Shown here in pieces: positions 1-64,000 of a stretch of DNA of 64,000 bases (positions are counted from its first letter, which is position 1; every line of letters begins with the position of its first letter). The DNA lies in the NCBI GenBank assembly GCA_902622745.1, contig CACNQW010000004.1, positions 6,326 to 70,325 on the forward strand. The letters are read 5' to 3'. A program made the position numbers and the translations under genes. This stretch comes from an uncultured SAR116 cluster alpha proteobacterium. GTDB taxonomy: Bacteria; Pseudomonadota; Alphaproteobacteria; Puniceispirillales; Marisalimonadaceae. The notes below the pieces were generated by a model that was not told the origin of the DNA, made no database searches, and was given only the letters and a program-made list of their open reading frames with translations.

Positions 1-312
1 ATTGAAATAAGCATTGGTGATTATATATTATCAGGCGGAGATATAGCAGCTATGGTTCTTATTGATAGTGTAGTGAGGTGTTTACCAAATGTTTTAGGAA
101 ATCCACTGACATTAAATGAAGAAACCTTTACAAATTATTTGTTAGAATATCCTCTTTATACACAACCCAGAGAATGGAAAAATTACAATGTACCAGATGT
201 ATTATTATCAGGAGACCATAAAAAAATAAAAAACTGGAAAATTAAACAATCTGAGGATATAACAATGCAAAGACGACCAGATCTTTGGAAAAAATATTTA
301 AAATTGAAGTAG
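1..312 (+). CDS. trmD: tRNA (guanine37-N1)-methyltransferase TrmD, C-terminal part (5' end lies outside the window)
   Basis: Frame 1 is open from nt 1 ([34 protein letters not shown]...[13 protein letters not shown]) and matches the TrmD SAM-binding/C-terminal region. rplS follows directly, as in the conserved trmD-rplS arrangement. Confidence 0.9.
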
Positions 313-360
313 ATATTTTAAAGTTTTTTTGTTAAGAGTTGTCATCGAGAGGTTTTAGCC

Positions 361-843
361 ATGAATATCATTGAAAAAATTGAAAAAGAACAATCAGAAA
401 AACTAAGCTCTGGTAAAAATATACCTGATTTTAATCCTGGAGATACAATAAAAGTTGATGTGAAAGTTGTCGAAGGAACTAGAGAAAGAATTCAAGCCTT
501 TGAAGGTGTCTGTATTGCTCGTGGTGGAAAAGGCATAAATGAAAGTTTTACAGTTAGGAAAATTTCATACGGTGAAGGTGTTGAGAGACTTTTTCCTTTG
601 TTTTCTCCAAAAATATCTTCTATCACTTTAGTTAGAAAAGGTAAAGTAAGAAGAGCTAAACTATACTACTTAAGAGATAGAAGAGGTAAAGCAGCCAGAA
701 TAGTAGAAAAAATTGAAGTTAAGAAAAAAACTAACGAAAAAAAGGATGTTGCTTCAGTATCAAAAGATAAAGTTGCTGAAACATCTTCTAAAAAAGAAGT
801 TGAGAATAAACCTGAAGTCAAAACTGAAGATAAAAAAGATTAA
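361..843 (+). CDS. rplS: 50S ribosomal protein L19 with a K/E-rich C-terminal tail
   Basis: The first ~115 aa match L19 ([54 protein letters not shown]). A GAGAGG SD-like element lies upstream. There is an extra ~45-aa lysine/glutamate-rich tail. Confidence 0.95.
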
Positions 844-860
844 TTTAGTGAGTTTAACTA

Positions 861-2261
861 GTGTCTAAAACTCTTTATGATAAAATTTGGCAAAGTCATT
901 TAATAAATGAACAAGATGATGGTACATCTTTAATATATATTGATCGACATTTAGTACATGAAGTAACTAGTCCTCAGGCTTTTGAAGGATTAAGGTTATC
1001 CAATAGAAAAGTTAATTCGCCTAAAAGAACACTTGCAGTTGCAGATCATAATGTGCCTACTTTAGATAGAGATTTAGGAATTAAAGAAGAAGACTCTCGT
1101 ATTCAAGTTGAAGAACTTGATAAAAATGTTGAAGAATTTCAAATACCTTATTTTAACATGAATGATACTCGACAAGGTATTGTGCACGTTATTGGACCAG
1201 AACAAGGATTTACTCAGCCAGGCATGACAATTGTTTGTGGAGATAGCCATACAGCAACTCACGGAGCTTTTGGTTCTTTAGCTTTTGGAATTGGAACGTC
1301 TGAAGTAGAACATGTTTTAGCTACTCAAACATTAATTCAGAAAAAAGCTATGAATATGCTCATTAATATTACTGGTAATCTTGACAAAATTGTTACATCC
1401 AAAGATTTGATACTTTATATTATTGGAAAAATTGGAACAGCTGGTGGAACTGGTTGTGTAATTGAATATTCTGGAAATGCGCTTAGAGATATGTCAATGG
1501 AAAGCAGAATGACTATATGTAATATGTCTATAGAAGCAGGTGCAAGAGCAGGCATGATAGCTCCAGATGACACTACATTTAACTATCTTTATGAAAAGCC
1601 AATGGCTCCAAAAAACGGAGATTGGGACAAAGCAGTTAATTGGTGGAAAACTTTACCCTCTGACTCCGGGGCAAAGTTTGATAAGATTGTAGACATTGAT
1701 GCAACTAAAGTAACACAAACTATCACATGGGGCACTAGCCCTGAAGAAATAGTAAGTATTGATGGCACTGTACCAAATCCAAATAAAATTTCTGATGAAG
1801 TCAAACAAAACAAAATTAAAAGATCTATAGAATATATGGGGTTAACTCCTGGCCAAAAAATAAGTGATGTTGAAATAAATACTGTCTTCATTGGTTCATG
1901 TACTAATTCAAGAATAGAAGATATAAGGTCAGCAGCTGAAATTATTAAAGGAAAAAAAGTTTCTACTAATGTTAAAGCATTGGTTGTACCGGGTTCTGGT
2001 CTTGTTAAGAAACAAGCGGAAGAAGAAGGTCTTGATGTTATATTCAAGCATGCTGGGTTTGAATGGCGTGAGCCAGGTTGTTCAATGTGCCTTGCCATGA
2101 ATTCTGATAAATTAAATGAAGGTGACAGATGTGCAAGTACGTCAAATAGAAATTTTGAAGGTAGACAAGGTAAGGGTGGAAGAACACATTTGGTAAGCCC
2201 AGAAATTGCAGCTGCTTCTGCAATAACAGGAAAATTAACTGATCCTAGAAATGTGACATAG
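861..2261 (+). CDS. leuC: 3-isopropylmalate dehydratase large subunit
   Basis: GTG start gives (M)SKTLYDKIW. Aconitase-family motifs are present: [37 protein letters not shown]. Confidence 0.97.
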
Positions 2262-2867
2262 ATGGAAAAATTTAACACATTCAAAGGAATTGCAGCCCCT
2301 TTTAATATTCTTAATGTTGACACTGATAAAATCATTCCAAAACAGTTTTTAACAACAATTAAAAGAACTGGCTTGGGCAAACACGTATTTGACGAGATGA
2401 GATATAAAAAAGATGGTTTAGAAAATCCTAATTTTGTTTTAAATCAAAAGCCATATGACAAAAGTAATATATTGATTGCTGGTGATAATTTTGGATGTGG
2501 TTCAAGTAGAGAACATGCGCCATGGGCGCTTAAAGATTTTGGTATAAAATGTATCATATCAACTTCGTTTGCAGATATTTTTTACAATAATTCTTTTAAG
2601 AATGGTCTTTTACCTATCATGGTGACAAAAGATGAAAGAGATGCGCTGTTAGAAGATGCAAAAGACAAAGAAAACCCTGAAATAGAAATTGACTTAGAAA
2701 ATCAAGAAATTAGAAGACCAAATGGAGGAAAGATTAAATTTAAAATTGATCCATTTAGGAAGAAATGCCTGCTAGAAGGATTAGATGATATTGGTCTAAC
2801 TGAACTTCATGAAAATAAAATTAAGTCTTTTGAAGAAAGCCGAAGTACTAAACATCCTTGGCTGTAA
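2262..2867 (+). CDS. leuD: 3-isopropylmalate dehydratase small subunit
   Basis: The start abuts the leuC stop (TAGATG). Motifs DKIIPKQFL and [17 protein letters not shown] are typical of LeuD. Confidence 0.96.
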
Positions 2868-2876
2868 AATTTAATT

Positions 2877-3995
2877 ATGAAAAATAATAAAAAAATAATG
2901 TTACTGGCAGGTGACGGAGTAGGTCCAGAAGTTGTAAATGAAACAACAAGAATAATAAAATGGTTTGAAGATAATCTAAATTTATCATTTGATCTAGATG
3001 AGGGTTTAGTTGGAGGAGCATCTTATGATAAGTTTGGAGTTCCCTTAACAGACGAAACCTTGGCAGATGCAATGTCTGCAGACGCTATATTATTCGGTTC
3101 GGTAGGTGGACCACAATATGATAAAGTTTCATTTGATAAAAGACCAGAAAATGGTCTTCTTAAATTAAGAAAAGAGATGGATCTTTTTGCAAATTTAAGG
3201 CCTGCAATGGTTTTTCCTGCATTAGCAAATTCATCAACCTTAAAAAAAGAAATTGTTTCAGGTTTAGATATTTTGATTGTAAGAGAACTTACAGGTGGTA
3301 TTTATTTTGCTGAACCAAGAGGTGTAGAAGATTTATCTAATGGTGAAAAAAAGGGTTTTGATACTAATCTTTACACGACAAGAGAAATTGAAAGAATTGG
3401 AAGAGTTGCCTTTGATTTGGCTAAATTTAGAAATAAAAAAGTTACATCTGTTGAAAAATCTAATGTAATGATGTCAGGAGTTTTATGGAAAGAAGTTATG
3501 TCCTCTCTTTATGAAAATGAAGGGAAAGAAATTTCACTTAACCATATGTATGCTGATAATTGTGCAATGCAATTAGTGAGAGATCCTAAACAGTTTGATG
3601 TAATTGTAACAGATAATCTATTTGGGGATATTCTTTCAGATACTTCTGCTATGCTTACTGGATCTTTAGGAATGCTTCCATCTGCTAGCCTTGGATCTAA
3701 AGATGAAATAACTGGAAAAAGATATGCAATGTATGAACCTGTTCACGGATCTGCTCCTGACATTGCAGGTAAAGGAATTGTTAATCCAATAGCTCAAATT
3801 TTAAGTTTTTCAATGCTTTTAAGATATTCTTTTGAACTAAATAAAGAAGCAGAACTTCTTGAAAAAGCTATTTCATTAACATTGGACGAGGGATACAGAA
3901 CTAAAGATTTAGCAAGTAAGGATGAAAAAGTAGTAGGTACTTCAGAAATGACAGATGTCATTATAAATAAAATGACAGACTTAACTGACAAATGA
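2877..3995 (+). CDS. leuB: 3-isopropylmalate dehydrogenase
   Basis: [12 protein letters not shown]-terminus, NLFGDILSD, and [15 protein letters not shown] motifs of the isocitrate/isopropylmalate dehydrogenase family. Sits in leuCD context. Confidence 0.96.
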
Positions 3996-5017
3996 GTTAT
4001 AATATAGCAATCGTAGGTTCAACAGGCGCTGTTGGAAGAGAAATGTTGGAGACTCTTTCTTATAGAAAGTTCCCTTGTAAAAATGTCTACGCATTGGCTT
4101 CAAAATCTTCATTAGGTAAGGAGGTTTCTTTTGGTGAGGACAAAGTACTCAAAGTTGAAGCACTAGAAGATTTTGATTTTAGTAAAGCTGACATTGCTTT
4201 ATTTTCAGCTGGTTCAGATGTGTCAAAAAAATTTGCACCTATTGCTGGTAAAAATAAATGTATTGTTATAGATAACTCTTCATTTTTTAGAATGGATAAA
4301 GATGTTCCTTTAATTGTTCCTGAAGTTAATCCTAATCATATTACAGATTTTAAGAAGAAAAATATTATAGCTAATCCAAATTGTTCAACCATTCAAATGG
4401 TAACAGCTTTAAGTCCTTTACATAAAGAGTTTACAATTAAAAAGGTTTTTGTTTCGACATACCAAGCTGTTTCTGGCGCAGGAAAAGCGGCTATGGATGA
4501 ATTATTTAATCAAACTAAAGGTGTATATGTTAATGATTCATCTATGCCTGAACAGTTCACTAAAAAAATATCATTTAATGTTATTCCGCATATAGATGTA
4601 TTTATGGATGACGGCTCAACTAAAGAAGAATGGAAGATGTCTGTTGAGACAAACAAAATTTTAGATAAAAATATTCAAGTGACAGCCCATTGCGTTAGAG
4701 TTCCAGTTTTTATAGGACATAGTGAAGCAATATTTATTGAATGCGAAAAAGAAATTAATGAAGCAAAAGCTAGAAATATTTTAAGAAAATCTGATGGAGT
4801 TACAGTAGTTGATCATAGGGCAGATGAAGGATACGTTACCCCAGCTGAAGTGGCTGGAGAAGATGATGTTTATATCAGCAGGATCAGACAAAATAACTTT
4901 AATAAAAATAATTTGGTTTTTTGGTGTGTTTCTGACAATTTAAGAAAAGGTGCAGCATTAAATGCAGTGCAAATTGCTGAATTATTAATTTCAAAAAAAT
5001 TAGTCTCTCAAAAGTAG
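3992..5017 (+). CDS. asd: aspartate-semialdehyde dehydrogenase
   Basis: [14 protein letters not shown] Rossmann motif. Active-site Cys context [15 protein letters not shown] overlap with the leuB stop. Confidence 0.95.
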
Positions 5018-5026
5018 AAATCAATT

Positions 5027-5947
5027 ATGGATTATTTGTGGATTTTTGTAGCAATTTTTGCAGCAGCATTGCAAACATTTAGATCTGCTTTTCAGAAAAG
5101 GATGATACCAGAGATTGGTAAATTTGGAGCAACTTATATAAGATTTATTTATGCTCTACCTTTCACATTCCTGATTTTTATTTTGTGGTTTTACATACTT
5201 GATAATTTAATTCCAGAATTAAATGAGAAAGCTATTTTATATTGCTTTGTAGGAGCTTTGTGCCAAGTTTTATTTACTTTATTATTGATGATTATATTCT
5301 CTTATAGAAATTTTGCAGCTGGTATTGCCTTCTCTAAAACAGAAGTTTTGTTTGCCGCTCTAATTGAAACATTTTTTTTAAACATAATATTTTTGCCGAT
5401 AATAAACGTAGGTATCTTTCTTGGAGTTTTTGCTGTTATATTTTTATCTGTTGCAAAAGAAACTACAAGTATTAAGGATGTGTTAATAAAAATTAGCAAA
5501 TCATTTTTTACTTTTTCAACTTTAGTTGGAGTTTTAACAGGCTTAATTTTAGCGGGTTCAACAGTTGGTTATAGAATGGCAATTGTAAATGTTAATGGGC
5601 CAATACTTGATGCAACAATCTATTTGTCTATGCTTGCTGTATTTATCCAATCTATTTTAATGGGCATATGGCTATTTTATTATAAACATAATGAATTTAA
5701 ATTAGTTTTTAAGTTTTGGAAAAAATCCTTGCCAGCAGGTATATGTGGAAGTGGCGCTACTGCGGGATGGTTTTTAGGTTTTGCACTTGCAACTGCTGCA
5801 GAAGTCAGAGCAGTAGGTCAGGTTGAGTTGATTTTTTCCATTCTGATTTCATTAATAATCTTTAAAGAAAAAATTCAAAAAACTGAGTTTTTTGGTATCT
5901 TAATGTTAATTTTATCAATACTGTTAATAATTTATGCAAAATTTTAG
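5027..5947 (+). CDS. DMT/EamA-family membrane permease (substrate unknown)
   Basis: 306 aa with about 10 hydrophobic helices arranged as two similar halves, the usual EamA/DMT architecture. No substrate-specific motif was recognised. Confidence 0.6.
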   Translation: MDYLWIFVAIFAAALQTFRSAFQKRMIPEIGKFGATYIRFIYALPFTFLIFILWFYILDNLIPELNEKAILYCFVGALCQVLFTLLLMIIFSYRNFAAGIAFSKTEVLFAALIETFFLNIIFLPIINVGIFLGVFAVIFLSVAKETTSIKDVLIKISKSFFTFSTLVGVLTGLILAGSTVGYRMAIVNVNGPILDATIYLSMLAVFIQSILMGIWLFYYKHNEFKLVFKFWKKSLPAGICGSGATAGWFLGFALATAAEVRAVGQVELIFSILISLIIFKEKIQKTEFFGILMLILSILLIIYAKF

Positions 5948-5965
5948 ATTTGATGTAATTATTAA

Positions 5966-5994
5966 TTGAATGATTTAAATTGCGATTGTATAAA
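5966..5994 (+). promoter_or_regulatory. candidate sigma70-type promoter for the sdhCDAB operon (TTGAAT-N17-TATAAA)
   Basis: TTGAAT at 5966-5971, a 17-nt spacer, and TATAAA at 5989-5994. The -10 ends 5 nt before the sdhC ATG (6000). No SD-like purine run lies between them. In AT-rich DNA such hexamers also occur by chance. Confidence 0.3.
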
Positions 5995-5999
5995 ATAAT

Positions 6000-6386
6000 A
6001 TGAACCAAAATAGACCCTTATCACCTCATTTACAAGTTTATAAACCTCAAGTTACATCTGTTTTATCTATTTTTCATAGGATGACGGGTGTGGCTCTTAG
6101 TGCAGGATTGGTGTTACTGGTGGGGTGGATATTTTCGTTATCTTTAGGAGAAAATATTTTTAAATATTATGCTTATTTCTTAGATTCATGGTTAGGTCAT
6201 TTAATCATGTTTTCATTTACTTTTGCTTTGAATTATCATTTTTGCAACGGAGTGAGACATTTATTTTGGGATGCTGGATATGGCTATGAAATTTCTACTG
6301 TGTATAAAAGTGGCTTAGCGGTAGTTATAATTTCATTATTATCAACGTGTTTGATTTGGTATTTTATTTTGATAAACAATGCTTGA
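6000..6386 (+). CDS. sdhC: succinate dehydrogenase cytochrome b556 subunit
   Basis: RPLSPHLQVYKPQ signature, three TM helices, directly upstream of sdhDAB. Confidence 0.92.
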   Translation: MNQNRPLSPHLQVYKPQVTSVLSIFHRMTGVALSAGLVLLVGWIFSLSLGENIFKYYAYFLDSWLGHLIMFSFTFALNYHFCNGVRHLFWDAGYGYEISTVYKSGLAVVIISLLSTCLIWYFILINNA

Positions 6387-6738
6387 AACTAAGAATAAAT
6401 TTAATGAACCTCATAGTGGTATTTCTCATTGGAAGTTTCAAAGAATTTCAGCAATGATAAACATTCCATTAATAATATGGTTTATTATTTCCATTATATC
6501 TTTAAGAGATTATAGTTTTAATGAAAATATCAATTGGCTAAAGCAACCAATTAATTGCATTTTAATAACATTAATGTTAACTTCTGTTTTTTATCATTCA
6601 TCTTTAGGGCTTCAAGTTGTAATTGAAGATTACATTCATGATATAAAAATAAGAAAATTTTTGATTTTGTCTTCTAAAATTGGATTATTTTTGTTATTTG
6701 CCATTTCAATTGGATCGATAGTTAATATATATATATAA
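6379..6738 (+). CDS. sdhD: succinate dehydrogenase hydrophobic membrane anchor subunit
   Basis: Three TM helices. [15 protein letters not shown] matches the SdhD heme/quinone-site motif. 8-nt overlap with sdhC. Confidence 0.9.
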
Positions 6739-6758
6739 ATAAACAACCAAGGATTATT

Positions 6759-8549
6759 ATGACAAATTATGAAATAGTTGACCATGAACACGACGTAATC
6801 GTTGTAGGTGCAGGCGGGGCTGGTCTAAGAGCGACCGTTGGAATGGTTACAAAAGGTTTTAAAACTGCTTGTATTACAAAAGTTTTTCCAACAAGAAGTC
6901 ACACTGTTGCTGCTCAAGGAGGGATTGGCGCTGCTTTGAATAATATGGGCGAAAATGATAGTTGGAAATACCATATGTATGATACTGTTAAAGGATCAGA
7001 TTGGTTAGGTGATCAAGATGCAATTGAATATATGTGTAAAAATGCTATCCCTTCAGTAATTGAACTTGAAAATTATGGTGTTCCTTTTTCTAGAACAGAC
7101 GAAGGAAAGATTTATCAAAGGCCTTTTGGTGGTCATACTTTAGAGCATGGAAAAAGCATGGCGCGTCGTGCATGCGCAGCTGCAGATAGAACTGGTCATG
7201 CCATTTTACATACATTGTATCAACAATGTTTAAAACATGACGCAGAGTTCTTTATAGAATATTACGCACTAGACCTTTTAATGGATAAAGATGGTGCATG
7301 TAAAGGTATAATGGCTATAAGTCTAGAAGATGGAAAGTTGCACAGATTTAGAGCGCATAAAACTGTACTAGCTACTGGTGGTTACGGAAGAGTATACTTT
7401 TCATGTACTTCAGCTCACACTTGTACTGGAGATGGAAATGCAATGGTTTTAAGAGCTGGTCTTCCATTACAAGATATGGAGTTTGTTCAATTTCATCCTA
7501 CAGGTGTATATGGTGCAGGTGTTTTAATAACTGAAGGAGCAAGAGGTGAAGGTGGTTATCTAACTAACTCAGAAGGTGAAAGATTTATGGAAAGATTTGC
7601 TCCAACCGCAAAAGATTTAGCTAGTAGAGATGTAGTATCAAGAGCTATGACCATCGAAATAAATGAAGGTCGAGGGATTGGACCAAAAAAAGATCATATA
7701 AATTTACATTTGCATCACATCGATCCTGAAACTTTACATAAGAGATTGCCGGGTATAAGTGAAACAGCAAAGATATTTTGTGGTGTTGATGTTACAAAAG
7801 AACCAATACCAGTACTTCCTACTGTTCATTATAATATGGGTGGAATACCAACAAATTTCCATGGTGAAGTCTTGTCACCAACTGAAGACGACCAACATAA
7901 AGTTGTACCTGGATTAATGGCAATAGGTGAGGCTGCATGTGTTTCTGTTCATGGTGCAAATAGATTAGGTACCAACTCTTTACTTGATATAGTTGTTTTT
8001 GGACGTGCCGCTGCTATGAGAGCAAATGATACATTAAAAAAAGGTCAAAAACACTCATCTCTTAACAACGAAATATCAGATCAAATAATTGATCGTTTAG
8101 ATAAAGCTAGATTTTCAAAAGGTGATACATCTGTTGGTGAAGTAAGATCAGCGATGCAAAATGCTATGCAAAAACATGCAGCTGTTTTTAGATCAAACGA
8201 ATCCCTTCAAGAAGGGGTGCAAAAAATAGATAAAATTAGTTTGGATATGAAAAATGTTAGCGTTAAAGATAAATCTCTAATATTCAACACTGATTTAATT
8301 GAATCTCTTGAGTTAGAAAACTTGATGCAACAAGCAATTGTCACCATGAGATCAGCTGATCAAAGAAAAGAATCACGTGGTGCGCACGCTCATGAAAATT
8401 TCCCTAATAGAGATGATAAAGATTGGATGAAACATACAGTCATGTGGTTAGATAAAGATAAAAAATCAAAATTGTCGTATAGAGATGTAACATTGAATAC
8501 ATTGTCAAATGAAGTTTCAACTATACCGCCAGTTGCTAGGGTTTATTAG
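6759..8549 (+). CDS. sdhA: succinate dehydrogenase flavoprotein subunit
   Basis: [14 protein letters not shown] motif, SHTVAAQGG (covalent FAD His), [20 protein letters not shown]. Confidence 0.98.
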
Positions 8550-8564
8550 TAAGGAGAAGAATTA

Positions 8565-9341
8565 ATGGCTGAGTTTAGTTTACCTAAAAACTCAAAAATA
8601 ATAAAAGGCAAATCCTTTTCTTATAAAGGAAAGTCGGAAAATAAAAAAGAGTTTAACATCTACAGATGGTCTCCAGATGATACTGAAAATCCAAGAATCG
8701 ATACATATACTTTAGATATGGATGACTGTGGTCCTATGGTTCTGGATGCTTTAATTAAGATAAAAGATGAAATAGATTCATCTCTTACATTTAGAAGATC
8801 TTGTAGAGAAGGAATATGTGGATCATGTTCCATGAATGTTGACGGAACAAATACACTTGCTTGTTTAAAATCAATTGATGATGTTAAAGGTTCAGTTAAT
8901 ATTTATCCTTTACCTCATATGCCGGTTATAAAAGATTTAGTTCCTGATCTTACAAATGCATACAAACAACTTGAATCTGTAAAGCCTTGGTTACAAACTG
9001 ATGACAAACCTGTAAATGGTGAAGAAAGGCATCAAACTCCCAAAGAAAGAGAAAAATTAGACGGTCTATGGGAATGCGTACTCTGTTTTTCTTGCTCAAC
9101 ATCTTGTCCTTCATATTGGTGGAACGGCGATAAATACCTTGGACCAGCAGTTTTATTGCAAGCTTATAGATGGATTGCTGACAGCAGAGACACAAATAAA
9201 AAAGAAAGACTAAAAGAACTAGAAGATTCTTTTAAGCTTTATAGGTGTCATACAATTATGAATTGTACTAAAACGTGTCCTAAAGGTTTAAATCCTGCAC
9301 AAGCTATTGGTGAAATTAAAAAACTTCAATTAGAAACTTAA
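8565..9341 (+). CDS. sdhB: succinate dehydrogenase iron-sulfur subunit
   Basis: Three Fe-S cluster motifs: [52 protein letters not shown] upstream. Confidence 0.98.
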
Positions 9342-9360
9342 TTCTTTCTAAGGTTTATTT

Positions 9361-10428
9361 GTGAGTGGTCAAAGAGATACAATCTTTGAAATAGCAAAGA
9401 ATATGAAAATAGACCTTGATGATGGTCAAAAATCCATTAGTGAAAATTTAGATAAACTTGTAATAGATTTAGAGCAAAATTCCAAAAAGTTTTCTTTTCC
9501 ATTCTTTAACAAATCAAGTGATTTTAAAGGTCTTTATATTTATGGAGGAGTTGGAAGAGGAAAATCAATGATCATGGATATTTTTTTTGAAAATATTAGA
9601 TTAGAGAATAAGAGAAGAATGCATTTTCATGACTTTATGAAAGAAGTTCATGCTAAAATATATTCTATAGGTCAAAAAAATAAAAATATTGATCCAGTCC
9701 AGGTTTTTGCAAAAAAATTTATAGAAAAAACAAAATTGTTGTGTTTTGACGAAATGGAAATCCGGGACATTGCTGATGCAATGATTATCTATAGATTATT
9801 TAAAAGCTTATTCTCATTGGGGTTAACTCTAGTTACAACTTCTAATCAACCTCCAGAAAATTTATATAAAAATGGACTTCACAGAGACAGATTTTTACCA
9901 TTTATAGATTTAATTAATTTTAATATGAAAGTATCCCAAATCAAGGAAGGAAAAGATTGGAGAAAATCTTTACTTATAGGTAAAAAAACTTGGTTAAATC
10001 CAATAAATTCATCAAATAAAAATATTGCTAATAAAATTTTTAGCCAATTAACCCAAGGTTTTAATGTTAAGGAAGAAGAAATAATAGTATCAGGTAGAAA
10101 AATTAGAATTCCTAATTCTGCAGGTGGCATCGCAGCGTTTGATTTTAAAGATTTATGTGAAAAACCCTTAGCTGCATCTGATTATGTAGAGTTAGCTGAT
10201 AAATTTAAGGGATTTTTAATTAATAATATTCCTAGTTTAGGCAAGAATCAAAATAACGAATCAAGAAGGTTTATTTGGCTTATAGATGCACTCTATGACC
10301 GAAAATGCTTTCTAATCGCTACATCAGAAGTTGATATAAAAAAATTATATACTGGAACGGAATGGAAGTTTGAGTTTAGTCGAACGATTTCAAGATTACT
10401 TGAGATGTCTCAGGTTGTAGAAAATTAA
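9361..10428 (+). CDS. zapE: AFG1/ZapE-family ATPase
   Basis: GTG start. Walker A GGVGRGKSM, Walker B LLCFDEMEI, and LVTTSNQPPENLY typical of AFG1-like ATPases. Confidence 0.85.
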   Translation: MSGQRDTIFEIAKNMKIDLDDGQKSISENLDKLVIDLEQNSKKFSFPFFNKSSDFKGLYIYGGVGRGKSMIMDIFFENIRLENKRRMHFHDFMKEVHAKIYSIGQKNKNIDPVQVFAKKFIEKTKLLCFDEMEIRDIADAMIIYRLFKSLFSLGLTLVTTSNQPPENLYKNGLHRDRFLPFIDLINFNMKVSQIKEGKDWRKSLLIGKKTWLNPINSSNKNIANKIFSQLTQGFNVKEEEIIVSGRKIRIPNSAGGIAAFDFKDLCEKPLAASDYVELADKFKGFLINNIPSLGKNQNNESRRFIWLIDALYDRKCFLIATSEVDIKKLYTGTEWKFEFSRTISRLLEMSQVVEN

Positions 10429-10475
10429 CTTAGATAGCTTGATTATAATTCAAAACGAAGTATTGTATCTGATAA

Positions 10476-11447
<972 letters not shown>

Positions 11448-11459
11448 GTAATATAAATT

Positions 11460-12623
11460 ATGAATATTCACGAGCATCAAGCTAAAGGATTACTGAGAAA
11501 ATTTGGTGTTTCAGTACCAGATGGATACCCAGCTTTCACAGTTGAGGAGGCAGTTACCAATGCAAAAAAACTTCCTGGCCCCGTATATGTTGTTAAAGCA
11601 CAAATTCACGCAGGAGGTAGAGGTAAAGCTGGAGGTGTTAAAGTTGTAAAAAATATAGAAGAAGTTGAAAAAGCCTCTGAAGAAATTTTAGGAAAAGTGT
11701 TAGTTACACCTCAAACTGGTTCCAAAGGAAAAAAAGTTCAAAGATTATACATTGAAGATGGATGTCAAATTGATAAAGAATTTTATTTTTCAATTTTAGT
11801 TGATAGAAACGCTGGGTGTATTTCTATAATTTCATCTACTGAAGGTGGAGTTAATATTGAAGAAGTAGCAGAAAAAACTCCTGAGAAAATTATTAAAGTT
11901 AGGGTTGATCCTAAAGGTGGATTTATGCCATTTCATGCAAGAATTATTGCTAACGGACTTAAACTCTCAGGTGATGCTTTTAAACAAAGTTATAGTTTTT
12001 TTTCTAAAATTTATAAAACTTTTGTTGATTTAGATGCTAGCTTGGTAGAAATCAATCCACTTGTGCTTTCAAAAGAAAATAAATTAATTGCACTTGATGC
12101 AAAAATGTCTTTTGACAATAATAGTTTATTTAGACAATCAGAAGTTTTGGAACTTAAAGATGAAACAGAAGAAGAGCCTTCCGAAACATTAGCTAAAAAA
12201 TTTGATTTAGCATACATAAAGTTAGATGGTGAAATTGGTTGTTTAGTAAATGGTGCTGGATTAGCCATGGCAACTATGGATATCATCAATCTTAAGGGTT
12301 CATCACCAGCAAATTTTTTAGATGTAGGTGGAAGTGCTACTAAAGAAAAAGTTAAAGAAGCATTCAAGATAATTTTGTCTGATGATGCTGTTAAAGGCAT
12401 ATTAGTAAATATATTCGGTGGTATAATGAGATGTGATATTATTGCAGAAGGTGTTGTAGCAGCGGCTAGTGATTTGGCCCTTGATAAACCCCTTGTAGTA
12501 AGACTTTCAGGAACAAACGTAGAGAAGGGAAAAGAGATTTTATCTAAATCTGATCTACAAATTATTTCAGCTGATGATCTTGATGATGCAGCTGAAAAAA
12601 TAGTTAAAGCTGTAAAAGGATAA
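11460..12623 (+). CDS. sucC: succinyl-CoA synthetase beta subunit
   Basis: [18 protein letters not shown]-terminus, ATP-grasp region, [15 protein letters not shown]. Confidence 0.98.
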
Positions 12624-12626
12624 TAG

Positions 12627-13505
12627 ATGTCAATTTTAGTCAACAAAAATACAAAAGTTATTTGTCAAGGTTTTACCGGTGGCCAAGGTACATTTCACTC
12701 TGAACAAGCTATTGCTTATGGTACTAATATGGTTGGGGGCGTGACACCAGGTAAAGGTGGTACGAGGCATTTAGATTTACCAGTATTTAATACAGTCAAA
12801 GAAGCTAATGAGAATTTAGAAATAGATGCTTCAGTCATTTATGTTCCTCCACCATTTGCTGCAGACTCTATAATTGAGGCAATTGATGCAAAAATACCAT
12901 TAATTATTTGTATTACAGAGGGTATACCAGTTCAGGATATGATAAGAGTAAAGAATTTTCTGGAGGATTCTACTTCAAGACTTATAGGCCCAAATTGTCC
13001 TGGGATAATTACACCTGGAGAATGTAAAATTGGTATTATGCCTGGGTCAATTCATAAACCAGGAAAAATAGGAATTGTATCTAGATCAGGGACATTGACT
13101 TATGAAGCCGTTGATCAAACAACTGCTGTGAATTTAGGACAGTCGACTTGTGTTGGCATAGGTGGTGACCCATTAAATGGAACAAACTTTATCGACTGTT
13201 TAGATTTATTTTTGTCAGATGAACAAACTGAAGCAATTTTAATGATAGGTGAAATTGGAGGTTCTGCAGAAGAAGAAGCTGCTGAATTTTTAAAAAATCA
13301 TCAAATTAAAAAACCTGTTGCAGGATTTATTGCTGGAAGAACGGCACCACCTGGTCGTACAATGGGTCATGCAGGTGCTATAGTAAGTGGTGGTAGTGGA
13401 GATGCAGATTCTAAAATATCTAAATTTAAAGAATGTAATATTGAAGTAGCTAACTCACCATCGGATCTTGGTAAAGCTGTTTTAAGAGCTATTGATAAAA
13501 CATAG
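12627..13505 (+). CDS. sucD: succinyl-CoA synthetase alpha subunit
   Basis: [24 protein letters not shown], and the phospho-His context MGHAGAIV. Confidence 0.98.
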
Positions 13506-13582
13506 TAAATTAACTTGATTATGAGTTAAATTTGATGTGTATAATAAGGTGTAAGATATAACTCAATTAATAGGTTAATTCT

Positions 13583-16480
13583 ATGTCAGATAATAATTTA
13601 GATCAAACATTCCTGTCAGCTTCTAATTCCGTTTTCATAAATGATTTACTTAATAAGTGGGAAAATGACCCTAAGTCTGTTCCTGAAGAGTGGTCTAATT
13701 GGTTTAAAGAAATTGGATCTGAAATTGCAGACAAAGGGCCAAGTTGGGCAAAAGAGAATAATAGAGTTATAGGTGCTGTTGATATAGAGGAATCTGTGAA
13801 AGCAGTTGCTCAAGGAGTGGCTGGAAAAGGAAAAATTTCTGCATCTGATTTAAGATCAGCAACAACTGACTCTTTAAGAGCAATAATGTTAATTAGAGCC
13901 TATAGAATTAGAGGTCATCTGCTAGCTAACTTAGATCCTCTAAAATTGCTTGAGCCTGATATTCACCCTGAGCTTGATCCTAAGACTTATGGTTTTAAAG
14001 AAGAAGATTGGGACCGACCAATTTTTATTGACAATGTTTTAGGCATGGAGACTGCTTCTTTAAAACAAATAATGGATATTCTTAAGGAAACGTATTGTGG
14101 CTCTATTGGTGTCGAATTTATGCATGTTCAAGATCCAGCGCAAAAAGCATGGATTCAAGAAAGAATTGAATCTATTAGAAACACTACTCAGTTCACAGAT
14201 AATGGTAAAAAAGCAATTTTCGAACGTTTAGTAGGTGCTGAAACATTTGAACAATTTCTTCATAAAAAATATGCAGGTACAAAAAGATTTGGATTAGATG
14301 GCTCAGAATCAGTTGTGCCAGCTATTGAGCAAATTTTAAAAAGAGGAAGTCAATTAGGTTTAAAAGAAGTTGTAATTGGCATGGCTCACAGAGGAAGACT
14401 AAATGTTTTATATAATGTATTAAATAAACCATTTAGAGCAATTATTTCAGAATTTTTAGGTAATCTTGCCAATCCCGAAGAAGCTGGCGGGTCTGGAGAT
14501 GTAAAGTATCATATGGGTGCTTCTGCAGATAGAGAGTTTGATAATGAGAATGTTCATTTGTCTCTTCAAGCAAACCCATCTCACTTAGAAGTTGTTGCTC
14601 CTGTTGTTATTGGAAGAGTTCGTGCAAAACAACTTCAGCATAATGATACAGAAGAAAGGGATTCTGTATTGGGGATAGTTTTACATGGTGATGCTGCATT
14701 TGCAGGGCAAGGCATAGTTGCTGAAACGTTTGATTTTTCAGGTTTAAGAGGTTATGAAACAGGCGGAACTATTCACGTTATCATCAATAACCAAATTGGG
14801 TTTACAACAAGTCCAAATTATTCAAGGTCAAGTCCATACTGTACGGATGTTGCCAAGATGGTGATGGCACCAATTTTTCATGTAAACGGAGATGATCCTG
14901 AAGCAGTAGTTCACGTGGCAAGAATTGCAACTGAATTTAGACAAAAGTTCTCTTGTGATGTAGTTTTAGATGTAATTTGCTACAGAAGATTTGGTCATAA
15001 TGAGGGTGATGAACCTGCGTTCACTCAACCTTCAATGTATAAAAAAATAGCTCAGCATGAAAGTATTAGTAAAATCTATAGCAAAAAATTGATCAATGAA
15101 GGCACAATAACTAAACAAGATGCAGATCAAGAATTAAAAAAACATAATGATTTCCTAGAAAAAGAATTTGAAGCTGGAAGTAGTTACAAACCAAATAAAG
15201 CTGACTGGTTAGATGGACAATGGTCAGGGTTGAAAGCAGCTCCGGATCGTGAACAAAGAAGAGGAGACACATCTGTTAAACTAGATAAATTAAAACAAAT
15301 TGGTTTATCAATGACAGAACTTCCTAAAGGATATGAACTAAATAAAAAATTAGTTAGAATTGTTGAAAATAGAAGAAAATCAATAAATGAAGAAAAAAAC
15401 ATTGATTGGTCAACTGCTGAACATTTAGCTTTTGGTACACTTTTAGATGAGGGCCATCCAGTAAGATTGTCAGGGCAAGATAGTTGTAGAGGTACCTTTT
15501 CTCAAAGACATGCTGTGTTTGTAGATCAAAATAATGAAAATAGATATATACCGCTAAACAATTTAAAAGAGAATCAACCTCAATTTGAAGTTATTGACTC
15601 ACCTTTGTCAGAAGCTTCGGTGTTAGGCTTTGAATATGGATATTCTCTGACAGAACCTTCAGCATTAGTTATGTGGGAAGCACAATTTGGTGATTTTGCA
15701 AATGGTGCTCAAGTAATCGTTGATCAGTTTATATCTAGTGGAGAAGCAAAATGGTTAAGAATGTCAGGTTTAGTTATGTTGCTGCCTCATGGTTATGAGG
15801 GTCAAGGTCCTGAGCACTCTTCAGCTAGATTAGAAAGATATTTACAGCTTTGTGGTGAAGATAATATGCAAGTGTTAAATTGTAGTACACCAGCAAACTA
15901 TTTCCATGCTCTAAGAAGACAGTTAAAAAGAGACTTTAGAAAACCATTAATTATAATGACACCTAAAAGTTTACTTAGACATAAATTGTGTGTTTCTAAT
16001 TTATCAGATATGGCAGAAAACACTTCATTCCACAGAATTATATTAGACCCTAACAAAAAACTTAAAGATAAAAACATCAATCGTATAGTTATTTGCTCTG
16101 GTAAAATATTCTATCATCTTTATGAGGAAAGAGAAAAAAACAATATTACTGATGTTAAGTTATTAAGGTTGGAACAAATTTACCCTTTTCCAAGTAAAAC
16201 ACTAGAAAAGGAATTAGAAAAAACACCAAATGCAAAGATAATCTGGTGTCAAGAAGAGCCAAAAAACATGGGCTCCTGGTTTTTTGTAGATAGAAATATC
16301 GAAGATGTTTTAATTAAGACAAAGTCAAAGTTTTCTAGGCCTATTTATGTGGGTAGAGCAGAAGCAGCATCACCTGCAACAGGTTCACTCTCAAGACATC
16401 TAAGAGAGCAGGATGATATAGTTAAAGAATCATTAAATTTGATTAAACCAAATAAAAAAGAGATACGTGCTGCTGAATAG
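13583..16480 (+). CDS. sucA: 2-oxoglutarate dehydrogenase E1 component
   Basis: 965 aa with RAYRIRGH, GMAHRGRLNVL, HGDAAFAGQG, RRFGHNEGDEP, GQDSCRGTFSQRHA, LPHGYEGQGPEHSS. Confidence 0.98.
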   Translation: MSDNNLDQTFLSASNSVFINDLLNKWENDPKSVPEEWSNWFKEIGSEIADKGPSWAKENNRVIGAVDIEESVKAVAQGVAGKGKISASDLRSATTDSLRAIMLIRAYRIRGHLLANLDPLKLLEPDIHPELDPKTYGFKEEDWDRPIFIDNVLGMETASLKQIMDILKETYCGSIGVEFMHVQDPAQKAWIQERIESIRNTTQFTDNGKKAIFERLVGAETFEQFLHKKYAGTKRFGLDGSESVVPAIEQILKRGSQLGLKEVVIGMAHRGRLNVLYNVLNKPFRAIISEFLGNLANPEEAGGSGDVKYHMGASADREFDNENVHLSLQANPSHLEVVAPVVIGRVRAKQLQHNDTEERDSVLGIVLHGDAAFAGQGIVAETFDFSGLRGYETGGTIHVIINNQIGFTTSPNYSRSSPYCTDVAKMVMAPIFHVNGDDPEAVVHVARIATEFRQKFSCDVVLDVICYRRFGHNEGDEPAFTQPSMYKKIAQHESISKIYSKKLINEGTITKQDADQELKKHNDFLEKEFEAGSSYKPNKADWLDGQWSGLKAAPDREQRRGDTSVKLDKLKQIGLSMTELPKGYELNKKLVRIVENRRKSINEEKNIDWSTAEHLAFGTLLDEGHPVRLSGQDSCRGTFSQRHAVFVDQNNENRYIPLNNLKENQPQFEVIDSPLSEASVLGFEYGYSLTEPSALVMWEAQFGDFANGAQVIVDQFISSGEAKWLRMSGLVMLLPHGYEGQGPEHSSARLERYLQLCGEDNMQVLNCSTPANYFHALRRQLKRDFRKPLIIMTPKSLLRHKLCVSNLSDMAENTSFHRIILDPNKKLKDKNINRIVICSGKIFYHLYEEREKNNITDVKLLRLEQIYPFPSKTLEKELEKTPNAKIIWCQEEPKNMGSWFFVDRNIEDVLIKTKSKFSRPIYVGRAEAASPATGSLSRHLREQDDIVKESLNLIKPNKKEIRAAE

Positions 16481-16492
16481 AGTTTAATTTTT

Positions 16493-17791
16493 ATGAACAA
16501 TATTAATGATAAAAAATTTGATTTGGTTATGCCTGCAGCTAAAAAGTTAATCTTAGAAAATGATATAGATGCAAATATCATGCAAGGTACTGGAAAAGAT
16601 GGCAGAATAACTAAAGGTGATGTTTTGTTATTCTTAAAATCACTTGGTTCATCACAAAAAACAATAGATAACAAATATCAAGAAGAAAATCTTAAAATTA
16701 ATGAAAATAGAAAGGGATCTACAATGGATATAATTGTTCCTACACTTGGCGAGTCAATAGTAGAAGCCACAGTATCAAAATGGCTAAAAAATGAAGGGGA
16801 ATATGTTGAAGTTGATGAACCTGTAGTTGAATTAGAAACTGATAAAGTAACACTTGAAGTTCCTGCGCCAATCTCAGGATTAATTGGATCTATAATTGCT
16901 GCAGAAGGTGAAACGGTTGAAGTTGGGCAGAATATAGGAGCTCTTGATCCAAATGGAAAAAAATCATCAAATGATAAACCGAAGGCTAAAGACAATAATG
17001 ATAAAGAAGAAAAACAATTAGAAACTAAAGATACAAAAACTTCGTCTACAGAAACAGATACTAAAAAAGATGATGCTGTAAAGTTACCAAGTAACGATGA
17101 AGAAATTGTTCCAATGTCTAGATTAAGGCAAGCGATTGCAAATAGATTAAAATCAGCACAAAATACAGCAGCAATTTTAACGACTTATAATGAAGTTGAT
17201 ATGACAGCATTAATGAAAATAAGATCAACATACCAGCCTAATTTTGAGAAAAAATTTGGGATAAAACTTGGATATATGAGCTTCTTTGTAAAGGCATGTA
17301 TTAATGCATTAAAAGTTTATCCAGCTGTTAATGCGGAAATAAGAGATAATAATATTGTATATAAAAATTATTATAACATAGGTGTTGCAGTTGGAACTCC
17401 TGAAGGATTAGTAGTCCCAGTTTTAAAAAATGCAGAGAATATGGATTTTCCAGAGATTGAAAAAACAATTGTAAATTTTGGTAAACAAGCAAGAGAAGGT
17501 AATTTAACCATTCAAGACATGTCAAATGGTACATTTACTATTTCTAACGGAGGTGTTTACGGTTCGATGTTATCATCACCGATTCTTAACCCACCACAAT
17601 CTGGAATTCTTGGAATGCATAATATTCAAAAAAGAGCAGTTGTTATAGATGACAAAGTTGAAATTAGATCTATGATGTATTTGGCTTTATCTTATGACCA
17701 CAGGATTATTGATGGAAGAGAGGCGGTTTCTTTCTTAGTAAATGTTAAAGAGAATCTTGAAGATCCTCAACGAATGCTTATTGGAGTATAA
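16493..17791 (+). CDS. sucB: 2-oxoglutarate dehydrogenase E2 (dihydrolipoyllysine succinyltransferase) with atypical domain order
   Basis: Lipoyl domain with ELETDKV lipoyl-Lys motif (aa ~78-152). K/D/T-rich linker. Catalytic domain with SYDHRIIDG (aa ~206-432). An additional E3-binding-like segment [31 protein letters not shown] lies at aa 13-44. Confidence 0.95.
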
Positions 17792-17796
17792 AAATC

Positions 17797-19209
17797 ATGT
17801 CAGAAAAAAAATATGATTTAGTCGTAATTGGAGCTGGTCCTGGTGGATATGTTGCTTCTATCGTTGCAGCACAAAAGGGAATGAAAGTTGCAAATATTGA
17901 AAAGAGAGAAACTTTAGGAGGAACATGCTTAAATGTAGGGTGTATTCCCTCTAAAGCTTTGCTTCATGCGTCAGAACAATATGAAAATAATGTAAAAAAC
18001 AATGCTAATCTATCATGGGGAATAAAAACGTCTGATGTAAGTATTGACATCCAACAATTAATGAAAAAGAAATCAACCATTGTTGATGAATTAACAAAAG
18101 GTATTAATTTTCTATTTAGTAAAAATAAAATTGATAAATATGTAGGTGAAGCAACTTTAGTTAACAAAAATGAAATTCAGATTAATGGAAAAGGTAAGAC
18201 AGAAAAAATATTTGCTGAGAAGATTATTATTGCTACTGGTTCTGAGCCCTCAAATTTAAATAATATTAAAATCGATGAACAAAAAATTGTTACCTCCACA
18301 GGTGCTCTAGATTTAAAGTCCGTTCCAAAAAAAGTAATTGTGATTGGAGCTGGTGTAATTGGATTAGAATTAGGCACCGTTTGGAGAAGGTTAGGTTCAG
18401 AAGTTGAGGTCATTGAATTTTTACCACACGTTTTAAACGGCATGGATTCTGAGGTGTCAGATAAATTTCATAAAATTCTTCTACAACAAGGCTTAAAATT
18501 CAAATTAGAACATTCTGTGGAAAAGACATCTTTAATCGAAGATAAAGTACATGTTGAAATTAAAGATCTGAAAACTTCAAAAACAGATATATTAGAGGCA
18601 GACATAGTATTAGTTGCGGTTGGAAGAAGGCCTAATACAGATAATTTAGGTTTAGATAAAATTGGTGTAAAAGTGGATAAAAGAGGTTTTGTTGAAACTG
18701 ATAACGATTTTAAAACATCAGTAGATAATATCTATGCTATTGGCGACGTTATAAAAGGTCCAATGCTAGCTCACAAGGCGGAAGAAGATGCTGTAGCATT
18801 AATAGAAATGATAAACAATGAAGCGGGTCATGTAGATTATAATCTTGTTCCAAATATAATTTATACTGCTCCTGAAGTTGCATCGATAGGTAAAACAGAA
18901 GATGATTTAAAACAAAAAGGAACTTCTTATAAGAAAGGTATTTTCCCATTTACGGCTAATAGTAGGGCTAAAGCGATTGGTCATACTGATGGTTTTGTAA
19001 AAATTTTGTCGGACAAAGAAACAGATAAAATTTTAGGTGCTCATATAATTGGTCATGAAGCTGGAACAATTATACATGAATTAAGTGTTGCAATGGGCTT
19101 TGGTGCTTCTTCAGAAGATCTCGCACGAATATGTCATGGTCATCCAACAGTCAATGAGGCAATAAAAGAAGCAGCTTTAGCCACTTTTTCAAAAGCAATA
19201 CATTCTTAA
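17797..19209 (+). CDS. lpdA: dihydrolipoyl dehydrogenase (E3)
   Basis: GAGPGGY, redox disulfide GGTCLNVGCIPSK, second Rossmann GAGVIGLE, C-terminal HGHPT motif. Confidence 0.97.
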   Translation: MSEKKYDLVVIGAGPGGYVASIVAAQKGMKVANIEKRETLGGTCLNVGCIPSKALLHASEQYENNVKNNANLSWGIKTSDVSIDIQQLMKKKSTIVDELTKGINFLFSKNKIDKYVGEATLVNKNEIQINGKGKTEKIFAEKIIIATGSEPSNLNNIKIDEQKIVTSTGALDLKSVPKKVIVIGAGVIGLELGTVWRRLGSEVEVIEFLPHVLNGMDSEVSDKFHKILLQQGLKFKLEHSVEKTSLIEDKVHVEIKDLKTSKTDILEADIVLVAVGRRPNTDNLGLDKIGVKVDKRGFVETDNDFKTSVDNIYAIGDVIKGPMLAHKAEEDAVALIEMINNEAGHVDYNLVPNIIYTAPEVASIGKTEDDLKQKGTSYKKGIFPFTANSRAKAIGHTDGFVKILSDKETDKILGAHIIGHEAGTIIHELSVAMGFGASSEDLARICHGHPTVNEAIKEAALATFSKAIHS

Positions 19210-19213
19210 AATA

Positions 19214-19549
19214 TTAGGAAATTTTAGCACCCATTTTGCTTAATGACACAAGAATTGTAATTCCAACAATTATAAATCCTAGCCCTATTAAGGCGAAAGT
19301 ATCTGGCTTTTCTCCAAATTTAATAGATGCTATTAGTGTTACAGCTGCAATACCAACGCCTGACCAAATCGAATAAGTAATTGCTACAGGTATAGTTTTC
19401 ATCGATAGTATCATAAAGTAAAAAGCAATTCCGTATCCAATTAATACTAATGTAGAAGGTAAAATTGCAGTAAACCCGTTACTGCTTTTGAGCGATAATG
19501 TCCCTACAACTTCTCCTATAATTGCTATAATTAAATAAAAATATCCCAT
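19214..19549 (-). CDS. small multidrug resistance (SMR) family transporter, EmrE/Qac-like
   Basis: 111 aa with 4 TM helices. Conserved membrane Glu (AIIGEVVGT) and YSIWSGVG motif. This resembles the EmrE/Qac subtype rather than the SugE/Gdx subtype (which has WTGIG). Confidence 0.85.
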   Translation of the reverse strand: MGYFYLIIAIIGEVVGTLSLKSSNGFTAILPSTLVLIGYGIAFYFMILSMKTIPVAITYSIWSGVGIAAVTLIASIKFGEKPDTFALIGLGFIIVGITILVSLSKMGAKIS

Positions 19550-19647
19550 TGTTTCCTCTTCGAAAATTTTGACACTTACGTAGTAATTATTTGATTGTAT
19601 ATTAAACTTGGATCAAATAAAAATATGATGTCTATTTGTAAACACTT

Positions 19648-20535
19648 TTAATTAAAATTTTTAGGTATTAAACCACTTGTGCAGGAAGCATCTTCGTTAT
19701 GAAAATTTTTTTCTAACCCTTTTTCTACATATTTGATTGCTTCAGAAACAATTTTAAGTTTGTTACCATATTTTATTGCATCTTCCTGCATAAGTTTCAT
19801 GTCTTTCAATGATGATTCAAGACCAAAAGTTGAAGAACCATCAAGATTATTTTCAAAAGCATTTATAATAGTTTTAGTTTTTAGATGAGCAACTTTACAT
19901 GTGCCTGATGTATCCATCATAATATCAAGAGCTTTTTCAAATTGAATCCCATTTTGGCAAGTTAATTTTAATGCTTCTCCCAACGATTGCCAATAAACTA
20001 ATAAAGGAAGATTTATAGCGAGTTTCATAGCAGTTCCCTTCCCTATTTCGCCTAAATATTCATAACGTCTAAATAAATGACTGAAGAGGAAATCTAAAGT
20101 ATCGATTTCACTTTTCTTGCCTGCCATTAAACCAAGAAGTTGTCCATCTCTTGCTGGTTTAGTTGATCCACCGACTGGGCACTCAATAAAAGAACCATTT
20201 TGATTTAAGACTAAATTGGAGAGCTCTTTCATGTAATTTACACTTGTTGTGCTCATCTCAATAATAGTTTTATTTTTCAAATCACAATTTTTAAATCCAG
20301 TCTCTGTTTCATAAACATTTTTTAACGCATCATCATTACCTAATATAACTATAATAATGTCAACCTCATCGACTAACTCACTAACTTTTTTAAAAAATTT
20401 TCCACCTGACTTTATAAGGTCATCTGAATTAGATTTTGTTCTATTCCAAATTGAAAGATTATATTCTTTTTCTATTAATCTTGCGCCAATAGCTTTTCCC
20501 ATTTTCCCAGTTCCACAAAGTCCAATTTTCTTCAT
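19648..20535 (-). CDS. NAD(P)-dependent beta-hydroxyacid dehydrogenase family protein (HIBADH/6PGDH-like)
   Basis: From Met34 of the tracked ORF: MKKIGLCGTGKMGKAIGARL Rossmann N-terminus. C-terminal helical domain with GKGTAMKLAINL. The longer 328-aa ORF would overlap the htpG start, so the start at 20535 is preferred. Confidence 0.8.
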   Translation of the reverse strand: MKKIGLCGTGKMGKAIGARLIEKEYNLSIWNRTKSNSDDLIKSGGKFFKKVSELVDEVDIIIVILGNDDALKNVYETETGFKNCDLKNKTIIEMSTTSVNYMKELSNLVLNQNGSFIECPVGGSTKPARDGQLLGLMAGKKSEIDTLDFLFSHLFRRYEYLGEIGKGTAMKLAINLPLLVYWQSLGEALKLTCQNGIQFEKALDIMMDTSGTCKVAHLKTKTIINAFENNLDGSSTFGLESSLKDMKLMQEDAIKYGNKLKIVSEAIKYVEKGLEKNFHNEDASCTSGLIPKNFN

Positions 20536-20566
20536 TTTTATTCCTTTTATAAAGTTTTTTTTATGT

Positions 20567-20596
20567 CTTGAAATTGAAATAATAATAACCAATTTA
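20567..20596 (+). promoter_or_regulatory. candidate sigma32 (RpoH)-type heat-shock promoter upstream of htpG
   Basis: CTTGAAA (20567-20573), a 15-nt spacer, and CCAATTTA (20589-20596) resemble the sigma32 consensus CTTGAAA-N13-17-CCCCATNT. It ends 31 nt upstream of the htpG ATG, and a GAAAGGAAAA SD-like run follows. Confidence 0.4.
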
Positions 20597-20627
20597 AACA
20601 TGTAATTACAATGCGAAAGGAAAAATA

Positions 20628-22520
20628 ATGTCAAATATGGAAAAAAAATTTGAGGCGGATACCGGTAAAATTCTTGATATTGTAATTAATTCTCTTTACT
20701 CGGAAAGAGAAATATTTGTAAGAGAATTAATTTCAAATGCATCAGATGCGATTGATAAAAAAAAATATTTAGCTTTAACAAATAAATCTATTAATGACAC
20801 ATCAGATCCTTTCGAAATAAAGATAGAAGTTAATAGTAAAGAAAATACTATAAAAATAAGTGATAATGGCATTGGGATGGATGAAGAAGATCTTATAAAT
20901 TCCCTTGGCACCATTGCCAGATCAGGAACAAAGGCATTTCTTGAACAATTTAATAAATCAAAAGACGACAAAAAAGAAGACGTAAACTTAATTGGTCAAT
21001 TTGGTGTAGGTTTTTATGCTTCTTTTATGGTTGCAGATAAAGTCGAAGTTCTATCAAAAAAAGCTGGCACTGAGAAGAGCTGGAAATGGATTTCTGATGG
21101 AAAAAGTGGTTATAACATAGAAAAAGGCGAGAAAACAAATTCTGGAACTGAGTTGATTTTACACCTTAAAAAAGATGCCAAGGAGTTTCTTGAAGGAACT
21201 AGAATTCAATTTGTAGTTAGAAAATATTCAGATCATATTTCTTATCCAGTTAAAATGTTAGAGACTTCAAAAAAAGATGCCAAGGAAGAAACTATCAATG
21301 AGGCATCAGCTTTATGGACAAGGGCACCAAAAGACATTAAAGAAAAACAATATGAAGATTTTTTCTCTCATATAGGTGCTGGTTTTGGTAAGCCATTATT
21401 AACAATGCATAATAACACGGAAGGTACCGTAAGTTTCACAAACTTACTTTGTATTCCTTCATCAAAACCATTTGACTTGTTTAATCCTGATAGAAAATCA
21501 AGTTTAAAATTATATATTAATAGAGTATTTATTACTGATAAATGTGATAATTTAATACCAGCATATTTAAGATTTGTTAAAGGCATTGTTGATACACAAG
21601 ATATAGATCTAAACGTTAGTAGAGAGATGTTACAAAATAATCCAGCAGTTGCAAAAATTAGCAAGTCACTTGTTGGAAAAATTTTAAGAGAATTAAAAAA
21701 AATAGCTGACAAAGATAAGGCTAAATATATTCAGTTTTGGAATGAATTTGGTCAAGTATTAAAAGAAGGTCTTTATGAAGATCTTGAAAGAAAAGATACT
21801 TTGTTAGAATTGGCAAGATTCTCAAATAATGAAAATGATGATCTTATTTCTTTAGAAGATTATGTGAATACAATGGATAAAAATCAAAAAGATATATACT
21901 ACATTGCAGCCGACACAAAATCTCAAGCATTATCAAGTCCACATCTTGAAGGTTTTAAATCTAAAGGAATTAAGGTGTTGGTAATGGCTGATCCTATCGA
22001 TCAGTTTTGGTTGTCTATGGCAGGACAATTTAAAGAAAAGAATTTTGTTTCAATCACTCAGGGAGAGATTGATCTGGACAATATTAAATCTGATAAAAAA
22101 GATCCAAAAAATAAAGATACAAAAAAAGACGATGTAGATAAAAGATTTACAAATTTAATTGCACATTTAAAAGCTTCATTAGGGCAAAATGTTAAAGATA
22201 TTAGATTAACTTCTAAACTTACAGATAGTCCTGCTTGTTTAGTTGCAGATAAAGGTGATATGGATGTTGCAATGGAAAATCTAATGAAACAAAGAGATCC
22301 TAATTATCAAGGAGCACCTAGAATTTTAGAAATTAATCCTGAACATGCATTAGTTGAAAAAATGAATAAGCTACTCAGTGATAAAAAACATAATAATCTT
22401 GTGGATGATGCTGGAATCCTTTTATTTGAACAAGCACGAATGATGGAAGGAAAACTGCCTAGTGACCCTACCAAATTTTCTAAAATCATGAATAATTTTC
22501 TAGTAAAAGGTGTGAGCTAA
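20628..22520 (+). CDS. htpG: molecular chaperone HtpG (Hsp90)
   Basis: ELISNASDAIDK, SDNGIGM, GQFGVGFYASFMVADKV, and RVFITD motifs of the Hsp90 family. 630 aa. Confidence 0.98.
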   Translation: MSNMEKKFEADTGKILDIVINSLYSEREIFVRELISNASDAIDKKKYLALTNKSINDTSDPFEIKIEVNSKENTIKISDNGIGMDEEDLINSLGTIARSGTKAFLEQFNKSKDDKKEDVNLIGQFGVGFYASFMVADKVEVLSKKAGTEKSWKWISDGKSGYNIEKGEKTNSGTELILHLKKDAKEFLEGTRIQFVVRKYSDHISYPVKMLETSKKDAKEETINEASALWTRAPKDIKEKQYEDFFSHIGAGFGKPLLTMHNNTEGTVSFTNLLCIPSSKPFDLFNPDRKSSLKLYINRVFITDKCDNLIPAYLRFVKGIVDTQDIDLNVSREMLQNNPAVAKISKSLVGKILRELKKIADKDKAKYIQFWNEFGQVLKEGLYEDLERKDTLLELARFSNNENDDLISLEDYVNTMDKNQKDIYYIAADTKSQALSSPHLEGFKSKGIKVLVMADPIDQFWLSMAGQFKEKNFVSITQGEIDLDNIKSDKKDPKNKDTKKDDVDKRFTNLIAHLKASLGQNVKDIRLTSKLTDSPACLVADKGDMDVAMENLMKQRDPNYQGAPRILEINPEHALVEKMNKLLSDKKHNNLVDDAGILLFEQARMMEGKLPSDPTKFSKIMNNFLVKGVS

Positions 22521-22523
22521 AAT

Positions 22524-23756
22524 TTAAAAAACTTTAAATTTCTTTTGTGTTATTAAATAAGCAATAAATATAAGTGAAGCTAACGCAATTATTGCATTAA
22601 GCCTTATAACTTGTTCAACGCCAATTAAATTAATTATAAAAGATATGATTATCATGCCTATTGGTGCTAAACCTATACATGTTACTAAAACTCCAAAATT
22701 ATAACCTCTTTTACCTTTTTCTGCAGATCTGTAAGTTAAAGCTCCTTGCATAGTACTGAAACCAGATAAGCACATTCCACCTAAACATAAAAATAGAAAA
22801 CCAATAATTAATGAACTACTTACAGAAAATAAAAGCATTCCTACAAAAAAACCTATACAACCAATTAGAAAAAAAATTGATAATCTTTTTTGAGGTGAAA
22901 GTTTAGCAATAATTAAAGCGCCAATTAATGCGCCGACACCTTCTGATGAAGCTAAAAATCCAATCTCTGCCTCATTTAAATTTAAAATATTTTTTCCATA
23001 TACAGGTATTAATGAAATAAGAGGGAACCCAAAAAGATTAAATACTAATGTTACAATTAATAATAATTTAAGATTAATATCTTTGAAGGCATCAAAGATT
23101 ATGGTTTTTAGACTTTTGAAAACTGAAATAAATTCATAAACAATATTTTTTTTTGATGTTGATGAAGCATTTAGATTTATACTAATCTTTTCAAAACATA
23201 TTATTAAGCTTAAAGCTAAAAGATATAAACTGGATATTATTAATAATAAGCCTTCTAAATCAATTGCAACATATAAAAAACCAGCCAACAGTGGGCCAAT
23301 TAACCGTGTTGAATTATTAGATAAAGTCTCCATCGCTAATGAAGTACTTAAAAGTTTTTCAGTGATATTCTCTGTTATAATTCTGCGTCTAACTGCTAAA
23401 TCAATAACCCATGTGGTTCCATTTATAAATGCTAATAAAAGAGCAAAAAATAAGTTAAAGTAATCAAAATTTTTAAGGAACACGCATATTAAGGTAAAAG
23501 AAAAAGATAAGGAATATAAAAACCTTACAATCAAGATAGGAGAAATTTTTTCAGAGATAGAACCAATAATTAAGCCCAGCATGCTCATAGGAAGCATTCT
23601 AAATGCAAAAATCACAGTAATTAGGTAAGCTAATCCAAAGTCATTCAAAATATATAAACTAAGAGTTAGAAACTCCATAGCTCTTGCAATCCCAGTAAAG
23701 CATCCAGCTGTCCATAAATACCTAAAAGATTGATTTTTAAAACACGAGAGGAGCAT
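22524..23756 (-). CDS. MFS-type transporter (substrate unknown)
   Basis: 410 aa with about 12 hydrophobic helices in two 6-TM halves separated by a short polar loop. No specific family motif was recognised. Confidence 0.65.
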   Translation of the reverse strand: MLLSCFKNQSFRYLWTAGCFTGIARAMEFLTLSLYILNDFGLAYLITVIFAFRMLPMSMLGLIIGSISEKISPILIVRFLYSLSFSFTLICVFLKNFDYFNLFFALLLAFINGTTWVIDLAVRRRIITENITEKLLSTSLAMETLSNNSTRLIGPLLAGFLYVAIDLEGLLLIISSLYLLALSLIICFEKISINLNASSTSKKNIVYEFISVFKSLKTIIFDAFKDINLKLLLIVTLVFNLFGFPLISLIPVYGKNILNLNEAEIGFLASSEGVGALIGALIIAKLSPQKRLSIFFLIGCIGFFVGMLLFSVSSSLIIGFLFLCLGGMCLSGFSTMQGALTYRSAEKGKRGYNFGVLVTCIGLAPIGMIIISFIINLIGVEQVIRLNAIIALASLIFIAYLITQKKFKVF

Positions 23757-24190
23757 TAATTTTTATCGATAAATTGATGAACCTCAACAATGTTACCTTC
23801 TGGATCATAAAAGAAAATTTGATACCATTCTTTAGCAAAAGTTGTCCCATAATCAGCAAATTTAATATTATTTTTATTCAAAATTTTTTTAAACTCTTCA
23901 ATGTCATCAGTTCTAAAAGCTATATGTCCTTTTTCGACGGGATTAATATGCTTTTTATTTTTCTCAGCAACGGTAAGATCTTTTTCTGCTAAATGTAATT
24001 GTATATTTCCATCTGTGACAAATTTAATTTTTCCGTCATACCCCTTATTTTGGTTTGCTTCAGTTCTTGGAAATTGTTGTTCAGGTATGGTATCCAAATT
24101 TAAAATATTTTTATAAAAATTATTTAACTCTTCAAGATTTTTGGATACCAGATTGATGTGATGAAAAGAAATTTTCAAAAAAACCTCCAA
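23756..24190 (-). CDS. VOC/glyoxalase-family protein
   Basis: 144 aa. FHHINLVSKNLEELNNFYKNIL at the N-terminus and FYDPEGNIVEV near the C-terminus are typical paired beta-alpha-beta-beta-beta VOC modules. 1-nt TAATG overlap with the downstream MFS gene. Confidence 0.7.
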   Translation of the reverse strand: MEVFLKISFHHINLVSKNLEELNNFYKNILNLDTIPEQQFPRTEANQNKGYDGKIKFVTDGNIQLHLAEKDLTVAEKNKKHINPVEKGHIAFRTDDIEEFKKILNKNNIKFADYGTTFAKEWYQIFFYDPEGNIVEVHQFIDKN

Positions 24191-24263
24191 TTAATTTAGT
24201 TGAATACTTTTAATTTAAAAAAAAATGTTTAATTTAATATATATAAAAAAAGGAATAATTGAT

Positions 24264-25457
24264 ATGCCAGATGAAAATAAATCAATAGAGACTTTAAGCT
24301 TAGTTCAAGATGATACAAATTCGGAAATAAGATCTTCTGTAGCTAAATTATGTCAAGATTTTCAAGGAGAATATTGGAGAAACTTAGATAGAGAACAAGC
24401 TTATCCTACAGAATTCGTTCAATCGCTAACGGATTCAGGCTTTTTAAGTGTCTTAATACCTGAGCAGTACGGTGGTTCTGGTCTAGGTATAACATCAGCA
24501 TCGGTCATTCTTGAAGAAATACATCATCGAGGTTGTAATGCAGCAGCATGTCATGCCCAGATGTATACTATGGGAACTGTTTTAAGGCACGGTTCTGATG
24601 AACAGAAGAAAAGTTATTTACCTGAAATAGCGAGTGGAAAATTAAGATTACAAGCATTTGGTGTAACAGAGCCTACTAGTGGAACTGATACAACCAGTTT
24701 AAGAACTACTGCAACAAAAGATGGTGATGATTATATCATTAATGGACAAAAAATATGGACAAGTAGAGCTGAACATTCAGATTTAATGTTGCTTTTAGCA
24801 AGAACTAAACCACTAAGTGAAGTTTCTAAAAAAACTGATGGTCTGTCTGTATTCTTATTAGATATGCAAAAAGCAAAAAATAACGGGTTAACAATTAAAC
24901 CAATAAGAACAATGATGAACCATTCAACAACTGAAGTTTTTTTTGATAATTTAAGAATACCTGCCGATAATTTGATTGGAGAAGAAAACAAAGGTTTTAG
25001 ATATATTTTGTCTGGCATGAATGCGGAAAGAATACTTATTGCAGCCGAGTGTATCGGCGATGCTAAGTGGTTTACTAATAAATCAACACAATATGCAAAC
25101 GATAGACAAATATTTGGAAGATCAATAGGTCAAAATCAAGGCATACAATTTCCAATAGCTAGAGCTTATGCACAAATGAGAGCTGCAGAATTAATGGTGT
25201 ATCATGCTGCAAAATTATACGATGATGGTAAACCAATAGGAGAAGAAGCTAACACAGCAAAACTTTTAGCCGCTGATGCGTCTTGGGCAGCTGCGGAAGC
25301 TTGTGTTCAAACTCATGGTGGTTTTGGTTTTGCAGAAGAATATGATGTAGAAAGAAAATTTAGAGAAGCTAGATTATATCAAGTTGCACCAATATCAACT
25401 AACCTAATACTATCATATATTTCAGAACATGTTTTAGGAATGAAAAGATCATACTAA
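24264..25457 (+). CDS. acyl-CoA dehydrogenase family protein
   Basis: GVTEPTSGTD, GQKIWTSRAEHSD, RILIAAECIG, and QTHGGFGFAEEYDVERKFREARL are ACAD motifs. Start chosen at the Met preceded by AAGGA; the tracked ORF starts 39 nt earlier at 24225. Confidence 0.9.
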   Translation: MPDENKSIETLSLVQDDTNSEIRSSVAKLCQDFQGEYWRNLDREQAYPTEFVQSLTDSGFLSVLIPEQYGGSGLGITSASVILEEIHHRGCNAAACHAQMYTMGTVLRHGSDEQKKSYLPEIASGKLRLQAFGVTEPTSGTDTTSLRTTATKDGDDYIINGQKIWTSRAEHSDLMLLLARTKPLSEVSKKTDGLSVFLLDMQKAKNNGLTIKPIRTMMNHSTTEVFFDNLRIPADNLIGEENKGFRYILSGMNAERILIAAECIGDAKWFTNKSTQYANDRQIFGRSIGQNQGIQFPIARAYAQMRAAELMVYHAAKLYDDGKPIGEEANTAKLLAADASWAAAEACVQTHGGFGFAEEYDVERKFREARLYQVAPISTNLILSYISEHVLGMKRSY

Positions 25458-26471
25458 TTACTTTTTAATTAAATCTTTAATATTCCAATTGAAGATTACA
25501 GAAGTATTTATGTTTGCTAAAAATTGATAACCCTTGGTTTTTTTATTCAAATCTTGTGCCTCATTTATAGTTTTAGGATTATTAGATTGAGCAGAAATCT
25601 CAATCCAAGATTCTTTTGAGTCTTTTGATTTTTCTATGAATTTAAATTCTAAAATAAGACCATCTTTAAACTTATAAGAAATAATATTATTATCATTATT
25701 TTTAATTTTATTTACTTTTCTAACATCGTAAAAATAAAAGGCATCAATTACCTCAGCTACTTGCTTTAGTTTTTCTTCGTCAATTTTTAAATCTGGGTTA
25801 TTTTTTAATGATAGTTTTTTATCTTTTGATTCAATTTCAAAAATAATTTTTTTTCTTTTAACGGAGATTGAAGAAAGTTTATCTTGATCTAATTTAAGTA
25901 ATAAACTGTTAAACCAATCCGATTTCCCTGAGGGCATTCTCAATGCCCCTTTTAATAAATACGCTTGATCATCTTTATCATAACGAGCAAATTGACCGCC
26001 GCTTATTCCTCCTACGGTATTATCGATCTTACCTAATAAAATAGATTTGAATACCTTCTGATCTTTAGTAAAAAAAGTTATTTTTGTTGCAGGCTCGTTA
26101 TTATCATCATTTTCTTTGAATTTATCAATAGCAACCAAATTTAATTCATTATGTCTTTCAGGATTGTTTGTTTTCTTTTCTTCGATTCTTAATAAAGATA
26201 AACTTGTTATGAAACTTTCCCAAACACCTGCTTTGAAAGGATAGCCAGAAGTTTCAATAAATGAATTATTTTTATTAATTAATTCCATATCAAGATCTCT
26301 TCCCATAATCTTTATTTTTTGTATGTCATTTAATTTAGACGGAAGATTTTCAATAAAAGTATTACCTCGCTCTGAAAAAAGATTTGAGTCTTTGTTTTTT
26401 AATACAGAATAGGATGCCAATCCCAAAAAAATTGCAGTTACAATTGATAGCTTAGTAAAATTGCTTGTCAT
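25458..26471 (-). CDS. DUF4340-like exported/anchored protein, last gene of the Gld-like ABC operon
   Basis: N-terminal hydrophobic anchor (LSIVTAIFLGLASYSVL) followed by a repetitive beta-rich soluble part. It holds the position directly downstream of a GldG-like gene that DUF4340 proteins typically hold. The family call is from memory and context. Confidence 0.5.
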   Translation of the reverse strand: MTSNFTKLSIVTAIFLGLASYSVLKNKDSNLFSERGNTFIENLPSKLNDIQKIKIMGRDLDMELINKNNSFIETSGYPFKAGVWESFITSLSLLRIEEKKTNNPERHNELNLVAIDKFKENDDNNEPATKITFFTKDQKVFKSILLGKIDNTVGGISGGQFARYDKDDQAYLLKGALRMPSGKSDWFNSLLLKLDQDKLSSISVKRKKIIFEIESKDKKLSLKNNPDLKIDEEKLKQVAEVIDAFYFYDVRKVNKIKNNDNNIISYKFKDGLILEFKFIEKSKDSKESWIEISAQSNNPKTINEAQDLNKKTKGYQFLANINTSVIFNWNIKDLIKK

Positions 26472-26491
26472 AAAATATAATTCCTTAAATT

Positions 26492-28327
26492 TTAATGTAT
26501 TATCTTCTTTGGTTTAGGTCTTCTAATGGCAATAATAAGTGCTAATCCAGCAATTAAAATTGGTATCAAGCCTATATTGATGAACATAATTTTTGTTTTT
26601 AAATTATCAACATCACTTCTCAATTGAAATTTAACATTTCTAAGTTCAGCTCTCGTAGTCATCATTTCTGATTTAAATCCATCAATTGCTTTAATTGTTT
26701 CAGGAGAAATTACATCACTTTCATTATTATTTTTCTTGGTAAGACTTTGAATCTTATTTTCCATTTTTTCAAGTTTGGATACTAATTCTCTTTCCTTACT
26801 TAAGAATTTTTCTTCAGCAGATTTTTCTAGTTCAACTATTTTAGTAAATGGTTTCCAAGAAATTCCCTTTCCTCTTATTTCAGATAAAAATGACCCGCCA
26901 ATCATGTTTTCCACTACATTTAAAACAAAATCACCATTATTTGCGAAAGCAGAAACAATTTCCTGCCCAAGTAAATTTTGTTTTGTCAGCCAATTTCTAT
27001 CCATTAACATGTCTGCATCACTTACTATTAAAATATTAGACATTTCTGATGATTTTTTGAGTCCAGTTTTCTTTTTAACGCCTTTTGGGAAAGCTGAATT
27101 TAGGTTATCTCTTAACCAACCAGATATTATAATTTTCTTGTTATCAATTTTTAAATCCTTTATTAAATCTCTAGGATCAGATTTTGAATCACCTGCTTTG
27201 TCTGAATCAACTAAACCAGATAATTCACTAGACGTAATAAGTGGATCAAATTTAATTCCATCTTTAGGGTTTAAACCACCAGCGTTTGTAAATATTATAT
27301 TAGATAGTTGGGCTAGTACACCGTCATTCTGATTAAGACCCTCATCAGTTACTTGTATCCAAGGATAGTTTGAAACTTCAACTTCTCGACCTTTAATATT
27401 TCTAACAGTTCTCAGGGCATACTTTTTATCAGCGATAGATTTTTTGTTATTAAAATTAATTCCCCAAGTATCTAATAATTTTTTTAAATCAGAACGAGGA
27501 TTTAAAGCAGGCATTCCAGGATTAATACTCACTTCTGTTTCAGCATAAGGATCTAAAAATATTAATGTTGAACCACCTTTTAATACCCACTGTTCTATCA
27601 TAAAAAGAGTTTCATCAGGGTAATATTTTGGATTAATGAGCATTAAAACTTTTGTATTTTCTGAGAGTTCTGAGGCATTGTCTTTAACAAATTCCACATC
27701 AAATAGTGATTTCATTTGTGTTAAAACTTGCTGTTCAGGTTTTCCTATTCTCGAATTAGCTTCTAAACCAAGGTTATCAATAATACTGATTTTTGGTTTT
27801 TTTGTTTGTGCCAATTCAGCGATTAATCTTGTTAAATCATATTCTAAAAATGGTTCTCTTTCAGGAGAGAAAACATTGATATTTTTTTGGCCAGTCGTCG
27901 AATTTGTAGCAGCCAGTCCAAAATATAATGGATCATTATTATTCGATCCTCCAAAAGGACTAATACCCATACCTACTGCTCTATCTTCTTGATCAGAAAA
28001 TGGTTTAGGGTCGATAATTTCTAGAGTAATTTTACCTTCAGACATGTTTGCGTATGAATAAAGTAAAGATTCTACTCTGTTGGCGTAAGTAGATAATTGA
28101 GGAGCAATTTCTACAAGTGTACTAGACATGAATAGCCTTAAATGTATTGGTTCATCAATATTCTTCAGAAATTTTTCTGTACCTGAGCTTATTGTATAAA
28201 GATTATTTTGTGTAGTGTCTAAACTAATTCTGTTAAAAGTATTATTAGAAAAAATATTTAAACTAAAGAAACAAATAATAGATAAAAGTATAGATAGTTT
28301 TAAGATATTATTTTTTGAAATTTTCAT
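26492..28327 (-). CDS. GldG-like ABC-transporter auxiliary component
   Basis: 611 aa. N-terminal signal/anchor, a large periplasmic region, a coiled-coil segment, then a C-terminal TM helix (IMFINIGLIPILIAGLALIIAI). Located immediately downstream of the ABC-2 permease and ATPase. Confidence 0.7.
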   Translation of the reverse strand: MKISKNNILKLSILLSIICFFSLNIFSNNTFNRISLDTTQNNLYTISSGTEKFLKNIDEPIHLRLFMSSTLVEIAPQLSTYANRVESLLYSYANMSEGKITLEIIDPKPFSDQEDRAVGMGISPFGGSNNNDPLYFGLAATNSTTGQKNINVFSPEREPFLEYDLTRLIAELAQTKKPKISIIDNLGLEANSRIGKPEQQVLTQMKSLFDVEFVKDNASELSENTKVLMLINPKYYPDETLFMIEQWVLKGGSTLIFLDPYAETEVSINPGMPALNPRSDLKKLLDTWGINFNNKKSIADKKYALRTVRNIKGREVEVSNYPWIQVTDEGLNQNDGVLAQLSNIIFTNAGGLNPKDGIKFDPLITSSELSGLVDSDKAGDSKSDPRDLIKDLKIDNKKIIISGWLRDNLNSAFPKGVKKKTGLKKSSEMSNILIVSDADMLMDRNWLTKQNLLGQEIVSAFANNGDFVLNVVENMIGGSFLSEIRGKGISWKPFTKIVELEKSAEEKFLSKERELVSKLEKMENKIQSLTKKNNNESDVISPETIKAIDGFKSEMMTTRAELRNVKFQLRSDVDNLKTKIMFINIGLIPILIAGLALIIAIRRPKPKKIIH

Positions 28328-28328
28328 G

Positions 28329-29075
28329 TTAATCAGCTTTTTTTAATTGAACTAAAAAGATATTGATAGATATACAAATCATAATCATAGAAATAAAAAA
28401 GATAAAAGTCGTTAAGTCTAGAACACCATATTGAATTCTCTTAAAATGAGATAAAAAAGAAAAAGACTGGATAACCTCAGTCAACCATAAAGGCGCCCAT
28501 GATCTTACACTAGCCAAAACAAGTCCAAATCCAGCCATAACCATAATGAAACAGCTGATTGTCGAAACAATAAAGGCTATTACTTGATTTTTTGTTAACA
28601 TTGAAAGACAAGATGTTAAGGATAAAAAACATCCCGCCATTAACCAGCTCCCTAAGTAAGAAATAAAAATAACACCGTTATCAGGTTCACCTAAATAATT
28701 TACAGTTATCCATATTGGAATCGTCATTATGATAGCTAATAGTGTAAAAAACCAACTAGCTAAAAATTTACCGAGTACTAATTGAGAGTTTGTAACAGGT
28801 AATGTCATTAATAATTCAATAGTACCAGACTTTCTTTCTTCTGCCCAAAGTCTCATTCCAATTGCAGGCATAAGAATTAAAAAAAGCCATGGATGCCATA
28901 CAAAAAAAGAATTTAAATCAGCTTGGCCTCTCTGAAAAAATTGTCCCATAAAAAAAGTCATTCCTGCTGATAATGCTAAAAATACAAGAAGAAAGATTGA
29001 AGCTAAAGGTGTTCTAAAATAACCAGTAAATTCTCTATTAAAAATGATCATTAATTTTTCAATATAAAGTTTCAT
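28329..29075 (-). CDS. ABC-2 type transporter permease (GldF-like)
   Basis: 248 aa with 6 TM helices. Tightly packed between the ATPase and the GldG-like gene (gaps of 7 and 1 nt). Confidence 0.8.
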   Translation of the reverse strand: MKLYIEKLMIIFNREFTGYFRTPLASIFLLVFLALSAGMTFFMGQFFQRGQADLNSFFVWHPWLFLILMPAIGMRLWAEERKSGTIELLMTLPVTNSQLVLGKFLASWFFTLLAIIMTIPIWITVNYLGEPDNGVIFISYLGSWLMAGCFLSLTSCLSMLTKNQVIAFIVSTISCFIMVMAGFGLVLASVRSWAPLWLTEVIQSFSFLSHFKRIQYGVLDLTTFIFFISMIMICISINIFLVQLKKAD

Positions 29076-29082
29076 GATTTTC

Positions 29083-29796
29083 CTATTTTGTGATCTTTCT
29101 GAATATTGAATCTAAATTTTCTTTTTTATTCTTTAAGATGTCTTTTGTCTCTTTATTTAAGAGCACTTTCCCCGAAGAAATTATGATAGTCCTAGAACAT
29201 ACAGCTTCAACTTCTTCTAGAATATGAGTTGAAATAATAATTCCTTTATTTTTAGAGATTGATTTAATTAGTTTTCTCATTTCAAATTTTTGATTTGGGT
29301 CTAATCCATCCGTCGGCTCATCTAAAATCAAGATATCAGGATCATGGATTAAAGCTTGTGCAATTCCAACTCTTCTTTTGTACCCTTTGGATAATGTTTC
29401 AATTATTTGATTTTGAACTTCTGTAAGATTTATATCTTTAAGCATTATTTCTAATCTTTTTTCAAGAAGTTCATCTTTTAAACCTCTCATTTTACCAACA
29501 AAATATAAAAATGATTTAACAGTCATATCTGAGTAGGATGGAGCACCTTCTGGTAGATAGCCGATAATAGATTTTGCATTTATTGGATCTTTTGAAAGAT
29601 CAATTTTTTTAATTTCAATTGATCCAGAATCAGCTTCAAGAAATCCAGTAAGAATTTTCATTGTTGTCGATTTACCAGCGCCGTTTGGTCCTAGAAAACC
29701 GATAACCTCACCAACATTTAGTGAAATGCTAATATCTGAAACAGCATTAATATTACCAAATGACTTGTATAAGTTTTTTGCTTCTAATAAGTTCAA
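29083..29796 (-). CDS. ABC transporter ATP-binding protein (GldA-like)
   Basis: Walker A GPNGAGKST, signature LSKGYKRRVGIA, Walker B ILILDEPTDGLD. Confidence 0.92.
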   Translation of the reverse strand: MNLLEAKNLYKSFGNINAVSDISISLNVGEVIGFLGPNGAGKSTTMKILTGFLEADSGSIEIKKIDLSKDPINAKSIIGYLPEGAPSYSDMTVKSFLYFVGKMRGLKDELLEKRLEIMLKDINLTEVQNQIIETLSKGYKRRVGIAQALIHDPDILILDEPTDGLDPNQKFEMRKLIKSISKNKGIIISTHILEEVEAVCSRTIIISSGKVLLNKETKDILKNKKENLDSIFRKITK

Positions 29797-29866
29797 TATA
29801 TCCTCAATGGAAGTTCAGATTTATGCAATATTTAATAAAATTTAATTTTTTTTCAAGTTAAATAAA

Positions 29867-31276
29867 TTAAAAATTATTTAAATTTGGGAACTCTGGCTGG
29901 CCAAATTCTTTTTCAAGTGCTATTCCTATCTCTATTGCCTTGCTATCATTTCCATTAGCACATAAAACTTGTAGACCTACTGGTAAGCAAGTATCACTTT
30001 TATAGTCATTACAATATTTTTGAATAGGGTAGCTTATTCCACATAAGTTAAATAAGTTGCCTGGTTGAGTGTTGGCAGAAGAAAGTAAACTTCTGTCATG
30101 AAGTTTTCCGTTTATTTCACAATCTTCAACCTTCATTGCTCTCATTACTGTAGTTGGAGAAATTAAAGCATCATAATCCTTAAAGAAGTCTGAAGCCATT
30201 ATTTCTAATTCTTTTAATCTATTTTTGAATTTCAAATAGTCTGCCGATTTTACATCTAATCCAACCTTAGCTCTTTTAGCTGTAACAGGATCCATATTAT
30301 CGCAATTATCTAAAAACCTTTTTTCTCCAAAAGCATAGATAATTTCTGATCCTACTATTGGCGGAAAAAGATTTACTCTTTCCAAAGCTTCAGGAATATC
30401 TAGTTCAATTAAGGTAGCCCCTTTTTCTTTTAATTTTTCACAAATTTTTTCATAGGCATTTTGAACTTCTTCATCCAGATCATCTGTGAAAGGCTTACCT
30501 AATTTAGCTAACTTTAGATTACTAAGATGAATGGGTCCTAAATCTTTTTTTATACCAGATCCATAAGTTTCAAATATAGTTTTAATATCTTCGAATGACC
30601 TTGCTAATGGTCCTGGAGTGTCAAGTGTAGGTGAAAGTGGAAAAATACCATCAGTAGGCCAAACATCCTTTGTAGTTTTTAAACCAGCAACGCCCGTTAA
30701 AGATGCTGGTATTCTTACGGATCCCCCGGTATCGGTTCCAATTGCAAATGGTACTAAACCAGATGCAACTGCGACTGCAGAGCCACTACTTGATCCACCT
30801 GGAATTCTATGAGTTTCTAAATCCCAAGGGTTCCATGGTGTTCCTCTATGTTTATTTAGGCCAGTTGCTCCCAGTGCAAATTCGACTGTATGCGTTTTTC
30901 CTATTACAACGCATCCTAATTCTTTAAGTCTTTTTACAAGACTTCCTTCTTCACCAGTGATATCGTCGGAATTAACTATAGATCCGTTTGTTGTCGGCAT
31001 GTTATTAACAGAACAAATGTCCTTAATCGCTACTGGCAAACCCATTAAAGGGCCTAGGTCAACACCTGATTTTAATAATTTATCAATAGCGATTGCGTTA
31101 TTAATAGCCTTTTTTTCATCAATAAAAATGAAAGCATTCAATTTATCATTTACGGATTTTATTCTATTTAAGTAAGACGTAACAATTTGCTCACAATTAA
31201 TCTCACCTTGTCTTAATTTTTTAGCAAAAGAATTTATACTCATATTTAATAGTGGGTCATTAGGTAGGTTAGACAA
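29867..31276 (-). CDS. amidase-signature family amidase
   Basis: Amidase signature GGSSSGSAVAVASGLVPFAIGTDTGGSVRIPAS with a catalytic Ser-cisSer-Lys type context. 469 aa. Confidence 0.88.
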   Translation of the reverse strand: MSNLPNDPLLNMSINSFAKKLRQGEINCEQIVTSYLNRIKSVNDKLNAFIFIDEKKAINNAIAIDKLLKSGVDLGPLMGLPVAIKDICSVNNMPTTNGSIVNSDDITGEEGSLVKRLKELGCVVIGKTHTVEFALGATGLNKHRGTPWNPWDLETHRIPGGSSSGSAVAVASGLVPFAIGTDTGGSVRIPASLTGVAGLKTTKDVWPTDGIFPLSPTLDTPGPLARSFEDIKTIFETYGSGIKKDLGPIHLSNLKLAKLGKPFTDDLDEEVQNAYEKICEKLKEKGATLIELDIPEALERVNLFPPIVGSEIIYAFGEKRFLDNCDNMDPVTAKRAKVGLDVKSADYLKFKNRLKELEIMASDFFKDYDALISPTTVMRAMKVEDCEINGKLHDRSLLSSANTQPGNLFNLCGISYPIQKYCNDYKSDTCLPVGLQVLCANGNDSKAIEIGIALEKEFGQPEFPNLNNF

Positions 31277-31288
31277 TTATATCTCCTT

Positions 31289-31687
31289 TTAATTTTTAAA
31301 TTGATCTTTCATTGATTTAAATATTCCTTTAAGTCTTGGTGAAGTTGTGCAATCTGCCTCAAGAATAACATTTTCTTTCACATCAACAAACATTCCATCA
31401 TATCTAATGGCTGGATATTTTGGGTTTGCTCTTAGTTGAAGTTTTCTGTCTGACTTTAATCTTAATCTTGCAATTTTATTTCTAAAAGGGACTATTATGT
31501 CAGTACCTGGCACAGCTACAACAAATGAGTCATCGTCCAGTGAACATTTGTTATCTAATTTAACAGTAACAGACATCATTTTAACTTCTTTAAAAACATT
31601 TCGTACATTTGGCATTCCAAACCATATTATTGCAAAAATAAATAATACTCCTAAAATACCGATTAGAATTTTTGCTATCATTTTCAT
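31289..31687 (-). CDS. hypothetical membrane-anchored protein
   Basis: 132 aa. One N-terminal TM helix (IAKILIGILGVLFIFAIIWFG) followed by a soluble domain with no motif I recognise. Confidence 0.45.
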   Translation of the reverse strand: MKMIAKILIGILGVLFIFAIIWFGMPNVRNVFKEVKMMSVTVKLDNKCSLDDDSFVVAVPGTDIIVPFRNKIARLRLKSDRKLQLRANPKYPAIRYDGMFVDVKENVILEADCTTSPRLKGIFKSMKDQFKN

Positions 31688-31774
31688 TATAATTTATTAT
31701 ACACATAAATACGCAAAAAAAATTAATAAACCGTGATAATAAAATAAATTAATATATATTTGAATTAATACATT

Positions 31775-32959
31775 ATGTCAGAATTTGAACGGATAAATAG
31801 ATTACCAACGTACGTTTTTCAAGAAGTTAACGACTTAAAAGCAAAGTTGAGGCATAAAGGAAAAGATATTATTGATTTTGGCATGGGTAACCCTGACATG
31901 CCTACACCAAATCATATCCGTGAAAAACTTCAAGAAACAGTAAACAAACCTGGTACAGGAAGATATTCTACAAGTAGAGGAATACCGGGGTTAAGGAAAG
32001 CACAAGTTTCATATTACGAACGAAGATTTGGTGTTAAATTAGATCCAGATAAAGAAGTTGTTGTTACACTTGGTTCAAAAGAAGGATTAGCTAATCTTGC
32101 TCAAGCAATTACATCTCCAGGTGATATAATTTTATCACCAAACCCATCATATCCAATTCACCCATATGGATTTATTATCGCTGGAGCTTCATTAAGGCAT
32201 TTACCAGCAATGGAAGACGGACAATTTAATCAAGAATTATTTTTAGAAAAATTGGATAGAGCTATTCGACATTCAGTACCCTCTCCAAAAGCAGTGATTG
32301 TATCTTTTCCTTCCAATCCAACCGCCCAGATTGTTGATTTGGGTTTTTATGAAGAAGTTGTAAAAATAGGATTGAAATATAATACATTTATTTTATCTGA
32401 CTTGGCTTATGCAGAAATATATTTTGGTGACAATCCTCCACCATCTATTTTACAAGTTAAAAATTCTAAGAAAATTTGTGTGGAGTTTACATCCATGTCT
32501 AAAACATATGCTATGGCAGGTTGGAGAATTGGATTTGCTGTAGGAAATAAAAATCTTATTGCAGCTTTAACTAAAATTAAATCTTATCTTGATTATGGTG
32601 CTTTTACTCCAGTACAGGTTGCAGCTGCATCAGCTTTAAATGGCCCACAAGAATGTGTTGAAAATATTAGAAACATCTACAAGTCTAGAAGAGACACTTT
32701 GATAAAATCTATGTCTAGAAGCGGATGGGAAATTCCTAAACCAGAAGCAAGTATGTTTGCATGGGCACCAATTCCAAAAAAGTACGAGAAAAAAGGTTCT
32801 TTAGCCTTTTCAAAAGATTTAATGCTAAAGGCAAGTGTGGCTGTTGCTCCAGGTATAGCCTTTGGAGAATATGGAGAAGGATTTGTAAGAATTGGTCTTG
32901 TAGAAAATGAACATAGAATAAGACAAGCAGCCAAAAATATAAAAAAACTTTTAGGCTAA
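31775..32959 (+). CDS. class I/II PLP-dependent aminotransferase (alanine/aspartate aminotransferase-like)
   Basis: INRLPTYVFQEV...DFGMGNPDMPTP N-terminus. PLP-Lys context SMSKTYAMAGWRIGF. Confidence 0.88.
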   Translation: MSEFERINRLPTYVFQEVNDLKAKLRHKGKDIIDFGMGNPDMPTPNHIREKLQETVNKPGTGRYSTSRGIPGLRKAQVSYYERRFGVKLDPDKEVVVTLGSKEGLANLAQAITSPGDIILSPNPSYPIHPYGFIIAGASLRHLPAMEDGQFNQELFLEKLDRAIRHSVPSPKAVIVSFPSNPTAQIVDLGFYEEVVKIGLKYNTFILSDLAYAEIYFGDNPPPSILQVKNSKKICVEFTSMSKTYAMAGWRIGFAVGNKNLIAALTKIKSYLDYGAFTPVQVAAASALNGPQECVENIRNIYKSRRDTLIKSMSRSGWEIPKPEASMFAWAPIPKKYEKKGSLAFSKDLMLKASVAVAPGIAFGEYGEGFVRIGLVENEHRIRQAAKNIKKLLG

Positions 32960-34180
32960 AGAATTAAAAAAGTTTTTTAAATTAAAATCACTTGTTAAAT
33001 GATCTTTTTTAAGAAGGTGCCTTTTCCCCCAATTATTTTTCATAATTAAGTGGTGTCCAGGACTATTGATGCTTTCAACTGCTTGCAGTTGATTATCTGC
33101 AAATATAAAATTAGAAAATTTAGAGCTTTCTTGAGAGCCTATTATTTTGGTTTCAATATTTGAATTTAAATCTAATAGCCCGACTATTTGCAGTTTTATA
33201 TTAAGCTGATCAGACCAAAACCATGGCACAAAATTATATAGTTCTTTCATGCCAAGAATATTTTTTGCAACTGTCTTTGCTTGATCTGTTGCATTTTGTA
33301 TAGATTCTAATCTAACCTCTTTTGAATAGTAATCAAAAAAACAACAATCTCCAATTGCATAAATATCATCAATATTAGTTTCTAAAAATGAGTTAACTTT
33401 AATTTTATTAAATTCATTTACTTTAATACTTTTAAATAATAAATCATTTGGTTGAGAACCAGCAGATATAAGCACCATCTCAGAATTTATTTTTGTGCCA
33501 TCAGATAAAATAACATTAATTTTAGAGTTTTCATCAGATTTAAAAGATTTAAAAGATTTATTGAATATGAACTTTATTCCTGATTTTGTATAATAATCTA
33601 TTAGCCATTTAGATAGATCTTTAGATATAGATCGTCCCATTACATTTTCACTATTTTCAATTATTGTAACATCTTTGTTTAATTGAAGTGCTGTTGTGGC
33701 AATTTCTAATCCAATAAAACCTGCACCAATAATAGTAATAGTTTGAACTTCAGAAATTTTTTTTCTTATTCTCTTAGAGTCCTCTAAATTTCTCAAAGAA
33801 AAAAAATTGCCTTTTTGATACTCTTTAGTATCTATTCCTAAAAGATTATTTTTAGATCCAGTAGCAATTACTAATTTGTTATAATAATATAAATTATCTT
33901 TTTCATCACTTAATGATTTATTTTTATGATTTATGAATTTGATATTTGTGTTTAGTTTTAAATTAATTTTATTATTAACATACCATTCCTTACTTCTAAG
34001 AAGAGCTTCTTTTGTATCAAATGATTTGATGTATGATTTGGAGAGGGGCGGTTTTTGATACGGTAATGTATTCTCTTGATCAAATATTTCAATTTTACCA
34101 GAAAAACCTAAATTTCTTAAGCTTGCTGCAGTTTCTATTCCTGCGTGCCCTGCTCCAATAATTAAAACTTTTGTATCCAT
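32951..34180 (-). CDS. FAD-dependent pyridine nucleotide-disulfide oxidoreductase (ferredoxin/rubredoxin reductase-like)
   Basis: LIIGAGHAGIE FAD motif, second Rossmann IIGAGFIGLE, YAIGDC motif. 409 aa, typical of ferredoxin-NAD(P) reductase-like proteins. Confidence 0.82.
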   Translation of the reverse strand: MDTKVLIIGAGHAGIETAASLRNLGFSGKIEIFDQENTLPYQKPPLSKSYIKSFDTKEALLRSKEWYVNNKINLKLNTNIKFINHKNKSLSDEKDNLYYYNKLVIATGSKNNLLGIDTKEYQKGNFFSLRNLEDSKRIRKKISEVQTITIIGAGFIGLEIATTALQLNKDVTIIENSENVMGRSISKDLSKWLIDYYTKSGIKFIFNKSFKSFKSDENSKINVILSDGTKINSEMVLISAGSQPNDLLFKSIKVNEFNKIKVNSFLETNIDDIYAIGDCCFFDYYSKEVRLESIQNATDQAKTVAKNILGMKELYNFVPWFWSDQLNIKLQIVGLLDLNSNIETKIIGSQESSKFSNFIFADNQLQAVESINSPGHHLIMKNNWGKRHLLKKDHLTSDFNLKNFFNSLA

Positions 34181-34239
34181 TAACTATTAGAAATTAATTT
34201 GATTTGATATAATAATCAAGTAACTGTTACAATTTAAAA

Positions 34240-35847
34240 ATGGAAGCATTTTCAAAATTTAAATTTCGAAATTTCACCTCTCCTAGTAAATCACATGCGA
34301 TTTCAAAAGAAGGAATTGTTGCTAGCTCACATCCGTTATCAAGTCAATTAGGATTAGATTTGTTAAAAGACGGAGCAAATGCTGTGGATGTTGCAATTGC
34401 TATGTCAATTATTTTATGTTTTGCAGAACCACACATGACAGGCATAGGTGGAGATTGTTTTGCATTAATATCAAAATCTGGAAATACGAAAGATATAAAA
34501 GTTTTAAACTCATCAGGTTATGCTGGTAGAAATTATAATCTAAAGTATTTTTTAGACAAAAACATAACAACTATTGAACCATTTTCGTCGCACGCAGTAA
34601 CAATTCCAGGTGCTATTGCTGGATGGAAAGAACTACATGACAAATATGGGTTTTTAAAATGGAAGGATATATTTAATATTGCAATTGATGTTGTTAAAGA
34701 CGGTGTTTTAGTTAACGAAAGAGTATCTCAAGACTGGAAAAGAAATGAAAAAAAACTTTTAAAAAATAATGAGACACAAAAAATCTTTACTAAAGATCAT
34801 TTATCTTACCAACACTTAGACAATTTCAAAAATAATGATTTGCTAAACACAATTAAATTCATTGCTGAGGAAGGTAAAAATGGGTTTTATCAAGGATCAA
34901 TTGCAGATAATATTGTAAGCACATTAAATGATTTAGGAGGCCTTCATACATCTGAAGATTTTTTAAAATATGAGCCAATTTGGGAAGATCCTATTAAATT
35001 TGATTATAATGGTTTTACAATTTATGAGGCCCCACCAAATGGTCAAGGAATTGTAGTTTTTTTTATTTTAGAATTACTAAAACAATTTGATATGCAAAAC
35101 TTATCAAAATCAGATTATTATCATATTTATGTTGAATCAGTAAAAATAGCATATTCCTTAAGAGATAAGTTTCTTGGTGATCCAAAGTACCAAAAATTAG
35201 ATTTAATGAATTTAATACAAGAAAATATTATTAAAAATTATGCTAAAAAAATTAATCTAGATAATGCTAGTGATATAGAAATTTCTGACTTTCCAGAGCA
35301 TAAAGATACAATTTATTTAACAGTAAAAGATAAAAATGGGATGATAATTTCATTTATAAATTCTTTGTTTGATCAATTTGGAAGTGGAATTACAGTTCCA
35401 CAAACTGGGATCTTATTACATTGTAGAGGAAAGAGTTTTTCGTTAAAGGATAATCATCCAAATCAAATATCTGGAAGAAAAAGGCCCTTGCATACAATTA
35501 TCCCTGGAATGATTGGAAGAAATGATGACGTTGTAGGTTCATTTGGTATCATGGGAGGACATTATCAAGCAGCAGGACATGCGTTTATTTTGTCTCAAAT
35601 TTTAGATTTTCATTTGAGCCCACAATGCGCTCTAGATTTGCCACGAGTTTTTCCAAATAATGGAATACTTGATATCGAAGAAAACTTTAACTTAGATTTG
35701 ATTGCAGAACTTAAAAATAAAGGTCATAAAATTAATTATCCTGCACTTCCAATTGGAGGTGGTCAAATAATTGTCAATGATATTGATAAAGGCATATCTT
35801 TAGGTGCTAGCGATTGGAGAAAAGATGGTATTGCATTAGGTGTCTAA
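34240..35847 (+). CDS. ggt: gamma-glutamyltranspeptidase-family protein (no obvious signal peptide)
   Basis: GGDCFALI, putative autoprocessing nucleophile context HKDTIYLTVKD, PLHTIIPGM, GIMGGHYQ. The N-terminus lacks a hydrophobic signal sequence. Confidence 0.85.
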   Translation: MEAFSKFKFRNFTSPSKSHAISKEGIVASSHPLSSQLGLDLLKDGANAVDVAIAMSIILCFAEPHMTGIGGDCFALISKSGNTKDIKVLNSSGYAGRNYNLKYFLDKNITTIEPFSSHAVTIPGAIAGWKELHDKYGFLKWKDIFNIAIDVVKDGVLVNERVSQDWKRNEKKLLKNNETQKIFTKDHLSYQHLDNFKNNDLLNTIKFIAEEGKNGFYQGSIADNIVSTLNDLGGLHTSEDFLKYEPIWEDPIKFDYNGFTIYEAPPNGQGIVVFFILELLKQFDMQNLSKSDYYHIYVESVKIAYSLRDKFLGDPKYQKLDLMNLIQENIIKNYAKKINLDNASDIEISDFPEHKDTIYLTVKDKNGMIISFINSLFDQFGSGITVPQTGILLHCRGKSFSLKDNHPNQISGRKRPLHTIIPGMIGRNDDVVGSFGIMGGHYQAAGHAFILSQILDFHLSPQCALDLPRVFPNNGILDIEENFNLDLIAELKNKGHKINYPALPIGGGQIIVNDIDKGISLGASDWRKDGIALGV

Positions 35848-35865
35848 AAAATATAAAGGTAATGT

Positions 35866-36546
35866 ATGCAAACATTAAATTTCACTGATAAAAAAACAAT
35901 ATCGGAATTGACCGCTAAAATGCTCTTTGAAATTGATGCAGTTCACTTTAGAAGTGACAAGCCATTTATATTTACTTCTGGAACTGCTAGTCCCGTCTAC
36001 ATTGACTGCAGAAAGATAATTTCATACCCAAGAGTAAGGAGTACTTTAATGGATTTTGGCGCTTCTGTGCTTGCAAAGAATGTCGGCTTTGAACAATTTG
36101 ATGCTGTTGCAGGAGGTGAAACTGCTGGAATACCTTTTGCTGCATTTATAGCGGAGAGACTTAGTTTACCAATGCAATATGTCAGAAAAAAACCAAAAGG
36201 TTTTGGAAGAGATGCATTAATTGAGGGAGATATAAAAGAAGGACAAAGAATTCTTCTAGTAGAAGATCTTACAACTGATGGGGGAAGTAAGCTTAATTTT
36301 GCGAATGCAATCAGAAAAGCAGGTGCAATTGTAAATCATACATTTGTTATATTTTATTATGATATTTTTAAAGATACTATATCTTCACTTCAAAAGAATT
36401 CATTACATTTACATTATCTTGCAACTTGGTGGGATGTTTTAAACTGTGCAAAAGAATTAAATAAATTTGATCAAAAAACATTACAAGCCGTAGAAAACTT
36501 TTTAAACAATCCTAAAGATTGGTCTAAAGAAAATGGTGGAAAATAA
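35866..36546 (+). CDS. pyrE: orotate phosphoribosyltransferase
   Basis: [15 protein letters not shown] and the PRPP-binding motif [13 protein letters not shown]. Confidence 0.9.
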
Positions 36547-37470
36547 TTAATTATTTTTATTTATTTTCATTTCTCTTAATGTAATGAATAAGCAAGATGC
36601 CAAAATAAAGATACCTCCAATTATTTGACTCTGACTAGGAACTTCTTTCCAAATGATATAACCAAAAATACCTGCTAAAGGAATAGCAATATATCTAAGT
36701 GTTACGAGAATTGTCGCATCAGCATATTTGTAACTTGTTGTCATAAAATATTGCACAAATGACCCAATGAACCCTAATAACAATAAAGTATACAATAGAT
36801 AATTTGGTTCAAATAATATTTCTGTCCCAAAAACACCTTTTTGACCAATTATACTTGAACCAAATATGATTATTCCAGAAACAACAAAAAAAGAAGTAAT
36901 ACAGTTATGAATTAATGCGGTAGTAGTAGGATGTTCAGTTTTACCTAATTTTCTTAAAATTAAAGCAAGACCCGCGTGAGTTAATGCACTTATAGTTGCC
37001 ATAGTTAAACCTATGGGAGATAAGTCATTTGTTCCATTAATAATTCCAATGGGATTAGTCATCAAGTAAACTCCCAATAAACCAACTAAAACAGCTATCC
37101 ATCTTTTAATACCAATTTTTTCTCCTAAAATGATAGGAGCTAAAATTGTTACAAAAATTGCAGAACTTTGAGCAAGTGCCGTTACTAAGCCTATTGGTAT
37201 TAGCTGAAGAGATAAGAACACTAAAAGCATAGTGGTTAATCCAAAAACAGATCTTAATAAAACGTAAAACCAGTTGTTAATTTGTAAAAAGTGATTTTTT
37301 CTTGCAATAATTGCAAAGATAAATAAGAGAGGTAAAGAAAAAACAAAACGACCAAACAAAATCATTAAAAAATCTACATCATAAGTCAAATCTTTAACCA
37401 TCATGTGTGTGATAAGAGCTAATACTATTCCAACTAAACCAATTAAAGAACCAAGGAGATTATTTGTCAT
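36547..37470 (-). CDS. DMT/EamA-family membrane permease (substrate unknown)
   Basis: 307 aa with about 10 TM helices and a two-fold EamA-like repeat. Confidence 0.6.
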   Translation of the reverse strand: MTNNLLGSLIGLVGIVLALITHMMVKDLTYDVDFLMILFGRFVFSLPLLFIFAIIARKNHFLQINNWFYVLLRSVFGLTTMLLVFLSLQLIPIGLVTALAQSSAIFVTILAPIILGEKIGIKRWIAVLVGLLGVYLMTNPIGIINGTNDLSPIGLTMATISALTHAGLALILRKLGKTEHPTTTALIHNCITSFFVVSGIIIFGSSIIGQKGVFGTEILFEPNYLLYTLLLLGFIGSFVQYFMTTSYKYADATILVTLRYIAIPLAGIFGYIIWKEVPSQSQIIGGIFILASCLFITLREMKINKNN

Positions 37471-37533
37471 AAATTATTTGAATATAAATTTAATTTTATT
37501 ATTATTTATTCAAAGTAATTCAAAATAAAAATT

Positions 37534-39006
37534 ATGTCCAAAAAACTTATTATTGTAGGGTCAGGCAATGCTGCTTTGTGTGCAGGAATTTCTGCACTAG
37601 AAAAAGGAGCAACTGTAAAAATTTTAGAAAAAGCAAATGAGTACTTGGCTGGTGGAAATACAAAGTATACTGCAGGTGCTATGAGGTTTGTATACAATAA
37701 CGGCGAAGAATTAAAACCATTGTTAAAAGATCCAAATGACCCAAAATTAGAGAAAACTAATTTCGGTCAATATACAAAAGAGAAGTTCTCTGAAGATCTG
37801 CTAAATTTTAATGATGGAAAACCTCTCACCATTGAACAAAAGACTCTGATTAATGAATCCTATGAAACTATGAAATGGTTATCATCTCATGATGTAAAAT
37901 TTGAACCAATATATCAAAGGCAAAGTTTTGAAAAAGATGGAAAGTTTATTTTTTGGGGCGGATTAACTTTAGCTTCAAAAAATGAAGGTGTAGGATTATT
38001 TGATCAAGAATTAGAAGCCTTTAAAAAACTTGGTGGTGAAATAGAATATGAAACTCCTGTCACTGAACTTATCAAAGAAGAAGGAAAAATAATAGGTGTA
38101 AAAACTAAAGAACATAATTTTATTGCTGATGCAGTTATTTTAGCATCAGGTGGATTTGAGGCTGATAAAGAAATGAGATCAAAGTATTTAGGAGATCATT
38201 GGGGTGTTGCTAAAGTAAGAGGCACACCAAACAATACAGGTGATGGATTGAAAATGGCTATGGATTTAGGAGCTGCTCTTAATGGACAATTTGGTTCTTG
38301 CCATGCAACACCAATGGATCTACATATGAAAGATTTTGGTAATTTAGATTTAGAACCAGGCGAAAGAAAAAAATATAGGAAAATATGTTATTTTCTTGGG
38401 ATTATGATTAATGCAGATGGAAAAAGGTTTTTAGATGAAGGAAAAAATTTTAGAAATTATACTTATGCTCAATATGGAGCTCGGGTTTTAGAACAACCTG
38501 GACATTTTGCATGGCAGATTTTTGATGAAAAAGTTAAACATTTACTTTATGACGAGTATTTTTTTGAAGATGCACATTATGTAGAAGCAAACACTCTAGA
38601 AGAATTAATAAAGAAAATGGATGGTGTTAATTTTAAAAAATGTTTGTCTACAGTGAAAGAGTTTAACAAGTCTTGTAAATCCAACAGAAATTTTGATCCC
38701 ACTATTCTTGATGGAAGAAAAACAATAGACCTCGATATACCAAAATCAAATTGGGCGCTTGCCTTAGATAAGCCACCTTATCGAGCATATCCTGTAACTG
38801 GAGGTATAACATTCACATATGGTGGATTAAAAATTTCTAAGAATGGAAATGTTTTAGACCAAAATAACCAAAATGTTCAAGGACTCTATGCCTGTGGTGA
38901 ATTAGTTGGTGGCGTATTCTTAAATGGTTATCCTGGTGGTTCTGGCTTAACTTCTGGTGCAGTGTTTGGAAGAAAAGCTGGAAGTGCTGCAGCCCTAGGT
39001 TTGTAA
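37534..39006 (+). CDS. FAD-binding dehydrogenase, tricarballylate dehydrogenase (TcuA)/fumarate-reductase-flavoprotein-like
   Basis: IIVGSGNAALCAGISALEKGATV FAD motif. C-terminal GLYACGELVGG...GGSGLTSGAVFGRKAG, typical of the FAD_binding_2 family. Confidence 0.8.
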   Translation: MSKKLIIVGSGNAALCAGISALEKGATVKILEKANEYLAGGNTKYTAGAMRFVYNNGEELKPLLKDPNDPKLEKTNFGQYTKEKFSEDLLNFNDGKPLTIEQKTLINESYETMKWLSSHDVKFEPIYQRQSFEKDGKFIFWGGLTLASKNEGVGLFDQELEAFKKLGGEIEYETPVTELIKEEGKIIGVKTKEHNFIADAVILASGGFEADKEMRSKYLGDHWGVAKVRGTPNNTGDGLKMAMDLGAALNGQFGSCHATPMDLHMKDFGNLDLEPGERKKYRKICYFLGIMINADGKRFLDEGKNFRNYTYAQYGARVLEQPGHFAWQIFDEKVKHLLYDEYFFEDAHYVEANTLEELIKKMDGVNFKKCLSTVKEFNKSCKSNRNFDPTILDGRKTIDLDIPKSNWALALDKPPYRAYPVTGGITFTYGGLKISKNGNVLDQNNQNVQGLYACGELVGGVFLNGYPGGSGLTSGAVFGRKAGSAAALGL

Positions 39007-39007
39007 A

Positions 39008-39967
39008 ATGCTAAAAGTTGCAGTTTTAGATGATTATCAGAATGTAACAAAAAAATTTGGCAATTGGTCTGAATTAGACGGTAAAATTAACTTAAAAATT
39101 TTTAATAAATACTTTGATGATACAACTGAATTAGTGAAGCATTTATCAGATTTTGATGTTTTATGTTTAATGAGAGAAAGGACATTATTGAGTTCAAGTA
39201 TAATTAATCAATTACCCAAGCTAAAATTAGTTATAACAACTGGGATGTGGAATCCTTCTGTCGATATAAATTCTCTAAATAAAAGAAAAATTGTTTTTTG
39301 TGGAACTGATAATCGAATAGAATCTACAGCTGAACTTTCTTGGTTATTAACACAAGTAGTTTGGAGAAATATTTCTCAAGAGTTTATAAATATGAAAAAT
39401 GGTGATTGGCAAACATCTATAGGAAGAACACTTTATGGAAAAACATTAGGAATTTTTGGTTTAGGAAAACAAGGTAAGCAAGTTGCTAGATTTGGGAAAG
39501 CTTTTGGAATGAATGTAATTGCTTGGAGTCATAATCTGACTAAAGAGATTTGTGATTTAGAAAACGTAACTTTAGTATCTTCAGATGAAATGTTTAAATT
39601 TTCTGATGTATTATCAATTCATACTAAATTATCAGAAAGAACTAAAGGGTATATAGATTTTTCGAAAATTAACATGATGAAGAAAACATCAATAATTATC
39701 AATACAAGTAGAGGCCCTATCATTAACGAAAAGGATTTAATTTATTCTATTAAATATCATTCTATTTCAGGAGTAGGTCTAGATGTTTACGATGTTGAAC
39801 CTTTGCCAGAAAAGCATGAGTTTCGAGAATTATCGAACAATTATAATGTTGTTTTAACCCCTCACCTTGGTTATGTTTCCTCAGAGACCTATGAAAAATT
39901 TCATCAAGGATATGTTGATGCAATAGCAGCTTATTTAAATGGGAGCCCTATAAACTTGCTCAATTAA
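39008..39967 (+). CDS. D-isomer-specific 2-hydroxyacid dehydrogenase family protein
   Basis: GIFGLGKQGKQVARFGKAFGM NAD motif, NTSRGPII, LTPHLGY catalytic His context. Confidence 0.88.
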   Translation: MLKVAVLDDYQNVTKKFGNWSELDGKINLKIFNKYFDDTTELVKHLSDFDVLCLMRERTLLSSSIINQLPKLKLVITTGMWNPSVDINSLNKRKIVFCGTDNRIESTAELSWLLTQVVWRNISQEFINMKNGDWQTSIGRTLYGKTLGIFGLGKQGKQVARFGKAFGMNVIAWSHNLTKEICDLENVTLVSSDEMFKFSDVLSIHTKLSERTKGYIDFSKINMMKKTSIIINTSRGPIINEKDLIYSIKYHSISGVGLDVYDVEPLPEKHEFRELSNNYNVVLTPHLGYVSSETYEKFHQGYVDAIAAYLNGSPINLLN

Positions 39968-40703
39968 TTTTCCAATTATCTATCAACCAATCTGGGCACT
40001 TTACTTGTTTATATATTTTTTTATAAAATTTATTCTTAGGTACGGGCCACTTTTCATTCAATACATCTTCTGGGTCAGGTTTTCCAGTAAACGCAACTAC
40101 ACTCGTATCACTTGGCAAACTCGCAGGTTTAAATATTCTAATTGGCCACTTTGGTAGCAAGTTATGTTTAAAACTTTTACACCAATTTCGAGGCCAAAAA
40201 TTTTGTTCTTTAATTGTTTTACTTATATAAACTTGTTCGATATGATATTTTTCCCAAAGTAAGTGTGAATTTTTCTCAAACTCTTCAAAAATATATTTGT
40301 GTTTTTTTACAGGAAATCTAAAACAGCTTGTGTTTCCAATATTTTTTCCTATTTGCGTCCAGTTTTCAATTACACAGAAAGTTCCTGGCTTGAAAGAAAA
40401 AAACTTATCTAAGTTATTGGTTATTACTAAATCTAAATCTAAAAATAAAATATCACCATCAAGATCAAATAAAGGGTATTGCCAAATGCTCAGTTTTCTC
40501 CAAGGTGTTTTAGATATTTCTCTAGGAATATTAATTTTTGGTAAAGCTCGACATAAGACACTATTTGAAATATTACTATCATCATCAGTGAAACAGATAA
40601 GTTTAGTAGGTTTTAAAGTATGTTTTTGGATAGCTTCATAAAGGTTATTAACGTAGTTATAATTATAACGTGTACCCCATTTCATGCATATTATAGTTTG
40701 CAA
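39960..40703 (-). CDS. hypothetical protein, possible GT-A-fold nucleotide-sugar transferase
   Basis: 247 aa. N-terminal ICMKWGTRYNYNYVNNLY and a DxD-like ILFLDLDLVI. It is adjacent and divergent to a GT4 glycosyltransferase. The family assignment is tentative. Confidence 0.4.
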   Translation of the reverse strand: MQTIICMKWGTRYNYNYVNNLYEAIQKHTLKPTKLICFTDDDSNISNSVLCRALPKINIPREISKTPWRKLSIWQYPLFDLDGDILFLDLDLVITNNLDKFFSFKPGTFCVIENWTQIGKNIGNTSCFRFPVKKHKYIFEEFEKNSHLLWEKYHIEQVYISKTIKEQNFWPRNWCKSFKHNLLPKWPIRIFKPASLPSDTSVVAFTGKPDPEDVLNEKWPVPKNKFYKKIYKQVKCPDWLIDNWKIN

Positions 40704-40750
40704 TTTTAAAATATACCTTTAATTTTTTATTCTTTAAATAATTTATAATA

Positions 40751-41848
40751 ATGAAAATAAATATATTACTACCATATAAAGAAAAATTTACAAAGAATGA
40801 AGCTTCATCTGTAAGTATAACTGTATCCAATAATTTAGAATACAGTAAATACCAAAGTAGCGTAAGTATCTTTGGGCAGTTTGTTGAGAAGCCAATGTTT
40901 AAAAAAAATTTTAATGGTATAAAAAAACCCTTGAATTTTTTTAAGAAAAAAAATCTTCATATAGCTCTAGAAATGTGCAAAAAAATTAATAATGAAAATG
41001 ATGAAAATACAATCATAGAAATTCATAACAGGCCATATTTAATCAACAAAATCAAATCAAAGTTAAAAAAATCTCAAATACTCACTCATTTTTTCCATAA
41101 TGATCCATTACAAATGAAAGGCTCTAAATCAATTACTGAAAGAAAAAATCTTCTTTTAAATTTAGATAAAATTTATTGTGTAAGTGAATACATAAAAAAT
41201 AGGTTTTTAATAGGAATTTCAAAAAATCACGCAAAAGTAGTTGTTTTACATAATGGAGTAAAAAGAACGCATAGAGAGTTCCCCAAGAAAAAGAAACTTG
41301 TAATTTTTGTTGGAAGAATTGTTGAAGAAAAGGGAGTTCACTTATTTGCAAATGCTATTAAAGAAATTTACAATTTATTTGAAAAATGGGAATTTAGAAT
41401 CATTGGATCACCAAGATTAGGTATTAATACTTTCGACAATTATTCAAAAACAATTAAAAATGATTTTGAAAGATTAGGAAAACGAGCAAAGATGATTGGT
41501 TTTATTGATTCAACAAATTTAAATCAAATAGTAAGTAAATCATCTATAATTGTAATACCATCAACATGGCAAGAACCCTTTGGCTTAGTAGCTGCCGAAG
41601 CAATGTCTCATGGAACAGCGATAATTGCTTCAAATGTTGGTGGACTTCCTGAAATAATTAAAAAACATGGAATTTTAATAAACAAGATTAATGCAGAAAA
41701 AATATCTAACAAATTAAAAGAATTAATGAAGAATGAAAATTTATTAAAGTCTTACCAAAAAAAATCTTGGCATAATTTTATACTTAATTCAAAAAGAATC
41801 TCTTTTATTTTAGATAAACATAGAAAAGAATTATTTTTTAAAAATTGA
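40751..41848 (+). CDS. glycosyltransferase family 4 (GT-B, group 1)
   Basis: C-terminal EPFGLVAAEAMSHGTAIIASNVGGLPEII is the GT4 E-x7-E-type nucleotide-sugar binding motif. FVGRIVEEKGV precedes it. Confidence 0.88.
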   Translation: MKINILLPYKEKFTKNEASSVSITVSNNLEYSKYQSSVSIFGQFVEKPMFKKNFNGIKKPLNFFKKKNLHIALEMCKKINNENDENTIIEIHNRPYLINKIKSKLKKSQILTHFFHNDPLQMKGSKSITERKNLLLNLDKIYCVSEYIKNRFLIGISKNHAKVVVLHNGVKRTHREFPKKKKLVIFVGRIVEEKGVHLFANAIKEIYNLFEKWEFRIIGSPRLGINTFDNYSKTIKNDFERLGKRAKMIGFIDSTNLNQIVSKSSIIVIPSTWQEPFGLVAAEAMSHGTAIIASNVGGLPEIIKKHGILINKINAEKISNKLKELMKNENLLKSYQKKSWHNFILNSKRISFILDKHRKELFFKN

Positions 41849-43129
41849 CTTATAATCTTGTATCTGTGCTATGCAAAATCCAATTGGAAACCAAATAAAT
41901 AGATTTCCCCATTGGCCAAAAAAACTCCCAGTTTGTTGAAGTGGAAAGAAAAATGCTAAGGGGATGATATATGAAATTGAAATCATTGGACATTGAGGGA
42001 TATTCTTTCTTCCACAAAAACAGGTATAAAAAATAAAATAAAACATCAAAGTACCAAATATTAATCCAATAATACCTGTTTCTGCAAATAATTGTATGTA
42101 AAAATTATGTGGATGATTTCCACAATAATTTTTACCTGGAAGCCAACTAGTATCTTGTTCTAACATTTTACTACAATGTTTTCTAGAACTAGAAGGCCCT
42201 AATCCTAAAATTGGTTTTTGCAAACCTTGTTGAATACCTGACCTCCAAGCACCCCAATAAGGGTTATCATCAGTTATATTTATTATAGGAATAGATTTAA
42301 AAAAATGATTTGTATATCTATCAACTATTTTTTTATTAAAACTTAAAACTAAAAAATATGAAGTAGTTAAAAATATAAGTAAAACGAAAAAGGATTTAAT
42401 TATTCTAAATTTTTTAACATTTGTAGAAAAAATACATAATATACCACTAAAAAATCTAATTAAAAAATTTCCTCTCTCTCCTGACATAAAAATCAAAAAG
42501 AGACTTAATAAAACTGAAAATAAACTCAAAATTGAATTTTTATTGAAATTATTAATCATAGTATAAATTAATACACAAAATATAGGAAGAGATACTTTTG
42601 CTAAATAGCTTCCTGGAACTAAATCACCGTAGGGCCATGTTAATCTTTCTTTTGGACCTTCAACTAAAATTTCTAGTATTAAAATAAAGCACATAAGAAT
42701 CATGCCAATAAAAATTGAAATAAACATTGTGATCCGTATATCTCTATCTTGACCTAACCATACCTGTGCAGCTGCTACATATATAGGAAATCTTATCCAA
42801 ACAAAACCTTGAAAAAAAGAGTATGAATCGTAAGGTCCTGAGAGTGCCGCTAGTAAACTTATTATCCAAAGTAGAAAGGCAAATATAAACCATAATTGAC
42901 CAGACCAACGCCAATCTTTTTTTATGTAACATCTGAACAAAAATGCTATTGAAATCGAAGTAAGCCATAAGTCCGCTGGATCTCTTTCTATTAAATAAAT
43001 AAATGGTCCTAAAATCCATAAGTAAGTCATGAACTTATGAAATTTTGGCAATGCTTTAATTTTTTTTACGCCATTAAAAAAACCTTTTTTGAAATCAAAT
43101 TCAATTTTTTGATAATTATTCATTTGCAA
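41831..43129 (-). CDS. O-antigen ligase/polymerase-like (Wzy_C domain) membrane protein
   Basis: 432 aa, polytopic with at least 10 TM helices. The periplasmic loop with GNHPHNFYIQLFAETGIIG resembles the WaaL/Wzy_C motif. Confidence 0.75.
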   Translation of the reverse strand: MQMNNYQKIEFDFKKGFFNGVKKIKALPKFHKFMTYLWILGPFIYLIERDPADLWLTSISIAFLFRCYIKKDWRWSGQLWFIFAFLLWIISLLAALSGPYDSYSFFQGFVWIRFPIYVAAAQVWLGQDRDIRITMFISIFIGMILMCFILILEILVEGPKERLTWPYGDLVPGSYLAKVSLPIFCVLIYTMINNFNKNSILSLFSVLLSLFLIFMSGERGNFLIRFFSGILCIFSTNVKKFRIIKSFFVLLIFLTTSYFLVLSFNKKIVDRYTNHFFKSIPIINITDDNPYWGAWRSGIQQGLQKPILGLGPSSSRKHCSKMLEQDTSWLPGKNYCGNHPHNFYIQLFAETGIIGLIFGTLMFYFIFYTCFCGRKNIPQCPMISISYIIPLAFFFPLQQTGSFFGQWGNLFIWFPIGFCIAQIQDYKSIFKK

Positions 43130-43135
43130 TTAAGA

Positions 43136-44503
43136 TTAACTAAATATTTTTACTTTATTTTTCAAATATATTAAGATTAATAATGACGGAATTACCATTA
43201 AAGCAGTTATTATAAAGAACACCCCCCAGTCACCTTCTAAGTAATCTACAATATTCCCTGACGAAGAAGCAAGTGTTGTTCTTCCAATTGTACCAATGGA
43301 AGCTAATAAAGCATATTGAGTAGCTGTATATTTTCTATTTACTAAAATAGAGATGAAAGCCACGAAAGCCACTGTTGCAAAAGCAGCAGCTATGTCATCC
43401 AATATTACAGCTATAGAAAAGATAAAATAATTTTTTCCTATCCAATATAAAATTGAAAATAAAATATTTGTTACTGCCATAAAAAGTCCAGCTATTAAAA
43501 CTGCTCTAAATAAGCCCAGTTTAATTGTAAAAACACCCCCTAAGAACGTAAATAGTATTGTGGTTATCCAACCTAACCCTTTTGAAAAAATACCAATGTC
43601 AGCCTTTGAAAATCCAATTTCTTTATAAAAAATTATTGACATTCTTCCAAGAAAAGCTTCACCAATTTTAAAAAGAAAAATAAATGATAATATCCCTAAA
43701 CTTATAGAAAGACCATTTTGTTTAAAAAAAGAATATATTGGGGCAACTAATGTTGAATAAACCCATGAAAAAATTTTTTTAATTTTATAATAATTATTTA
43801 GAAATACGTATTTTTTTGATGTAAACTTTAATTCAATCGTTTTATTACTAAAAGCTCTTTCATTGATTGTTAATAAAAAATAATTGAATATATTTATAAT
43901 GAAGAATAAGAAAAAAAAAGTAATTTGCCAGTAATTGTCATACCCTTGTTTATCAAAAAAGTCTGATATTGATAAAGATAATAAACCTCCAAGTTTAAAA
44001 CCAGTCCACCATCCAATTACAGCCATTGAAGCGCCAGCAGCCATAATGTTTTTTTCATGGATTTTTATTTGCTCAATCCTTAGAGCATCAATAGTGATAT
44101 CTTGTGTTGATGAAAAAATAGCAATCAATAAACCAATAAAGATTATTAAAAATAAATTCTCATTTGGATTTAAAAAAGACCAAATCAATAAAGCAATACC
44201 AATTAACAATTGCATTAAAAAAATCCATGATTTTCTATGGCCAATTTTGTTTGATAAATATGGTATTTTTAATTTATCAATTAATGGAGCCCATAGATAA
44301 TTGATTGCGTATACAGCAAAAATTAAACCTGCCCAGCCTACCGCACTTCTACTTAATCCGGCTTCTTTAAGCCACAAACTTAAGCTTGAACCAATTATTA
44401 CCCATGGAAATCCACTAATACATCCAAGGAGAAAAATTTTAAACATTCTTCTTTCTAAAAAAACTTTTAGACTGTTATAATTATTTTCTTTTAAGATTTT
44501 CAT
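43136..44503 (-). CDS. ampG: AmpG-family muropeptide MFS permease
   Basis: The N-terminal region LLGCISGFPWVIIGSSLSLWLKEAGLSRSAVGWAGLIFAVYAINYLWAPLIDK closely follows the AmpG consensus. 455 aa and polytopic. Confidence 0.85.
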   Translation of the reverse strand: MKILKENNYNSLKVFLERRMFKIFLLGCISGFPWVIIGSSLSLWLKEAGLSRSAVGWAGLIFAVYAINYLWAPLIDKLKIPYLSNKIGHRKSWIFLMQLLIGIALLIWSFLNPNENLFLIIFIGLLIAIFSSTQDITIDALRIEQIKIHEKNIMAAGASMAVIGWWTGFKLGGLLSLSISDFFDKQGYDNYWQITFFFLFFIINIFNYFLLTINERAFSNKTIELKFTSKKYVFLNNYYKIKKIFSWVYSTLVAPIYSFFKQNGLSISLGILSFIFLFKIGEAFLGRMSIIFYKEIGFSKADIGIFSKGLGWITTILFTFLGGVFTIKLGLFRAVLIAGLFMAVTNILFSILYWIGKNYFIFSIAVILDDIAAAFATVAFVAFISILVNRKYTATQYALLASIGTIGRTTLASSSGNIVDYLEGDWGVFFIITALMVIPSLLILIYLKNKVKIFS

Positions 44504-44578
44504 TTTATTAATTCAGTAAGTTATTTTATAATATATTCTATAATAAATATCTAAAGTAAATTTAAATTCCAAAAACTA

Positions 44579-45109
44579 ATGAGAATTTTAGTTAATACAA
44601 TTTATAAATCTAAATTAATCTTCAATAAAAGAGTATATGAATGTCAAGTTGGTAAAAATGGAATTTTGCCTCAATACAAAAAAATAGAAGGCGATAAATC
44701 TACTCCAATGGGAAAATGGAAAATATTAACAATTTTCATTAGAAGAGACAAAAAATTGAAGCTCAAATTTAATAAATATATTAAGAATAAAATAGTATTT
44801 ATTAAAAAAAATTTTATTTGGTGTGATGATATTAAAAGTTTTCATTATAACAAACTTTTAAAAGTTAACGATTTGTCAAATTTAAATTATTCATATGAAA
44901 AATTATTTAGAGATGATGAAGTATATGATATTATTTTGGAATTAAATCAAAATCAAAGACCTTGTATTAAAAATAAAGGTAGTGCAATTTTTATACATTG
45001 TTCATTCAATGATTTAAGGTCAACATTTGGTTGTGTGGCACTTAAAAAAAATATTTTAAAATTATTAATTAATAATTTACAAAAACAAAATTACATATAT
45101 ATAAGATGA
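44579..45109 (+). CDS. YkuD-fold L,D-transpeptidase-domain protein without recognisable signal peptide
   Basis: The catalytic motif IFIHCSFNDLRSTFGCVAL matches the YkuD H-x(n)-[ST]-x-G-C signature. The N-terminus (MRILVNTIYKSKLIFNKR) is not hydrophobic. Confidence 0.75.
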   Translation: MRILVNTIYKSKLIFNKRVYECQVGKNGILPQYKKIEGDKSTPMGKWKILTIFIRRDKKLKLKFNKYIKNKIVFIKKNFIWCDDIKSFHYNKLLKVNDLSNLNYSYEKLFRDDEVYDIILELNQNQRPCIKNKGSAIFIHCSFNDLRSTFGCVALKKNILKLLINNLQKQNYIYIR

Positions 45110-45132
45110 TTATACTAAGACTGGAGATATAG

Positions 45133-47139
45133 ATGATTTATAATATTTTACCAATTATTTTAGGTTTATTAGGGCTGTTAAGCGCATATTTTGTGTATTT
45201 AAAAGTTAAATCATCTCCAGAAGGATCGGGTAAAGTTAAAGAAATAGGCGATGAGATACATTTGGGTGCCATGGTATTTATGGCTAGTGAATACAAGAGG
45301 TTAGTGGCATTTTGTGTAATTTGCATCATAGCACTTTACTTTTCATTAGGTTGGGAAACAGCTTTGTCATTTTTTGTTGGAGCGGCATGTTCTGGTATAG
45401 CTGGGTTTATTGGGATGTATAGTGCTACAAAAGCAAATGTTAGGACAGCAGTTGCTGCTAATGACAAAGGTTCGTCTGAAGCTTTAAATGTTGCTTTTTT
45501 TGGTGGATCAATTATGGGATTGACTGTCGCATCAATGGGATTATTTGGTGTAGGTATTTTGTTCTATTATTTTGGAGGAGATGTCAAAACTGTTCATTCC
45601 ATCGAAGGATTTGCAATGGGAGCTTCATCAGTAGCATTATTTTCTCGTGTAGGTGGAGGAATTTTTACAAAGAGCGCTGACGTAGGTGCTGATTTAGTAG
45701 GTAAGGTTGAAGCTGGAATACCAGAAGATGATCCTAGAAATCCTGGGGTAATAGCAGATAATGTCGGAGATAATGTTGGTGACGTAGCAGGTATGGGCTC
45801 TGATATTTTCGAATCTTATTGTGGTTCAATGATAGCGTCTATAGCATTAGCTGCTTCCATGACATCTGCAACTATTAATAAATTAGGTGGTGATCAGTCT
45901 ATGCTGCAATTAATGCCTTTAGCTTTGGCTTCATTAGGATTAATTTGTTCTCTTATTGGAATACTTATGGTGAAAATATACTCCTCAAAGAGTCCCGAAA
46001 TCGCATTAAGATTTGGTACAATAGGTTCTGCTGTAGTTTTTATTATAGCTTCATATTTTTTGGTTAAATTTTTAGGTGTTTCTAGTGGGGTTTGGGCAGC
46101 GGTTTTAATTGGATCTGTAGGAGGTATAATCGTTGGTTTAGTTACCGAATATTATACAGGAGGAAGTCCAGTTAAAAAGATAGCTAAAGGTGGCGAAACT
46201 GGATCTGCAACAATTATGATAACAGGATTAGCCACAGGGATGCAATCCGTAGCAATACCCGTTTTTACAATAGTATGTATTATATTTACTTCAAATTATT
46301 TTGCAGGTCTTTATGGTGTAGGAATTGCAGCTATTGGAATGCTTAGCACAGTTGGAATTACAATGGCTATCGATGCATATGGTCCAGTTGCTGATAATGC
46401 GGGAGGTATTGCTGAAATGGCTGAAATGGGTAAAAAAACTAGAGAAATTACTGACTCTCTTGATGAAGTTGGTAACACAACTGCCGCAATTGGAAAAGGC
46501 TTTGCTATTAGTGCTGCTGCTCTTGCTGCTTTAGCTTTAATCAGTGCATATATAGAAAAAATTTCAATGAGTGATCCTTCATTTGTATTAGCAATTAATG
46601 ATCCCTTAGTTTTAAGTGGAATGTTTTTAGGTGGTATATTTCCATTTTTGGTTAGTTCAATGACAATGACTGCAGTGGGAGATGCTGCTTTTGATATGAT
46701 TAAAGAGATAAGAAGACAATTTAAAGAAATTCCTGGATTGCTTGAGGGAAAAGCAAAACCTGATACCGCTAAATGTGTAGATATCGCAACTCAAGCTGCC
46801 TTAAAGAAAATGATTTTGCCTGGCTCACTTGCGGTCCTAGCTCCAGTTGTCATAGGTTTTTTGTTAGGCCCTAAGGCTTTAGGCGGAATGCTAGGCGGTG
46901 CATTAATATGTTGTGTTATGATGGCTTTAATGATGTCCAATGCAGGTGGAGCCTGGGATAACGCAAAAAAATATGTAGAGAAAGGTAACTTTGGAGGAAA
47001 AGGTTCTGAAGTTCATAAAGCAGCTGTTGTAGGAGACACTGTTGGAGATCCGCTAAAAGATACCTCAGGACCATCTATGAATATATTAATTAATGTTATG
47101 GCAATAGTAAGCTTGGTTATAGCGCCACTTTTAATCTGA
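45133..47139 (+). CDS. hppA: membrane-bound ion-translocating pyrophosphatase (K+-dependent type signature)
   Basis: 668 aa, about 16 TM helices. Motifs [63 protein letters not shown]. Confidence 0.97.
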
Positions 47140-47140
47140 A

Positions 47141-48007
47141 TTATTCGTTAATAACATTTGAGAAATCTAAGTGCCCTTTCCCAGCTTTGACTAACTCGTC
47201 AAATTTATTAAATGTACTTAATCCATAATTGTTTTTTGAATTAGTTTGATTTATAGCATCAATTGCCAGACTTAGATCTTTATGCATTAGTGCAGTAGAA
47301 AAGCCTCCATTGTAATTATTATCCGAGGGACTTTTAGGCCCTATGCCTTTAATTGGACAGTAAGTATTAATTGCCCAACAAGACCCACTTGATGTCGATA
47401 ATACTTCAAATAATTTATTTAGATCTAAGCCAAGATTTTTTCCAAGTTCAAAACTTTCTCCTACAGCTATCATTGTACTTGCTAAAAGCATATTATTACA
47501 TATTTTCGCACTTTGACCTGCGCCATAAGCACCGCAATGTATTGATTTTTTCCCCATTATGTCAAAAAGGTCTTTTACATTATTTAAAGTTTTTTCATCA
47601 CCTCCTATCATAAATGTTAGTGTTCCTTCATCAGCCCCTACTACACCACCGGATACAGGTGCATCCAATGTTTCAATGTTTAGTTTTTGCGCGTTCTTTT
47701 GAACTAATAGCGATGTTTTGACATCGATTGTTGAACAATCAACTAAAATTTGTGAACTTTTTGCATGCATTAAGATTTCTTCCCATACTTTTAGAACTGC
47801 TTTCCCATCTGGAAGCATTGTTATGATATAATCACTATTCTCTGTAAGTTCTTTAATATTTTTCATTTGATTAATATTATATTTTTTTAATTCATTAAAG
47901 ACCTCTGAGTTTAAATCGAAGCCATTGATTATATAATTATTTTTAGATAAATTTATTGACATACCTTTACCCATGTTACCTAAACCTATAAATCCAATAT
48001 TAATCAT
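47141..48007 (-). CDS. mmsB: 3-hydroxyisobutyrate dehydrogenase
   Basis: [28 protein letters not shown], and [12 protein letters not shown] motifs of HIBADH. 288 aa. Confidence 0.88.
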
Positions 48008-48010
48008 AAG

Positions 48011-49117
48011 TCACTCCTCTTTTAATAAAATTTTCTGTAATGGATGTGTTTGTGTTTTTATAATTCTTTTGTTATCTAATTGTTTTATTAATATTTGTAT
48101 ATCTTGTTTTAAATTAAATAAATATGGGTACAATTCAATTGAAAGCGGTGATTTCCATTTCCATAATAAAATATCTAATGCATCAATTATTTTATTATCA
48201 AATTTATAATTCATTGTTTCTTCTGACTCTTCAAAATATGGTTTTTCGAAAAATTTATAAACTTTGAAAAATTCTTCAGGTATTTTTTGGTCAAGTATTA
48301 TTTTTTTCCAGTCTTCATATATATTTTTTGATTCCATAGTGCCATGAATAATTTTTAAGATTATGACATCAATATTTATTAAGCCAGTAAGATTAAACAT
48401 GAAATTTTTACTAATTTTAAAATCTGGTGGTGGGCCTAAAAAAATCCTTTTTGGACAATAATCATTAGAAAAATAATTACACCAATAAATTAACTTGTCA
48501 TCTTTTAATTTATCATTAATTTTTCTGTTTTTGCTATAGACATTGGAAGAAATAATTGTTTTGCCAGTATAGAAAATAAAAAAATTATCATTAATTATAT
48601 CTAAAAAATCATCCAAATAATTTTGACTATTATCTTCAATCTCATCTGAATAAACTCTGGGCACAACAATAAGTGGTTTTTTAAAATAAGCACTTAGTTT
48701 ATTACAGAGTTCAGCATGAAGCTTCCCTTCAGATTTATTTTGAAAAGATTTCTCTTCTATATCATCATATAATATAACTAACGATTTTGCTCCACAATGC
48801 TCTAACATCTGAAGTTTATTTTTTAAAATTGTAAAATCATCATTTCTGTAAGTAAAGTCAAAATCTAAGCCAGGACTTATGCCAATTATAATATTTATAT
48901 TTTTAGAATTTGCGTAATTACAAAATTTTTGAAAAGACCTCAGCCATATTTTAGGGTATTTTTTTCTCCAATCAAATCTATGCCTAATATCTTCTTTAGG
49001 TGCATAAAAATAGGAATTAAAGTTTAGTTCAGACAAATTTTTTATAATGGTTTTCCTTTGACTCCAAGTGAGGAGCTTTCCGTAAAAACCTTCAATATAA
49101 CCAATATTTTTTAACAT
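48011..49117 (-). CDS. glycoside hydrolase family 84-like protein (O-GlcNAcase/beta-N-acetylglucosaminidase-like), cytoplasmic
   Basis: GYIEGFYGKLLTWSQRKTIIKNLSELNFNSYFYAPKEDIRHRFDWRKKYP matches the GH84 N-terminal barrel. LVILYDDIE matches the catalytic Asp-Asp pair. YWCNYFSNDY...FLGPP matches the GH84 WWNFPVSDY...LLGP segment. No signal peptide. Confidence 0.75.
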   Translation of the reverse strand: MLKNIGYIEGFYGKLLTWSQRKTIIKNLSELNFNSYFYAPKEDIRHRFDWRKKYPKIWLRSFQKFCNYANSKNINIIIGISPGLDFDFTYRNDDFTILKNKLQMLEHCGAKSLVILYDDIEEKSFQNKSEGKLHAELCNKLSAYFKKPLIVVPRVYSDEIEDNSQNYLDDFLDIINDNFFIFYTGKTIISSNVYSKNRKINDKLKDDKLIYWCNYFSNDYCPKRIFLGPPPDFKISKNFMFNLTGLINIDVIILKIIHGTMESKNIYEDWKKIILDQKIPEEFFKVYKFFEKPYFEESEETMNYKFDNKIIDALDILLWKWKSPLSIELYPYLFNLKQDIQILIKQLDNKRIIKTQTHPLQKILLKEE

Positions 49118-49185
49118 TAATTTGTTTTATTATAATATTTTAAATTTATTGTTTTATTTAAAATACACAAGTTTTATATTAAGTT

Positions 49186-50163
49186 ATGAAAATAATAATC
49201 ACTGGTTTTTCTGGTTTCATAGGATATCATTTATGTAACCGTATTTTTTATGATCAAAAATATAAAGTAACAGGAGTTGATAATTTTAATAATTACTATG
49301 ACCCAGTGCTGAAAAAAGATAGATTTAAAATACTAAAACCTCATTTACATAATCATTATAACTGTAACATATCTAATCAAAGTAAAATTTTTGAGATTAT
49401 AGATTATGAAAAGCCTGACATTATTATTCATTTGGCAGCTCAAGCAGGTGTAAGATATTCTTTAGAAAATCCTCAGGCGTATTTTGAAAGCAATTTACAA
49501 GGTTTTTTTAATATTTTAGAAGCTTGTAGAATTTTTAAAATTAATAAACTAATTTTTGCATCTTCGTCTTCAGTATATGGTAATAATAAAAAAGACTATT
49601 TTTCAGAAAATGATTTTGTTGATAACCCATTAAATTTCTATGCAGCAAGTAAAAAGTCAAATGAATTAATGGCATATTCATATTCAAATTTATACAAAAT
49701 CATAATTGTTGGACTTCGTTTTTTTACTGTTTATGGACCGTTTGGACGTCCTGATATGTCTTACTATAAGTTCACTAACAACATTCTTAATGGTAAATAT
49801 ATAAATGTTTTTGGAAAAGGAGAAATGTACAGAGACTTTACATATGTAGATGATATAACTAATGGTATTTTTAGCTTGATAGAAACAATTAATACAAAAT
49901 TTTCTGAAAGTTCAGTCCCATATAATATTTTCAATATAGGAAACAATAATCCAGTGAAGTTAACTTATTTCATAAGTTTAATTGAAAAAGCTCTTGGCAT
50001 TAAAGCAAAAAAAAATTATTTGGACTTCCAGCAAGGTGAAGCTATTAAAACAGCAGCAAATATAAGTAAAATACAAAAATTTTTAAATTTTAATCCAACA
50101 ACAAAAATTGAGGATGGAATTCCAATTTTTGTAAAATGGTTTAAAGAATATCATAATTTATGA
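49186..50163 (+). CDS. NAD-dependent nucleotide-sugar epimerase (UDP-glucuronate 4-epimerase-like SDR)
   Basis: IIITGFSGFIGYHL Rossmann motif, SSSSVYG, and catalytic YAASKKSNE (Y-x3-K). The length and C-terminus resemble the CapI/WbnF-type epimerases. Confidence 0.82.
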   Translation: MKIIITGFSGFIGYHLCNRIFYDQKYKVTGVDNFNNYYDPVLKKDRFKILKPHLHNHYNCNISNQSKIFEIIDYEKPDIIIHLAAQAGVRYSLENPQAYFESNLQGFFNILEACRIFKINKLIFASSSSVYGNNKKDYFSENDFVDNPLNFYAASKKSNELMAYSYSNLYKIIIVGLRFFTVYGPFGRPDMSYYKFTNNILNGKYINVFGKGEMYRDFTYVDDITNGIFSLIETINTKFSESSVPYNIFNIGNNNPVKLTYFISLIEKALGIKAKKNYLDFQQGEAIKTAANISKIQKFLNFNPTTKIEDGIPIFVKWFKEYHNL

Positions 50164-50178
50164 TTTTAGGAGGAAATT

Positions 50179-50868
50179 ATTAAAATTCTAGCTATAGGTG
50201 CTCATCCTGATGACATTGAAATTTACATGTTTGGTTTGTTGTGTTTATTTAAAAAAAGGGGTGATAAAATCAATTCAATAGTTGCAACTGATGGTTCACT
50301 CGGTTCTGCTAAACCAGACCCCAAACTTGCTAAAGTAAGAGCAAATGAAACTAAACATGCATTAAAAGAATTATGTATTCCAACATTACTAGACATTAAA
50401 GATGGTCAACTTGGAAATCAAATATCTCATCAAAGAAAAATCTATAAAGAAATAAAAAAAATTGATCCAGATTTAATATTGACTCATTCAGAGAATGATT
50501 ATCACCCAGATCATAGAGCTTTATCCAGTATTGTAAAATCTATAGCAGGAATTTATTACCCAGTTTTATTTTGTGATAACTTTGTAGGAATAAATTTTAA
50601 TCCCAATTATTATGTGGACATTAGTGAATTTTTCCACCAAAAAAAAATTGCTATAAGCAGTCATAAATCACAAAAACCAGACAAATATATTGAACTTGTT
50701 GAAATCTGGAATCGTTTTCGTTCAGTTCAGTGCAATGGACCTGCGCAAACATATGTAGAAGCTTATAAATTTTTTCCTTCTTTCCCGTTTTCAGATATTA
50801 GAAATTTATTGCCTAATTCACCAAAGATAAGGCCTACATCTCTTAAAAAAAAAGGTGGATTAATTTAA
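50179..50868 (+). CDS. PIG-L/LmbE-family N-acetylglucosaminyl deacetylase, probable ATT start
   Basis: The frame is open from 50170 and encodes IIKILAIGAHPDDIEIY before the first ATG (50227). AHPDD is the Zn-binding PIG-L motif. HPDH lies further downstream. AGGAGG at 50168-50173 sits 5 nt upstream of ATT 50179. Confidence 0.7.
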   Translation: MKILAIGAHPDDIEIYMFGLLCLFKKRGDKINSIVATDGSLGSAKPDPKLAKVRANETKHALKELCIPTLLDIKDGQLGNQISHQRKIYKEIKKIDPDLILTHSENDYHPDHRALSSIVKSIAGIYYPVLFCDNFVGINFNPNYYVDISEFFHQKKIAISSHKSQKPDKYIELVEIWNRFRSVQCNGPAQTYVEAYKFFPSFPFSDIRNLLPNSPKIRPTSLKKKGGLI

Positions 50869-51953
50869 ATTTCTTTATAATTAATTACTTCTCCACCTAT
50901 TGAAGGTTTAACAACGCCAGTTGTAGTTGGAAATGTAATTGGCAATTGCTTTATTCTTCTTGCTGTAAGATAACAAATCATTTCAGCTTCAATTGTGTCG
51001 GGGTTAATTCCAAGATTTGTAGCAGAAAAAATTTTAGAATCACTATAGTTGATTAAGTTCTCCATTATAAAATTATTTTTGGCACCTCCACCTGAAATTA
51101 CACATGTTTGAGGTTTTTTTTTAAATTTGGATATTTCTAAAGCAATTGTTTTTACGGTAAATAATGAAAGAGTAGCTATTGTATCTTCAATTTTAGCATC
51201 TTTGAACAAATTTAAATATTTGTTGAAGTAATTTTTATCTAATGATTTTGGGTAATCTTGCTTGAAATAATCATCATCTAATAAGATTTTAAGTTTACTG
51301 AAATTAATATTACCACTATAAGCAAATTTACCATTCTCATCAAAATCAATCCCACGTTTTTCTTGAACAAATTTATCAATAAGACAATTACCTGGACCAG
51401 TATCAAAACCAATTAATTTTTTTTTATCACAGAAACTTATGTTTGTGATACCACCAATATTAATGAAGCAAGATGGAAAATTTAGTTTTTTTTCTTCAAT
51501 CAAAAATTTATGATAAATTGGAGAGATAGGGGCACCTTGACCATGAAGGCTTAAATCTCTTTTTCTAAAATCATAGACAACATCTTTTCTTAAAAGTTTA
51601 CTTAATAATTTTGCATTTCCTATTTGAATAGATTTAAATTTACTTGGCAAATGAAGAATTGTTTGGCCATGAAACCCTATGACTATAGGCTTATCCTTAT
51701 TTCTCTGGATAATTTTGTTTGCTGCTTTAAAATGATCATAAGTAATTTTTTCAGCCAATTCTTTGATGAAAGTTTTGTTTTTTATCAATTTTTCAGTATT
51801 TTTGTTTAATTTTTTAATTAAAAATTTTGTATTCTTATTATATTCAGCAACTAGTGTGTCAATAATATAAAATTTTTTTCTCCCATCTGTTTCAGCAAAA
51901 CATACATCTATCCCATCCATGCTGGTTCCTGACATTAAGCCAATAATTTTCAT
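50865..51953 (-). CDS. anmK: anhydro-N-acetylmuramic acid kinase
   Basis: From Met16 of the tracked ORF: MKIIGLMSGTSMDGIDV, the AnmK N-terminal signature. NIGGITN and DTGPGNCLID motifs. 4-nt convergent overlap with the PIG-L gene. Confidence 0.9.
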   Translation of the reverse strand: MKIIGLMSGTSMDGIDVCFAETDGRKKFYIIDTLVAEYNKNTKFLIKKLNKNTEKLIKNKTFIKELAEKITYDHFKAANKIIQRNKDKPIVIGFHGQTILHLPSKFKSIQIGNAKLLSKLLRKDVVYDFRKRDLSLHGQGAPISPIYHKFLIEEKKLNFPSCFINIGGITNISFCDKKKLIGFDTGPGNCLIDKFVQEKRGIDFDENGKFAYSGNINFSKLKILLDDDYFKQDYPKSLDKNYFNKYLNLFKDAKIEDTIATLSLFTVKTIALEISKFKKKPQTCVISGGGAKNNFIMENLINYSDSKIFSATNLGINPDTIEAEMICYLTARRIKQLPITFPTTTGVVKPSIGGEVINYKEI

Positions 51954-52034
51954 GGATGCTATAATATAGAAAATAGATAATGTTGTATACATTTTCACTT
52001 CTTTTAATTATAAATCATAATTGTTAGGTTATAT

Positions 52035-53039
52035 ATGACATATTTAATATTTGGAGGTGCAGGTTTTATAGGCATCAATTTCGTCAAATTGATTTTATCA
52101 TTAAATGTCAAAATAGTTGTTTTTGATAAGCTAACGGAAGTTTCAAACAAAAAGGAAATAAATAATTTAGTTTATCAAAATAAAATTATATTTATAAATG
52201 AAGATATTTGTAATTATGAAAAAGTTTTTTTTTGTATTAAAAAATTTGAACCAACTTATATTATAAATTTTGCTGCAGAAACGCATGTCGATAATTCAAT
52301 TAAAAATCCTGACAGTTTTATAAGCACAAATATCGTAGGTACTTACACTATTTTAAAAGCATTACAAAGTTTTAAAAATTCCAAATACTGGAATAATTTT
52401 CGATATTTAAATATTTCTACTGATGAAGTTTATGGATCTTTAGGTAAGAATGACCCACCTTTCACTGAAGGATCTAAAATGTGTCCTAATAGTCCTTATT
52501 CTGCATCCAAAGCAAGTGCAGATCATCTAGTGAGGTCATATTTTAAAACTTTTGGTTTGCCAGTTTTAACAAGTAATTGTTCTAATAATTTTGGTCCTTT
52601 TCAACACGTTGAAAAGTTAATTCCATTGACAATAGATAAATGTCTAAATTTACAAAAAATACCAATTTATGGAAATGGAAAAAATGTAAGAGATTGGATT
52701 TTTGTAAGAGATCATTGTAATGTCTTAAAATTAATATTGGAAAATGGAAAATTGGGTGAAGTATATAATATTGGTGGAGGACAAGAATTAAAAAATATAG
52801 ATCTTGTCAAAATGATATGTGAATATTTTGATAAGTCTATACCTCAGAAATCTGGTAAAAAATACTCTGATTTAATTTCTTTTGTAGATGATCGACCAGG
52901 GCATGACCAAAGGTATGCAGTTAATAATAAAAAAATTACATCTCATTTTGGATGGAACCCTTCAACATCATTTAAAGATAATTTAGAAACAACAATAAAA
53001 TGGTATATTGAAAATAATTTTAGTAAGAAAAATGATTAA
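52035..53039 (+). CDS. rfbB: dTDP-glucose 4,6-dehydratase
   Basis: IFGGAGFIGINF, ISTDEVYG, and YSASKASADHLVRSY (Y-x3-K). First gene of the rfbBACD block. Confidence 0.95.
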   Translation: MTYLIFGGAGFIGINFVKLILSLNVKIVVFDKLTEVSNKKEINNLVYQNKIIFINEDICNYEKVFFCIKKFEPTYIINFAAETHVDNSIKNPDSFISTNIVGTYTILKALQSFKNSKYWNNFRYLNISTDEVYGSLGKNDPPFTEGSKMCPNSPYSASKASADHLVRSYFKTFGLPVLTSNCSNNFGPFQHVEKLIPLTIDKCLNLQKIPIYGNGKNVRDWIFVRDHCNVLKLILENGKLGEVYNIGGGQELKNIDLVKMICEYFDKSIPQKSGKKYSDLISFVDDRPGHDQRYAVNNKKITSHFGWNPSTSFKDNLETTIKWYIENNFSKKND

Positions 53040-53907
53040 TAGAAAAGGCATTATACTTTCTGGAGGAACAGGATCTAGGTTATATCCAATAACTCAGGTT
53101 GTTTCAAAACAATTAATACCTGTTTTTGATAAGCCAATGATATATTATCCACTTTCAACTCTAATGAGCATTGGAATTACAGAAATTCTTATTATTACAA
53201 CGCCAAACGATTTAGACAAATTTAAATCTTTATTATCCAATGGCAATCAATGGGGGATTTCTATTGAATATCAAGTTCAAAAAAAACCTAATGGAATTGC
53301 TGAAGCTTTAATTATAGCTGAAAAATTTATTAAAAATAGTAATGTTGTTTTGATATTAGGAGATAATATATTTCATGGGAACGATTTACCAAATCGATTG
53401 AAAAAAGTTAGCATTGACGAAGAAACAGCAACAATTTTAGCTTACCCAGTGAAGAATCCGGATCAATATGGGATTGTAAATTTTGACAAAGATTTTAACC
53501 CAATTAGCTTAGAAGAAAAACCTCAAACTCCAAAATCAAAGTTTGCTATTACAGGGATGTATTTTTATGATAAAGAAGCTTGTAGTCTGGCAAAAAAATT
53601 ACTTCCTTCCAACAGAGGTGAACTTGAAATTACTGATCTAAATATAATGTATATGAAGCGTAAAAAGTTAAAAGTTTTTCTTTTAGATAGAGGAGATGTT
53701 TGGCTTGACGCAGGTACGCATATCACATTATCACAAGCTACTCAATATGTTCAAACAATTGAAGAAAGACAAGGAATGAAAATCTCTTGTCCAGAGGAAG
53801 TTGCATATAGATCAAATTTAATTGATAAAAATAAATTAAAACTTTTAGCCAAGAGATACTCAAATAATGACTATGGTAAATATTTATATAATCTGATTGA
53901 TACATGA
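53032..53907 (+). CDS. rfbA: glucose-1-phosphate thymidylyltransferase
   Basis: From the internal Met: MINRKGIILSGGTGSRLYPIT, KQLIPVFDKPMIYYPLS, LGDNIF, EITDLN. ATG at 53032 overlaps the rfbB stop by 8 nt. Confidence 0.95.
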   Translation: MINRKGIILSGGTGSRLYPITQVVSKQLIPVFDKPMIYYPLSTLMSIGITEILIITTPNDLDKFKSLLSNGNQWGISIEYQVQKKPNGIAEALIIAEKFIKNSNVVLILGDNIFHGNDLPNRLKKVSIDEETATILAYPVKNPDQYGIVNFDKDFNPISLEEKPQTPKSKFAITGMYFYDKEACSLAKKLLPSNRGELEITDLNIMYMKRKKLKVFLLDRGDVWLDAGTHITLSQATQYVQTIEERQGMKISCPEEVAYRSNLIDKNKLKLLAKRYSNNDYGKYLYNLIDT

Positions 53908-54449
53908 TTTTTTCTAAAACTAAAATTGTGGATGTATTTATAATAAAACCAAAACTTTTTCATGATGAAAGAGGTTTTTTTTATGAATCATGGAATATAG
54001 ATTATTTTAATAAAAAAGTAGGAAAAAATTTTTCTTTCATTCAAGAAAATGTTTCATTTTCAAAAAAAAATGTTTTAAGAGGACTTCATTATCAAGTTTC
54101 AAAACCTCAGGGTAAGTTAGTAAGTGTTTTTAATGGATCCATTTTAGATGTTGTCATTGATTTGAGAAAATCTTCAAAGACATTTGGCAAACATATTACC
54201 TATAAGTTATCTAGTAGGAATAAAGAATTACTTTGGGTTCCTCCAGGTTGTGCGCATGGGTTTTTAGTTCTTTCAAATTTTGCAAAAGTTTTATATCAGG
54301 TAACAGATAATTATTCACCCAATGATGAAAGATGTATTCTTTGGAGTGACCGAACTCTTATGATTAATTGGGGAATAAGAAATAAGCCAAAAATATCCCA
54401 AAAAGATAGCAAGGGCGTGACATTTTTAGAAGCAGAAAAATTCAAATGA
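53904..54449 (+). CDS. rfbC: dTDP-4-dehydrorhamnose 3,5-epimerase
   Basis: FHDERGFFYESW, LRGLHYQ, KLVSVFNGSILDVVIDLR, and PPGCAHGF motifs of RmlC. ATGA overlaps at both ends. Confidence 0.95.
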   Translation: MIFSKTKIVDVFIIKPKLFHDERGFFYESWNIDYFNKKVGKNFSFIQENVSFSKKNVLRGLHYQVSKPQGKLVSVFNGSILDVVIDLRKSSKTFGKHITYKLSSRNKELLWVPPGCAHGFLVLSNFAKVLYQVTDNYSPNDERCILWSDRTLMINWGIRNKPKISQKDSKGVTFLEAEKFK

Positions 54450-56053
54450 AGATAGTTGTATTCGGAGGTTATGGTCAACTTGGTTTAATTTTTCAAGAGT
54501 TAAATTTAAAAGAATTTGATTTACTTTTTTTTAAAAGAAAACATTTTGAAACTCAAAATTATGATCAAATATATAAATTAATAGAAATTCACAAACCTCA
54601 AGTAATTATAAATTTTTTAGCTTTTACAAATGTTGATCAATGTGAAATATCAAAAGAAAAAGCAATAGAAGCTAATTCAATTTTTCCAAAACACTTATCT
54701 ATTGCAGCAAAAAAACATTCCTCCTTTTTAATTCATATTTCTACAGATTATGTTTTTGGAGATAATTCCAAACAAAAATTATTAGAAAAAACTGATACAT
54801 TTCCAATTAACTTTTATGGAAAAAGCAAAAGAGACGGTGAACTTAACATTATCAAATCAAAATGTAATTATATAATTTTAAGAACCTCTTGGATATATAG
54901 TGACAAAAAAAATAATTTTTTTTTGACAATAAAAAAATTACTTGAATCTAACAAAAAAGTTATTTCTGTAGTCAATGATCAATTCGGCGCACCTACATCA
55001 GGATATGATTTTATTTTATCTTTAAAAAAAATCTTAGTTTCAATCAAGAAAAATAATTCTAAAAACTATCAGAAAAAAATTACTGGAATTTATCATTTGA
55101 CAAATGCTGGAGAAGGAAGTTGGTATAATTTTGCTTGTGAAATATCAAAAAATTTGGGATATGATTTTAGTCAAAGAATTGCTTCAATAAATTCAAATAA
55201 AATAAATAGATTGGCTAAAAGACAAACCAACTCTAGGTTAAGCAATAATAAAATTAAAAAAGTTTTTAATATAAATTTACCTAAATGGGAAAATAGTTTA
55301 AATATATTTTGTAAAGAAAAGTTTAGCATGAATACAGAATCTATTCCTGAAAAGTTTATTGACCATTTGATGTTGAAAGATAGTGTTAAACTGATGTTAG
55401 ATGACAAACTTCACGCTGTGAAAAAACTTTATGGTTGCATCAATGAAATTGAATTAATTGTTAATAAAATTTTTGATCATTTACAAAGCAACTCTAATTC
55501 AAGATTAATTTATGTTGGAGCTGGCACATCCGGTAGAATAGCAGTACAAGATGGTTCTGAGCTTTTCCCTACATTTGGATGGCCAAAATCACGAACAGAA
55601 TTCATAATAGCAGGCGGGTTAAAAGCTCTAACTCAATCTATTGAAAACTCAGAAGATGATATAAAATCTGCTAAAAAAATGTCAGCTGATAAAAAAATTT
55701 CTTCAAGTGATATTATTTTAGCAGTATCTGCTAATGGTAATACATTATTTACAAATGAGGTAATCAAATTTTCAAATAGCAGAAAAGCATTAACAGTTGG
55801 TATTACTAACAATCACAAGACTCTCTTGGAAAAAAACTCAAAACTCACATTAGTAGTTAATACTGGAGCTGAATTGGTTGCAGGCTCGACACGTTTAAAA
55901 GCTGGAACTATTCAAAAAATAGTACTTAACATTATATCTACACTGGTATTTGTAAAACTAGGTTGTGTAGAGCAAGGTCTCATGGTAAATATGCGACCTA
56001 GCAACTGTAAACTTAGAAAAAGAAAAAATCTTATTAACAAAATTTTGTCATAA
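54446..56053 (+). CDS. rfbD-murQ: fused dTDP-4-dehydrorhamnose reductase (aa 1-294) / N-acetylmuramic acid 6-phosphate etherase (aa 295-535)
   Basis: N-terminal half: FGGYGQLG, ISTDYVFGD, YGKSKRDGE (RmlD Y-x3-K). C-terminal half from ATG 55328: RLIYVGAGTSGRIAVQDGSELFPTFGW and GSTRLKAGTIQK (SIS-domain MurQ). No stop codon lies between the halves. Confidence 0.8.
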   Translation: MKIVVFGGYGQLGLIFQELNLKEFDLLFFKRKHFETQNYDQIYKLIEIHKPQVIINFLAFTNVDQCEISKEKAIEANSIFPKHLSIAAKKHSSFLIHISTDYVFGDNSKQKLLEKTDTFPINFYGKSKRDGELNIIKSKCNYIILRTSWIYSDKKNNFFLTIKKLLESNKKVISVVNDQFGAPTSGYDFILSLKKILVSIKKNNSKNYQKKITGIYHLTNAGEGSWYNFACEISKNLGYDFSQRIASINSNKINRLAKRQTNSRLSNNKIKKVFNINLPKWENSLNIFCKEKFSMNTESIPEKFIDHLMLKDSVKLMLDDKLHAVKKLYGCINEIELIVNKIFDHLQSNSNSRLIYVGAGTSGRIAVQDGSELFPTFGWPKSRTEFIIAGGLKALTQSIENSEDDIKSAKKMSADKKISSSDIILAVSANGNTLFTNEVIKFSNSRKALTVGITNNHKTLLEKNSKLTLVVNTGAELVAGSTRLKAGTIQKIVLNIISTLVFVKLGCVEQGLMVNMRPSNCKLRKRKNLINKILS

Positions 56054-56061
56054 CAAATCAA

Positions 56062-57363
56062 ATGAAACAATCAAAAAGAAAATCTCTGACAGTTGTTGGA
56101 TTGGGGTATGTAGGACTTCCACTTGCAACAGCTTTAAGTTATCATTATTCAGTGAAAGGCTTTGATATTGAGAAAACAAAGGTTGCCGAGTTAAATAAAA
56201 TTAAAACCTTAAAAAAGAACACATATAAAAGTCTGAATAAAAAAGAATTTTTAGGAATTAAAAAAATTTCTTTTACGTCTGAACCTTATGATATAGAAAA
56301 TCAAGATTATTATATTGTAACAGTTCCTACTCCAATCGATCAAGCATTTAAACCTGATCTTTCTCATTTAATCGAAGCAAGCTCTTTAATTGGGAAATCT
56401 CTTAAAAAAGGATCATTAGTTATATATGAATCTACTGTTTACCCAGGTGCAACTGAAGATATTTGTATTCCTACCTTAGAAAAAGTATCTGGAATGAAAC
56501 ATAAAAAAGATTTTGGTGTCTGTTATAGTCCTGAAAGAGTTAATCCTGGTGACAACAAGCATAAATTAGAAAATGTTAATAAGATTATAGCGGCTGATAC
56601 TTACAAGAATCTTAAAATCTTAAAAAAAATTTATAAAAACATAATCCAAGCAGATCTTGTTGAAGTTAGTAGCATAAAAGTTGCTGAAACATGTAAAGTT
56701 TTAGAAAACACCCAGAGGGATATAAATATAGCGCTTGTTAATGAACTATCTATAATATGTGATAAATTAGGAATTAAAACTAATGAAGTACTTTCAGCAT
56801 CCAGTACTAAATGGAATTTTATTAATTTCAAACCTGGCTTAGTTGGAGGGCATTGTATTAGTGTAGATCCACATTATTTGAGTTATAAATCAAAATTGGA
56901 AGGTTATTTCCCAGAAGTAATTCATGCTGGAAGAAAAGTTAATGATGGAATGTGGTCTTTTATAAGGGATAAAACAATTTCATTATCAACATCTCTTAAA
57001 AAAATACCTCATGAAAGTAGATTATGTATTTTAGGGATTACTTTTAAAGAAAATTGCGATGATATAAGAAATTCACAAGTGATAAAGATTTATCAAAGCT
57101 TAAGAGAATTTGGTTTTAATATATCTATATTTGATCCAGTCGCAAATATCAAAGAAGTTCAAAATAGTTTCAATGTAAAACTACTGCAATGGAATGAATT
57201 AAAAAAATATGATGGTTTAATTTTAGCAGTCGCACATGATTATTTTAAAAAGTTAAAAAGTAAAGATTTCGAAGAAATTTTAAAAGACAAAGCTTTCATA
57301 ATTGATATCAAGTCAATTTTGTGTACTACAAATTTTAAAAAACACATTGTTTGGCAACTTTAA
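56062..57363 (+). CDS. nucleotide-sugar 6-dehydrogenase (UDP-glucose/GDP-mannose dehydrogenase family; WbpO/TviB-like)
   Basis: VVGLGYVGLPLATAL NAD motif, YSPERVNPGD, and catalytic Cys context GLVGGHCISVDP. 433 aa. Confidence 0.88.
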   Translation: MKQSKRKSLTVVGLGYVGLPLATALSYHYSVKGFDIEKTKVAELNKIKTLKKNTYKSLNKKEFLGIKKISFTSEPYDIENQDYYIVTVPTPIDQAFKPDLSHLIEASSLIGKSLKKGSLVIYESTVYPGATEDICIPTLEKVSGMKHKKDFGVCYSPERVNPGDNKHKLENVNKIIAADTYKNLKILKKIYKNIIQADLVEVSSIKVAETCKVLENTQRDINIALVNELSIICDKLGIKTNEVLSASSTKWNFINFKPGLVGGHCISVDPHYLSYKSKLEGYFPEVIHAGRKVNDGMWSFIRDKTISLSTSLKKIPHESRLCILGITFKENCDDIRNSQVIKIYQSLREFGFNISIFDPVANIKEVQNSFNVKLLQWNELKKYDGLILAVAHDYFKKLKSKDFEEILKDKAFIIDIKSILCTTNFKKHIVWQL

Positions 57364-59099
57364 ATTGGAATTATATTTTAGTGATTTTTAAAAGTACAAT
57401 AGATGATTTAACGATTTTATTTTTAAAATTAAAATCAAATTTTTTCTATAGTTTCTTGTTGTTACTATTAGTTTTATTGATAACATGTTTATTTGAAATG
57501 ATTACATTAGCTGCAATAGTTCCATTACTTGCATTGTTAACAGATAAATCATTGTTGGATAACATCCCTATAGTTAAATATCTTTTAGAATCTTTTTCTC
57601 AAATATTAAGTTTACCGATTTTACATGTTTTAATTATATCTTTTTTGTTTTTAGTAATACTAGCTGTTTTTCTTAGAGTGTTCTTATTATATTTAAATTC
57701 TAACTTAACAGTAAAAATTGGAAATTGGTTAAGTATGAAAGTATTTTCAATTTATATTAACCAGAATTATTTATTTCATACAAATTCTAATACAAGTGAA
57801 ACTATAAGTACAATTAGAGATAAAGTAGAAATTGTAGTATTTGCAATAATTTTGCCAATTTTTACATTAATTACAAATCTAGTTTTAGCCTTAATGATAA
57901 TTTTAATGATTTTTGTAATTAGTTGGAAGATTTCACTAGTCCTTATTTTAGTATTAACTCCAACATACATTGTCATTATGAAAATTTATAAAAATAAACT
58001 CTTAAAAAATAGTTTAGCTATAAATTCAAATCAAACAAACACCGTGAAAATAATTCAAGAAACTCTTGGTGAAATAAGAGAGTTAATTATGAATAATAAT
58101 CAAAGTTTTTACATAAATAAATTTTATAAACCTGATTATACATTAAGAAAATCACTTGCTAGTAACTTATTGATTGCAGGAATACCTAGGATTTTAGTAG
58201 AGGGCGTGGGTATAATTTTAATAAGTTTAATTGCTTTTTATTTATCAACAACTGAACAAGGGTTAATTTTTTATATTCCGGTATTAGGCGCTCTTGCGGT
58301 TGGGGCACAAAGAATATTACCGTCAATTCAACAAGCCTATGCAGCTTGGGTAACAATAATAGGAAATAGAAGTTCATTAGATGCAATTATTCAAACTTTA
58401 AATCTTGAAAGAAAAATAGTTGATAAGAACACAAAAAAAATGAAATTTAATAAACAAATAAATTTTGAAAATGTGAGTTTTCAATATAATGATAAAAATG
58501 AGGTAATTCGAAATTTAAACTTTGAAATTAAGAAAGGTGAAATTTTTGGTCTTGTAGGTAAAACAGGTGAAGGTAAAAGTACAACTATAGATTTGATATG
58601 TGGATTGATATATCCTAAAAAGGGTGAAGTTAAAGTTGATGGAAAAAAAATAAATTTTAAAAATGCTGTCAATTGGCAAAAAAATATTTCATTAGTCCCA
58701 CAACAAATATATTTATCTGATTTGTCACTAATTGAAAATATTTGTCCCGGTATCCAATTAAAAGATATAAATTATAAGAAAATCAATGAAGTTTTAAAAT
58801 TATGTGATTTAGATATTTTTGTTAATAAGTTAAGTGAGGGTCTCTTTACAAATATAGGTGAAAGAGGCATAAGATTGAGTGGAGGGCAAAGACAAAGAAT
58901 AGGGATTGCAAGAGCGCTTTATAGAGAAAATCCTATATTAATTTTTGATGAAGCTACTAACGCATTGGACGAAGAAACAGAGAAAAAAATTATAAAAAAT
59001 ATTATCACTTACAAAATTAACTTTACATTTATAATCATATCACATAGAAAATCAACATTGAAATTTTGCAATCAAATACTAGATCTTAAAAAACTATGA
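57351..59099 (+). CDS. fused TMD-NBD ABC exporter (MsbA/glycan-flippase-like)
   Basis: About six N-terminal TM helices. Walker A GKTGEGKST, signature LSGGQRQRIGIARAL, Walker B ILIFDEATNALD. The tracked TTG start at 57351 overlaps the upstream gene; an in-frame GTG at 57381 is an alternative start. Confidence 0.88.
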   Translation: MATLNWNYILVIFKSTIDDLTILFLKLKSNFFYSFLLLLLVLLITCLFEMITLAAIVPLLALLTDKSLLDNIPIVKYLLESFSQILSLPILHVLIISFLFLVILAVFLRVFLLYLNSNLTVKIGNWLSMKVFSIYINQNYLFHTNSNTSETISTIRDKVEIVVFAIILPIFTLITNLVLALMIILMIFVISWKISLVLILVLTPTYIVIMKIYKNKLLKNSLAINSNQTNTVKIIQETLGEIRELIMNNNQSFYINKFYKPDYTLRKSLASNLLIAGIPRILVEGVGIILISLIAFYLSTTEQGLIFYIPVLGALAVGAQRILPSIQQAYAAWVTIIGNRSSLDAIIQTLNLERKIVDKNTKKMKFNKQINFENVSFQYNDKNEVIRNLNFEIKKGEIFGLVGKTGEGKSTTIDLICGLIYPKKGEVKVDGKKINFKNAVNWQKNISLVPQQIYLSDLSLIENICPGIQLKDINYKKINEVLKLCDLDIFVNKLSEGLFTNIGERGIRLSGGQRQRIGIARALYRENPILIFDEATNALDEETEKKIIKNIITYKINFTFIIISHRKSTLKFCNQILDLKKL

Positions 59100-59251
59100 C
59101 ATCTTTTTTTTTAAATATTATTTGGAGAATATCTCGAAGACTTTACATGGTGTCAAGAAATGAAGTTTTAGAAAGACAAAACTATCTAAATAACCTTGAA
59201 TTTATACTTAAATCGTCAGAAATAAATAATAACAATTCAAAAAATAGATAA
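59096..59251 (+). CDS. possible 51-aa small ORF (unknown function) in the largest intergenic gap
   Basis: ATG at 59096 overlaps the ABC exporter stop (ATGA). The frame is open to TAA at 59249-59251 (MTSFFLNIIWRISRRLYMVSRNEVLERQNYLNNLEFILKSSEINNNNSKNR). It is below the ORF-track cutoff and has no recognisable motif. It could be non-coding. Confidence 0.25.
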   Translation: MTSFFLNIIWRISRRLYMVSRNEVLERQNYLNNLEFILKSSEINNNNSKNR

Positions 59252-59260
59252 TGTAAATAA

Positions 59261-60301
59261 ATGAATAAAGTTGCTCTTATAATTGGTATTACTGGTCAAG
59301 ACGGTTCATATTTAACAGAATTTCTTCTTAAAAAAAATTATATTGTTCATGGAATTAAAAGAAGATCATCTCAATTTAATACTTTCAGAATCGATCATCT
59401 TTATAAAGATCCTCATCTTGAAGGTGTTAGATTATTTTTACATCATGGTGATTTGACAGATTCATCAAATTTGGTGAGAATTATTGAACAAACTTCTCCT
59501 GACGAAATTTATAATTTAGGTGCTCAAAGTCATGTTGGAGTGTCATTTGAAAGTCCTGAATATACTTCAGACGTAAATGCGCTTGGAACTCTTCGAATTT
59601 TAGAAGCCATCAGAATTCTTGGTCTAGAAAACAAAACAAAACTATACCAAGCGTCATCTTCTGAATTATTTGGTAAAGTTCAGACAATACCCCAAAATGA
59701 AGAAACTAAGTTTTACCCAAGATCACCTTATGCAGTAGCAAAATTATACGCATTTTGGATTTGTGTAAATTACAGGGAAGCTTATAATATATTTGCATGT
59801 AATGGAATATTATTTAATCATGAATCACCTAGAAGAGGGGAAAACTTCGTTACTCGAAAAGTTACTCAAGGTTTGGTAAGAGTAAAATTAGGTCTCCAAA
59901 AAACTTTGTATATTGGAAACCTTGATGCAATGAGAGATTGGGGTCATGCTAAAGATTATGTAGAAATGCAGTGGCTCATGCTTCAAAAAGATAAACCTAA
60001 GGATTATGTGATATCTACTGGAATGAATTATAGTGTTAGAGATTTAATAAATCTTAGCTGTAAAATATTAAAAATAAATATTAAATGGGAAGGAAAAGGA
60101 GAAAGTGAGAAGGGATACGATGATAAAGGTCAATGTATAGTATCTGTTTCATCAAAATATTTTAGGCCTACTGAAGTTGATACTTTGCTTGGTGACTCCT
60201 CTCTTGCTCACAAGGAATTGAATTGGAAGCCAAAAATAACATTTCAAGATATGATAGAAGAAATGATTGATTGCGATTTAAGAATAATTGATAATAAATA
60301 A
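59261..60301 (+). CDS. gmd: GDP-mannose 4,6-dehydratase
   Basis: [39 protein letters not shown] (Y-x3-K), and [10 protein letters not shown] are all characteristic Gmd motifs. 346 aa. Confidence 0.95.
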
Positions 60302-60314
60302 GATAGGGTTTAAT

Positions 60315-61472
60315 ATGATTAAAGGTTACTTAGTTATTCCACTAGCTGGACTAGGTCAAAGATTTGTCGAAAAAGGTTATTCTTTGCCGAAACAGCTTTT
60401 ACCTATAAATGGAATTACTACGCTTGAATATTCACTTGATTCTATTGATGTGCCAAAAGATTTTCAAGTGATAATTCTAGCACGCAGCAGTTTTTTCACA
60501 ACTTATGATTTAAGACCTATATTTAAAAAAAAATTTGGAAACAATGTTAAATTTTTAGAGGTTTTTGAAAAAACAAGAGGTAGTTTAGAAACTTGTTTAC
60601 TTGCAGAAAAAATAATTAAAAAAGATGTTCCACTCCATATTTTTACTCTGGATGTAAATATTTATCCAAAAATTAATCTTTCTAAAATTTCTTTTGAAAA
60701 TGTTGATGGTAATATATCTATAGTTAAAATTAATAATAAAAATTTTAGTTATGTGGATATTGACAGAGCTAATTTTGTTTCACGGACTGTTGAAAAAGTG
60801 ATTATATCTAATTGGGGTATAACAGGCTTGTATTCATTTAAATCCTCAAAATTATTTTTCCAAATATCAAAAAAATATATCAATAATAATATAAATAAAT
60901 TAGATGGAGAATTCTATCTTGCTCCGATATATAACGAATACATTAAAAAAGGGTTTAAAGTTACTGTCAATAAAGCTTGGGGCTTATATTGCTTTGGGAC
61001 GCCTTCAGAATATGAATGGTGTAAGGCACATATAAAAGGATCTATTCAAACTATAGGTGTTGCTACAGATCATTCAGGATATTTTGAAAAAGAGAGATTT
61101 ACAGAATATCTTAAAAAGTTAAATTTCAAAGTTTTTGATGTGGGTTGTTTTTCAAATGCTGATTGTGATTACCCTGACTATGTTAACACATTATGTGACC
61201 TTATAAACAAAAAATTTGTAGATATTGGTTTTTCTTTTTGTAGATCTGGTCAAGGGGTAAATATTGCTGCCAATAAAAACCCAGGAATTTTGTCAGTAAT
61301 CTATTTGAATAATGATGATTTTAAAACATGTTTAGAACATAATAATCCAAATCATATATCAATCCCTTCAGAAAAAATTGATAATGTTTGTGAAAAAGAA
61401 TTTATAGAAATTTTAAAAAATACAGTTTTTGAAGGAGGAAGACATCAGGATAGATTGTCTTCTATGACTTAA
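60315..61472 (+). CDS. fusion protein: sugar-phosphate nucleotidyltransferase-like domain + RpiB/LacAB-family sugar-phosphate isomerase domain
   Basis: N-terminal VIPLAGLGQRF...LPKQLLPINGITTLEYSL resembles the G-x-G-x-R nucleotidyltransferase signature. The C-terminal part from about nt 61044, IGVATDHSGY...DYPDY...FCRSGQGVNIAANK...HNNPNHISIP, matches RpiB/LacAB (DHAG, C-x-x-G-x-G, IAANK). Confidence 0.65.
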   Translation: MIKGYLVIPLAGLGQRFVEKGYSLPKQLLPINGITTLEYSLDSIDVPKDFQVIILARSSFFTTYDLRPIFKKKFGNNVKFLEVFEKTRGSLETCLLAEKIIKKDVPLHIFTLDVNIYPKINLSKISFENVDGNISIVKINNKNFSYVDIDRANFVSRTVEKVIISNWGITGLYSFKSSKLFFQISKKYINNNINKLDGEFYLAPIYNEYIKKGFKVTVNKAWGLYCFGTPSEYEWCKAHIKGSIQTIGVATDHSGYFEKERFTEYLKKLNFKVFDVGCFSNADCDYPDYVNTLCDLINKKFVDIGFSFCRSGQGVNIAANKNPGILSVIYLNNDDFKTCLEHNNPNHISIPSEKIDNVCEKEFIEILKNTVFEGGRHQDRLSSMT

Positions 61473-61798
61473 TGATAATTAAAAACTTTTTACATTTTAA
61501 AGGTGGATGGATAGTTGGTAATTTCAAAGAATCTATTATTGATAATCCGAACTATGAAATAGGTATAAAAAAGCTTAAAAAAGGTTTTGTTGATAAACCA
61601 CATTATCATAGAGAAGGATTTGAATATAATCTTCTTATTGAGGGTAAATTAAAGCAAAAAGACAAAATAATCGAAAAAAATAATTTATTTATATTTGAGC
61701 CACTTGAAGTATCTTTTATTAGAGCATTAGAGGATTCAATTATTTTAGTTTTTAGAAATTACAGTAATCCTGAAGATAAATTTTTAAGTATTCAATGA
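61472..61798 (+). CDS. small cupin-fold protein (possible sugar isomerase/epimerase)
   Basis: 108 aa. The PHYHREGFEYNLLIEGKL region looks like a cupin metal/substrate motif. The start overlaps the upstream stop by 1 nt (TAATG). Confidence 0.5.
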   Translation: MIIKNFLHFKGGWIVGNFKESIIDNPNYEIGIKKLKKGFVDKPHYHREGFEYNLLIEGKLKQKDKIIEKNNLFIFEPLEVSFIRALEDSIILVFRNYSNPEDKFLSIQ

Positions 61799-61801
61799 TG
61801 T

Positions 61802-62791
61802 ATGGTTAAAAATAATAGATTAATTACTTTATGTGTTTTGACTAAAAATCAACATAAAAAATTAAAAAAATTAATTAAATCAATTTCTTTTATAAAAAAT
61901 AATCATGATGTAGAAATTCTTATATACGATGATAGTGAAATACCAAATAAAAAAAAGGATCTTCAAAATTTAACAAATATTAATTTGACTATTAAAGAAG
62001 GGAAAAAAGAAGGTATTGATAAAGCTGTAATAAATATAAGTACTTTAGCAGAGTCAAAATTTATTTGGTGGCTGGGGGATGATGAAATTTTCCCTAAAAA
62101 ATTAGACCACGTCATAAATATAATAAAGCAACATATCTCTTCTAACTTTTTTTGGGCAAATTATAAACGTGGAGAATTTAGCGGTATAAATCTATCTGAA
62201 AATAGATATTTTAAAGATAAAGATGAAATTTTGAAACTTGCTGGTTTAGGCCTTGGTTTTTGTTCTGCATTAATTATGAAAAAAAAAATTGTAACAGAAT
62301 CTTTAAAGACTGTAAGACCTTTTATAGGATCTTATTTTGTAACATTATATATTTGTATGTTTGTAATTATTAATAGTAAAAGGTTGTATTGTATATCAGA
62401 ACACATAATAAAAAATAAGCCTGCATCAAAAGAGGATTTTATTGAAAATATGATCGATAAAAATGGTGTGATAAATAATCCGGGATTTGAGATTTTTGGC
62501 ATAAATTCTATAAAGATATTCAATCACTTTGGGCATCACTTTGAAAAAAAAACTATAAAAAAAATTAAGAGAAAAATATTTAGAGATGCTTGGAAAGGTG
62601 TTATTGTGGGATGGATTGGTGGCTGGGATAGTCCCAAAGGTAAAACAAAATTAATATTTAATAATTATAAATTCATACCAGAAGCATATTTAGCAATTTT
62701 CTTACTAAATATTCCAAAATTTATTATAGTTTTATTATATAATATTTTTATGATCCCAAAAAAAGTTTCAATTTATGTTAGATCAAAATAA
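61802..62791 (+). CDS. glycosyltransferase family 2-like (GT-A) protein with C-terminal TM segment
   Basis: ITLCVLTKNQHKKLKKLIKSI, then YDDSE and WWLGDDE (DxD-type). C-terminal hydrophobic helix AYLAIFLLNIPKFIIVLLYNIF. Confidence 0.6.
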   Translation: MVKNNRLITLCVLTKNQHKKLKKLIKSISFIKNNHDVEILIYDDSEIPNKKKDLQNLTNINLTIKEGKKEGIDKAVINISTLAESKFIWWLGDDEIFPKKLDHVINIIKQHISSNFFWANYKRGEFSGINLSENRYFKDKDEILKLAGLGLGFCSALIMKKKIVTESLKTVRPFIGSYFVTLYICMFVIINSKRLYCISEHIIKNKPASKEDFIENMIDKNGVINNPGFEIFGINSIKIFNHFGHHFEKKTIKKIKRKIFRDAWKGVIVGWIGGWDSPKGKTKLIFNNYKFIPEAYLAIFLLNIPKFIIVLLYNIFMIPKKVSIYVRSK

Positions 62792-63737
62792 AAATAATAA
62801 ACTTACTCAAAGTCTCATTTGTTTATGCAAAAAACAAAAGTTAGTTAATTTAAAACCAAATTTGTTAAAGTGTGAGATTTGTCTAAGAGAATTTAAAAAA
62901 GAAAAAAATATTTATAAATTTTTACATAAAATAGATAAGTTTTATGAAGGCACTTATGATGGTGAAATTAAAAATATTCCGAACCCTAAAACTATATTTG
63001 GAAAATTTACCCTTTGGATGATTAATAGTGGTTATTTAAATCAAATTACAAAAAATATAAAATTTGGATCTAATATCTTAGAACTTGGATGTGCTGGTGG
63101 AGTAAGATATTTAGGTGAAAATTATAATTATGTTGGAATGGATTTGTCAGGTGTATCTCTAGAAAAATCTAATTCAAAAGCCGAATTTTTAATTCAAGGT
63201 AATTGTCTTGAAGGCATTCCTTTTGACGATAGCACTTTAGACGGTATTGTGAGTTCCTTTTTCTGGGAGCATATAAAAAGTAAAGATAAAGATTACTTGT
63301 TAGAAGAATTCCACAGGGTATTAAAGCCTAATGGTAAAATTGTTATGTTGTATGATGTAGCAACTTCAAACCCTTTTATTAATTTATTTAAAGAAAAGAA
63401 TAAAAATTTGTATAAAAAATTATTTTTAGACAGAGATATGCATGTCGGTTACGAAACTTTTGATAAAAATCGAAAAAGGTTTAAATCTAAAAAATTTGAG
63501 ATAGTAGACATTTTTGGATATGAAAAAACATTCATACAACCGCCAGCAACTTATGATAAATTACTTCATTTTTTTAAAAACAAAGAGTGTTTAATCAAAA
63601 TAAATGACAAAATATTCAAATTTAAGATTATATTATATTTCCAAACTTTTTTGGTTAGAGTTTTAGATGAATTATTTTCAAAAACATTACCAGATAAATG
63701 GTCAAGAACTTCAATGGTTATTTTAAAAAAGAATTAA
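62775..63737 (+). CDS. class I SAM-dependent methyltransferase with N-terminal Cys-rich (zinc-ribbon-like) segment
   Basis: SAM motif I ILELGCAGG. Post-I/II elements DGIVSSFFWEH and LKPNGKIVMLYD. N-terminal C-x-C...C-x-x-C (LICLCKK...LKCEICLREF). 17-nt overlap with the upstream gene. Confidence 0.75.
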   Translation: MLDQNKNNKLTQSLICLCKKQKLVNLKPNLLKCEICLREFKKEKNIYKFLHKIDKFYEGTYDGEIKNIPNPKTIFGKFTLWMINSGYLNQITKNIKFGSNILELGCAGGVRYLGENYNYVGMDLSGVSLEKSNSKAEFLIQGNCLEGIPFDDSTLDGIVSSFFWEHIKSKDKDYLLEEFHRVLKPNGKIVMLYDVATSNPFINLFKEKNKNLYKKLFLDRDMHVGYETFDKNRKRFKSKKFEIVDIFGYEKTFIQPPATYDKLLHFFKNKECLIKINDKIFKFKIILYFQTFLVRVLDELFSKTLPDKWSRTSMVILKKN

Positions 63738-63739
63738 AG

Positions 63740-64000
63740 ATGATTGTTGAAAAAAAAAAGGTTTTAATTACTGGAATTTTTGGACAAGATGGATGGTTTT
63801 TAACTAATTTATTAAAGAAAAAAAATTATTCAATTTTTGGAATTTTTAATAAAAAAAAGAATTATAAAGACGTTGAAAATAGTATCTATAATAATGTTAC
63901 CTTGATTGATGTTAATAAGTTAAATAACAATTCTTTATTATCATTAATAAAACAAAATAGTTTTGATGAAGTATATCACTTAGCAGCAAATGCTACTCCT
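63740..64000 (+). CDS. second Gmd-like NAD-dependent sugar dehydratase/epimerase (3' end outside the window)
   Basis: MIVEKKKVLITGIFGQDGWFLTNLL parallels the Gmd motif [12 protein letters not shown]. The frame stays open to the window edge (..EVYHLAANAT). Confidence 0.7.
   Translation, partial: MIVEKKKVLITGIFGQDGWFLTNLLKKKNYSIFGIFNKKKNYKDVENSIYNNVTLIDVNKLNNNSLLSLIKQNSFDEVYHLAANATP

What the first reader, a model, noticed from the sequence alone, without database searches (positions are those of the whole stretch)
43136..56053. A dispersed, apparently non-canonical muropeptide-recycling gene set interleaved with surface-glycan genes
Six genes within 13 kb could form a recycling route: ampG (importer), a signal-less YkuD-fold protein, a cytoplasmic GH84-like N-acetylglucosaminidase, a PIG-L deacetylase, anmK and murQ. 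The canonical route is AmpG -> NagZ (GH3) -> AmpD/LdcA -> AnmK -> MurQ -> NagA. No GH3 NagZ, AmpD, LdcA or NagA is visible here. The positions are instead occupied by proteins of other folds that could in principle do the same chemistry: GH84 for NagZ, YkuD-fold for LdcA, and PIG-L for NagA. Their interleaving with the rfb and UDP-sugar genes suggests that salvaged amino sugars are routed into the surface glycan. In a streamlined marine oligotroph, exogenous peptidoglycan fragments could also be scavenged as C/N sources. The functional substitutions are my inference.
Basis: inference. Interest (0 to 1): 0.7.

Follow-up and report, generated by a model that had tools for sequence, protein, structure and literature searches.

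The report
Cell-wall recycling cluster with swapped enzymes
The six genes are a real, widely conserved gene set for importing and dismantling cell-wall fragments, in which an O-GlcNAcase-type (GH84) sugar-cutting enzyme appears to replace the usual NagZ; the surface-sugar genes mixed in are lineage-specific insertions, not part of the pathway.

Summary
The six genes exist as described, and no GH3 NagZ, AmpD, LdcA, NagA or ROK kinase is encoded in the 64-kb window. The grouping is not chance. In 80 loci from other genomes that encode the same short GH84 protein, ampG lies within 10 kb in 51 of 53 long loci. In ~50% GC Puniceispirillaceae-type genomes the six genes form one compact ~6-kb block: ampG, YkuD, murQ, anmK, PIG-L, GH84. 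In Granulosicoccaceae (Gammaproteobacteria), ampG and GH84 are adjacent. Catalytic residues of all the proteins are invariant, and GH84 and YkuD lack signal peptides.

My reading is a muropeptide uptake and breakdown pathway with three substitutions:
- GH84 does NagZ's job. I found no paper describing this.
- A leaderless YkuD protein acts as LD-carboxypeptidase. The precedent is ElsL of Acinetobacter.
- A PIG-L deacetylase finishes the amino-sugar branch. Its substrate is uncertain.

- Relatives also carry a canonical AmpD-type amidase, a YkfC-like NlpC/P60 peptidase and an M19 dipeptidase in the cluster, so the route is a hybrid.
- The rfb and epimerase genes are insertions specific to this low-GC lineage, which gives no support for routing sugars into the surface glycan.
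- The nearest genomes are filed as 'SAR116 cluster' (HIMB59-like), not shown to be Pelagibacterales.

Whole-genome absence of nagZ, ldcA and nagA could not be tested.

The parts
43136..44503 (-). ampG, an MFS permease for anhydromuropeptides
   Evidence: TIGR00901 AmpG family scores 351.8 bits against a cutoff of 350. A homologue lies within 10 kb of the GH84 gene in 51 of 53 long loci.
44579..45109 (+). Leaderless single-domain YkuD-fold protein (176 aa), a candidate cytoplasmic LD-carboxypeptidase that would trim tetrapeptide to tripeptide
   Evidence: PF03734 E 4e-7, above the gathering score. His140, Gly151 and Cys152 are invariant in 46 homologues. The N-terminus is not hydrophobic. The gene is divergent from ampG here and in 37 of 38 long alphaproteobacterial loci. 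The best PDB profile match is the LD-carboxypeptidase Pgp2 (E 0.07). The best Foldseek matches are Tlde1a and Bd1075 (E about 1e-3, TM 0.43).
45133..47139 (+). Membrane H+/Na+ pyrophosphatase, not part of the pathway. It sits between YkuD and GH84 only in the low-GC lineage.
   Evidence: PF03030 E 5e-255; NF001961 scores 1105 bits. It is present in 23 low-GC loci and absent from the compact clusters.
47141..48007 (-). 3-hydroxyisobutyrate-dehydrogenase-family gene, 3 nt downstream of GH84 on the same strand. It is probably co-transcribed; its link to the pathway is unknown.
   Evidence: TIGR01692 scores 319 bits against a cutoff of 292. It directly follows GH84 in 24 low-GC loci, whereas the ~50% GC loci have an M19 dipeptidase at that position.
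48011..49117 (-). Short cytoplasmic GH84 beta-N-acetylglucosaminidase (368 aa), proposed to split GlcNAc from anhMurNAc(-peptide), i.e. NagZ's job
   Evidence: PF07555 E 3.6e-48. NagJ and human OGA structures match at E 1e-29 to 1e-25. The catalytic pair D118-D119, together with K41, Y156, W212, N214, D219 and Y220, is invariant in 79 homologues. It has no signal peptide. Synteny with ampG, ampD, anmK and murQ holds in three lineages.
49186..50163 (+). SDR sugar-nucleotide epimerase/dehydratase (TviC/GalE-like). This is a glycan gene inserted between GH84 and PIG-L in this sub-lineage.
   Evidence: PF01370 E 1e-52. In most relatives PIG-L and GH84 are directly adjacent and divergent.
50179..50868 (+). 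PIG-L/LmbE-family zinc deacetylase (229 aa with an ATT start; the mechanical ORF starts at 50227)
   Evidence: PF02585 E 5e-16. The in-frame upstream sequence encodes KILAIGAHPDD after an AGGAGG motif. Relatives start MKILAIGAHPDD. H9, D11, D12, H109, D111 and H112 are invariant. The AF2 model has pLDDT 91. The best Foldseek hits are archaeal diacetylchitobiose deacetylase (TM 0.75-0.78), BshB and TT1542.
50865..51998 (-). anmK, anhydro-N-acetylmuramic acid kinase
   Evidence: NF007141 scores 372 bits against a cutoff of 352; PF03702 E 3e-75.
52035..55324 (+). rmlB, rmlA, rmlC and rmlD (dTDP-rhamnose synthesis). This cassette is inserted between anmK and murQ.
   Evidence: TIGR01181, TIGR01207, TIGR01221 and TIGR01214 all score above their cutoffs. 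Most relatives have murQ directly next to anmK.
55325..56053 (+). murQ, MurNAc-6-phosphate etherase, in a short form of about 243 aa. It is read in frame with rmlD as one 535-aa ORF (54446-56053).
   Evidence: NF003915 scores 235.7 bits against a cutoff of 168 over residues 302-528 of the fused ORF. Both catalytic Glu residues are invariant in 37 homologues. In the close relatives L082, L083 and L085, rmlD (295 aa) and murQ are separate overlapping genes; murQ is 255 aa in L082 and L083 and cut by the contig end in L085.

Best explanation
The window carries a conserved pathway for uptake and breakdown of peptidoglycan fragments. Two or three canonical enzymes have been replaced by proteins of other folds. 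The gene order in this lineage was then broken up by insertions.

Proposed route (the assignments come from family membership plus gene context; none was assayed):
1. AmpG imports GlcNAc-anhMurNAc-peptides.
2. The short cytoplasmic GH84 enzyme removes GlcNAc by substrate-assisted catalysis. This is NagZ's job.
3. An AmpD-type amidase releases the stem peptide. It is encoded in the cluster in relatives and must lie outside this window here.
4. The leaderless YkuD protein removes the terminal D-Ala from tetrapeptides. This is LdcA's job, as shown for ElsL.
5. AnmK and MurQ convert anhMurNAc to GlcNAc-6-P plus D-lactate.
6. The PIG-L zinc deacetylase removes the acetyl group from GlcNAc-6-P (NagA-like) or from free GlcNAc (Dac-like). 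This yields a glucosamine compound that enters GlmM/GlmU or glycolysis.

In relatives, a YkfC-like NlpC/P60 peptidase and an M19 dipeptidase in the same cluster suggest that the peptide is degraded to amino acids rather than re-ligated.

The pyrophosphatase, the HIBADH-family gene, the epimerase and rmlBACD are lineage-specific insertions at the edge of a variable surface-glycan island.
For: Synteny:
- A scan of species-representative genomes with the GH84 alignment gave 559 confirmed relatives, and the best 80 loci were analysed.
- Among the 53 loci of 15 kb or more: AmpG 51, NlpC/P60+SH3 43, AnmK 40, Amidase_2 35, MurQ 29. YkuD is in 37 of 38 alphaproteobacterial loci and PIG-L in 31 of 38.
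- About 16 genomes of ~50% GC have the contiguous block ampG(-) YkuD(+) murQ(-) anmK(+) PIG-L(-) GH84(+) in about 6 kb.
- Granulosicoccaceae and Halioglobus loci have ampD, ampG, GH84 and NlpC/P60 side by side.
- Low-GC relatives have murQ-anmK-PIG-L-GH84-HIBADH-PPase-YkuD-ampG with no rfb genes inside.

Protein features:
- Catalytic residues of GH84, YkuD, PIG-L and MurQ are invariant across all homologues.
- GH84 and YkuD have no signal-peptide-like N-terminus.
- No GH3, S66, NagA or ROK gene is in the window.

Precedent and structure:
- ElsL is a leaderless YkuD-domain protein shown to be the recycling LD-carboxypeptidase of A. baumannii (PMC8649774).
- The window YkuD protein is closest to the LD-carboxypeptidases Pgp2, Tlde1a and Bd1075.
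- PIG-L occurs only in loci that also have murQ. Its fold is closest to small-sugar GlcNAc deacetylases.
Against: - No biochemical data exist for any of the three substitutes.
- Whole genomes could not be searched, so canonical nagZ, ldcA, nagA and nagK may exist elsewhere and make these genes redundant or differently specialised.
- The window itself lacks the AmpD amidase that the route needs.
- Homology of the YkuD protein to ElsL specifically was not testable. The ElsL ortholog list contains only six Alphaproteobacteria; searches of it for Puniceispirillum, SAR116 and Pelagibacter found nothing. The PDB and Foldseek matches are weak (E 0.07; TM 0.43).
- No PIG-L enzyme is known to act on GlcNAc-6-P. 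The nearest structures act on unphosphorylated sugars.
- PIG-L and YkuD are absent from the gammaproteobacterial loci, so only the GH84-ampG link is general.
- Synteny counts are not phylogenetically independent.
Confidence: 0.6

Rival explanations
1. The route exists mainly to scavenge and catabolise peptidoglycan fragments, from the cell's own turnover or from seawater, as a carbon and nitrogen source. It would not return building blocks to the cell's own wall synthesis. This differs from the best explanation in purpose, not in enzymology.
For: Relatives carry peptide-degrading enzymes in the cluster: a YkfC-like SH3+NlpC/P60 peptidase (43 of 53 long loci), an M19 dipeptidase directly after GH84 (16 of 53 long loci; 24 of all loci), and glutamate racemase in gammaproteobacterial loci. 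No Mpl-type ligase was found among the conserved neighbours. MurQ sends MurNAc towards GlcNAc-6-P and D-lactate rather than to UDP-MurNAc.
Against: E. coli uses the same MurQ route in genuine recycling. Mpl or other genes may lie elsewhere in the genome. The window itself has none of the peptide-degrading genes. Gene content alone cannot separate recycling from scavenging.
Confidence: 0.4
2. The PIG-L protein is not a NagA substitute. It would be a Dac-like deacetylase of free GlcNAc (or of another unphosphorylated GlcNAc glycoside) released by GH84. The resulting glucosamine would then be phosphorylated by a kinase.
For: The best sequence and structure matches are archaeal diacetylchitobiose deacetylases, followed by BC1534/BshB. 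All of these act on unphosphorylated GlcNAc compounds. PIG-L is divergently paired with GH84 in nearly all alphaproteobacterial loci. No NagK-type kinase is in the cluster, so free GlcNAc otherwise has no visible fate.
Against: PIG-L appears only where murQ is present. It is missing from seven loci that have ampG-YkuD-GH84 but no murQ. This fits a step downstream of MurQ, whose product is GlcNAc-6-P. Deacetylating the disaccharide before cleavage would block GH84, which needs the acetamido group (established GH84 mechanism).
Confidence: 0.3
3. Canonical nagZ, ldcA and nagA are present elsewhere in these genomes. The GH84, YkuD and PIG-L proteins would then act on some other imported GlcNAc-containing compound, or be merely redundant.
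For: Whole genomes were not searchable with these tools. The AmpD and NlpC/P60 genes of this genome evidently lie outside the 64-kb window, so other pathway genes could too. AmpG-family permeases may carry other substrates.
Against: The neighbours are specific for anhydromuropeptides: AnmK, MurQ, the AmpD-type amidase and the gamma-D-Glu-DAP-type peptidase. The cluster otherwise lacks any enzyme for the obligatory GlcNAc-MurNAc cleavage. No GH3 hit appeared in 1.45 Mb around 85 such clusters (weak probe).
Confidence: 0.15
4. GH84 and PIG-L belong to the neighbouring surface-glycan machinery, trimming or deacetylating GlcNAc residues of the glycan. Their closeness to ampG, anmK and murQ would be accidental. 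A variant of this is the first reader's idea that salvaged sugars are channelled into the glycan.
For: In the window they are flanked by an epimerase, rmlBACD, a TviB-like dehydrogenase, Wzy and a GT4 glycosyltransferase. PIG-L follows the epimerase by 15 nt. Glycan genes also sit inside or beside the cluster in other low-GC relatives.
Against: In ~50% GC Alphaproteobacteria and in Gammaproteobacteria the same genes cluster with ampG, anmK, murQ and ampD without any glycan genes. The glycan cassettes differ between low-GC relatives, as expected for a hypervariable island (PMC10734472). GH84 and PIG-L have no export signal.
Confidence: 0.07

Closest known systems
E. coli-type peptidoglycan recycling (AmpG, NagZ, AmpD, LdcA, AnmK, MurQ, NagK, NagA)
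   Same: AmpG, AnmK and MurQ pass or nearly pass their NCBIfam cutoffs. Relatives also have an AmpD-type Amidase_2. The logic is the same: import the disaccharide-peptide, then separate sugar from sugar and sugar from peptide.
   Different: No GH3 NagZ, S66 LdcA, NagA or NagK lies in the window or in the conserved neighbourhoods. A GH84 enzyme, a YkuD-fold protein and a PIG-L deacetylase are there instead. Peptide-degrading enzymes (NlpC/P60+SH3, M19) are found where Mpl would be expected.
ElsL (LdtK) of Acinetobacter baumannii, a cytoplasmic YkuD-family LD-carboxypeptidase (PMC8649774)
   Same: Both are leaderless single YkuD domains with no peptidoglycan-binding domain. The sizes are similar: the paper's ortholog filter was 105-200 aa, and the window protein is 176 aa. 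Both have a catalytic Cys near the C-terminus and a genetic link to muropeptide recycling.
   Different: Sequence relatedness to ElsL itself could not be tested. The published ortholog list holds only six Alphaproteobacteria; searches of it for Puniceispirillum, SAR116 and Pelagibacter found nothing. The active-site motif here is T-x-G-C-[VI]-A-L, which resembles Pgp2.
GH84 O-GlcNAcases and NagJ (Clostridium perfringens NagJ, Bacteroides BT_4395, human OGA, Oceanicola OgOGA)
   Same: The TIM-barrel catalytic domain matches at E 1e-19 to 1e-29. It has the D-D catalytic pair and the conserved -1 subsite residues.
   Different: The protein is only about 370-390 aa, with no signal peptide, carbohydrate-binding module or acetyltransferase-like domain. 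It has its own conserved C-terminal region of about 135 aa that does not match solved OGAs by sequence. Only 83 of 1.84 billion representatives match at E 1e-30 or better. The gene context points to muropeptides, not glycoproteins or hyaluronan.
Archaeal diacetylchitobiose deacetylase (Dac) and bacterial BshB/BC1534, all PIG-L/LmbE family
   Same: The fold is shared (TM 0.75-0.78), as are the AHPDD and HPDH metal and catalytic motifs. Like Dac, it would act in an amino-sugar salvage pathway next to a glycosidase.
   Different: Identity is about 23%. The context is MurQ and AnmK, not chitin or bacillithiol genes. The substrate is unknown and may be phosphorylated.
Bacillus YkfABCD murein-peptide catabolism (the YkfC gamma-D-Glu-L-diamino-acid endopeptidase)
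   Same: Relatives carry an SH3_16 + NlpC/P60 protein of YkfC architecture next to the cluster.
   Different: It is absent from this window. In ~50% GC genomes it is fused to the AmpD-type amidase. No YkfB-type epimerase was seen; an M19 dipeptidase is present instead.

Membership tests
GH84 beta-N-acetylglucosaminidase (PF07555) | Significant match to the GH84 catalytic TIM-barrel domain | tested here: met
   PF07555 scores 164.9 bits against a cutoff of 25. PDB NagJ and OGA match at E 1e-29 to 1e-19.
GH84 beta-N-acetylglucosaminidase (PF07555) | Adjacent catalytic Asp-Asp pair and -1 subsite residues (Lys, Tyr, Trp, Asn, Asp) | tested here: met
   ILYDDIEE aligns with the DD pair of NagJ. 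D118, D119, K41, Y156, W212, N214 and D219 are invariant in 79 homologues.
GH84 beta-N-acetylglucosaminidase (PF07555) | Hydrolysis of terminal beta-GlcNAc | not testable with these tools
   An enzyme assay is needed.
NagZ (GH3) - functional analogue only | GH3 fold (PF00933) | tested here: not met
   The protein is GH84, not GH3. No GH3 domain occurs in any window ORF.
NagZ (GH3) - functional analogue only | Cytoplasmic enzyme genetically linked to ampG, ampD and anmK | tested here: met
   No signal peptide. Synteny holds in three lineages.
YkuD / L,D-transpeptidase fold (PF03734) | Domain match plus the catalytic His and the x-G-C motif | tested here: met
   31.1 bits against a cutoff of 23.4. 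H140, G151 and C152 are invariant in 46 homologues. Foldseek hits are all YkuD-fold proteins, but with TM of only about 0.43.
ElsL-class cytoplasmic LD-carboxypeptidase | No signal peptide, transmembrane helix or PG-binding domain; length 105-200 aa (criteria of PMC8649774) | tested here: met
   176 aa, a single domain, with low hydrophobicity at the N-terminus and throughout.
ElsL-class cytoplasmic LD-carboxypeptidase | BLASTP relatedness to A. baumannii ElsL (E <= 1e-4) | not tested
The published ortholog list holds only six Alphaproteobacteria, and searches of it for Puniceispirillum, SAR116 and Pelagibacter found nothing.
ElsL-class cytoplasmic LD-carboxypeptidase | Cleaves tetrapeptide to tripeptide but leaves pentapeptide intact | not testable with these tools
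   An enzyme assay is needed.
PIG-L / LmbE zinc deacetylase (PF02585) | Domain match with the AHPDD and HxDH metal and catalytic motifs | tested here: met
   59.8 bits against a cutoff of 28.2. The motifs are complete only if translation starts at ATT 50179. H9, D11, D12, H109, D111 and H112 are invariant. Foldseek TM is 0.75-0.78 to Dac and BshB.
NagA (GlcNAc-6-P deacetylase) - functional analogue only | Amidohydrolase-superfamily fold | tested here: not met
   The protein has the PIG-L fold.
NagA (GlcNAc-6-P deacetylase) - functional analogue only | Activity on GlcNAc-6-phosphate | not testable with these tools
   Only indirect evidence exists: PIG-L is found only in loci that also contain murQ.
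AmpG muropeptide permease | Score above the TIGR00901 cutoff | tested here: met
   351.8 against 350. The margin is narrow, but the gene context supports the assignment.
AnmK | Score above the equivalog cutoff | tested here: met
   NF007141 scores 372.4 against 352.
MurQ etherase | SIS-domain etherase model above cutoff, with both catalytic Glu residues | tested here: met
   NF003915 scores 235.7 against 168. E80 and E111 (MurQ numbering) are invariant. The C-terminal region of about 60 aa found in E. coli MurQ is missing here and in all relatives (about 250 aa).

The most novel reading that the evidence does not exclude
A distinct short cytoplasmic subfamily of GH84 'O-GlcNAcase-like' enzymes is the physiological NagZ of several marine Alpha- and Gammaproteobacteria. 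This would be a non-orthologous displacement in peptidoglycan recycling. In the alphaproteobacterial carriers, a PIG-L deacetylase would likewise stand in for NagA and a leaderless YkuD protein for LdcA. It would also give a native function to bacterial cytoplasmic OGA homologues in organisms that have no O-GlcNAc signalling.
Probability: 0.5. Interest if true: 0.8.

Novelty: new variant of a known kind. Interest (0 to 1): 0.68.

Why it matters
Peptidoglycan recycling has been worked out mostly in enterobacteria and pseudomonads. Missing steps in other bacteria are usually read as loss of the pathway.

This case points to a testable substitution at the NagZ step by a different glycosidase family, which uses a different catalytic mechanism (substrate-assisted). 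The substitution appears in abundant marine bacterioplankton lineages.

- It would extend the precedent set by ElsL, in which a YkuD-fold protein replaces LdcA.
- It would assign a natural substrate to bacterial cytoplasmic GH84 proteins.
- It bears on how streamlined ocean bacteria reclaim or scavenge cell-wall carbon and nitrogen.
- It warns that pathway-presence calls based on NagZ, LdcA and NagA markers will under-count recycling capacity.

Tried and rejected
- Truncated PIG-L pseudogene: rejected. The metal-binding N-terminus is encoded in frame upstream, with ATT (window) or ATC (L002) where relatives have ATG, and the differences are synonymous.
- rmlD-murQ fusion as a conserved bifunctional protein: rejected as a general feature. 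Close relatives with the same gene order have two overlapping genes.
- HAD phosphatase next to the cluster in ~50% GC genomes as MupP: not supported. The MupP model scores 46.6 bits against a cutoff of 359.
- Other conserved neighbours are unrelated to cell-wall metabolism and were set aside: GloB, LamB/YcsF, carboxyltransferase, GMC oxidoreductase, arginase, MoaA, DEAD helicase and SRAP.
- PDB sequence search with the single YkuD protein found nothing. A family profile found only Pgp2, weakly.
- Literature searches for GH84 or O-GlcNAcase together with muropeptide or peptidoglycan recycling found no paper linking the two. The same was true for LmbE with recycling, and for AmpG with SAR11, SAR116 or HIMB59.
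- Attempts to place the nearest SAGs in the HIMB59 study's tables found no entries. The AEGEAN-169 paper has no supplements held as text.
- tblastn of AmpD, NlpC/P60, M19 and glutamate racemase proteins from relatives against the window: no hits.

Full report
WHAT IS IN THE WINDOW

The region 43136-56053 contains, in order:
- ampG (43136-44503, -)
- a 176-aa YkuD-domain protein (44579-45109, +)
- a membrane pyrophosphatase (45133-47139, +)
- a 3-hydroxyisobutyrate-dehydrogenase-family gene (47141-48007, -)
- a 368-aa GH84 N-acetylglucosaminidase (48011-49117, -)
- an SDR sugar-nucleotide epimerase (49186-50163, +)
- a PIG-L deacetylase (ORF 50227-50868, +)
- anmK (50865-51998, -)
- rmlB, rmlA and rmlC (52035-54449, +)
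- a 535-aa ORF (54446-56053, +) whose first 290 residues are RmlD and whose residues 302-528 are MurQ

Flanking genes are Wzy and a GT4 glycosyltransferase on one side. On the other side are a TviB-like UDP-GlcNAc dehydrogenase and a PglK/MsbA-like ABC exporter.

Every window ORF of 100 aa or more that does not overlap a longer ORF was scanned against Pfam, apart from one 108-aa ORF (61472-61798). None is a GH3 enzyme, Amidase_2, Peptidase_S66, NagA-type amidohydrolase or ROK kinase. One caveat: two of the interleaved genes (pyrophosphatase, HIBADH family) are not glycan genes.

TWO DETAILS OF GENE STRUCTURE

The PIG-L start codon. The mechanical ORF starts at Met17 and lacks the AHPDD metal-binding motif. 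The in-frame sequence just upstream encodes I-K-I-L-A-I-G-A-H-P-D-D, preceded by AGGAGG. Relatives begin M-K-I-L-A-I-G-A-H-P-D-D. The codon at the position of their ATG is ATT in the window and ATC in the nearest genome, L002, and the differences downstream are synonymous. The five closest database proteins were all called as 213 aa. I conclude that the gene is intact (229 aa, from 50179) and uses a non-canonical start in this sub-lineage.

The rmlD-murQ fusion. It is private to the window. In L082, L083 and L085, which share the window's gene order and whose PIG-L (P0241) is 94% identical to the window's, rmlD (295 aa) and murQ are separate overlapping genes; murQ is 255 aa in L082 and L083 and cut by the contig end in L085. 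murQ keeps its own ATG at 55325.

IS THE GROUPING MORE THAN CHANCE?

The GH84 protein belongs to a small subfamily of about 370-400-aa proteins. A word-indexed search found 476 database proteins at E <= 1e-5. Only 83 of 1.84 billion representatives match at E <= 1e-30.

A scan of species-representative genomes with an alignment of this family gave 559 confirmed relatives, and I analysed the best 80 loci. I then ran tblastn with the window's proteins and clustered all ORFs of these loci all-against-all. Three arrangements emerged.

1. Low-GC genomes (26-32% GC, like the window). The order is murQ, anmK, PIG-L, GH84, HIBADH, PPase, YkuD, ampG, Wzy, GT4. This is the window's order without the epimerase and rml insertions.

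2. Puniceispirillaceae-type and other alphaproteobacterial MAGs of ~50% GC. About 16 loci have a contiguous block of about 6 kb: ampG(-) YkuD(+) murQ(-) anmK(+) PIG-L(-) GH84(+). Others have shorter versions such as ampG-YkuD-GH84.

3. Granulosicoccaceae and Halioglobus (Gammaproteobacteria). Here ampG and GH84 are adjacent, sometimes with anmK and murQ. No YkuD or PIG-L is present.

Counts among the 53 loci of 15 kb or more:
- AmpG 51
- AnmK 40
- MurQ 29
- YkuD in 37 of 38 alphaproteobacterial loci
- PIG-L in 31 of 38 alphaproteobacterial loci

The six genes therefore form a conserved functional neighbourhood.

The clustering revealed further conserved neighbours:
- an SH3_16 + NlpC/P60 protein of YkfC architecture (43 of 53 long loci, in all three groups)
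- a small Amidase_2 (AmpD-type) protein (35 of 53), which in 14 loci of ~50% GC is fused to the NlpC/P60 protein as a 416-aa product
- a Peptidase_M19 dipeptidase directly downstream of GH84 (16 of 53 long loci; 24 of all loci)
- glutamate racemase in gammaproteobacterial loci

None of these is in the window. The pathway therefore keeps a canonical AmpD-type amidase. In this genome that gene presumably lies outside the 64 kb.

No Mpl, NagA or NagK appeared among the conserved neighbours. No GH3 hit was found in 1.45 Mb of loci plus window.

THE THREE SUBSTITUTES

GH84.
- The catalytic domain matches NagJ, BT_4395 and human OGA at E 1e-29 to 1e-23.
- The D118-D119 pair and K41, Y156, W212, N214, D219 and Y220 are invariant in 79 homologues from all three groups.
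- The catalytic domain starts at residue 6, and the N-terminus is not hydrophobic.
- A conserved C-terminal region of about 135 aa is specific to the subfamily.
- GH84 enzymes are exo-beta-N-acetylglucosaminidases, so cleaving GlcNAc-beta-1,4-anhMurNAc is chemically plausible. That last step is inference.
- The cluster contains no other enzyme for this obligatory step.

YkuD.
- The Pfam match is modest but above threshold.
- E37, D39, P43, G45, H140, G151 and C152 are invariant in 46 homologues.
- No signal peptide or additional domain is present.
- A family profile finds only the LD-carboxypeptidase Pgp2 in the PDB (E 0.07), sharing the motifs EGD-x-x-TP-x-G and T-x-GC-[IV]-AL.
- The AF2 model (pLDDT 77.6) is closest to Tlde1a and Bd1075, then to L,D-transpeptidases, but TM is only about 0.43.
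- The functional precedent is ElsL of A. baumannii. It is a leaderless YkuD-domain protein shown to be the cytoplasmic recycling LD-carboxypeptidase and to be replaceable by E. coli LdcA (PMC8649774).
- I could not test sequence relatedness to ElsL. The published ortholog list contains only six Alphaproteobacteria, and searches of it for Puniceispirillum, SAR116 and Pelagibacter found nothing.

PIG-L.
- The AF2 model has pLDDT 91.
- The best Foldseek matches are archaeal diacetylchitobiose deacetylases (TM 0.75-0.78, E 1e-13), then BC1534/BshB and TT1542.
- The metal and catalytic residues are invariant.
- Gene context gives one clue to the substrate. Wherever enough flank is available, PIG-L is found only in loci that also have murQ. 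Seven loci with ampG-YkuD-GH84 but no murQ also lack PIG-L. This fits a step after MurQ (GlcNAc-6-P deacetylation, NagA-like), but the three genes are physically adjacent and may simply be gained and lost together.
- The structural neighbours all act on unphosphorylated GlcNAc compounds. Deacetylation of free GlcNAc, as by Dac, is therefore a serious alternative.

THE GLYCAN GENES

The compact clusters in genomes of ~50% GC and in Gammaproteobacteria contain no glycan genes. Among the low-GC relatives the inserted cassettes differ. In the window, L082 and L083, and in the window's PIG-L-to-murQ stretch of the shorter L085, an epimerase lies between GH84 and PIG-L and rmlBACD lies between anmK and murQ. 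L008 has rml genes, NlpC/P60, AmpD and ManC between murQ and anmK. Other loci have an epimerase between HIBADH and PPase. In HIMB59-type genomes the LPS O-chain or glycotype island is the largest hypervariable metagenomic island (PMC10734472).

The simplest reading is that the recycling cluster borders a flexible glycan island and has been invaded repeatedly. This does not exclude metabolic coupling through UDP-GlcNAc, but nothing here supports it.

TAXONOMY

The nearest genome (L002, GH84 78% identical) and the other low-GC loci are single-cell genomes filed as 'SAR116 cluster'. Their GC content is 26-32% and the window's is 29.8%. This matches the HIMB59/AEGEAN-169 group, reported at 27-32.5% GC (PMC10308909), rather than cultured SAR116. 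Assignment to Pelagibacterales is not established. The placement in HIMB59 is my inference.

COMPARISON WITH WHAT IS KNOWN

The system works like the E. coli AmpG-NagZ-AmpD-LdcA-AnmK-MurQ-NagA route, and it shares AmpG, AnmK, MurQ and, in relatives, AmpD. It differs at the NagZ step (GH84 instead of GH3), at the LdcA step (YkuD fold, as in ElsL) and probably at the NagA step (PIG-L fold). It is also associated with peptide-degrading enzymes rather than Mpl.

Caulobacter, the best-studied alphaproteobacterium, has canonical NagZ, AmpD (AmiR), NagK and NagA and lacks LdcA and MurQ (PMC13046382). The arrangement here is thus not the general alphaproteobacterial one.

In the searchable literature I found no paper linking GH84 or LmbE/PIG-L proteins to muropeptide recycling. 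The only co-mention concerns inhibitor selectivity between NagZ and GH84 (PMC3920638).

VERDICT

The glycan-routing idea and the taxonomic label are not supported, and the route retains AmpD.

My estimates for the individual roles:
- GH84 as NagZ: about 0.7
- YkuD as LD-carboxypeptidase: about 0.6
- PIG-L as NagA-like: about 0.4, against about 0.3 for Dac-like

The main gap is that I could not test whether canonical nagZ, ldcA and nagA are absent from the whole genome. No biochemistry exists for any of the three substitutes. I class the finding as a new variant of a known kind of system.

Noticed in passing
window 50168-50229; L002 700-790 (- strand): The PIG-L gene has no ATG, GTG or TTG start. 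The codon aligned with the ATG of relatives is ATT in the window (after an AGGAGG motif) and ATC in the nearest genome. The metal-binding N-terminus is conserved in frame. Gene callers truncate the protein to 213 aa in this sub-lineage.
   Followed up: partly
window 54446-56053 (junction about 55300-55330): rmlD and murQ are read as one 535-aa ORF. Close relatives with the same gene order have two overlapping genes, so this is either a private in-frame fusion (loss of the rmlD stop codon) or a sequence error.
   Followed up: partly
L073 3803-5053 and 13 other loci of ~50% GC: The AmpD-type Amidase_2 domain is fused to an SH3 + NlpC/P60 (YkfC-like) peptidase in one protein of about 416 aa. The fusion physically couples stem-peptide release to its cleavage.
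   Followed up: partly
window 47141-48007: A HIBADH-family dehydrogenase lies 3 nt downstream of GH84 on the same strand in all low-GC relatives. In genomes of ~50% GC an M19 dipeptidase occupies that position. Its link to muropeptide metabolism, if any, is unexplained.
   Followed up: no
window 34240-35847; L035 17592-19424: A gamma-glutamyltranspeptidase gene lies within about 8-13 kb of the cluster, both in the window and in some ~50% GC relatives. A link to gamma-D-Glu peptide breakdown is conceivable but untested.
   Followed up: no
window 39008-40703: A D-isomer-specific 2-hydroxyacid dehydrogenase and an unknown 247-aa protein with no Pfam match are conserved beside GT4 and Wzy in 14-16 low-GC relatives. 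The dehydrogenase could oxidise the D-lactate released by MurQ, but this is speculative.
   Followed up: no
The nearest genomes are single-cell genomes filed as 'SAR116 cluster', with 26-32% GC, which resembles HIMB59/AEGEAN-169.
   Followed up: partly
window 56062-57363 and 49186-50163: A TviB-like UDP-GlcNAc 6-dehydrogenase and a TviC/GalE-like epimerase together suggest synthesis of a UDP-GalNAcA-type sugar for the surface glycan.
   Followed up: no

Follow-up and report, generated by a model that had tools for sequence, protein, structure and literature searches.

An rmlD-murQ gene fusion confined to one allele at a variable surface-sugar locus in a marine alphaproteobacterium

How do an enzyme of dTDP-rhamnose synthesis and an enzyme of peptidoglycan recycling come to share a single reading frame, and does the joining mean anything for the cell? 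In the window, as the whole 64,000-nucleotide stretch of DNA analysed here will be called, an rmlD (rfbD) sequence runs without interruption into murQ, and a preliminary description of this DNA offered three alternatives: a true bifunctional protein, genome compaction with an internal start, or a lost stop codon. The analysis described here favours, with a probability of roughly three in four, a real and inherited gene fusion, made as one 60.6-kDa polypeptide whose two catalytic domains most likely work independently of each other. What stands from the three alternatives is thus a real fused gene, formed when the boundary between two closely packed neighbouring genes was lost, and maintained under purifying selection.

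The fused reading frame extends from ATG to TAA over 535 aa, with no stop codon between the halves (Table 1), just as first described. Both original domain assignments were upheld when the halves were matched separately to Pfam and NCBIfam profiles, and the motifs quoted in their favour are present in the translation. Immediately upstream, and co-oriented with the fused gene, are rmlB, rmlA and rmlC, between anmK and murQ, and anmK is transcribed divergently from this rml operon as the first gene inside a divergent island. Downstream, the spacing is +8 nt to the dehydrogenase gene and then -13 nt to the flippase gene, and no terminator-like sites were found across 52035-59099. The GC content is about 25-35%, the named close homologues are labelled ‘Alphaproteobacteria bacterium’, and no rRNA or tRNA genes were found in the window.

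Table 1. The fused gene, its parts and its neighbours, with positions counted along the window.
Feature	Position	Strand	Evidence or remark
anmK (anhydro-MurNAc kinase), MurQ pathway partner	50865..51998	-	NF007141, 372 bits against a cutoff of 352
rmlB	52035-53039	+	TIGR01181, 416 bits, above cutoff
rmlA	53008 (or later ATG) to 53907	+	TIGR01207, 415 bits, above cutoff
rmlC	53904-54449	+	TIGR01221, 226 bits, above cutoff
Fused rmlD-murQ reading frame	54446..56053, stop codon included	+	60.6 kDa
RmlD domain (aa 1-290), dTDP-4-dehydrorhamnose reductase, SDR fold	54446..55315	+	Profile and PDB matches
Junction (aa 291-301, EKFSMNTESIP)	55316..55348	+	Between the RmlD and MurQ profile envelopes
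ATG of Met295, candidate internal start for a free 26.5-kDa MurQ	55328..55330	+	Frame analysis
Short-form (‘lid-less’) MurQ-like SIS domain (aa 302-535), MurNAc-6-P etherase family	55349..56050	+	PRK05441, 4lzj/1nri, predicted fold
Nucleotide-sugar dehydrogenase (TviB/Ugd-like)	56062-57363	+	Downstream operon gene
PglK/MsbA-like ABC flippase	57351-59099	+	Downstream operon gene

The preliminary description knew of no RmlD-MurQ fusion elsewhere, and an exhaustive protein search agrees with it: no other such protein was found among 1.84 billion representative proteins. Scanning of species-representative genomes for close relatives, either of the fused protein or of its junction, returned only distant RmlDs (29-35% identity), and the same scan of JGI metagenomes returned just one weak match. 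Three proteins with long two-stretch matches (P0135, P0153, P0205) were considered as RmlD fusions, and turned out to be double-SIS GKRP-like proteins instead. An apparent fusion of MurQ to its neighbour Ugd (P0133) was also set aside, as it is encoded on another frameshift-ridden long-read contig.

The N-terminal half matches Pfam RmlD_sub_bind (PF04321) over aa 1-290 with an E-value of 8e-72, covering profile positions 1-283 of 287, and matches the PDB entries 3sc6, 1vl0 and 1kbz with E-values from 6e-39 to 2.5e-34. The GxxGxxG dinucleotide-binding motif is present as GGYGQLG (aa 7-13), and the catalytic triad of T100 (54743-54745), Y124 (54815-54817) and K128 (54827-54829) aligns with T104, Y128 and K132 of the Salmonella enterica enzyme (1kbz). 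Against the TIGR01214 rmlD model the whole protein scores 226.6 bits and the isolated half 229.1 bits, a small margin over the cutoff of 224.05, so this half may instead be a related 4-ketoreductase, for example a 6-deoxy-L-talose synthase. Criteria for the Thr/Tyr/Lys triad and for dimerisation were taken from work on S. enterica RmlD (PMC4832382). By these criteria two dimer determinants are absent here, with I15 in place of E15 and K22-E-F in place of P-V-G, which suggests that the RmlD half is probably monomeric; a C-terminal fusion to dimeric MurQ would then pose no symmetry conflict.

In the C-terminal half, aa 302-528 match PRK05441, the NCBIfam subfamily model for MurNAc-6-P etherase, with 235.7 bits in the whole protein and 237.9 bits in the half alone (cutoff 168), over profile positions 15-239 of 300, and the PDB entries 4lzj/1nri are matched with an E-value of 7e-36. 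Scores fall below the cutoffs of the equivalog model TIGR00274 (165-168 against 302) and of PRK12570 (181-183 against 255), in part because the last ~60 C-terminal profile positions are absent. The catalytic residues Glu372 (55559-55561) and Glu403 (55652-55654) lie in the motifs GSELFPTFG and IENSEDD, which align with DASECPPTFG and VEGAEDN of Haemophilus influenzae MurQ; both glutamates and the phosphate-binding GAGTSGR are invariant in an alignment of 45 homologues. We take the two glutamates to correspond to Glu83 and Glu114 of E. coli MurQ, catalytic residues whose numbering reportedly goes back to Hadi and Tanner. An AF2 model of the MurQ half has a pLDDT of 95.7, with residues 1-10 as coil of lower pLDDT. 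Foldseek superposes the model on H. influenzae MurQ (1nri) with TM 0.95/0.92 and an rmsd of 1.2 Å, and on 4lzj/4m0d/4s12 with TMq 0.87-0.93, compared with just 0.5-0.65 for the other SIS enzymes GmhA and KdsD. The half is thus confidently predicted to fold as a complete SIS domain. An assay for MurNAc-6-P cleavage of the MurQ type exists in the form of D-lactate coupled detection (bioRxiv 10.64898/2026.05.08.723886).

The feature that sets this domain apart from textbook MurQ is its end, where the C-terminal helical lid (PF20741-like, ~55 aa) is absent. The preliminary description had recognised the missing tail; its size, put there at 35-40 aa, has to be corrected, as long-form MurQs run on for 52-73 aa, and so does the impression of a loss in this gene. 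All of the best 120 MurQ relatives are lid-less, with lengths of 225-294 aa and only two of them outside 243-260 aa, and in 30 aligned relatives the C-terminus lies 0-8 aa past the end of the fused protein. Judged by these alignments, the short C-terminus is a clade-wide trait and not a truncation of this gene. At its other end, the MurQ half is without ~5 N-terminal residues that are present in free-standing relatives. The crystal model 1nri has only 248 ordered residues.

The history of the fusion can be read directly from sister alleles. In two sister allele groups (L003-L008 and L016-L019) the gene order is the same, and rmlD (294-295 aa) and murQ (255 aa) are separate genes, overlapping by 20 and 17 nt. 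In these alleles murQ is encoded in the +1 frame, starting from an ATG within a run of A residues, and the fusion is therefore read as a derived frame merger. The flanking genes of the sister contigs are 92-99.6% identical to those of the window, compared with only 41-74% from anmK onward, which makes the fused and unfused forms alternative island alleles of close relatives. Separate halves in sister genomes had been named beforehand as evidence that would speak against the fusion; they do occur, in alleles of which the nearest are ~50% identical to the fused one, and every assembly of the fused allele itself has the joined frame. A dnaX-like A_AAA_AAG heptamer at the 3' end of rmlD in the sister alleles raised the possibility of programmed frameshifting, which was rejected, the -1 frame being stop-rich and murQ lying in the +1 frame.

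Contigs of other relatives place the junction in a wider setting. In L022 and L025, anmK lies right next to a short murQ in divergent orientation, and the rml genes are absent from between them; in L023 the space is taken up by other genes, and in L023 and L024 a short murQ also lies within glycan clusters. The adjacency of rmlD and murQ is thus historical, rmlBACD having been wedged into an anmK/murQ salvage pair, a circumstance that had gone unnoticed in the preliminary description.

The following sequence of events would account for these observations. Insertion of an rmlBACD cassette into the divergent anmK/murQ pair, on the margin of a hypervariable glycan island, would have made neighbours of rmlD and murQ. 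A net loss of 1 nt in the A-tract of their overlap would then have brought both genes into one frame and abolished the rmlD stop, a step reconstructed by comparison with alleles of ~50% identity. In the fused protein, the RmlD domain would complete the synthesis of dTDP-L-rhamnose for a surface glycan, and the MurQ domain, with the adjacent AnmK, would convert recycled anhydro-MurNAc to GlcNAc-6-P and D-lactate. Translational coupling would be exchanged for covalent 1:1 co-synthesis, an arrangement that may be harmless or slightly advantageous to a streamlined genome, and metabolic coupling of the two reactions need not be invoked. Both domains are presumably active, with no substrate channelling between them. 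The fusion is most likely neutral or driven by streamlining, and is probably not a new pathway.

At the junction itself the RmlD tail passes straight into the coil-like N-terminus of MurQ with no extra linker. The assembled DNA around 55290-55335 includes AAAGAAAAGTTTAGCATGAA, and a tryptic peptide, FSMNTESIPEK (aa 293-303), spans the join. Met295 is encoded where it had been placed, at nt 55328 (codon 55328-55330 in the translated frame), and it provides the basis for the best of the alternatives, namely that the long frame is translated and that a further start at this ATG yields free MurQ as the physiologically relevant etherase. Such dual output, which is compatible with production of one fused polypeptide, is possible though doubtful. 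Met295 lies near the natural N-termini of free-standing short MurQs (2-11 aa longer), and its ATG is present in all fused assemblies, alleles that are too alike for the conservation to be informative. Lack of a Shine-Dalgarno sequence would be no obstacle, since pairing energies in this genome average -1.8 kcal/mol at real starts and -1.7 kcal/mol at internal ATGs; real starts pair no better than internal ones, so this test of the start at 55328 does not discriminate. Less favourable to a second product is that the ATG is not homologous to the murQ start of the sister alleles, being aligned with their Lys7, and could be there by chance, and that promoter-like sites are at background level.

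A functional reason for the joining is unlikely. Under such an explanation, the fusion and the lid-less MurQ within an rml-ugd-flippase operon would mark an adaptive bifunctional enzyme, either linking muropeptide salvage to the surface glycan or using the etherase on a lactyl-ether sugar phosphate from outside peptidoglycan. Salvaged GlcNAc-6-P would be fed to UDP-GlcNAc(A) for a strain-specific glycan, or a lactyl-ether sugar phosphate would be processed, and the covalent bond would hold the two branches at a set ratio. GlcNAc-6-P, the product of MurQ, is a precursor of UDP-GlcNAc. Furthermore, murQ is co-oriented and tightly packed with rmlD and the TviB-like dehydrogenase gene across ~50%-identical alleles, which could hint at function, and the short MurQ of L023 and L024 has a similar glycan-cluster setting. 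The adjacency nevertheless appears contingent, given the pairing of murQ with anmK in L022 and L025 in the absence of rml genes. Sugar 6-phosphates are what SIS etherases bind, and the dTDP-6-deoxy sugar on which RmlD acts has no such phosphate, which leaves the two reactions without a common intermediate; moreover, the active site has the residues of canonical MurQ, and the fusion occurs in a single allele.

Both halves of the fused gene are under purifying selection. The fused allele is known from a handful of contigs and is full-length in two, the window and a Tara scaffold (L001), which encodes the same 535-aa fusion complete (P0124). The two differ at 25 positions in 1608 nt, 19 of the differences being synonymous, with a dS of ~0.06; ω is 0.044 for the RmlD half and 0.121 for the MurQ half, and the synonymous excess is significant overall (p = 3e-9) and in the RmlD (p = 2e-6) and MurQ (p = 4e-4) halves individually. 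That strong excess, accumulated in both halves since the fused alleles split, argues against the view that the merger is a recent deleterious lesion, with one or both halves turning into a pseudogene. Decay of this kind would fit the confinement of the architecture to one allele among billions of proteins, and the absence of the lid and of the N-terminal residues from the MurQ half. It is a still weaker candidate than a functional link, however, as the catalytic residues are all intact, the predicted SIS fold is complete and confident, and the lid is missing from free-standing genes of the clade as well.

The same in-frame junction is present in a polished long-read contig (L002), and the junction string also turns up in a fourth contig, which is very noisy. 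Across the window, L001 and L002 there is not a single difference in the junction DNA, indels included. L002 was also considered as a recombinant, since tblastn gave only 60% identity for the N-terminal part of its RmlD; DNA alignment instead revealed the same allele (~98-99% identity) broken by long-read indels. That a sequencing or assembly error, a 1-nt indel near 55320, has falsely joined two separate genes is hardly credible: the surroundings are AT-rich, one base would suffice to split the genes (each of the other two frames has a stop, TAG or TGA, at the Met295 ATG), the sister alleles are unfused, and indel errors abound in this population's long-read contigs, but the identical junction is shared by three assemblies of distinct genotype and differing technology (the NCBI genome, L001 and L002), its homopolymers are no longer than A4, L001 combines a complete protein with 25 SNPs of its own, and the RmlD profile match stays in frame to 5 residues before Met295.

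The RmlD-MurQ fusion is a curiosity of compact genomes, belonging to one allele of a variable surface-sugar locus. Its wider interest lies first in the caution it provides for ‘Rosetta-stone’ inference, as a population-verified fusion of enzymes from unrelated pathways, brought together because a mobile glycan cassette landed between salvage genes and, through the overlap, the frames came to lie a single base apart; a fused gene is no sure sign of functional interaction. Secondly, anmK and murQ were swept along in the cassette-like replacement of a hypervariable surface-glycan island, which bears on the evolution of such islands under phage pressure. Thirdly, the lid-less MurQ enzymes constitute a very large uncharacterised clade in abundant marine Alphaproteobacteria, and to our knowledge no member of this short clade has been characterised. 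In annotation, the gene should be labelled bifunctional, and neither split nor flagged as frameshifted.

Each half of the protein has well-studied counterparts. With the monomeric GacA-like RmlD class (PDB 4wpg, 3sc6, 1vl0) the N-terminal half shares a full-length SDR fold, the T/Y/K triad, the GxxGxxG motif, an operon in which rmlD follows rmlB, rmlA and rmlC, and the lack of both E15 and the P-x-G helix break of the S. enterica-type dimer. It differs in keeping the other two acidic residues of the Mg site (D at the E190 position, and E291), and in its 241-aa C-terminal extension, predicted to be a complete second enzyme. The MurQ half shares with the enzymes of E. coli and H. influenzae (HI0754; PDB 1nri/4lzj/4s12) the SIS fold (TM 0.89-0.95), both glutamates, GAGTSGR and a nearby anmK, with 33-34% identity to the PDB chains by structural superposition and 42-46% to long-form alphaproteobacterial MurQs; it differs in the absence of the ~55-aa PF20741 lid, as across the marine clade, and in its fusion behind RmlD.

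Fusion as such is not foreign to either family. GKRP originated from a duplicated and fused murQ, and GKRP-like double-SIS proteins, in which the MurQ-like domain is N-terminal, and GNAT-MurQ proteins, in which it follows the GNAT domain, share with the present case an etherase SIS domain that tolerates fusion. P0153, P0205 and P0191 have the lid, none was detected in P0135, and none of these other architectures includes an SDR/RmlD domain. Within the Rml pathway, RmlC-RmlD fusions are found in ~1% of prokaryotes and in microalgae, alongside RmlA-RmlC fusions and the plant RHM enzymes (bioRxiv 10.1101/854612; PMC6556577), and an RmlD-GT2 fusion was encountered here (P0177). These fusions resemble the present one in that a domain is joined to the product of an operon neighbour. 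Their partners, however, belong to the same pathway or glycan, whereas here the partner is a peptidoglycan-salvage enzyme that shares no intermediate with RmlD.

The rmlD-murQ gene is a single ATG-to-TAA frame encoding 535 aa, as the preliminary description had it, and profile searches with the whole protein and with each half apart gave the same domain assignment, so that its reading of both halves holds. The N-terminal half is a full-length RmlD (aa 1–290; Pfam PF04321, E 8e-72, 283/287 profile positions covered; NCBIfam TIGR01214, 226.6–229.1 bits, cutoff 224.05), in which the triad T100/Y124/K128 aligns with T104/Y128/K132 of the S. enterica enzyme, and whose closest PDB relatives are from B. 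anthracis and C. acetobutylicum. The C-terminal half is a MurNAc-6-phosphate etherase (aa 302–528) according to PRK05441 (236–238 bits, cutoff 168; match ending at profile position 239/300), and scores below the cutoff of two further MurQ models (TIGR00274, PRK12570).

Among ~5.8 billion proteins, the only two-domain match was the query's own 90% cluster, which contains a second complete 535-aa fusion (P0124), encoded on a Tara Oceans scaffold of independent origin (L001), and a fragment reading through the junction (P0123) on a 63-kb long-read contig (L002). In DNA alignments the junction, ...AAAGAAAAGTTTAGCATGAA..., is identical and indel-free in the window, L001 and L002, the last being independent data since it carries many long-read indels of its own elsewhere; the junction string also matches in L026, a fourth and very noisy contig. 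The window and L001 differ at 25/1608 positions (19 synonymous, 6 nonsynonymous), with Nei-Gojobori ω of 0.044 (RmlD half) and 0.121 (MurQ half), and a significant synonymous excess in each (p = 2e-6 and 4e-4, respectively). It is therefore very unlikely that a sequencing artefact has falsely joined two genes or that the gene is decaying into a pseudogene, and the fusion is real. Contigs L002, L021, L025 and L026 are long-read or low-coverage metagenome assemblies (ENA ‘..._pilon’ or low-coverage), in which 1–2-nt indels break almost all genes and give rise to false gene calls, making protein-level identities to them misleading. An apparent MurQ-Ugd fusion (P0133) was rejected as a spurious call on an indel-ridden contig.

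The nearest RmlD relatives, 48–51% identical, are encoded on contigs from Tara and Logan that share the gene order of the window exactly: H+-PPase, HIBADH(−), GH84-like NAGidase(−), epimerase, PIG-L, AnmK(−), rmlB, rmlA, rmlC, rmlD, murQ-like, ugd-like and ABC flippase. On these sister contigs rmlD (294–295 aa) is a gene of its own, and so is the MurQ-like one (255 aa), with a 20- or 17-nt overlap; the survey of relatives proposed earlier has thus returned separate genes in the sister alleles and fused ones in L001 and L002. Relative to rmlD, murQ of both sister alleles occupies the +1 frame, its ATG lying inside tATGAAAAAAAg. The window's RmlD end, FCKEK, aligns with the sisters' F[I/M]YEKK, and its MurQ start, S-M-N-T, with S-K-N-T, the switch from RmlD-like to MurQ-like residues falling within an A-rich tract; Met295, previously proposed as the MurQ start, is non-homologous to the sisters' start codon. 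A net one-base loss in this tract would merge the two frames, an event we infer because the alleles are too divergent for reconstruction; a mutational hot-spot for it at the A-run is plausible. The best-supported mechanism is mundane: a frame-merging indel between overlapping operon neighbours would yield one bifunctional polypeptide, with both domains since maintained by selection. Where the murQ start codon lies, the sisters' rmlD 3′ end also carries GA_AAA_AAG, which matches the −1 slippery heptamer of dnaX exactly; a recoding role is improbable, as a −1 slip leads into a stop-rich frame and murQ is in +1.

Gene-by-gene, protein identity to the sister contigs is 92–99.6% in the left flank through PIG-L, then 58–66% for AnmK, 57–74% for RmlB/A/C, 48–51% for RmlD, 56% for MurQ, 52% for Ugd and 41–45% for the ABC transporter. 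This cliff (against L003 and L016) is sharp at ~50868, the PIG-L/anmK boundary, with gene order unchanged, and argues that these genomes, though otherwise close relatives, carry different, ancient alleles of one hypervariable island for surface glycans, some fused and some unfused; the boundary looks like the left breakpoint of a cassette-type allele replacement. With the replaced island travel anmK and murQ, salvage genes of a ‘housekeeping’ kind.

AnmK produces MurNAc-6-P, the substrate of MurQ. In two more distant genomes, L022 (NCBI assembly) and L025, AnmK(−) and a short MurQ(+) are directly divergent, with no rml genes between, and adjoin the same HIBADH/NAGidase/PIG-L flank as in the window; divergence of L022 from the window is even across the cluster (44–52%), without the cliff of the sister contigs. 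That rmlD stands beside murQ is therefore contingent, the outcome of a glycan cassette filling the space between anmK and murQ, and does not in itself point to a shared pathway. This interval is empty in L022 and L025, contains rmlBACD in the window, L003, L016 and L021, and in L023 holds ManC, Amidase_2, NlpC/P60 and rml genes in different orientations; L024 has its short MurQ within a different glycan cluster. The anmK-murQ interval acts like a hot-spot at which glycan and cell-wall genes insert, its contents and their orientation varying by lineage. The conserved cluster comprises a YkuD-like L,D-transpeptidase (seen in L022), H+-PPase, HIBADH, a GH84-like beta-N-acetylglucosaminidase, a PIG-L/LmbE-type deacetylase, AnmK and MurQ. 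It looks like a peptidoglycan-salvage module, in which the GH84-like and PIG-L proteins might stand in for NagZ and NagA.

Coordinates of the features discussed
Feature	Contig	Position	Strand	Remark
Fused rmlD-murQ	window	54446–56053	+	535 aa
ATG of Met295	window	55328–55330	+
MurQ half	window	55328–56050	+
rmlA, mechanical call	window	53008–53907
Gene after fusion	window	56062–57363		TviB-like
PIG-L	window	50227–50868
anmK	window	50865–51998	−	AnmK profile 372 bits, cutoff 352
176-aa ORF	window	44579–45109		left end of cluster; YkuD-like assignment from L022 alone
Conserved cluster	window	44579–51998
Conserved cluster	L022	566–7747
Conserved cluster	L025	3096–7744
Short murQ	L022	7001–7747	+
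murQ-like gene	L003	8869–9636		sister allele, unfused
Region with GA_AAA_AAG	L003	8860–8890
Region with GA_AAA_AAG	L016	7860–7890

It is improbable that muropeptide salvage and glycan synthesis are functionally linked. The gene after the fusion is nearest to TviB-type UDP-GlcNAc C6-dehydrogenases (401 bits, below the equivalog cutoff of 592), and if its product does act on UDP-GlcNAc, the MurQ product GlcNAc-6-P would be upstream of its substrate; no other metabolic connection within the operon is conceivable, and against a functional link stands the contingent cassette placement indicated by the rml-free pairs of L022 and L025.

The operon is tightly packed (spacings −32, −4, −4, +8 and −13 nt), with no terminator-like site from rmlB through the ABC gene. 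Anti-SD pairing argues neither for nor against internal initiation at 55328, which would give a free 26.5-kDa MurQ: its mean is no stronger upstream of real starts (−1.8 kcal/mol) than upstream of internal ATGs (−1.7), and so it does not discriminate at this ATG (−1.0). The mechanical rmlA call begins at TTG, overlapping rmlB by 32 nt; since the independent L001 call has 290 aa and the match to the RmlA profile begins at residue 13, translation probably starts at an ATG nine codons further on (MINRKG...). The 64-kb window (GC ~25–35%) is almost wholly protein-coding, with frequent 4-nt ATGA-type overlaps, fitting a streamlined genome, and yielded no tRNA, rRNA or Rfam family at gathering threshold. 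The population to which the window belongs is highly abundant in the Tara data. Named homologues of SdhA (in a ≥90% cluster) and SucA (79% identity) are likewise labelled ‘Alphaproteobacteria bacterium’; a SAR11-like organism is plausible, which makes Pelagibacterales, assumed earlier, no more than a possible assignment.

In S. enterica RmlD, dimerisation depends on E15, E190 and E292 and on a P-x-G that interrupts helix α1 (PMC4832382). The fusion has I15 for E15 and K22-E-F for P-x-G, with D and E kept at the other two sites, and these replacements suggest that its RmlD half is probably monomeric. MurQ is a homodimer, and ~11 residues connect the profile envelopes, residues 1–10 of the modelled MurQ half being coil; the simplest quaternary form would be a dimer via MurQ, bearing two RmlD lobes on ~11-residue coil connections.

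When 1.84 billion cluster representatives were searched exhaustively with HMMER, none of the best 150 matches was a further RmlD+MurQ protein; long proteins with two matched stretches were rejected as double-SIS GKRP-like proteins, and further architectures comprised RmlD-GT2 and GNAT-MurQ. Rml-pathway fusions recorded in the literature (RmlC-RmlD, RmlA-RmlC and plant RHM; bioRxiv 10.1101/854612; PMC6556577) do not include one with MurQ. The RmlD-MurQ architecture thus appears undescribed, in keeping with the earlier statement.

The more interesting by-products are the cassette-like glycan island taking anmK and murQ along, and a large clade of lid-less MurQs. All of the best 120 matches of the MurQ half alone are short (225–294 aa; 118/120 within 243–260 aa), share 47–66% identity, and come from marine metagenomes and genomes, the named relatives being labelled ‘N-acetylmuramic acid 6-phosphate etherase [Alphaproteobacteria bacterium]’. 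In alignment, short forms end 0–8 residues past the fusion's C-terminus and long forms run 52–73 residues past it, the absent region corresponding to the GKRP-like lid (PF20741). A C-terminal tail is thus missing, as first noted, at 52–73 rather than ~35–40 residues, but was not lost in this gene, its relatives being equally short. The predicted MurQ-half structure (pLDDT 95.7, pTM 0.91) fits onto H. influenzae MurQ at TM 0.95 and an rmsd of 1.2 Å, the 1nri model having just 248 ordered residues. Alignments and model together indicate that the MurQ half is a complete member of the lid-less clade, not a truncated gene. This clade (the window's MurQ half; P0331–P0448; L003; L022) is very large, marine alphaproteobacterial and mostly 243–260 aa, structure prediction within it covering the window's MurQ half alone. 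We know of no characterised lid-less MurQ. Compared with the characterised enzymes, the clade is without the ~55-aa C-terminal PF20741-type lid; the catalytic glutamates (E372 and E403 in the fusion) and the GAGTSGR loop are invariant across aligned homologues.

Follow-up and report, generated by a model that had tools for sequence, protein, structure and literature searches.

A single open reading frame of an uncultured SAR116 cluster alphaproteobacterium encodes a nucleotidyltransferase (NT) domain joined to a sugar-phosphate isomerase domain of the RpiB/LacAB type. In our estimate there is an even chance that this fusion provides the first and the last enzyme of a self-contained pathway to a nucleotide-activated sugar, most likely starting from D-ribulose-5-phosphate/D-ribose-5-phosphate. 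The fusion is part of a conserved gene module, which is best read as the logic of the heptose pathways and of the phage UDP-arabinofuranose pathway, assembled from non-homologous parts. These two are the versions known so far of a strategy in which an isomerase, an anomeric kinase, a phosphatase and a nucleotidyltransferase produce activated sugars from central metabolites. If the proposal is true, the module represents a third version that evolved independently.

The window, i.e., the whole stretch of 64,000 nucleotides that was analysed, contains the following features at and around the fusion:

59261 to 60301, + strand: gmd, GDP-mannose 4,6-dehydratase, directly upstream of the fusion (TIGR01472 555 bits against a cutoff of 415; PF16363 E 3e-146)
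60315 to 61472, + strand: NT-RpiB fusion, an RmlA/GalU-type NT domain joined to an RpiB domain
60330 to 61013, + strand: NT domain of the fusion (aa 6-233), RmlA/GalU type and 4EVW-like (PDB 4EVW, rmlA_long, RmlA alignment)
61053 to 61469, + strand: RpiB/LacAB-type sugar-phosphate isomerase domain of the fusion (aa 247-385; PF02502, TIGR00689, catalytic residues)
61472 to 61798, + strand: 108-aa monocupin, conserved partner of the fusion (cupin motif 1, AF2 model, synteny)
61802 to 62791, + strand: family-2 glycosyltransferase (PF00535 E 7.9e-6), a candidate user of the module product
62775 to 63737, + strand: SAM-dependent methyltransferase (PF08241 E 9.8e-13)
63698 to 64000, + strand: N-terminal 101 aa of a GMD-family paralog of the SDR type, running off the window end (assigned through its relative in scaffold L104)

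The reading frame of the fusion is open from a TTG at 60288. The ATG at 60315 is the likely start, because it is preceded by an AGGG 8 nt upstream and the resulting N-terminus, MIKGYLVIPLAG, matches the beginnings of homologs. In the numbering of the 385-aa protein translated from this ATG, the NT motifs IPLAGLGQRF and LPKQLLPING occupy residues 8-17 and 24-33, and the RpiB motifs DHSG, FCRSGQG and IAANK residues 252-255, 308-314 and 317-321. The initial annotation had described an ORF with NT-like and RpiB/LacAB domains, a 108-aa cupin overlapping it by 1 nt, and Gmd-type dehydratases beside it. The first is confirmed by Pfam, NCBIfam and PDB matches and by the co-conservation of both domains in at least 49 homologs, the second by a TAATG junction, and the third by gmd and the GMD paralog. 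Since both domains are kept together in at least 49 homologs, their pairing is not a matter of chance. A frameshift or assembly artefact as the source of the fusion was rejected, as these homologs are independent and include two complete phage genomes.

With about 55-60 clusters at 50% identity in a set of 1.84 billion representatives, the fusion family is rare. It is mostly located on marine phage contigs, including those of the cultured Synechococcus phages Bellamy and SynMITS9220M01. In GenBank phage records the fusion is labelled 'phosphatase', and the PHROG families of the module are all listed as 'unknown function'. Literature searches on RpiB with a nucleotidyltransferase and a cupin, or on RpiB with ribofuranose clusters, returned nothing relevant. 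The initial annotation did not recognise the fusion as a described enzyme, and the architecture is rare and, by these searches, uncharacterised. One rpiB paper retrieved in the literature search deals with a catabolic PTS locus.

Across 47 non-redundant loci, the fusion is accompanied by a PfkB-like kinase (38/47), a KdsC-like HAD phosphatase (38/47), a truncated GDPD-like protein (33/47) and the cupin (32/47). The kinase gene usually lies within 15 bp of the fusion, and about one in three to one in four loci lack the cupin. Often, gmd, GMD paralogs, C-methyltransferases and aminotransferases lie interspersed with the module genes, and true GMDs, sharing at least 40% identity with that of the window, are found at a distance of up to 6 kb in 11 of the 47 loci. 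A further frequent neighbour of about 246 aa (cluster 3, phrog_13607) gave no PDB or NCBIfam match.

Within the window, a tblastn search with the kinase, the HAD and the GDPD-like protein gave no match at E<0.01. The earlier remark that no kinase or phosphatase is visible is corrected by a close relative. The Tara scaffold L104, which is 97.7% identical to the window and extends past it, continues past the GMD paralog with genes for a GDPD-like protein of 150 aa, a 173-aa KdsC-like HAD and a 239-aa PfkB-like kinase. Their absence from the window is due to the window ending before them, and on the basis of this identity the organism presumably possesses the kinase and the HAD as well. The combined gene order of window and scaffold is gmd, fusion, cupin, glycosyltransferase, methyltransferase, GMD paralog, GDPD-like protein, HAD, kinase, methyltransferase and C-methyltransferase. 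The GMD paralog, 332 aa long in L104, reaches 211.6 bits with TIGR01472, below the cutoff of 415.

The HAD of the module is of the KdsC/YrbI type, and the L104 protein matches the KdsC-family structure 3N1U with E 3.6e-10. The L104 kinase was joined to the PfkB-like family by hhalign with a probability of 98.5%. In locus L053 the module kinase scores above the Pfam cutoff for PfkB (29 bits against 25.8), and a PfkB match was also obtained in locus L002. For the GDPD-like protein, a PDB search with a single sequence returned nothing, and matches came with the family profile (3I10, E 3.9e-7; 7E0V, E 3.4e-5). With a length of about 150 aa it is about half the size of a GDPD barrel. It has the catalytic motifs HR, ExD and HD, and H6, R7, E35, D37, H49 and D50 are invariant.

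The RpiB domain matches PF02502 with E 2.5e-29 (102.4 bits against a cutoff of 24.7), TIGR00689 with 97.5 bits (above the cutoff of 88.3), and the RpiB of C. thermocellum (3HE8/3PH3) with E 3e-21. With regard to the substrate, models of RpiB proper score best (TIGR00689 97.5 and NF004051 94.7 bits, against 51.5 for LacB and 22.6 for DerI), which is a clue to a pentose, while the domain stays under the rpiB equivalog cutoffs (TIGR01120, 79.1 bits against 138.65; NF004051, 94.7 against 135). It shares with RpiB/AlsB of C. thermocellum (3HE8) and E. coli (1NN4) the fold and the Asp-His, Tyr, Cys base, Ser/Thr, His-Asn and Arg-His-Arg residues. Specifically, D8, H9, Y42, C65, T67, H98, N99, R132, H133 and R136 of the C. 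thermocellum enzyme correspond to D252, H253, Y286, C309, S311, H342, N343, R376, H377 and R380 of the fusion. These ten positions are kept in 25-29 of 29 family sequences, and the domain is predicted to be catalytically intact, with a full active site of the ribose-5-phosphate type. The phosphate-binding Arg-His-Arg triad occupies the position it has in RpiB, which suits C5/C6 substrates. In RpiB enzymes the active sites are built from residues of more than one subunit. In contrast to standalone RpiB, the domain is attached to an NT, and it has C-R-S-G-Q-G-V-N in the active-site loop where RpiB has C-G-T-G-I/L-G-x-S. Within this loop, Q313 and N316 are invariants specific to the fusion family.

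These two residues suggest specialisation and thereby argue against an uncoupled function, in which the RpiB domain would only boost the supply of ribose-5-phosphate/PRPP, as an auxiliary metabolic function in the manner of cyanophage pentose-phosphate rewiring, and would have been fused to an unrelated NT by an accident of gene order. Cyanophages do carry genes of the pentose phosphate pathway, and RpiB-only matches are present in other phages. The fusion, however, persists at 33-60% sequence identity in cells and phages, always in glycan gene clusters beside the kinase and the HAD, which makes an accidental pairing highly improbable.

Among solved structures, the one most closely related to the NT domain is 4EVW, a 'nucleoside-diphosphate-sugar pyrophosphorylase' of Vibrio cholerae from structural genomics, which is matched over aa 6-233 with E 3.6e-19. 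4EVW is a standalone protein of 255 aa without an isomerase domain, whereas the fusion carries RpiB; a literature search on 4EVW found no functional paper. The NCBIfam model rmlA_long matches aa 16-232 with E 2.6e-6. The domain also aligns with the RmlA encoded in the window over 198 residues that span the catalytic core and take in the E-K...GxTGxY sugar-1-phosphate region. Invariant across the fusion family are G12, R16, K26, D113, E160 and K161, representing the GxGxR motif, the lysine of PK(Q)L, the catalytic aspartate and the E-K sugar-phosphate motif. PF00483 was matched in some homologs of the fusion, and in the window protein Pfam gave no PF00483 match at E<=0.01.

Weak matches to the IspD model at the N-terminus of the fusion's NT domain, and in NT relatives, would fit a different product. 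The NT might form an NDP-linked ketose or polyol phosphate, comparable to CDP-ribitol or CDP-6-fructose, for transfer as a phosphodiester. RpiB would then deliver a ketose phosphate, the PfkB-like kinase would act at C1, the HAD would trim one phosphate, and the GDPD-like protein would serve phosphodiester chemistry. Enzymes of the RpiB and PfkB families are partners in the tagatose-6-phosphate pathway (LacAB, LacC), and a protein of the GDPD superfamily is a core partner in the module. Nevertheless, this route is improbable, as the NT domain aligns with RmlA from end to end, no reductase is consistently present, and the combination of kinase and phosphatase would amount to a wasteful phosphate shift on an open-chain ketose.

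A pentose 5-phosphate is favoured as the origin of the sugar, since RibB and an AraD-like enzyme are further partners of this NT family. In phage S-SKS1 it is fused to DHBP synthase (RibB), an enzyme that uses ribulose-5-phosphate. Phage Bellamy contains a parallel module in which an AraD-family enzyme accompanies it, alongside a GHMP kinase, a HAD, a cupin and a GDPD-like protein.

The cupin starts within the stop codon of the fusion and is predicted from this overlap to be translationally coupled to it. Cupin motif 1, G(X)5HXH(X)4E(X)6G, is present and reads GFVDKPHYHREGFEYNLLIEG, with H44, H46 and E51 being invariant. Pfam and NCBIfam gave no match for the window cupin, and profile matches were weak (WxcM/FdtA-like 4ZU4, E 0.029; CapF, E 0.012). 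An AF2 model built with an alignment of 63 sequences reached a pLDDT of 94.9, whereas AF2 with the single sequence was unusable (pLDDT 35). Foldseek with this model returned 256 PDB matches at E<=1e-3, all of them cupins. The best were the minimal Thermococcus PMIs 7ZVM and 7ZVY, which are weak and non-discriminating matches (E about 1e-5, TM 0.65), and CapF ranked fifth amid unrelated small cupins. As in the module, the bifunctional type II PMI/GDP-mannose pyrophosphorylases pair an NT with a small metal-type cupin, and in locus L076 the cupin is fused to the NT domain. The similarity to PMIs is nonetheless at noise level (18-20% identity), motif 2 is without the fourth His ligand, and no PMI family model was matched. 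A role as an RmlC 3,5-epimerase was rejected, since the window has an rmlC of its own (181 aa, 53904-54449) and RmlC models gave no match with the 108-aa cupin.

One of the closest known parallels is the UDP-D-arabinofuranose pathway of the phages HY126, RB69 and DLP3, which employs an SIS arabinose-5-phosphate isomerase, the NT and kinase fusion AfhE, and the HAD AfhF (PMC13326640). It proceeds from ribulose-5-phosphate via Araf5P, Araf1,5P2 and Araf1P to UDP-Araf (PMC13326640). This pathway resembles the proposed route of the module in using a pentulose/pentose-5-phosphate isomerase, an anomeric kinase, a 5-phosphatase and a nucleotidyltransferase, in being phage-borne, and in placing two non-consecutive steps on one polypeptide. 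The logic alone is common to both, as the module families are RpiB, PfkB and a 4EVW-like NT, and neither AfhE nor the SIS isomerase is among them. The isomerase is of the RpiB fold instead of SIS, the kinase is PfkB-like instead of APH/choline-kinase-like, and the NT is fused to the isomerase, whereas AfhE joins it to the kinase. In addition, the HAD of the module is KdsC-type, and the module has a cupin and a GDPD-like protein as extra members. It lies among glycan genes (GT2, GT11, WavE, ABC exporter), while the UDP-Araf pathway belongs to DNA hypermodification.

Similar logic is found in the ADP-/GDP-D-glycero-D-manno-heptose pathways, which use GmhA, then HldE, HldA with HldC or HddA with HddC, together with GmhB, and continue with DmhA/DmhB. 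The initial annotation had drawn this analogy, and the shared set of isomerase, kinase, phosphatase and NT functions is borne out by conserved synteny over the 47 loci: kinase and phosphatase each accompany the fusion in 38 of them, and both do so in L104. Like the module, the heptose pathways involve a PfkB-family kinase, present as a domain of HldE, with an anomeric role being proposed for the kinase of the module. They likewise use a HAD phosphatase, and both systems adjoin GMD-like and RMD-like SDRs. They differ in the isomerase (RpiB against the SIS-fold GmhA) and the HAD (KdsC-type against GmhB-type). The NT of the module is GT-A/RmlA-like, as is HddC, while that of HldE is cytidylyltransferase-like. 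The only SIS domain nearby is MurQ-like and fused to RmlD. A heptose as the actual sugar is not supported, given the full RpiB site of the ribose-5-phosphate type and the pairing of the NT family with other enzymes of pentulose 5-phosphates, and sedoheptulose-7-phosphate is probably not the substrate.

In the proposed pathway, the RpiB domain would interconvert a ketose phosphate and an aldose phosphate, most likely D-ribulose-5-phosphate and D-ribose-5-phosphate. The divergent PfkB-family kinase would then phosphorylate the anomeric hydroxyl to give a sugar 1,n-bisphosphate, from which the KdsC-type HAD would remove the terminal phosphate. If the sugar is a pentose, the resulting sugar-1-phosphate would have its ring locked as a furanose. 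Finally, the NT domain would convert the sugar-1-phosphate and an NTP into an NDP-sugar, in this case an NDP-pentofuranose. The cupin may act as a coupled accessory, linked to the NT by the L076 fusion and by its translational coupling in the window. It may be a second, PMI-like aldose-ketose isomerase inverting C2, for example from ribose to arabinose, or else a tailoring enzyme for the NDP-sugar. Another accessory would be the truncated GDPD-like protein, for which hydrolysis of 1,2-cyclic-phosphate breakdown products is a speculative role. Neighbouring glycosyltransferases and methyltransferases would use the product for a bacterial cell-surface glycan or, in cyanophages, for phage-directed glycan modification.

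Several points count against this pathway. PfkB kinases have other target positions as well, namely C1 of ketose phosphates (LacC, PfkB) or the 5-OH of ribose, and KdsC-type HADs normally act on sugar acids of 8 or 9 carbons. Since ribose-5-phosphate is abundant in cells, it is not evident why an RpiB step would be required. The cupin is not found at every locus, and its fold matches do not discriminate.

A more specific version is put forward tentatively and with some doubt. The module may produce an NDP-D-pentofuranose for the surface glycans of marine cyanophages and a few marine bacteria, either NDP-D-ribofuranose or, with the cupin as a C2-inverting isomerase, NDP-D-arabinofuranose. This would imply a pentose-phosphate isomerase of a new, cupin type, and a miniature GDPD-like enzyme for removing or recycling the cyclic phosphates that arise as by-products from an unstable furanosyl nucleotide. 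In bacteria, ribofuranose is known to be incorporated from PRPP or polyprenyl-phosphoribose, and we know of no described NDP-ribofuranose donor. A pentofuranosyl nucleotide as the product would represent a novel glycosyl donor, of use in glycoengineering. If the pathway is true, functions could be assigned to the abundant viral families phrog_3980, phrog_24762 and phrog_34507, all of 'unknown function', and to the cupin family, which comprises 1,206 clusters. It would also bear on the remodelling of host and virion glycans by marine phages and, for streamlined marine bacteria, on their hypervariable glycan islands. The idea is directly testable, because the module is present in the cultured phages Bellamy (gp204-207 and gp213) and SynMITS9220M01.

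The interleaved gmd, GMD paralogs, C-methyltransferases and aminotransferases act on GDP-4-keto-6-deoxy-hexoses/heptoses and not on pentofuranoses, which speaks for the main rival to the pentose reading. According to this idea, already contained in the initial annotation, the module makes a GDP-linked pyranose of the GDP-heptose or GDP-mannose type from sedoheptulose-7-phosphate or a hexulose-6-phosphate and feeds the neighbouring dehydratases. Gmd would dehydrate the product, the cupin (FdtA, CapF or MlghB-like) would isomerise or epimerise it, and the GMD paralog (RMD/DmhB-like) would reduce it prior to methylation. The gene order of the window and L104, in which a dehydratase set and the module set alternate, is in line with this, as are the GMDs close to the fusion in some loci and the weak cupin profile matches to the WxcM/FdtA-like and CapF proteins. 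Neither manB nor manC was found in the window, the PfkB-like kinase and HAD mirror HldE and GmhB, and the NT with its cupin recalls type II PMI-GMP enzymes. Overall, this route is considered unlikely. To our knowledge, all characterised RpiB/LacAB enzymes yield 2R aldoses (ribose, allose, galactose, erythrose) and not manno-configured sugars, the Arg-His-Arg triad sits where it suits C5/C6 substrates, and the RibB and AraD-like partners of the NT family point to pentoses. Furthermore, GMD accompanies the fusion in only part of the loci and is a common component of any glycan island. The gmd gene directly upstream may represent a separate branch or a downstream step.

The end of the window encodes a fusion of an N-terminal sugar-1-phosphate nucleotidyltransferase (NT) domain of the RmlA/GalU type with a C-terminal RpiB domain, in the following arrangement.

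59261-60301: gmd, directly upstream of the fusion (TIGR01472, 555 bits)
60288 (TTG) or 60315 (ATG) to 61472, + strand: NT-RpiB fusion, ORF confirmed
61472-61798: cupin gene, 108 aa, textbook cupin motif 1, one-base overlap with the fusion stop codon (TAATG)
63698 to past the window end: second GMD-family SDR, a GMD paralog

The fusion ORF of the initial annotation, all motifs quoted for it and the small cupin overlapping it by 1 nt are present. ATG 60315 is the likely start, as AGGG lies 8 nt upstream and the resulting N-terminus, MIKGYLVIPLAG, agrees with homologues; residue numbers refer to this 385-aa protein. Domain searches bore out both proposed assignments. The C-terminal 139 residues form the RpiB/LacAB domain (Pfam PF02502, E 2.5e-29; NCBIfam TIGR00689, 97.5 bits against a cutoff of 88.3; C. 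thermocellum RpiB, E 3e-21). Over the N-terminal ~235 residues the Pfam threshold for PF00483 is not reached; this region matches PDB 4EVW (E 3.6e-19), a structural-genomics entry named 'nucleoside-diphosphate-sugar pyrophosphorylase', and aligns with the window's own RmlA over the catalytic core (GxGxR, the PKQL lysine, the catalytic Asp and E-K...GITGxY). The GMD paralog scores 212 bits against a 415-bit cutoff.

A word-indexed search returned at least 49 full-length fusion homologues with 33-60% identity, nearly all from marine metagenomes, and a profile search run exhaustively over 1.84 billion representatives gave only ~55-60 clusters covering both domains. In the latter search the NT domain alone is abundant (2,257 matches at E<=1e-30); its forms without RpiB are standalone, tandem NT-NT and HAD-NT. 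Across an alignment of 29 fusions, conserved residues include G12, R16, K26, D113, E160 and K161 in the NT domain and D252, H253, Y286, C309, S/T311, H342, N343, R376, H377 and R380 in the RpiB domain. The catalytic loop C-R-S-G-Q-G-V-N is family-specific, with Q313 and N316 invariant. Conservation of both active sites argues that both halves are under selection as enzymes. A literature search on the NT-RpiB architecture found no paper, and the fusion, which had not been recognised as a described enzyme, belongs to a rare family. In a Brocadiaceae MAG (L014 543-2798), the protein predicted by simple ORF calling has 751 aa and an N-terminal extension rich in Arg and Pro, within high-GC DNA; the ORF is probably over-extended, the actual fusion likely starting near residue 365.

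ORFs were called in every fetched locus and clustered, and partners were counted over 47 non-redundant fusion loci. The usual viral order is a KdsC-like HAD (~178 aa), a PfkB-like kinase (~223 aa), the fusion, the cupin (~106 aa) and HRG, a truncated GDPD-like protein (~155 aa), followed by an FkbM methyltransferase, the frequent neighbour family cluster 3 (~246 aa), GMD and glycosyltransferases. The kinase and the HAD each occur in 38 of the 47 loci, HRG in 33 and the cupin in 32. The kinase exceeds the Pfam PfkB cutoff in locus L053 and also has a PfkB match in L002, while the HAD is of the KdsC/YrbI type (3N1U, E 3.6e-10; TIGR01670, E 6.6e-13). A profile of the HRG family matches GDPD structures over their catalytic half (3I10, E 3.9e-7), with HR, ExD and HD invariant.

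No kinase, HAD or HRG partner lies inside the 64-kb window, and the earlier remark that neither a kinase nor a phosphatase is visible reflects a window-edge effect. A Tara scaffold (L104), reached through the 96%-identical cupin P0052, matches window 60918-64000 at 97.7% identity and runs ~5 kb further. Beyond the window it encodes the GMD paralog (332 aa), an HRG/GDPD-like protein (150 aa), a KdsC-like HAD (173 aa) and a VGAGDFF-containing protein of 239 aa, assigned by hhalign to the PfkB-like kinases (98.5% probability, E 3.4e-15). Judged from these genes, the organism's own module is almost certainly complete. Close to the module, a ~420-aa Methyltransf_13/14 protein of the NDP-4-keto-sugar C-methyltransferase type turns up repeatedly (L104 6665-7948; cluster 19 in L008, L026, L032, L033, L036 and L039), which suggests that the glycans at these loci contain C-methylated deoxysugars.

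In the proposed pathway, the RpiB domain would isomerise a ketose phosphate, the PfkB-like kinase would phosphorylate the anomeric hydroxyl, the KdsC-like HAD would remove the terminal phosphate, and the NT domain would couple the sugar phosphate to an NTP. By analogy, these four enzyme classes correspond one-to-one with an isomerase/kinase/phosphatase/NT strategy. The ADP/GDP-heptose pathways follow it with GmhA, HldE (whose kinase domain is of the PfkB family) and GmhB. The phage UDP-D-arabinofuranose pathway has recently been shown to do so with an SIS isomerase, AfhE (an NT and kinase fusion) and the HAD AfhF (PMC13326640). In contrast to both, the module uses the non-homologous parts RpiB, a divergent PfkB, a KdsC-type HAD and a 4EVW-like NT. 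Its fused pair is isomerase and NT, whereas AfhE joins NT and kinase; HldE and AfhE are precedents for fusing steps that are not consecutive. The module appears to be a third, non-homologous and mostly phage-borne build of this route, without prior characterisation. The pathway logic of the initial annotation is supported, and strengthened by the kinase and phosphatase; its heptose identity and 'cupin epimerase' role are not established.

The favoured entry substrate is a pentose-5-phosphate. RpiB-proper models give the best scores, the full R5P-type active site is kept, including the phosphate-binding triad, and in cyanophages two further, unrelated pentulose-5-P enzymes are coupled to the same NT family. 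The first is DHBP synthase (RibB; PF00926, 219 bits), fused to NT in SWZG_00042 of phage S-SKS1; the second, in a parallel module of phage Bellamy, is an Aldolase_II protein of the AraD family. With the 5-phosphate present, a pentose closes only as a furanose, so the route would give an NDP-pentofuranose. The main rival, put forward initially, is that the module supplies GDP-hexose or heptose for gmd, the cupin, the GMD paralog (in an RMD/DmhB-like role) and the C-methyltransferase. Module and dehydratase genes are indeed interleaved, GMD neighbours recur, and the window is without manB/manC; however, the 2R stereochemistry and the C5/C6 reach known for RpiB enzymes argue against it, and so does the only partial GMD association, with a GMD of at least 40% identity to that of the window in 11/47 loci. 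Two minor alternatives are that the module activates a phosphorylated ketose or alditol by LacAB/LacC or TarI-like logic, and that an uncoupled RpiB serves an auxiliary metabolic function.

SWZG_00042 (L105 5995-7419) is a 475-aa protein comprising a 4EVW-like NT and a full DHBP synthase. Next come a small HAD, a transaldolase/FSA-family protein and a GT1, and the locus may be another route to a ribulose-5-P-derived activated sugar. Bellamy's parallel module (gp211-219; L103 13935-19149) adjoins the first and encodes, besides the Aldolase_II protein, a small HAD, an HRG/GDPD-like protein, cluster 3, a GHMP kinase, a 116-aa Cupin_2, a 216-aa NT and two SDRs. Between the two modules lie gp209 (tandem NT-NT, 524 aa) and gp210 (GT61). 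The form that the NT family most often takes in cyanophage-like contigs is a fusion to an N-terminal HAD of beta-phosphoglucomutase-like type (~450-460 aa; IMG/VR loci L060, L074, L077, L089, L094, L097 and others); an FkbM methyltransferase and two proteins of cluster 3 usually come next.

The cupin belongs to a large family (1,206 clusters). In locus L076 the cupin is fused C-terminally to an NT domain, which ties it to NT and not to RpiB; this 874-aa protein (6420-9044) begins with an uncharacterised ~520-aa region. In structure the cupin best matches the phosphomannose isomerases of Thermococcus, proteins of ~105 aa (E 8e-6, TM 0.65), with CapF, KdgF and generic cupins close behind. Its role could be that of a second isomerase, inverting C2 (ribose to arabinose), or that of an enzyme tailoring the NDP-sugar.

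In 185,579 species-representative genomes, only six full-length copies of the fusion were found. A Prochlorococcus single-cell genome has one of them, and two MAG contigs look phage-derived: L011 (Methanobacteriota) and L012 (Crocinitomicaceae) resemble mis-binned phage DNA, L011 proteins being 74-80% identical to the cyanophage-type module and L012 being the same contig as IMG/VR locus L042. An IMG/VR scan gave 592 relatives, with ~38 full-length fusions among the best 80. Several fusion contigs span 160-260 kb and carry RNR, DnaB, primase and UvsX genes; on a 260-kb phage-like contig (L008/L009 1-1106), the ribonucleotide reductase large subunit contains an intein with a LAGLIDADG domain. 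Two cultured cyanophages, Synechococcus phage Bellamy (gp206) and SynMITS9220M01, carry the fusion, making the module testable in culture. There the fusion is annotated as 'phosphatase' and the cupin as 'hypothetical protein'; PHROGs files the fusion, cupin, GDPD-like protein and cluster 3 under unknown function.

The window DNA itself is cellular, with leuC, sdhA, sucA, htpG, membrane pyrophosphatase and ampG genes and a GC content of ~0.25-0.34. It also contains a 535-aa ORF (54446-56053, + strand) in which residues 1-290 are a complete RmlD, dTDP-4-dehydrorhamnose reductase (TIGR01214, 226.6 bits), and residues 302-528 a MurQ-like SIS domain (N-acetylmuramic acid-6-P etherase; NF003915, 235.7 bits). 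As the peptidoglycan-recycling genes ampG (43136-44503), a NagZ-like gene (48011-49117) and anmK (50865-51998), all on the - strand, lie nearby, this ORF may join the end of an rml operon to a recycling gene.
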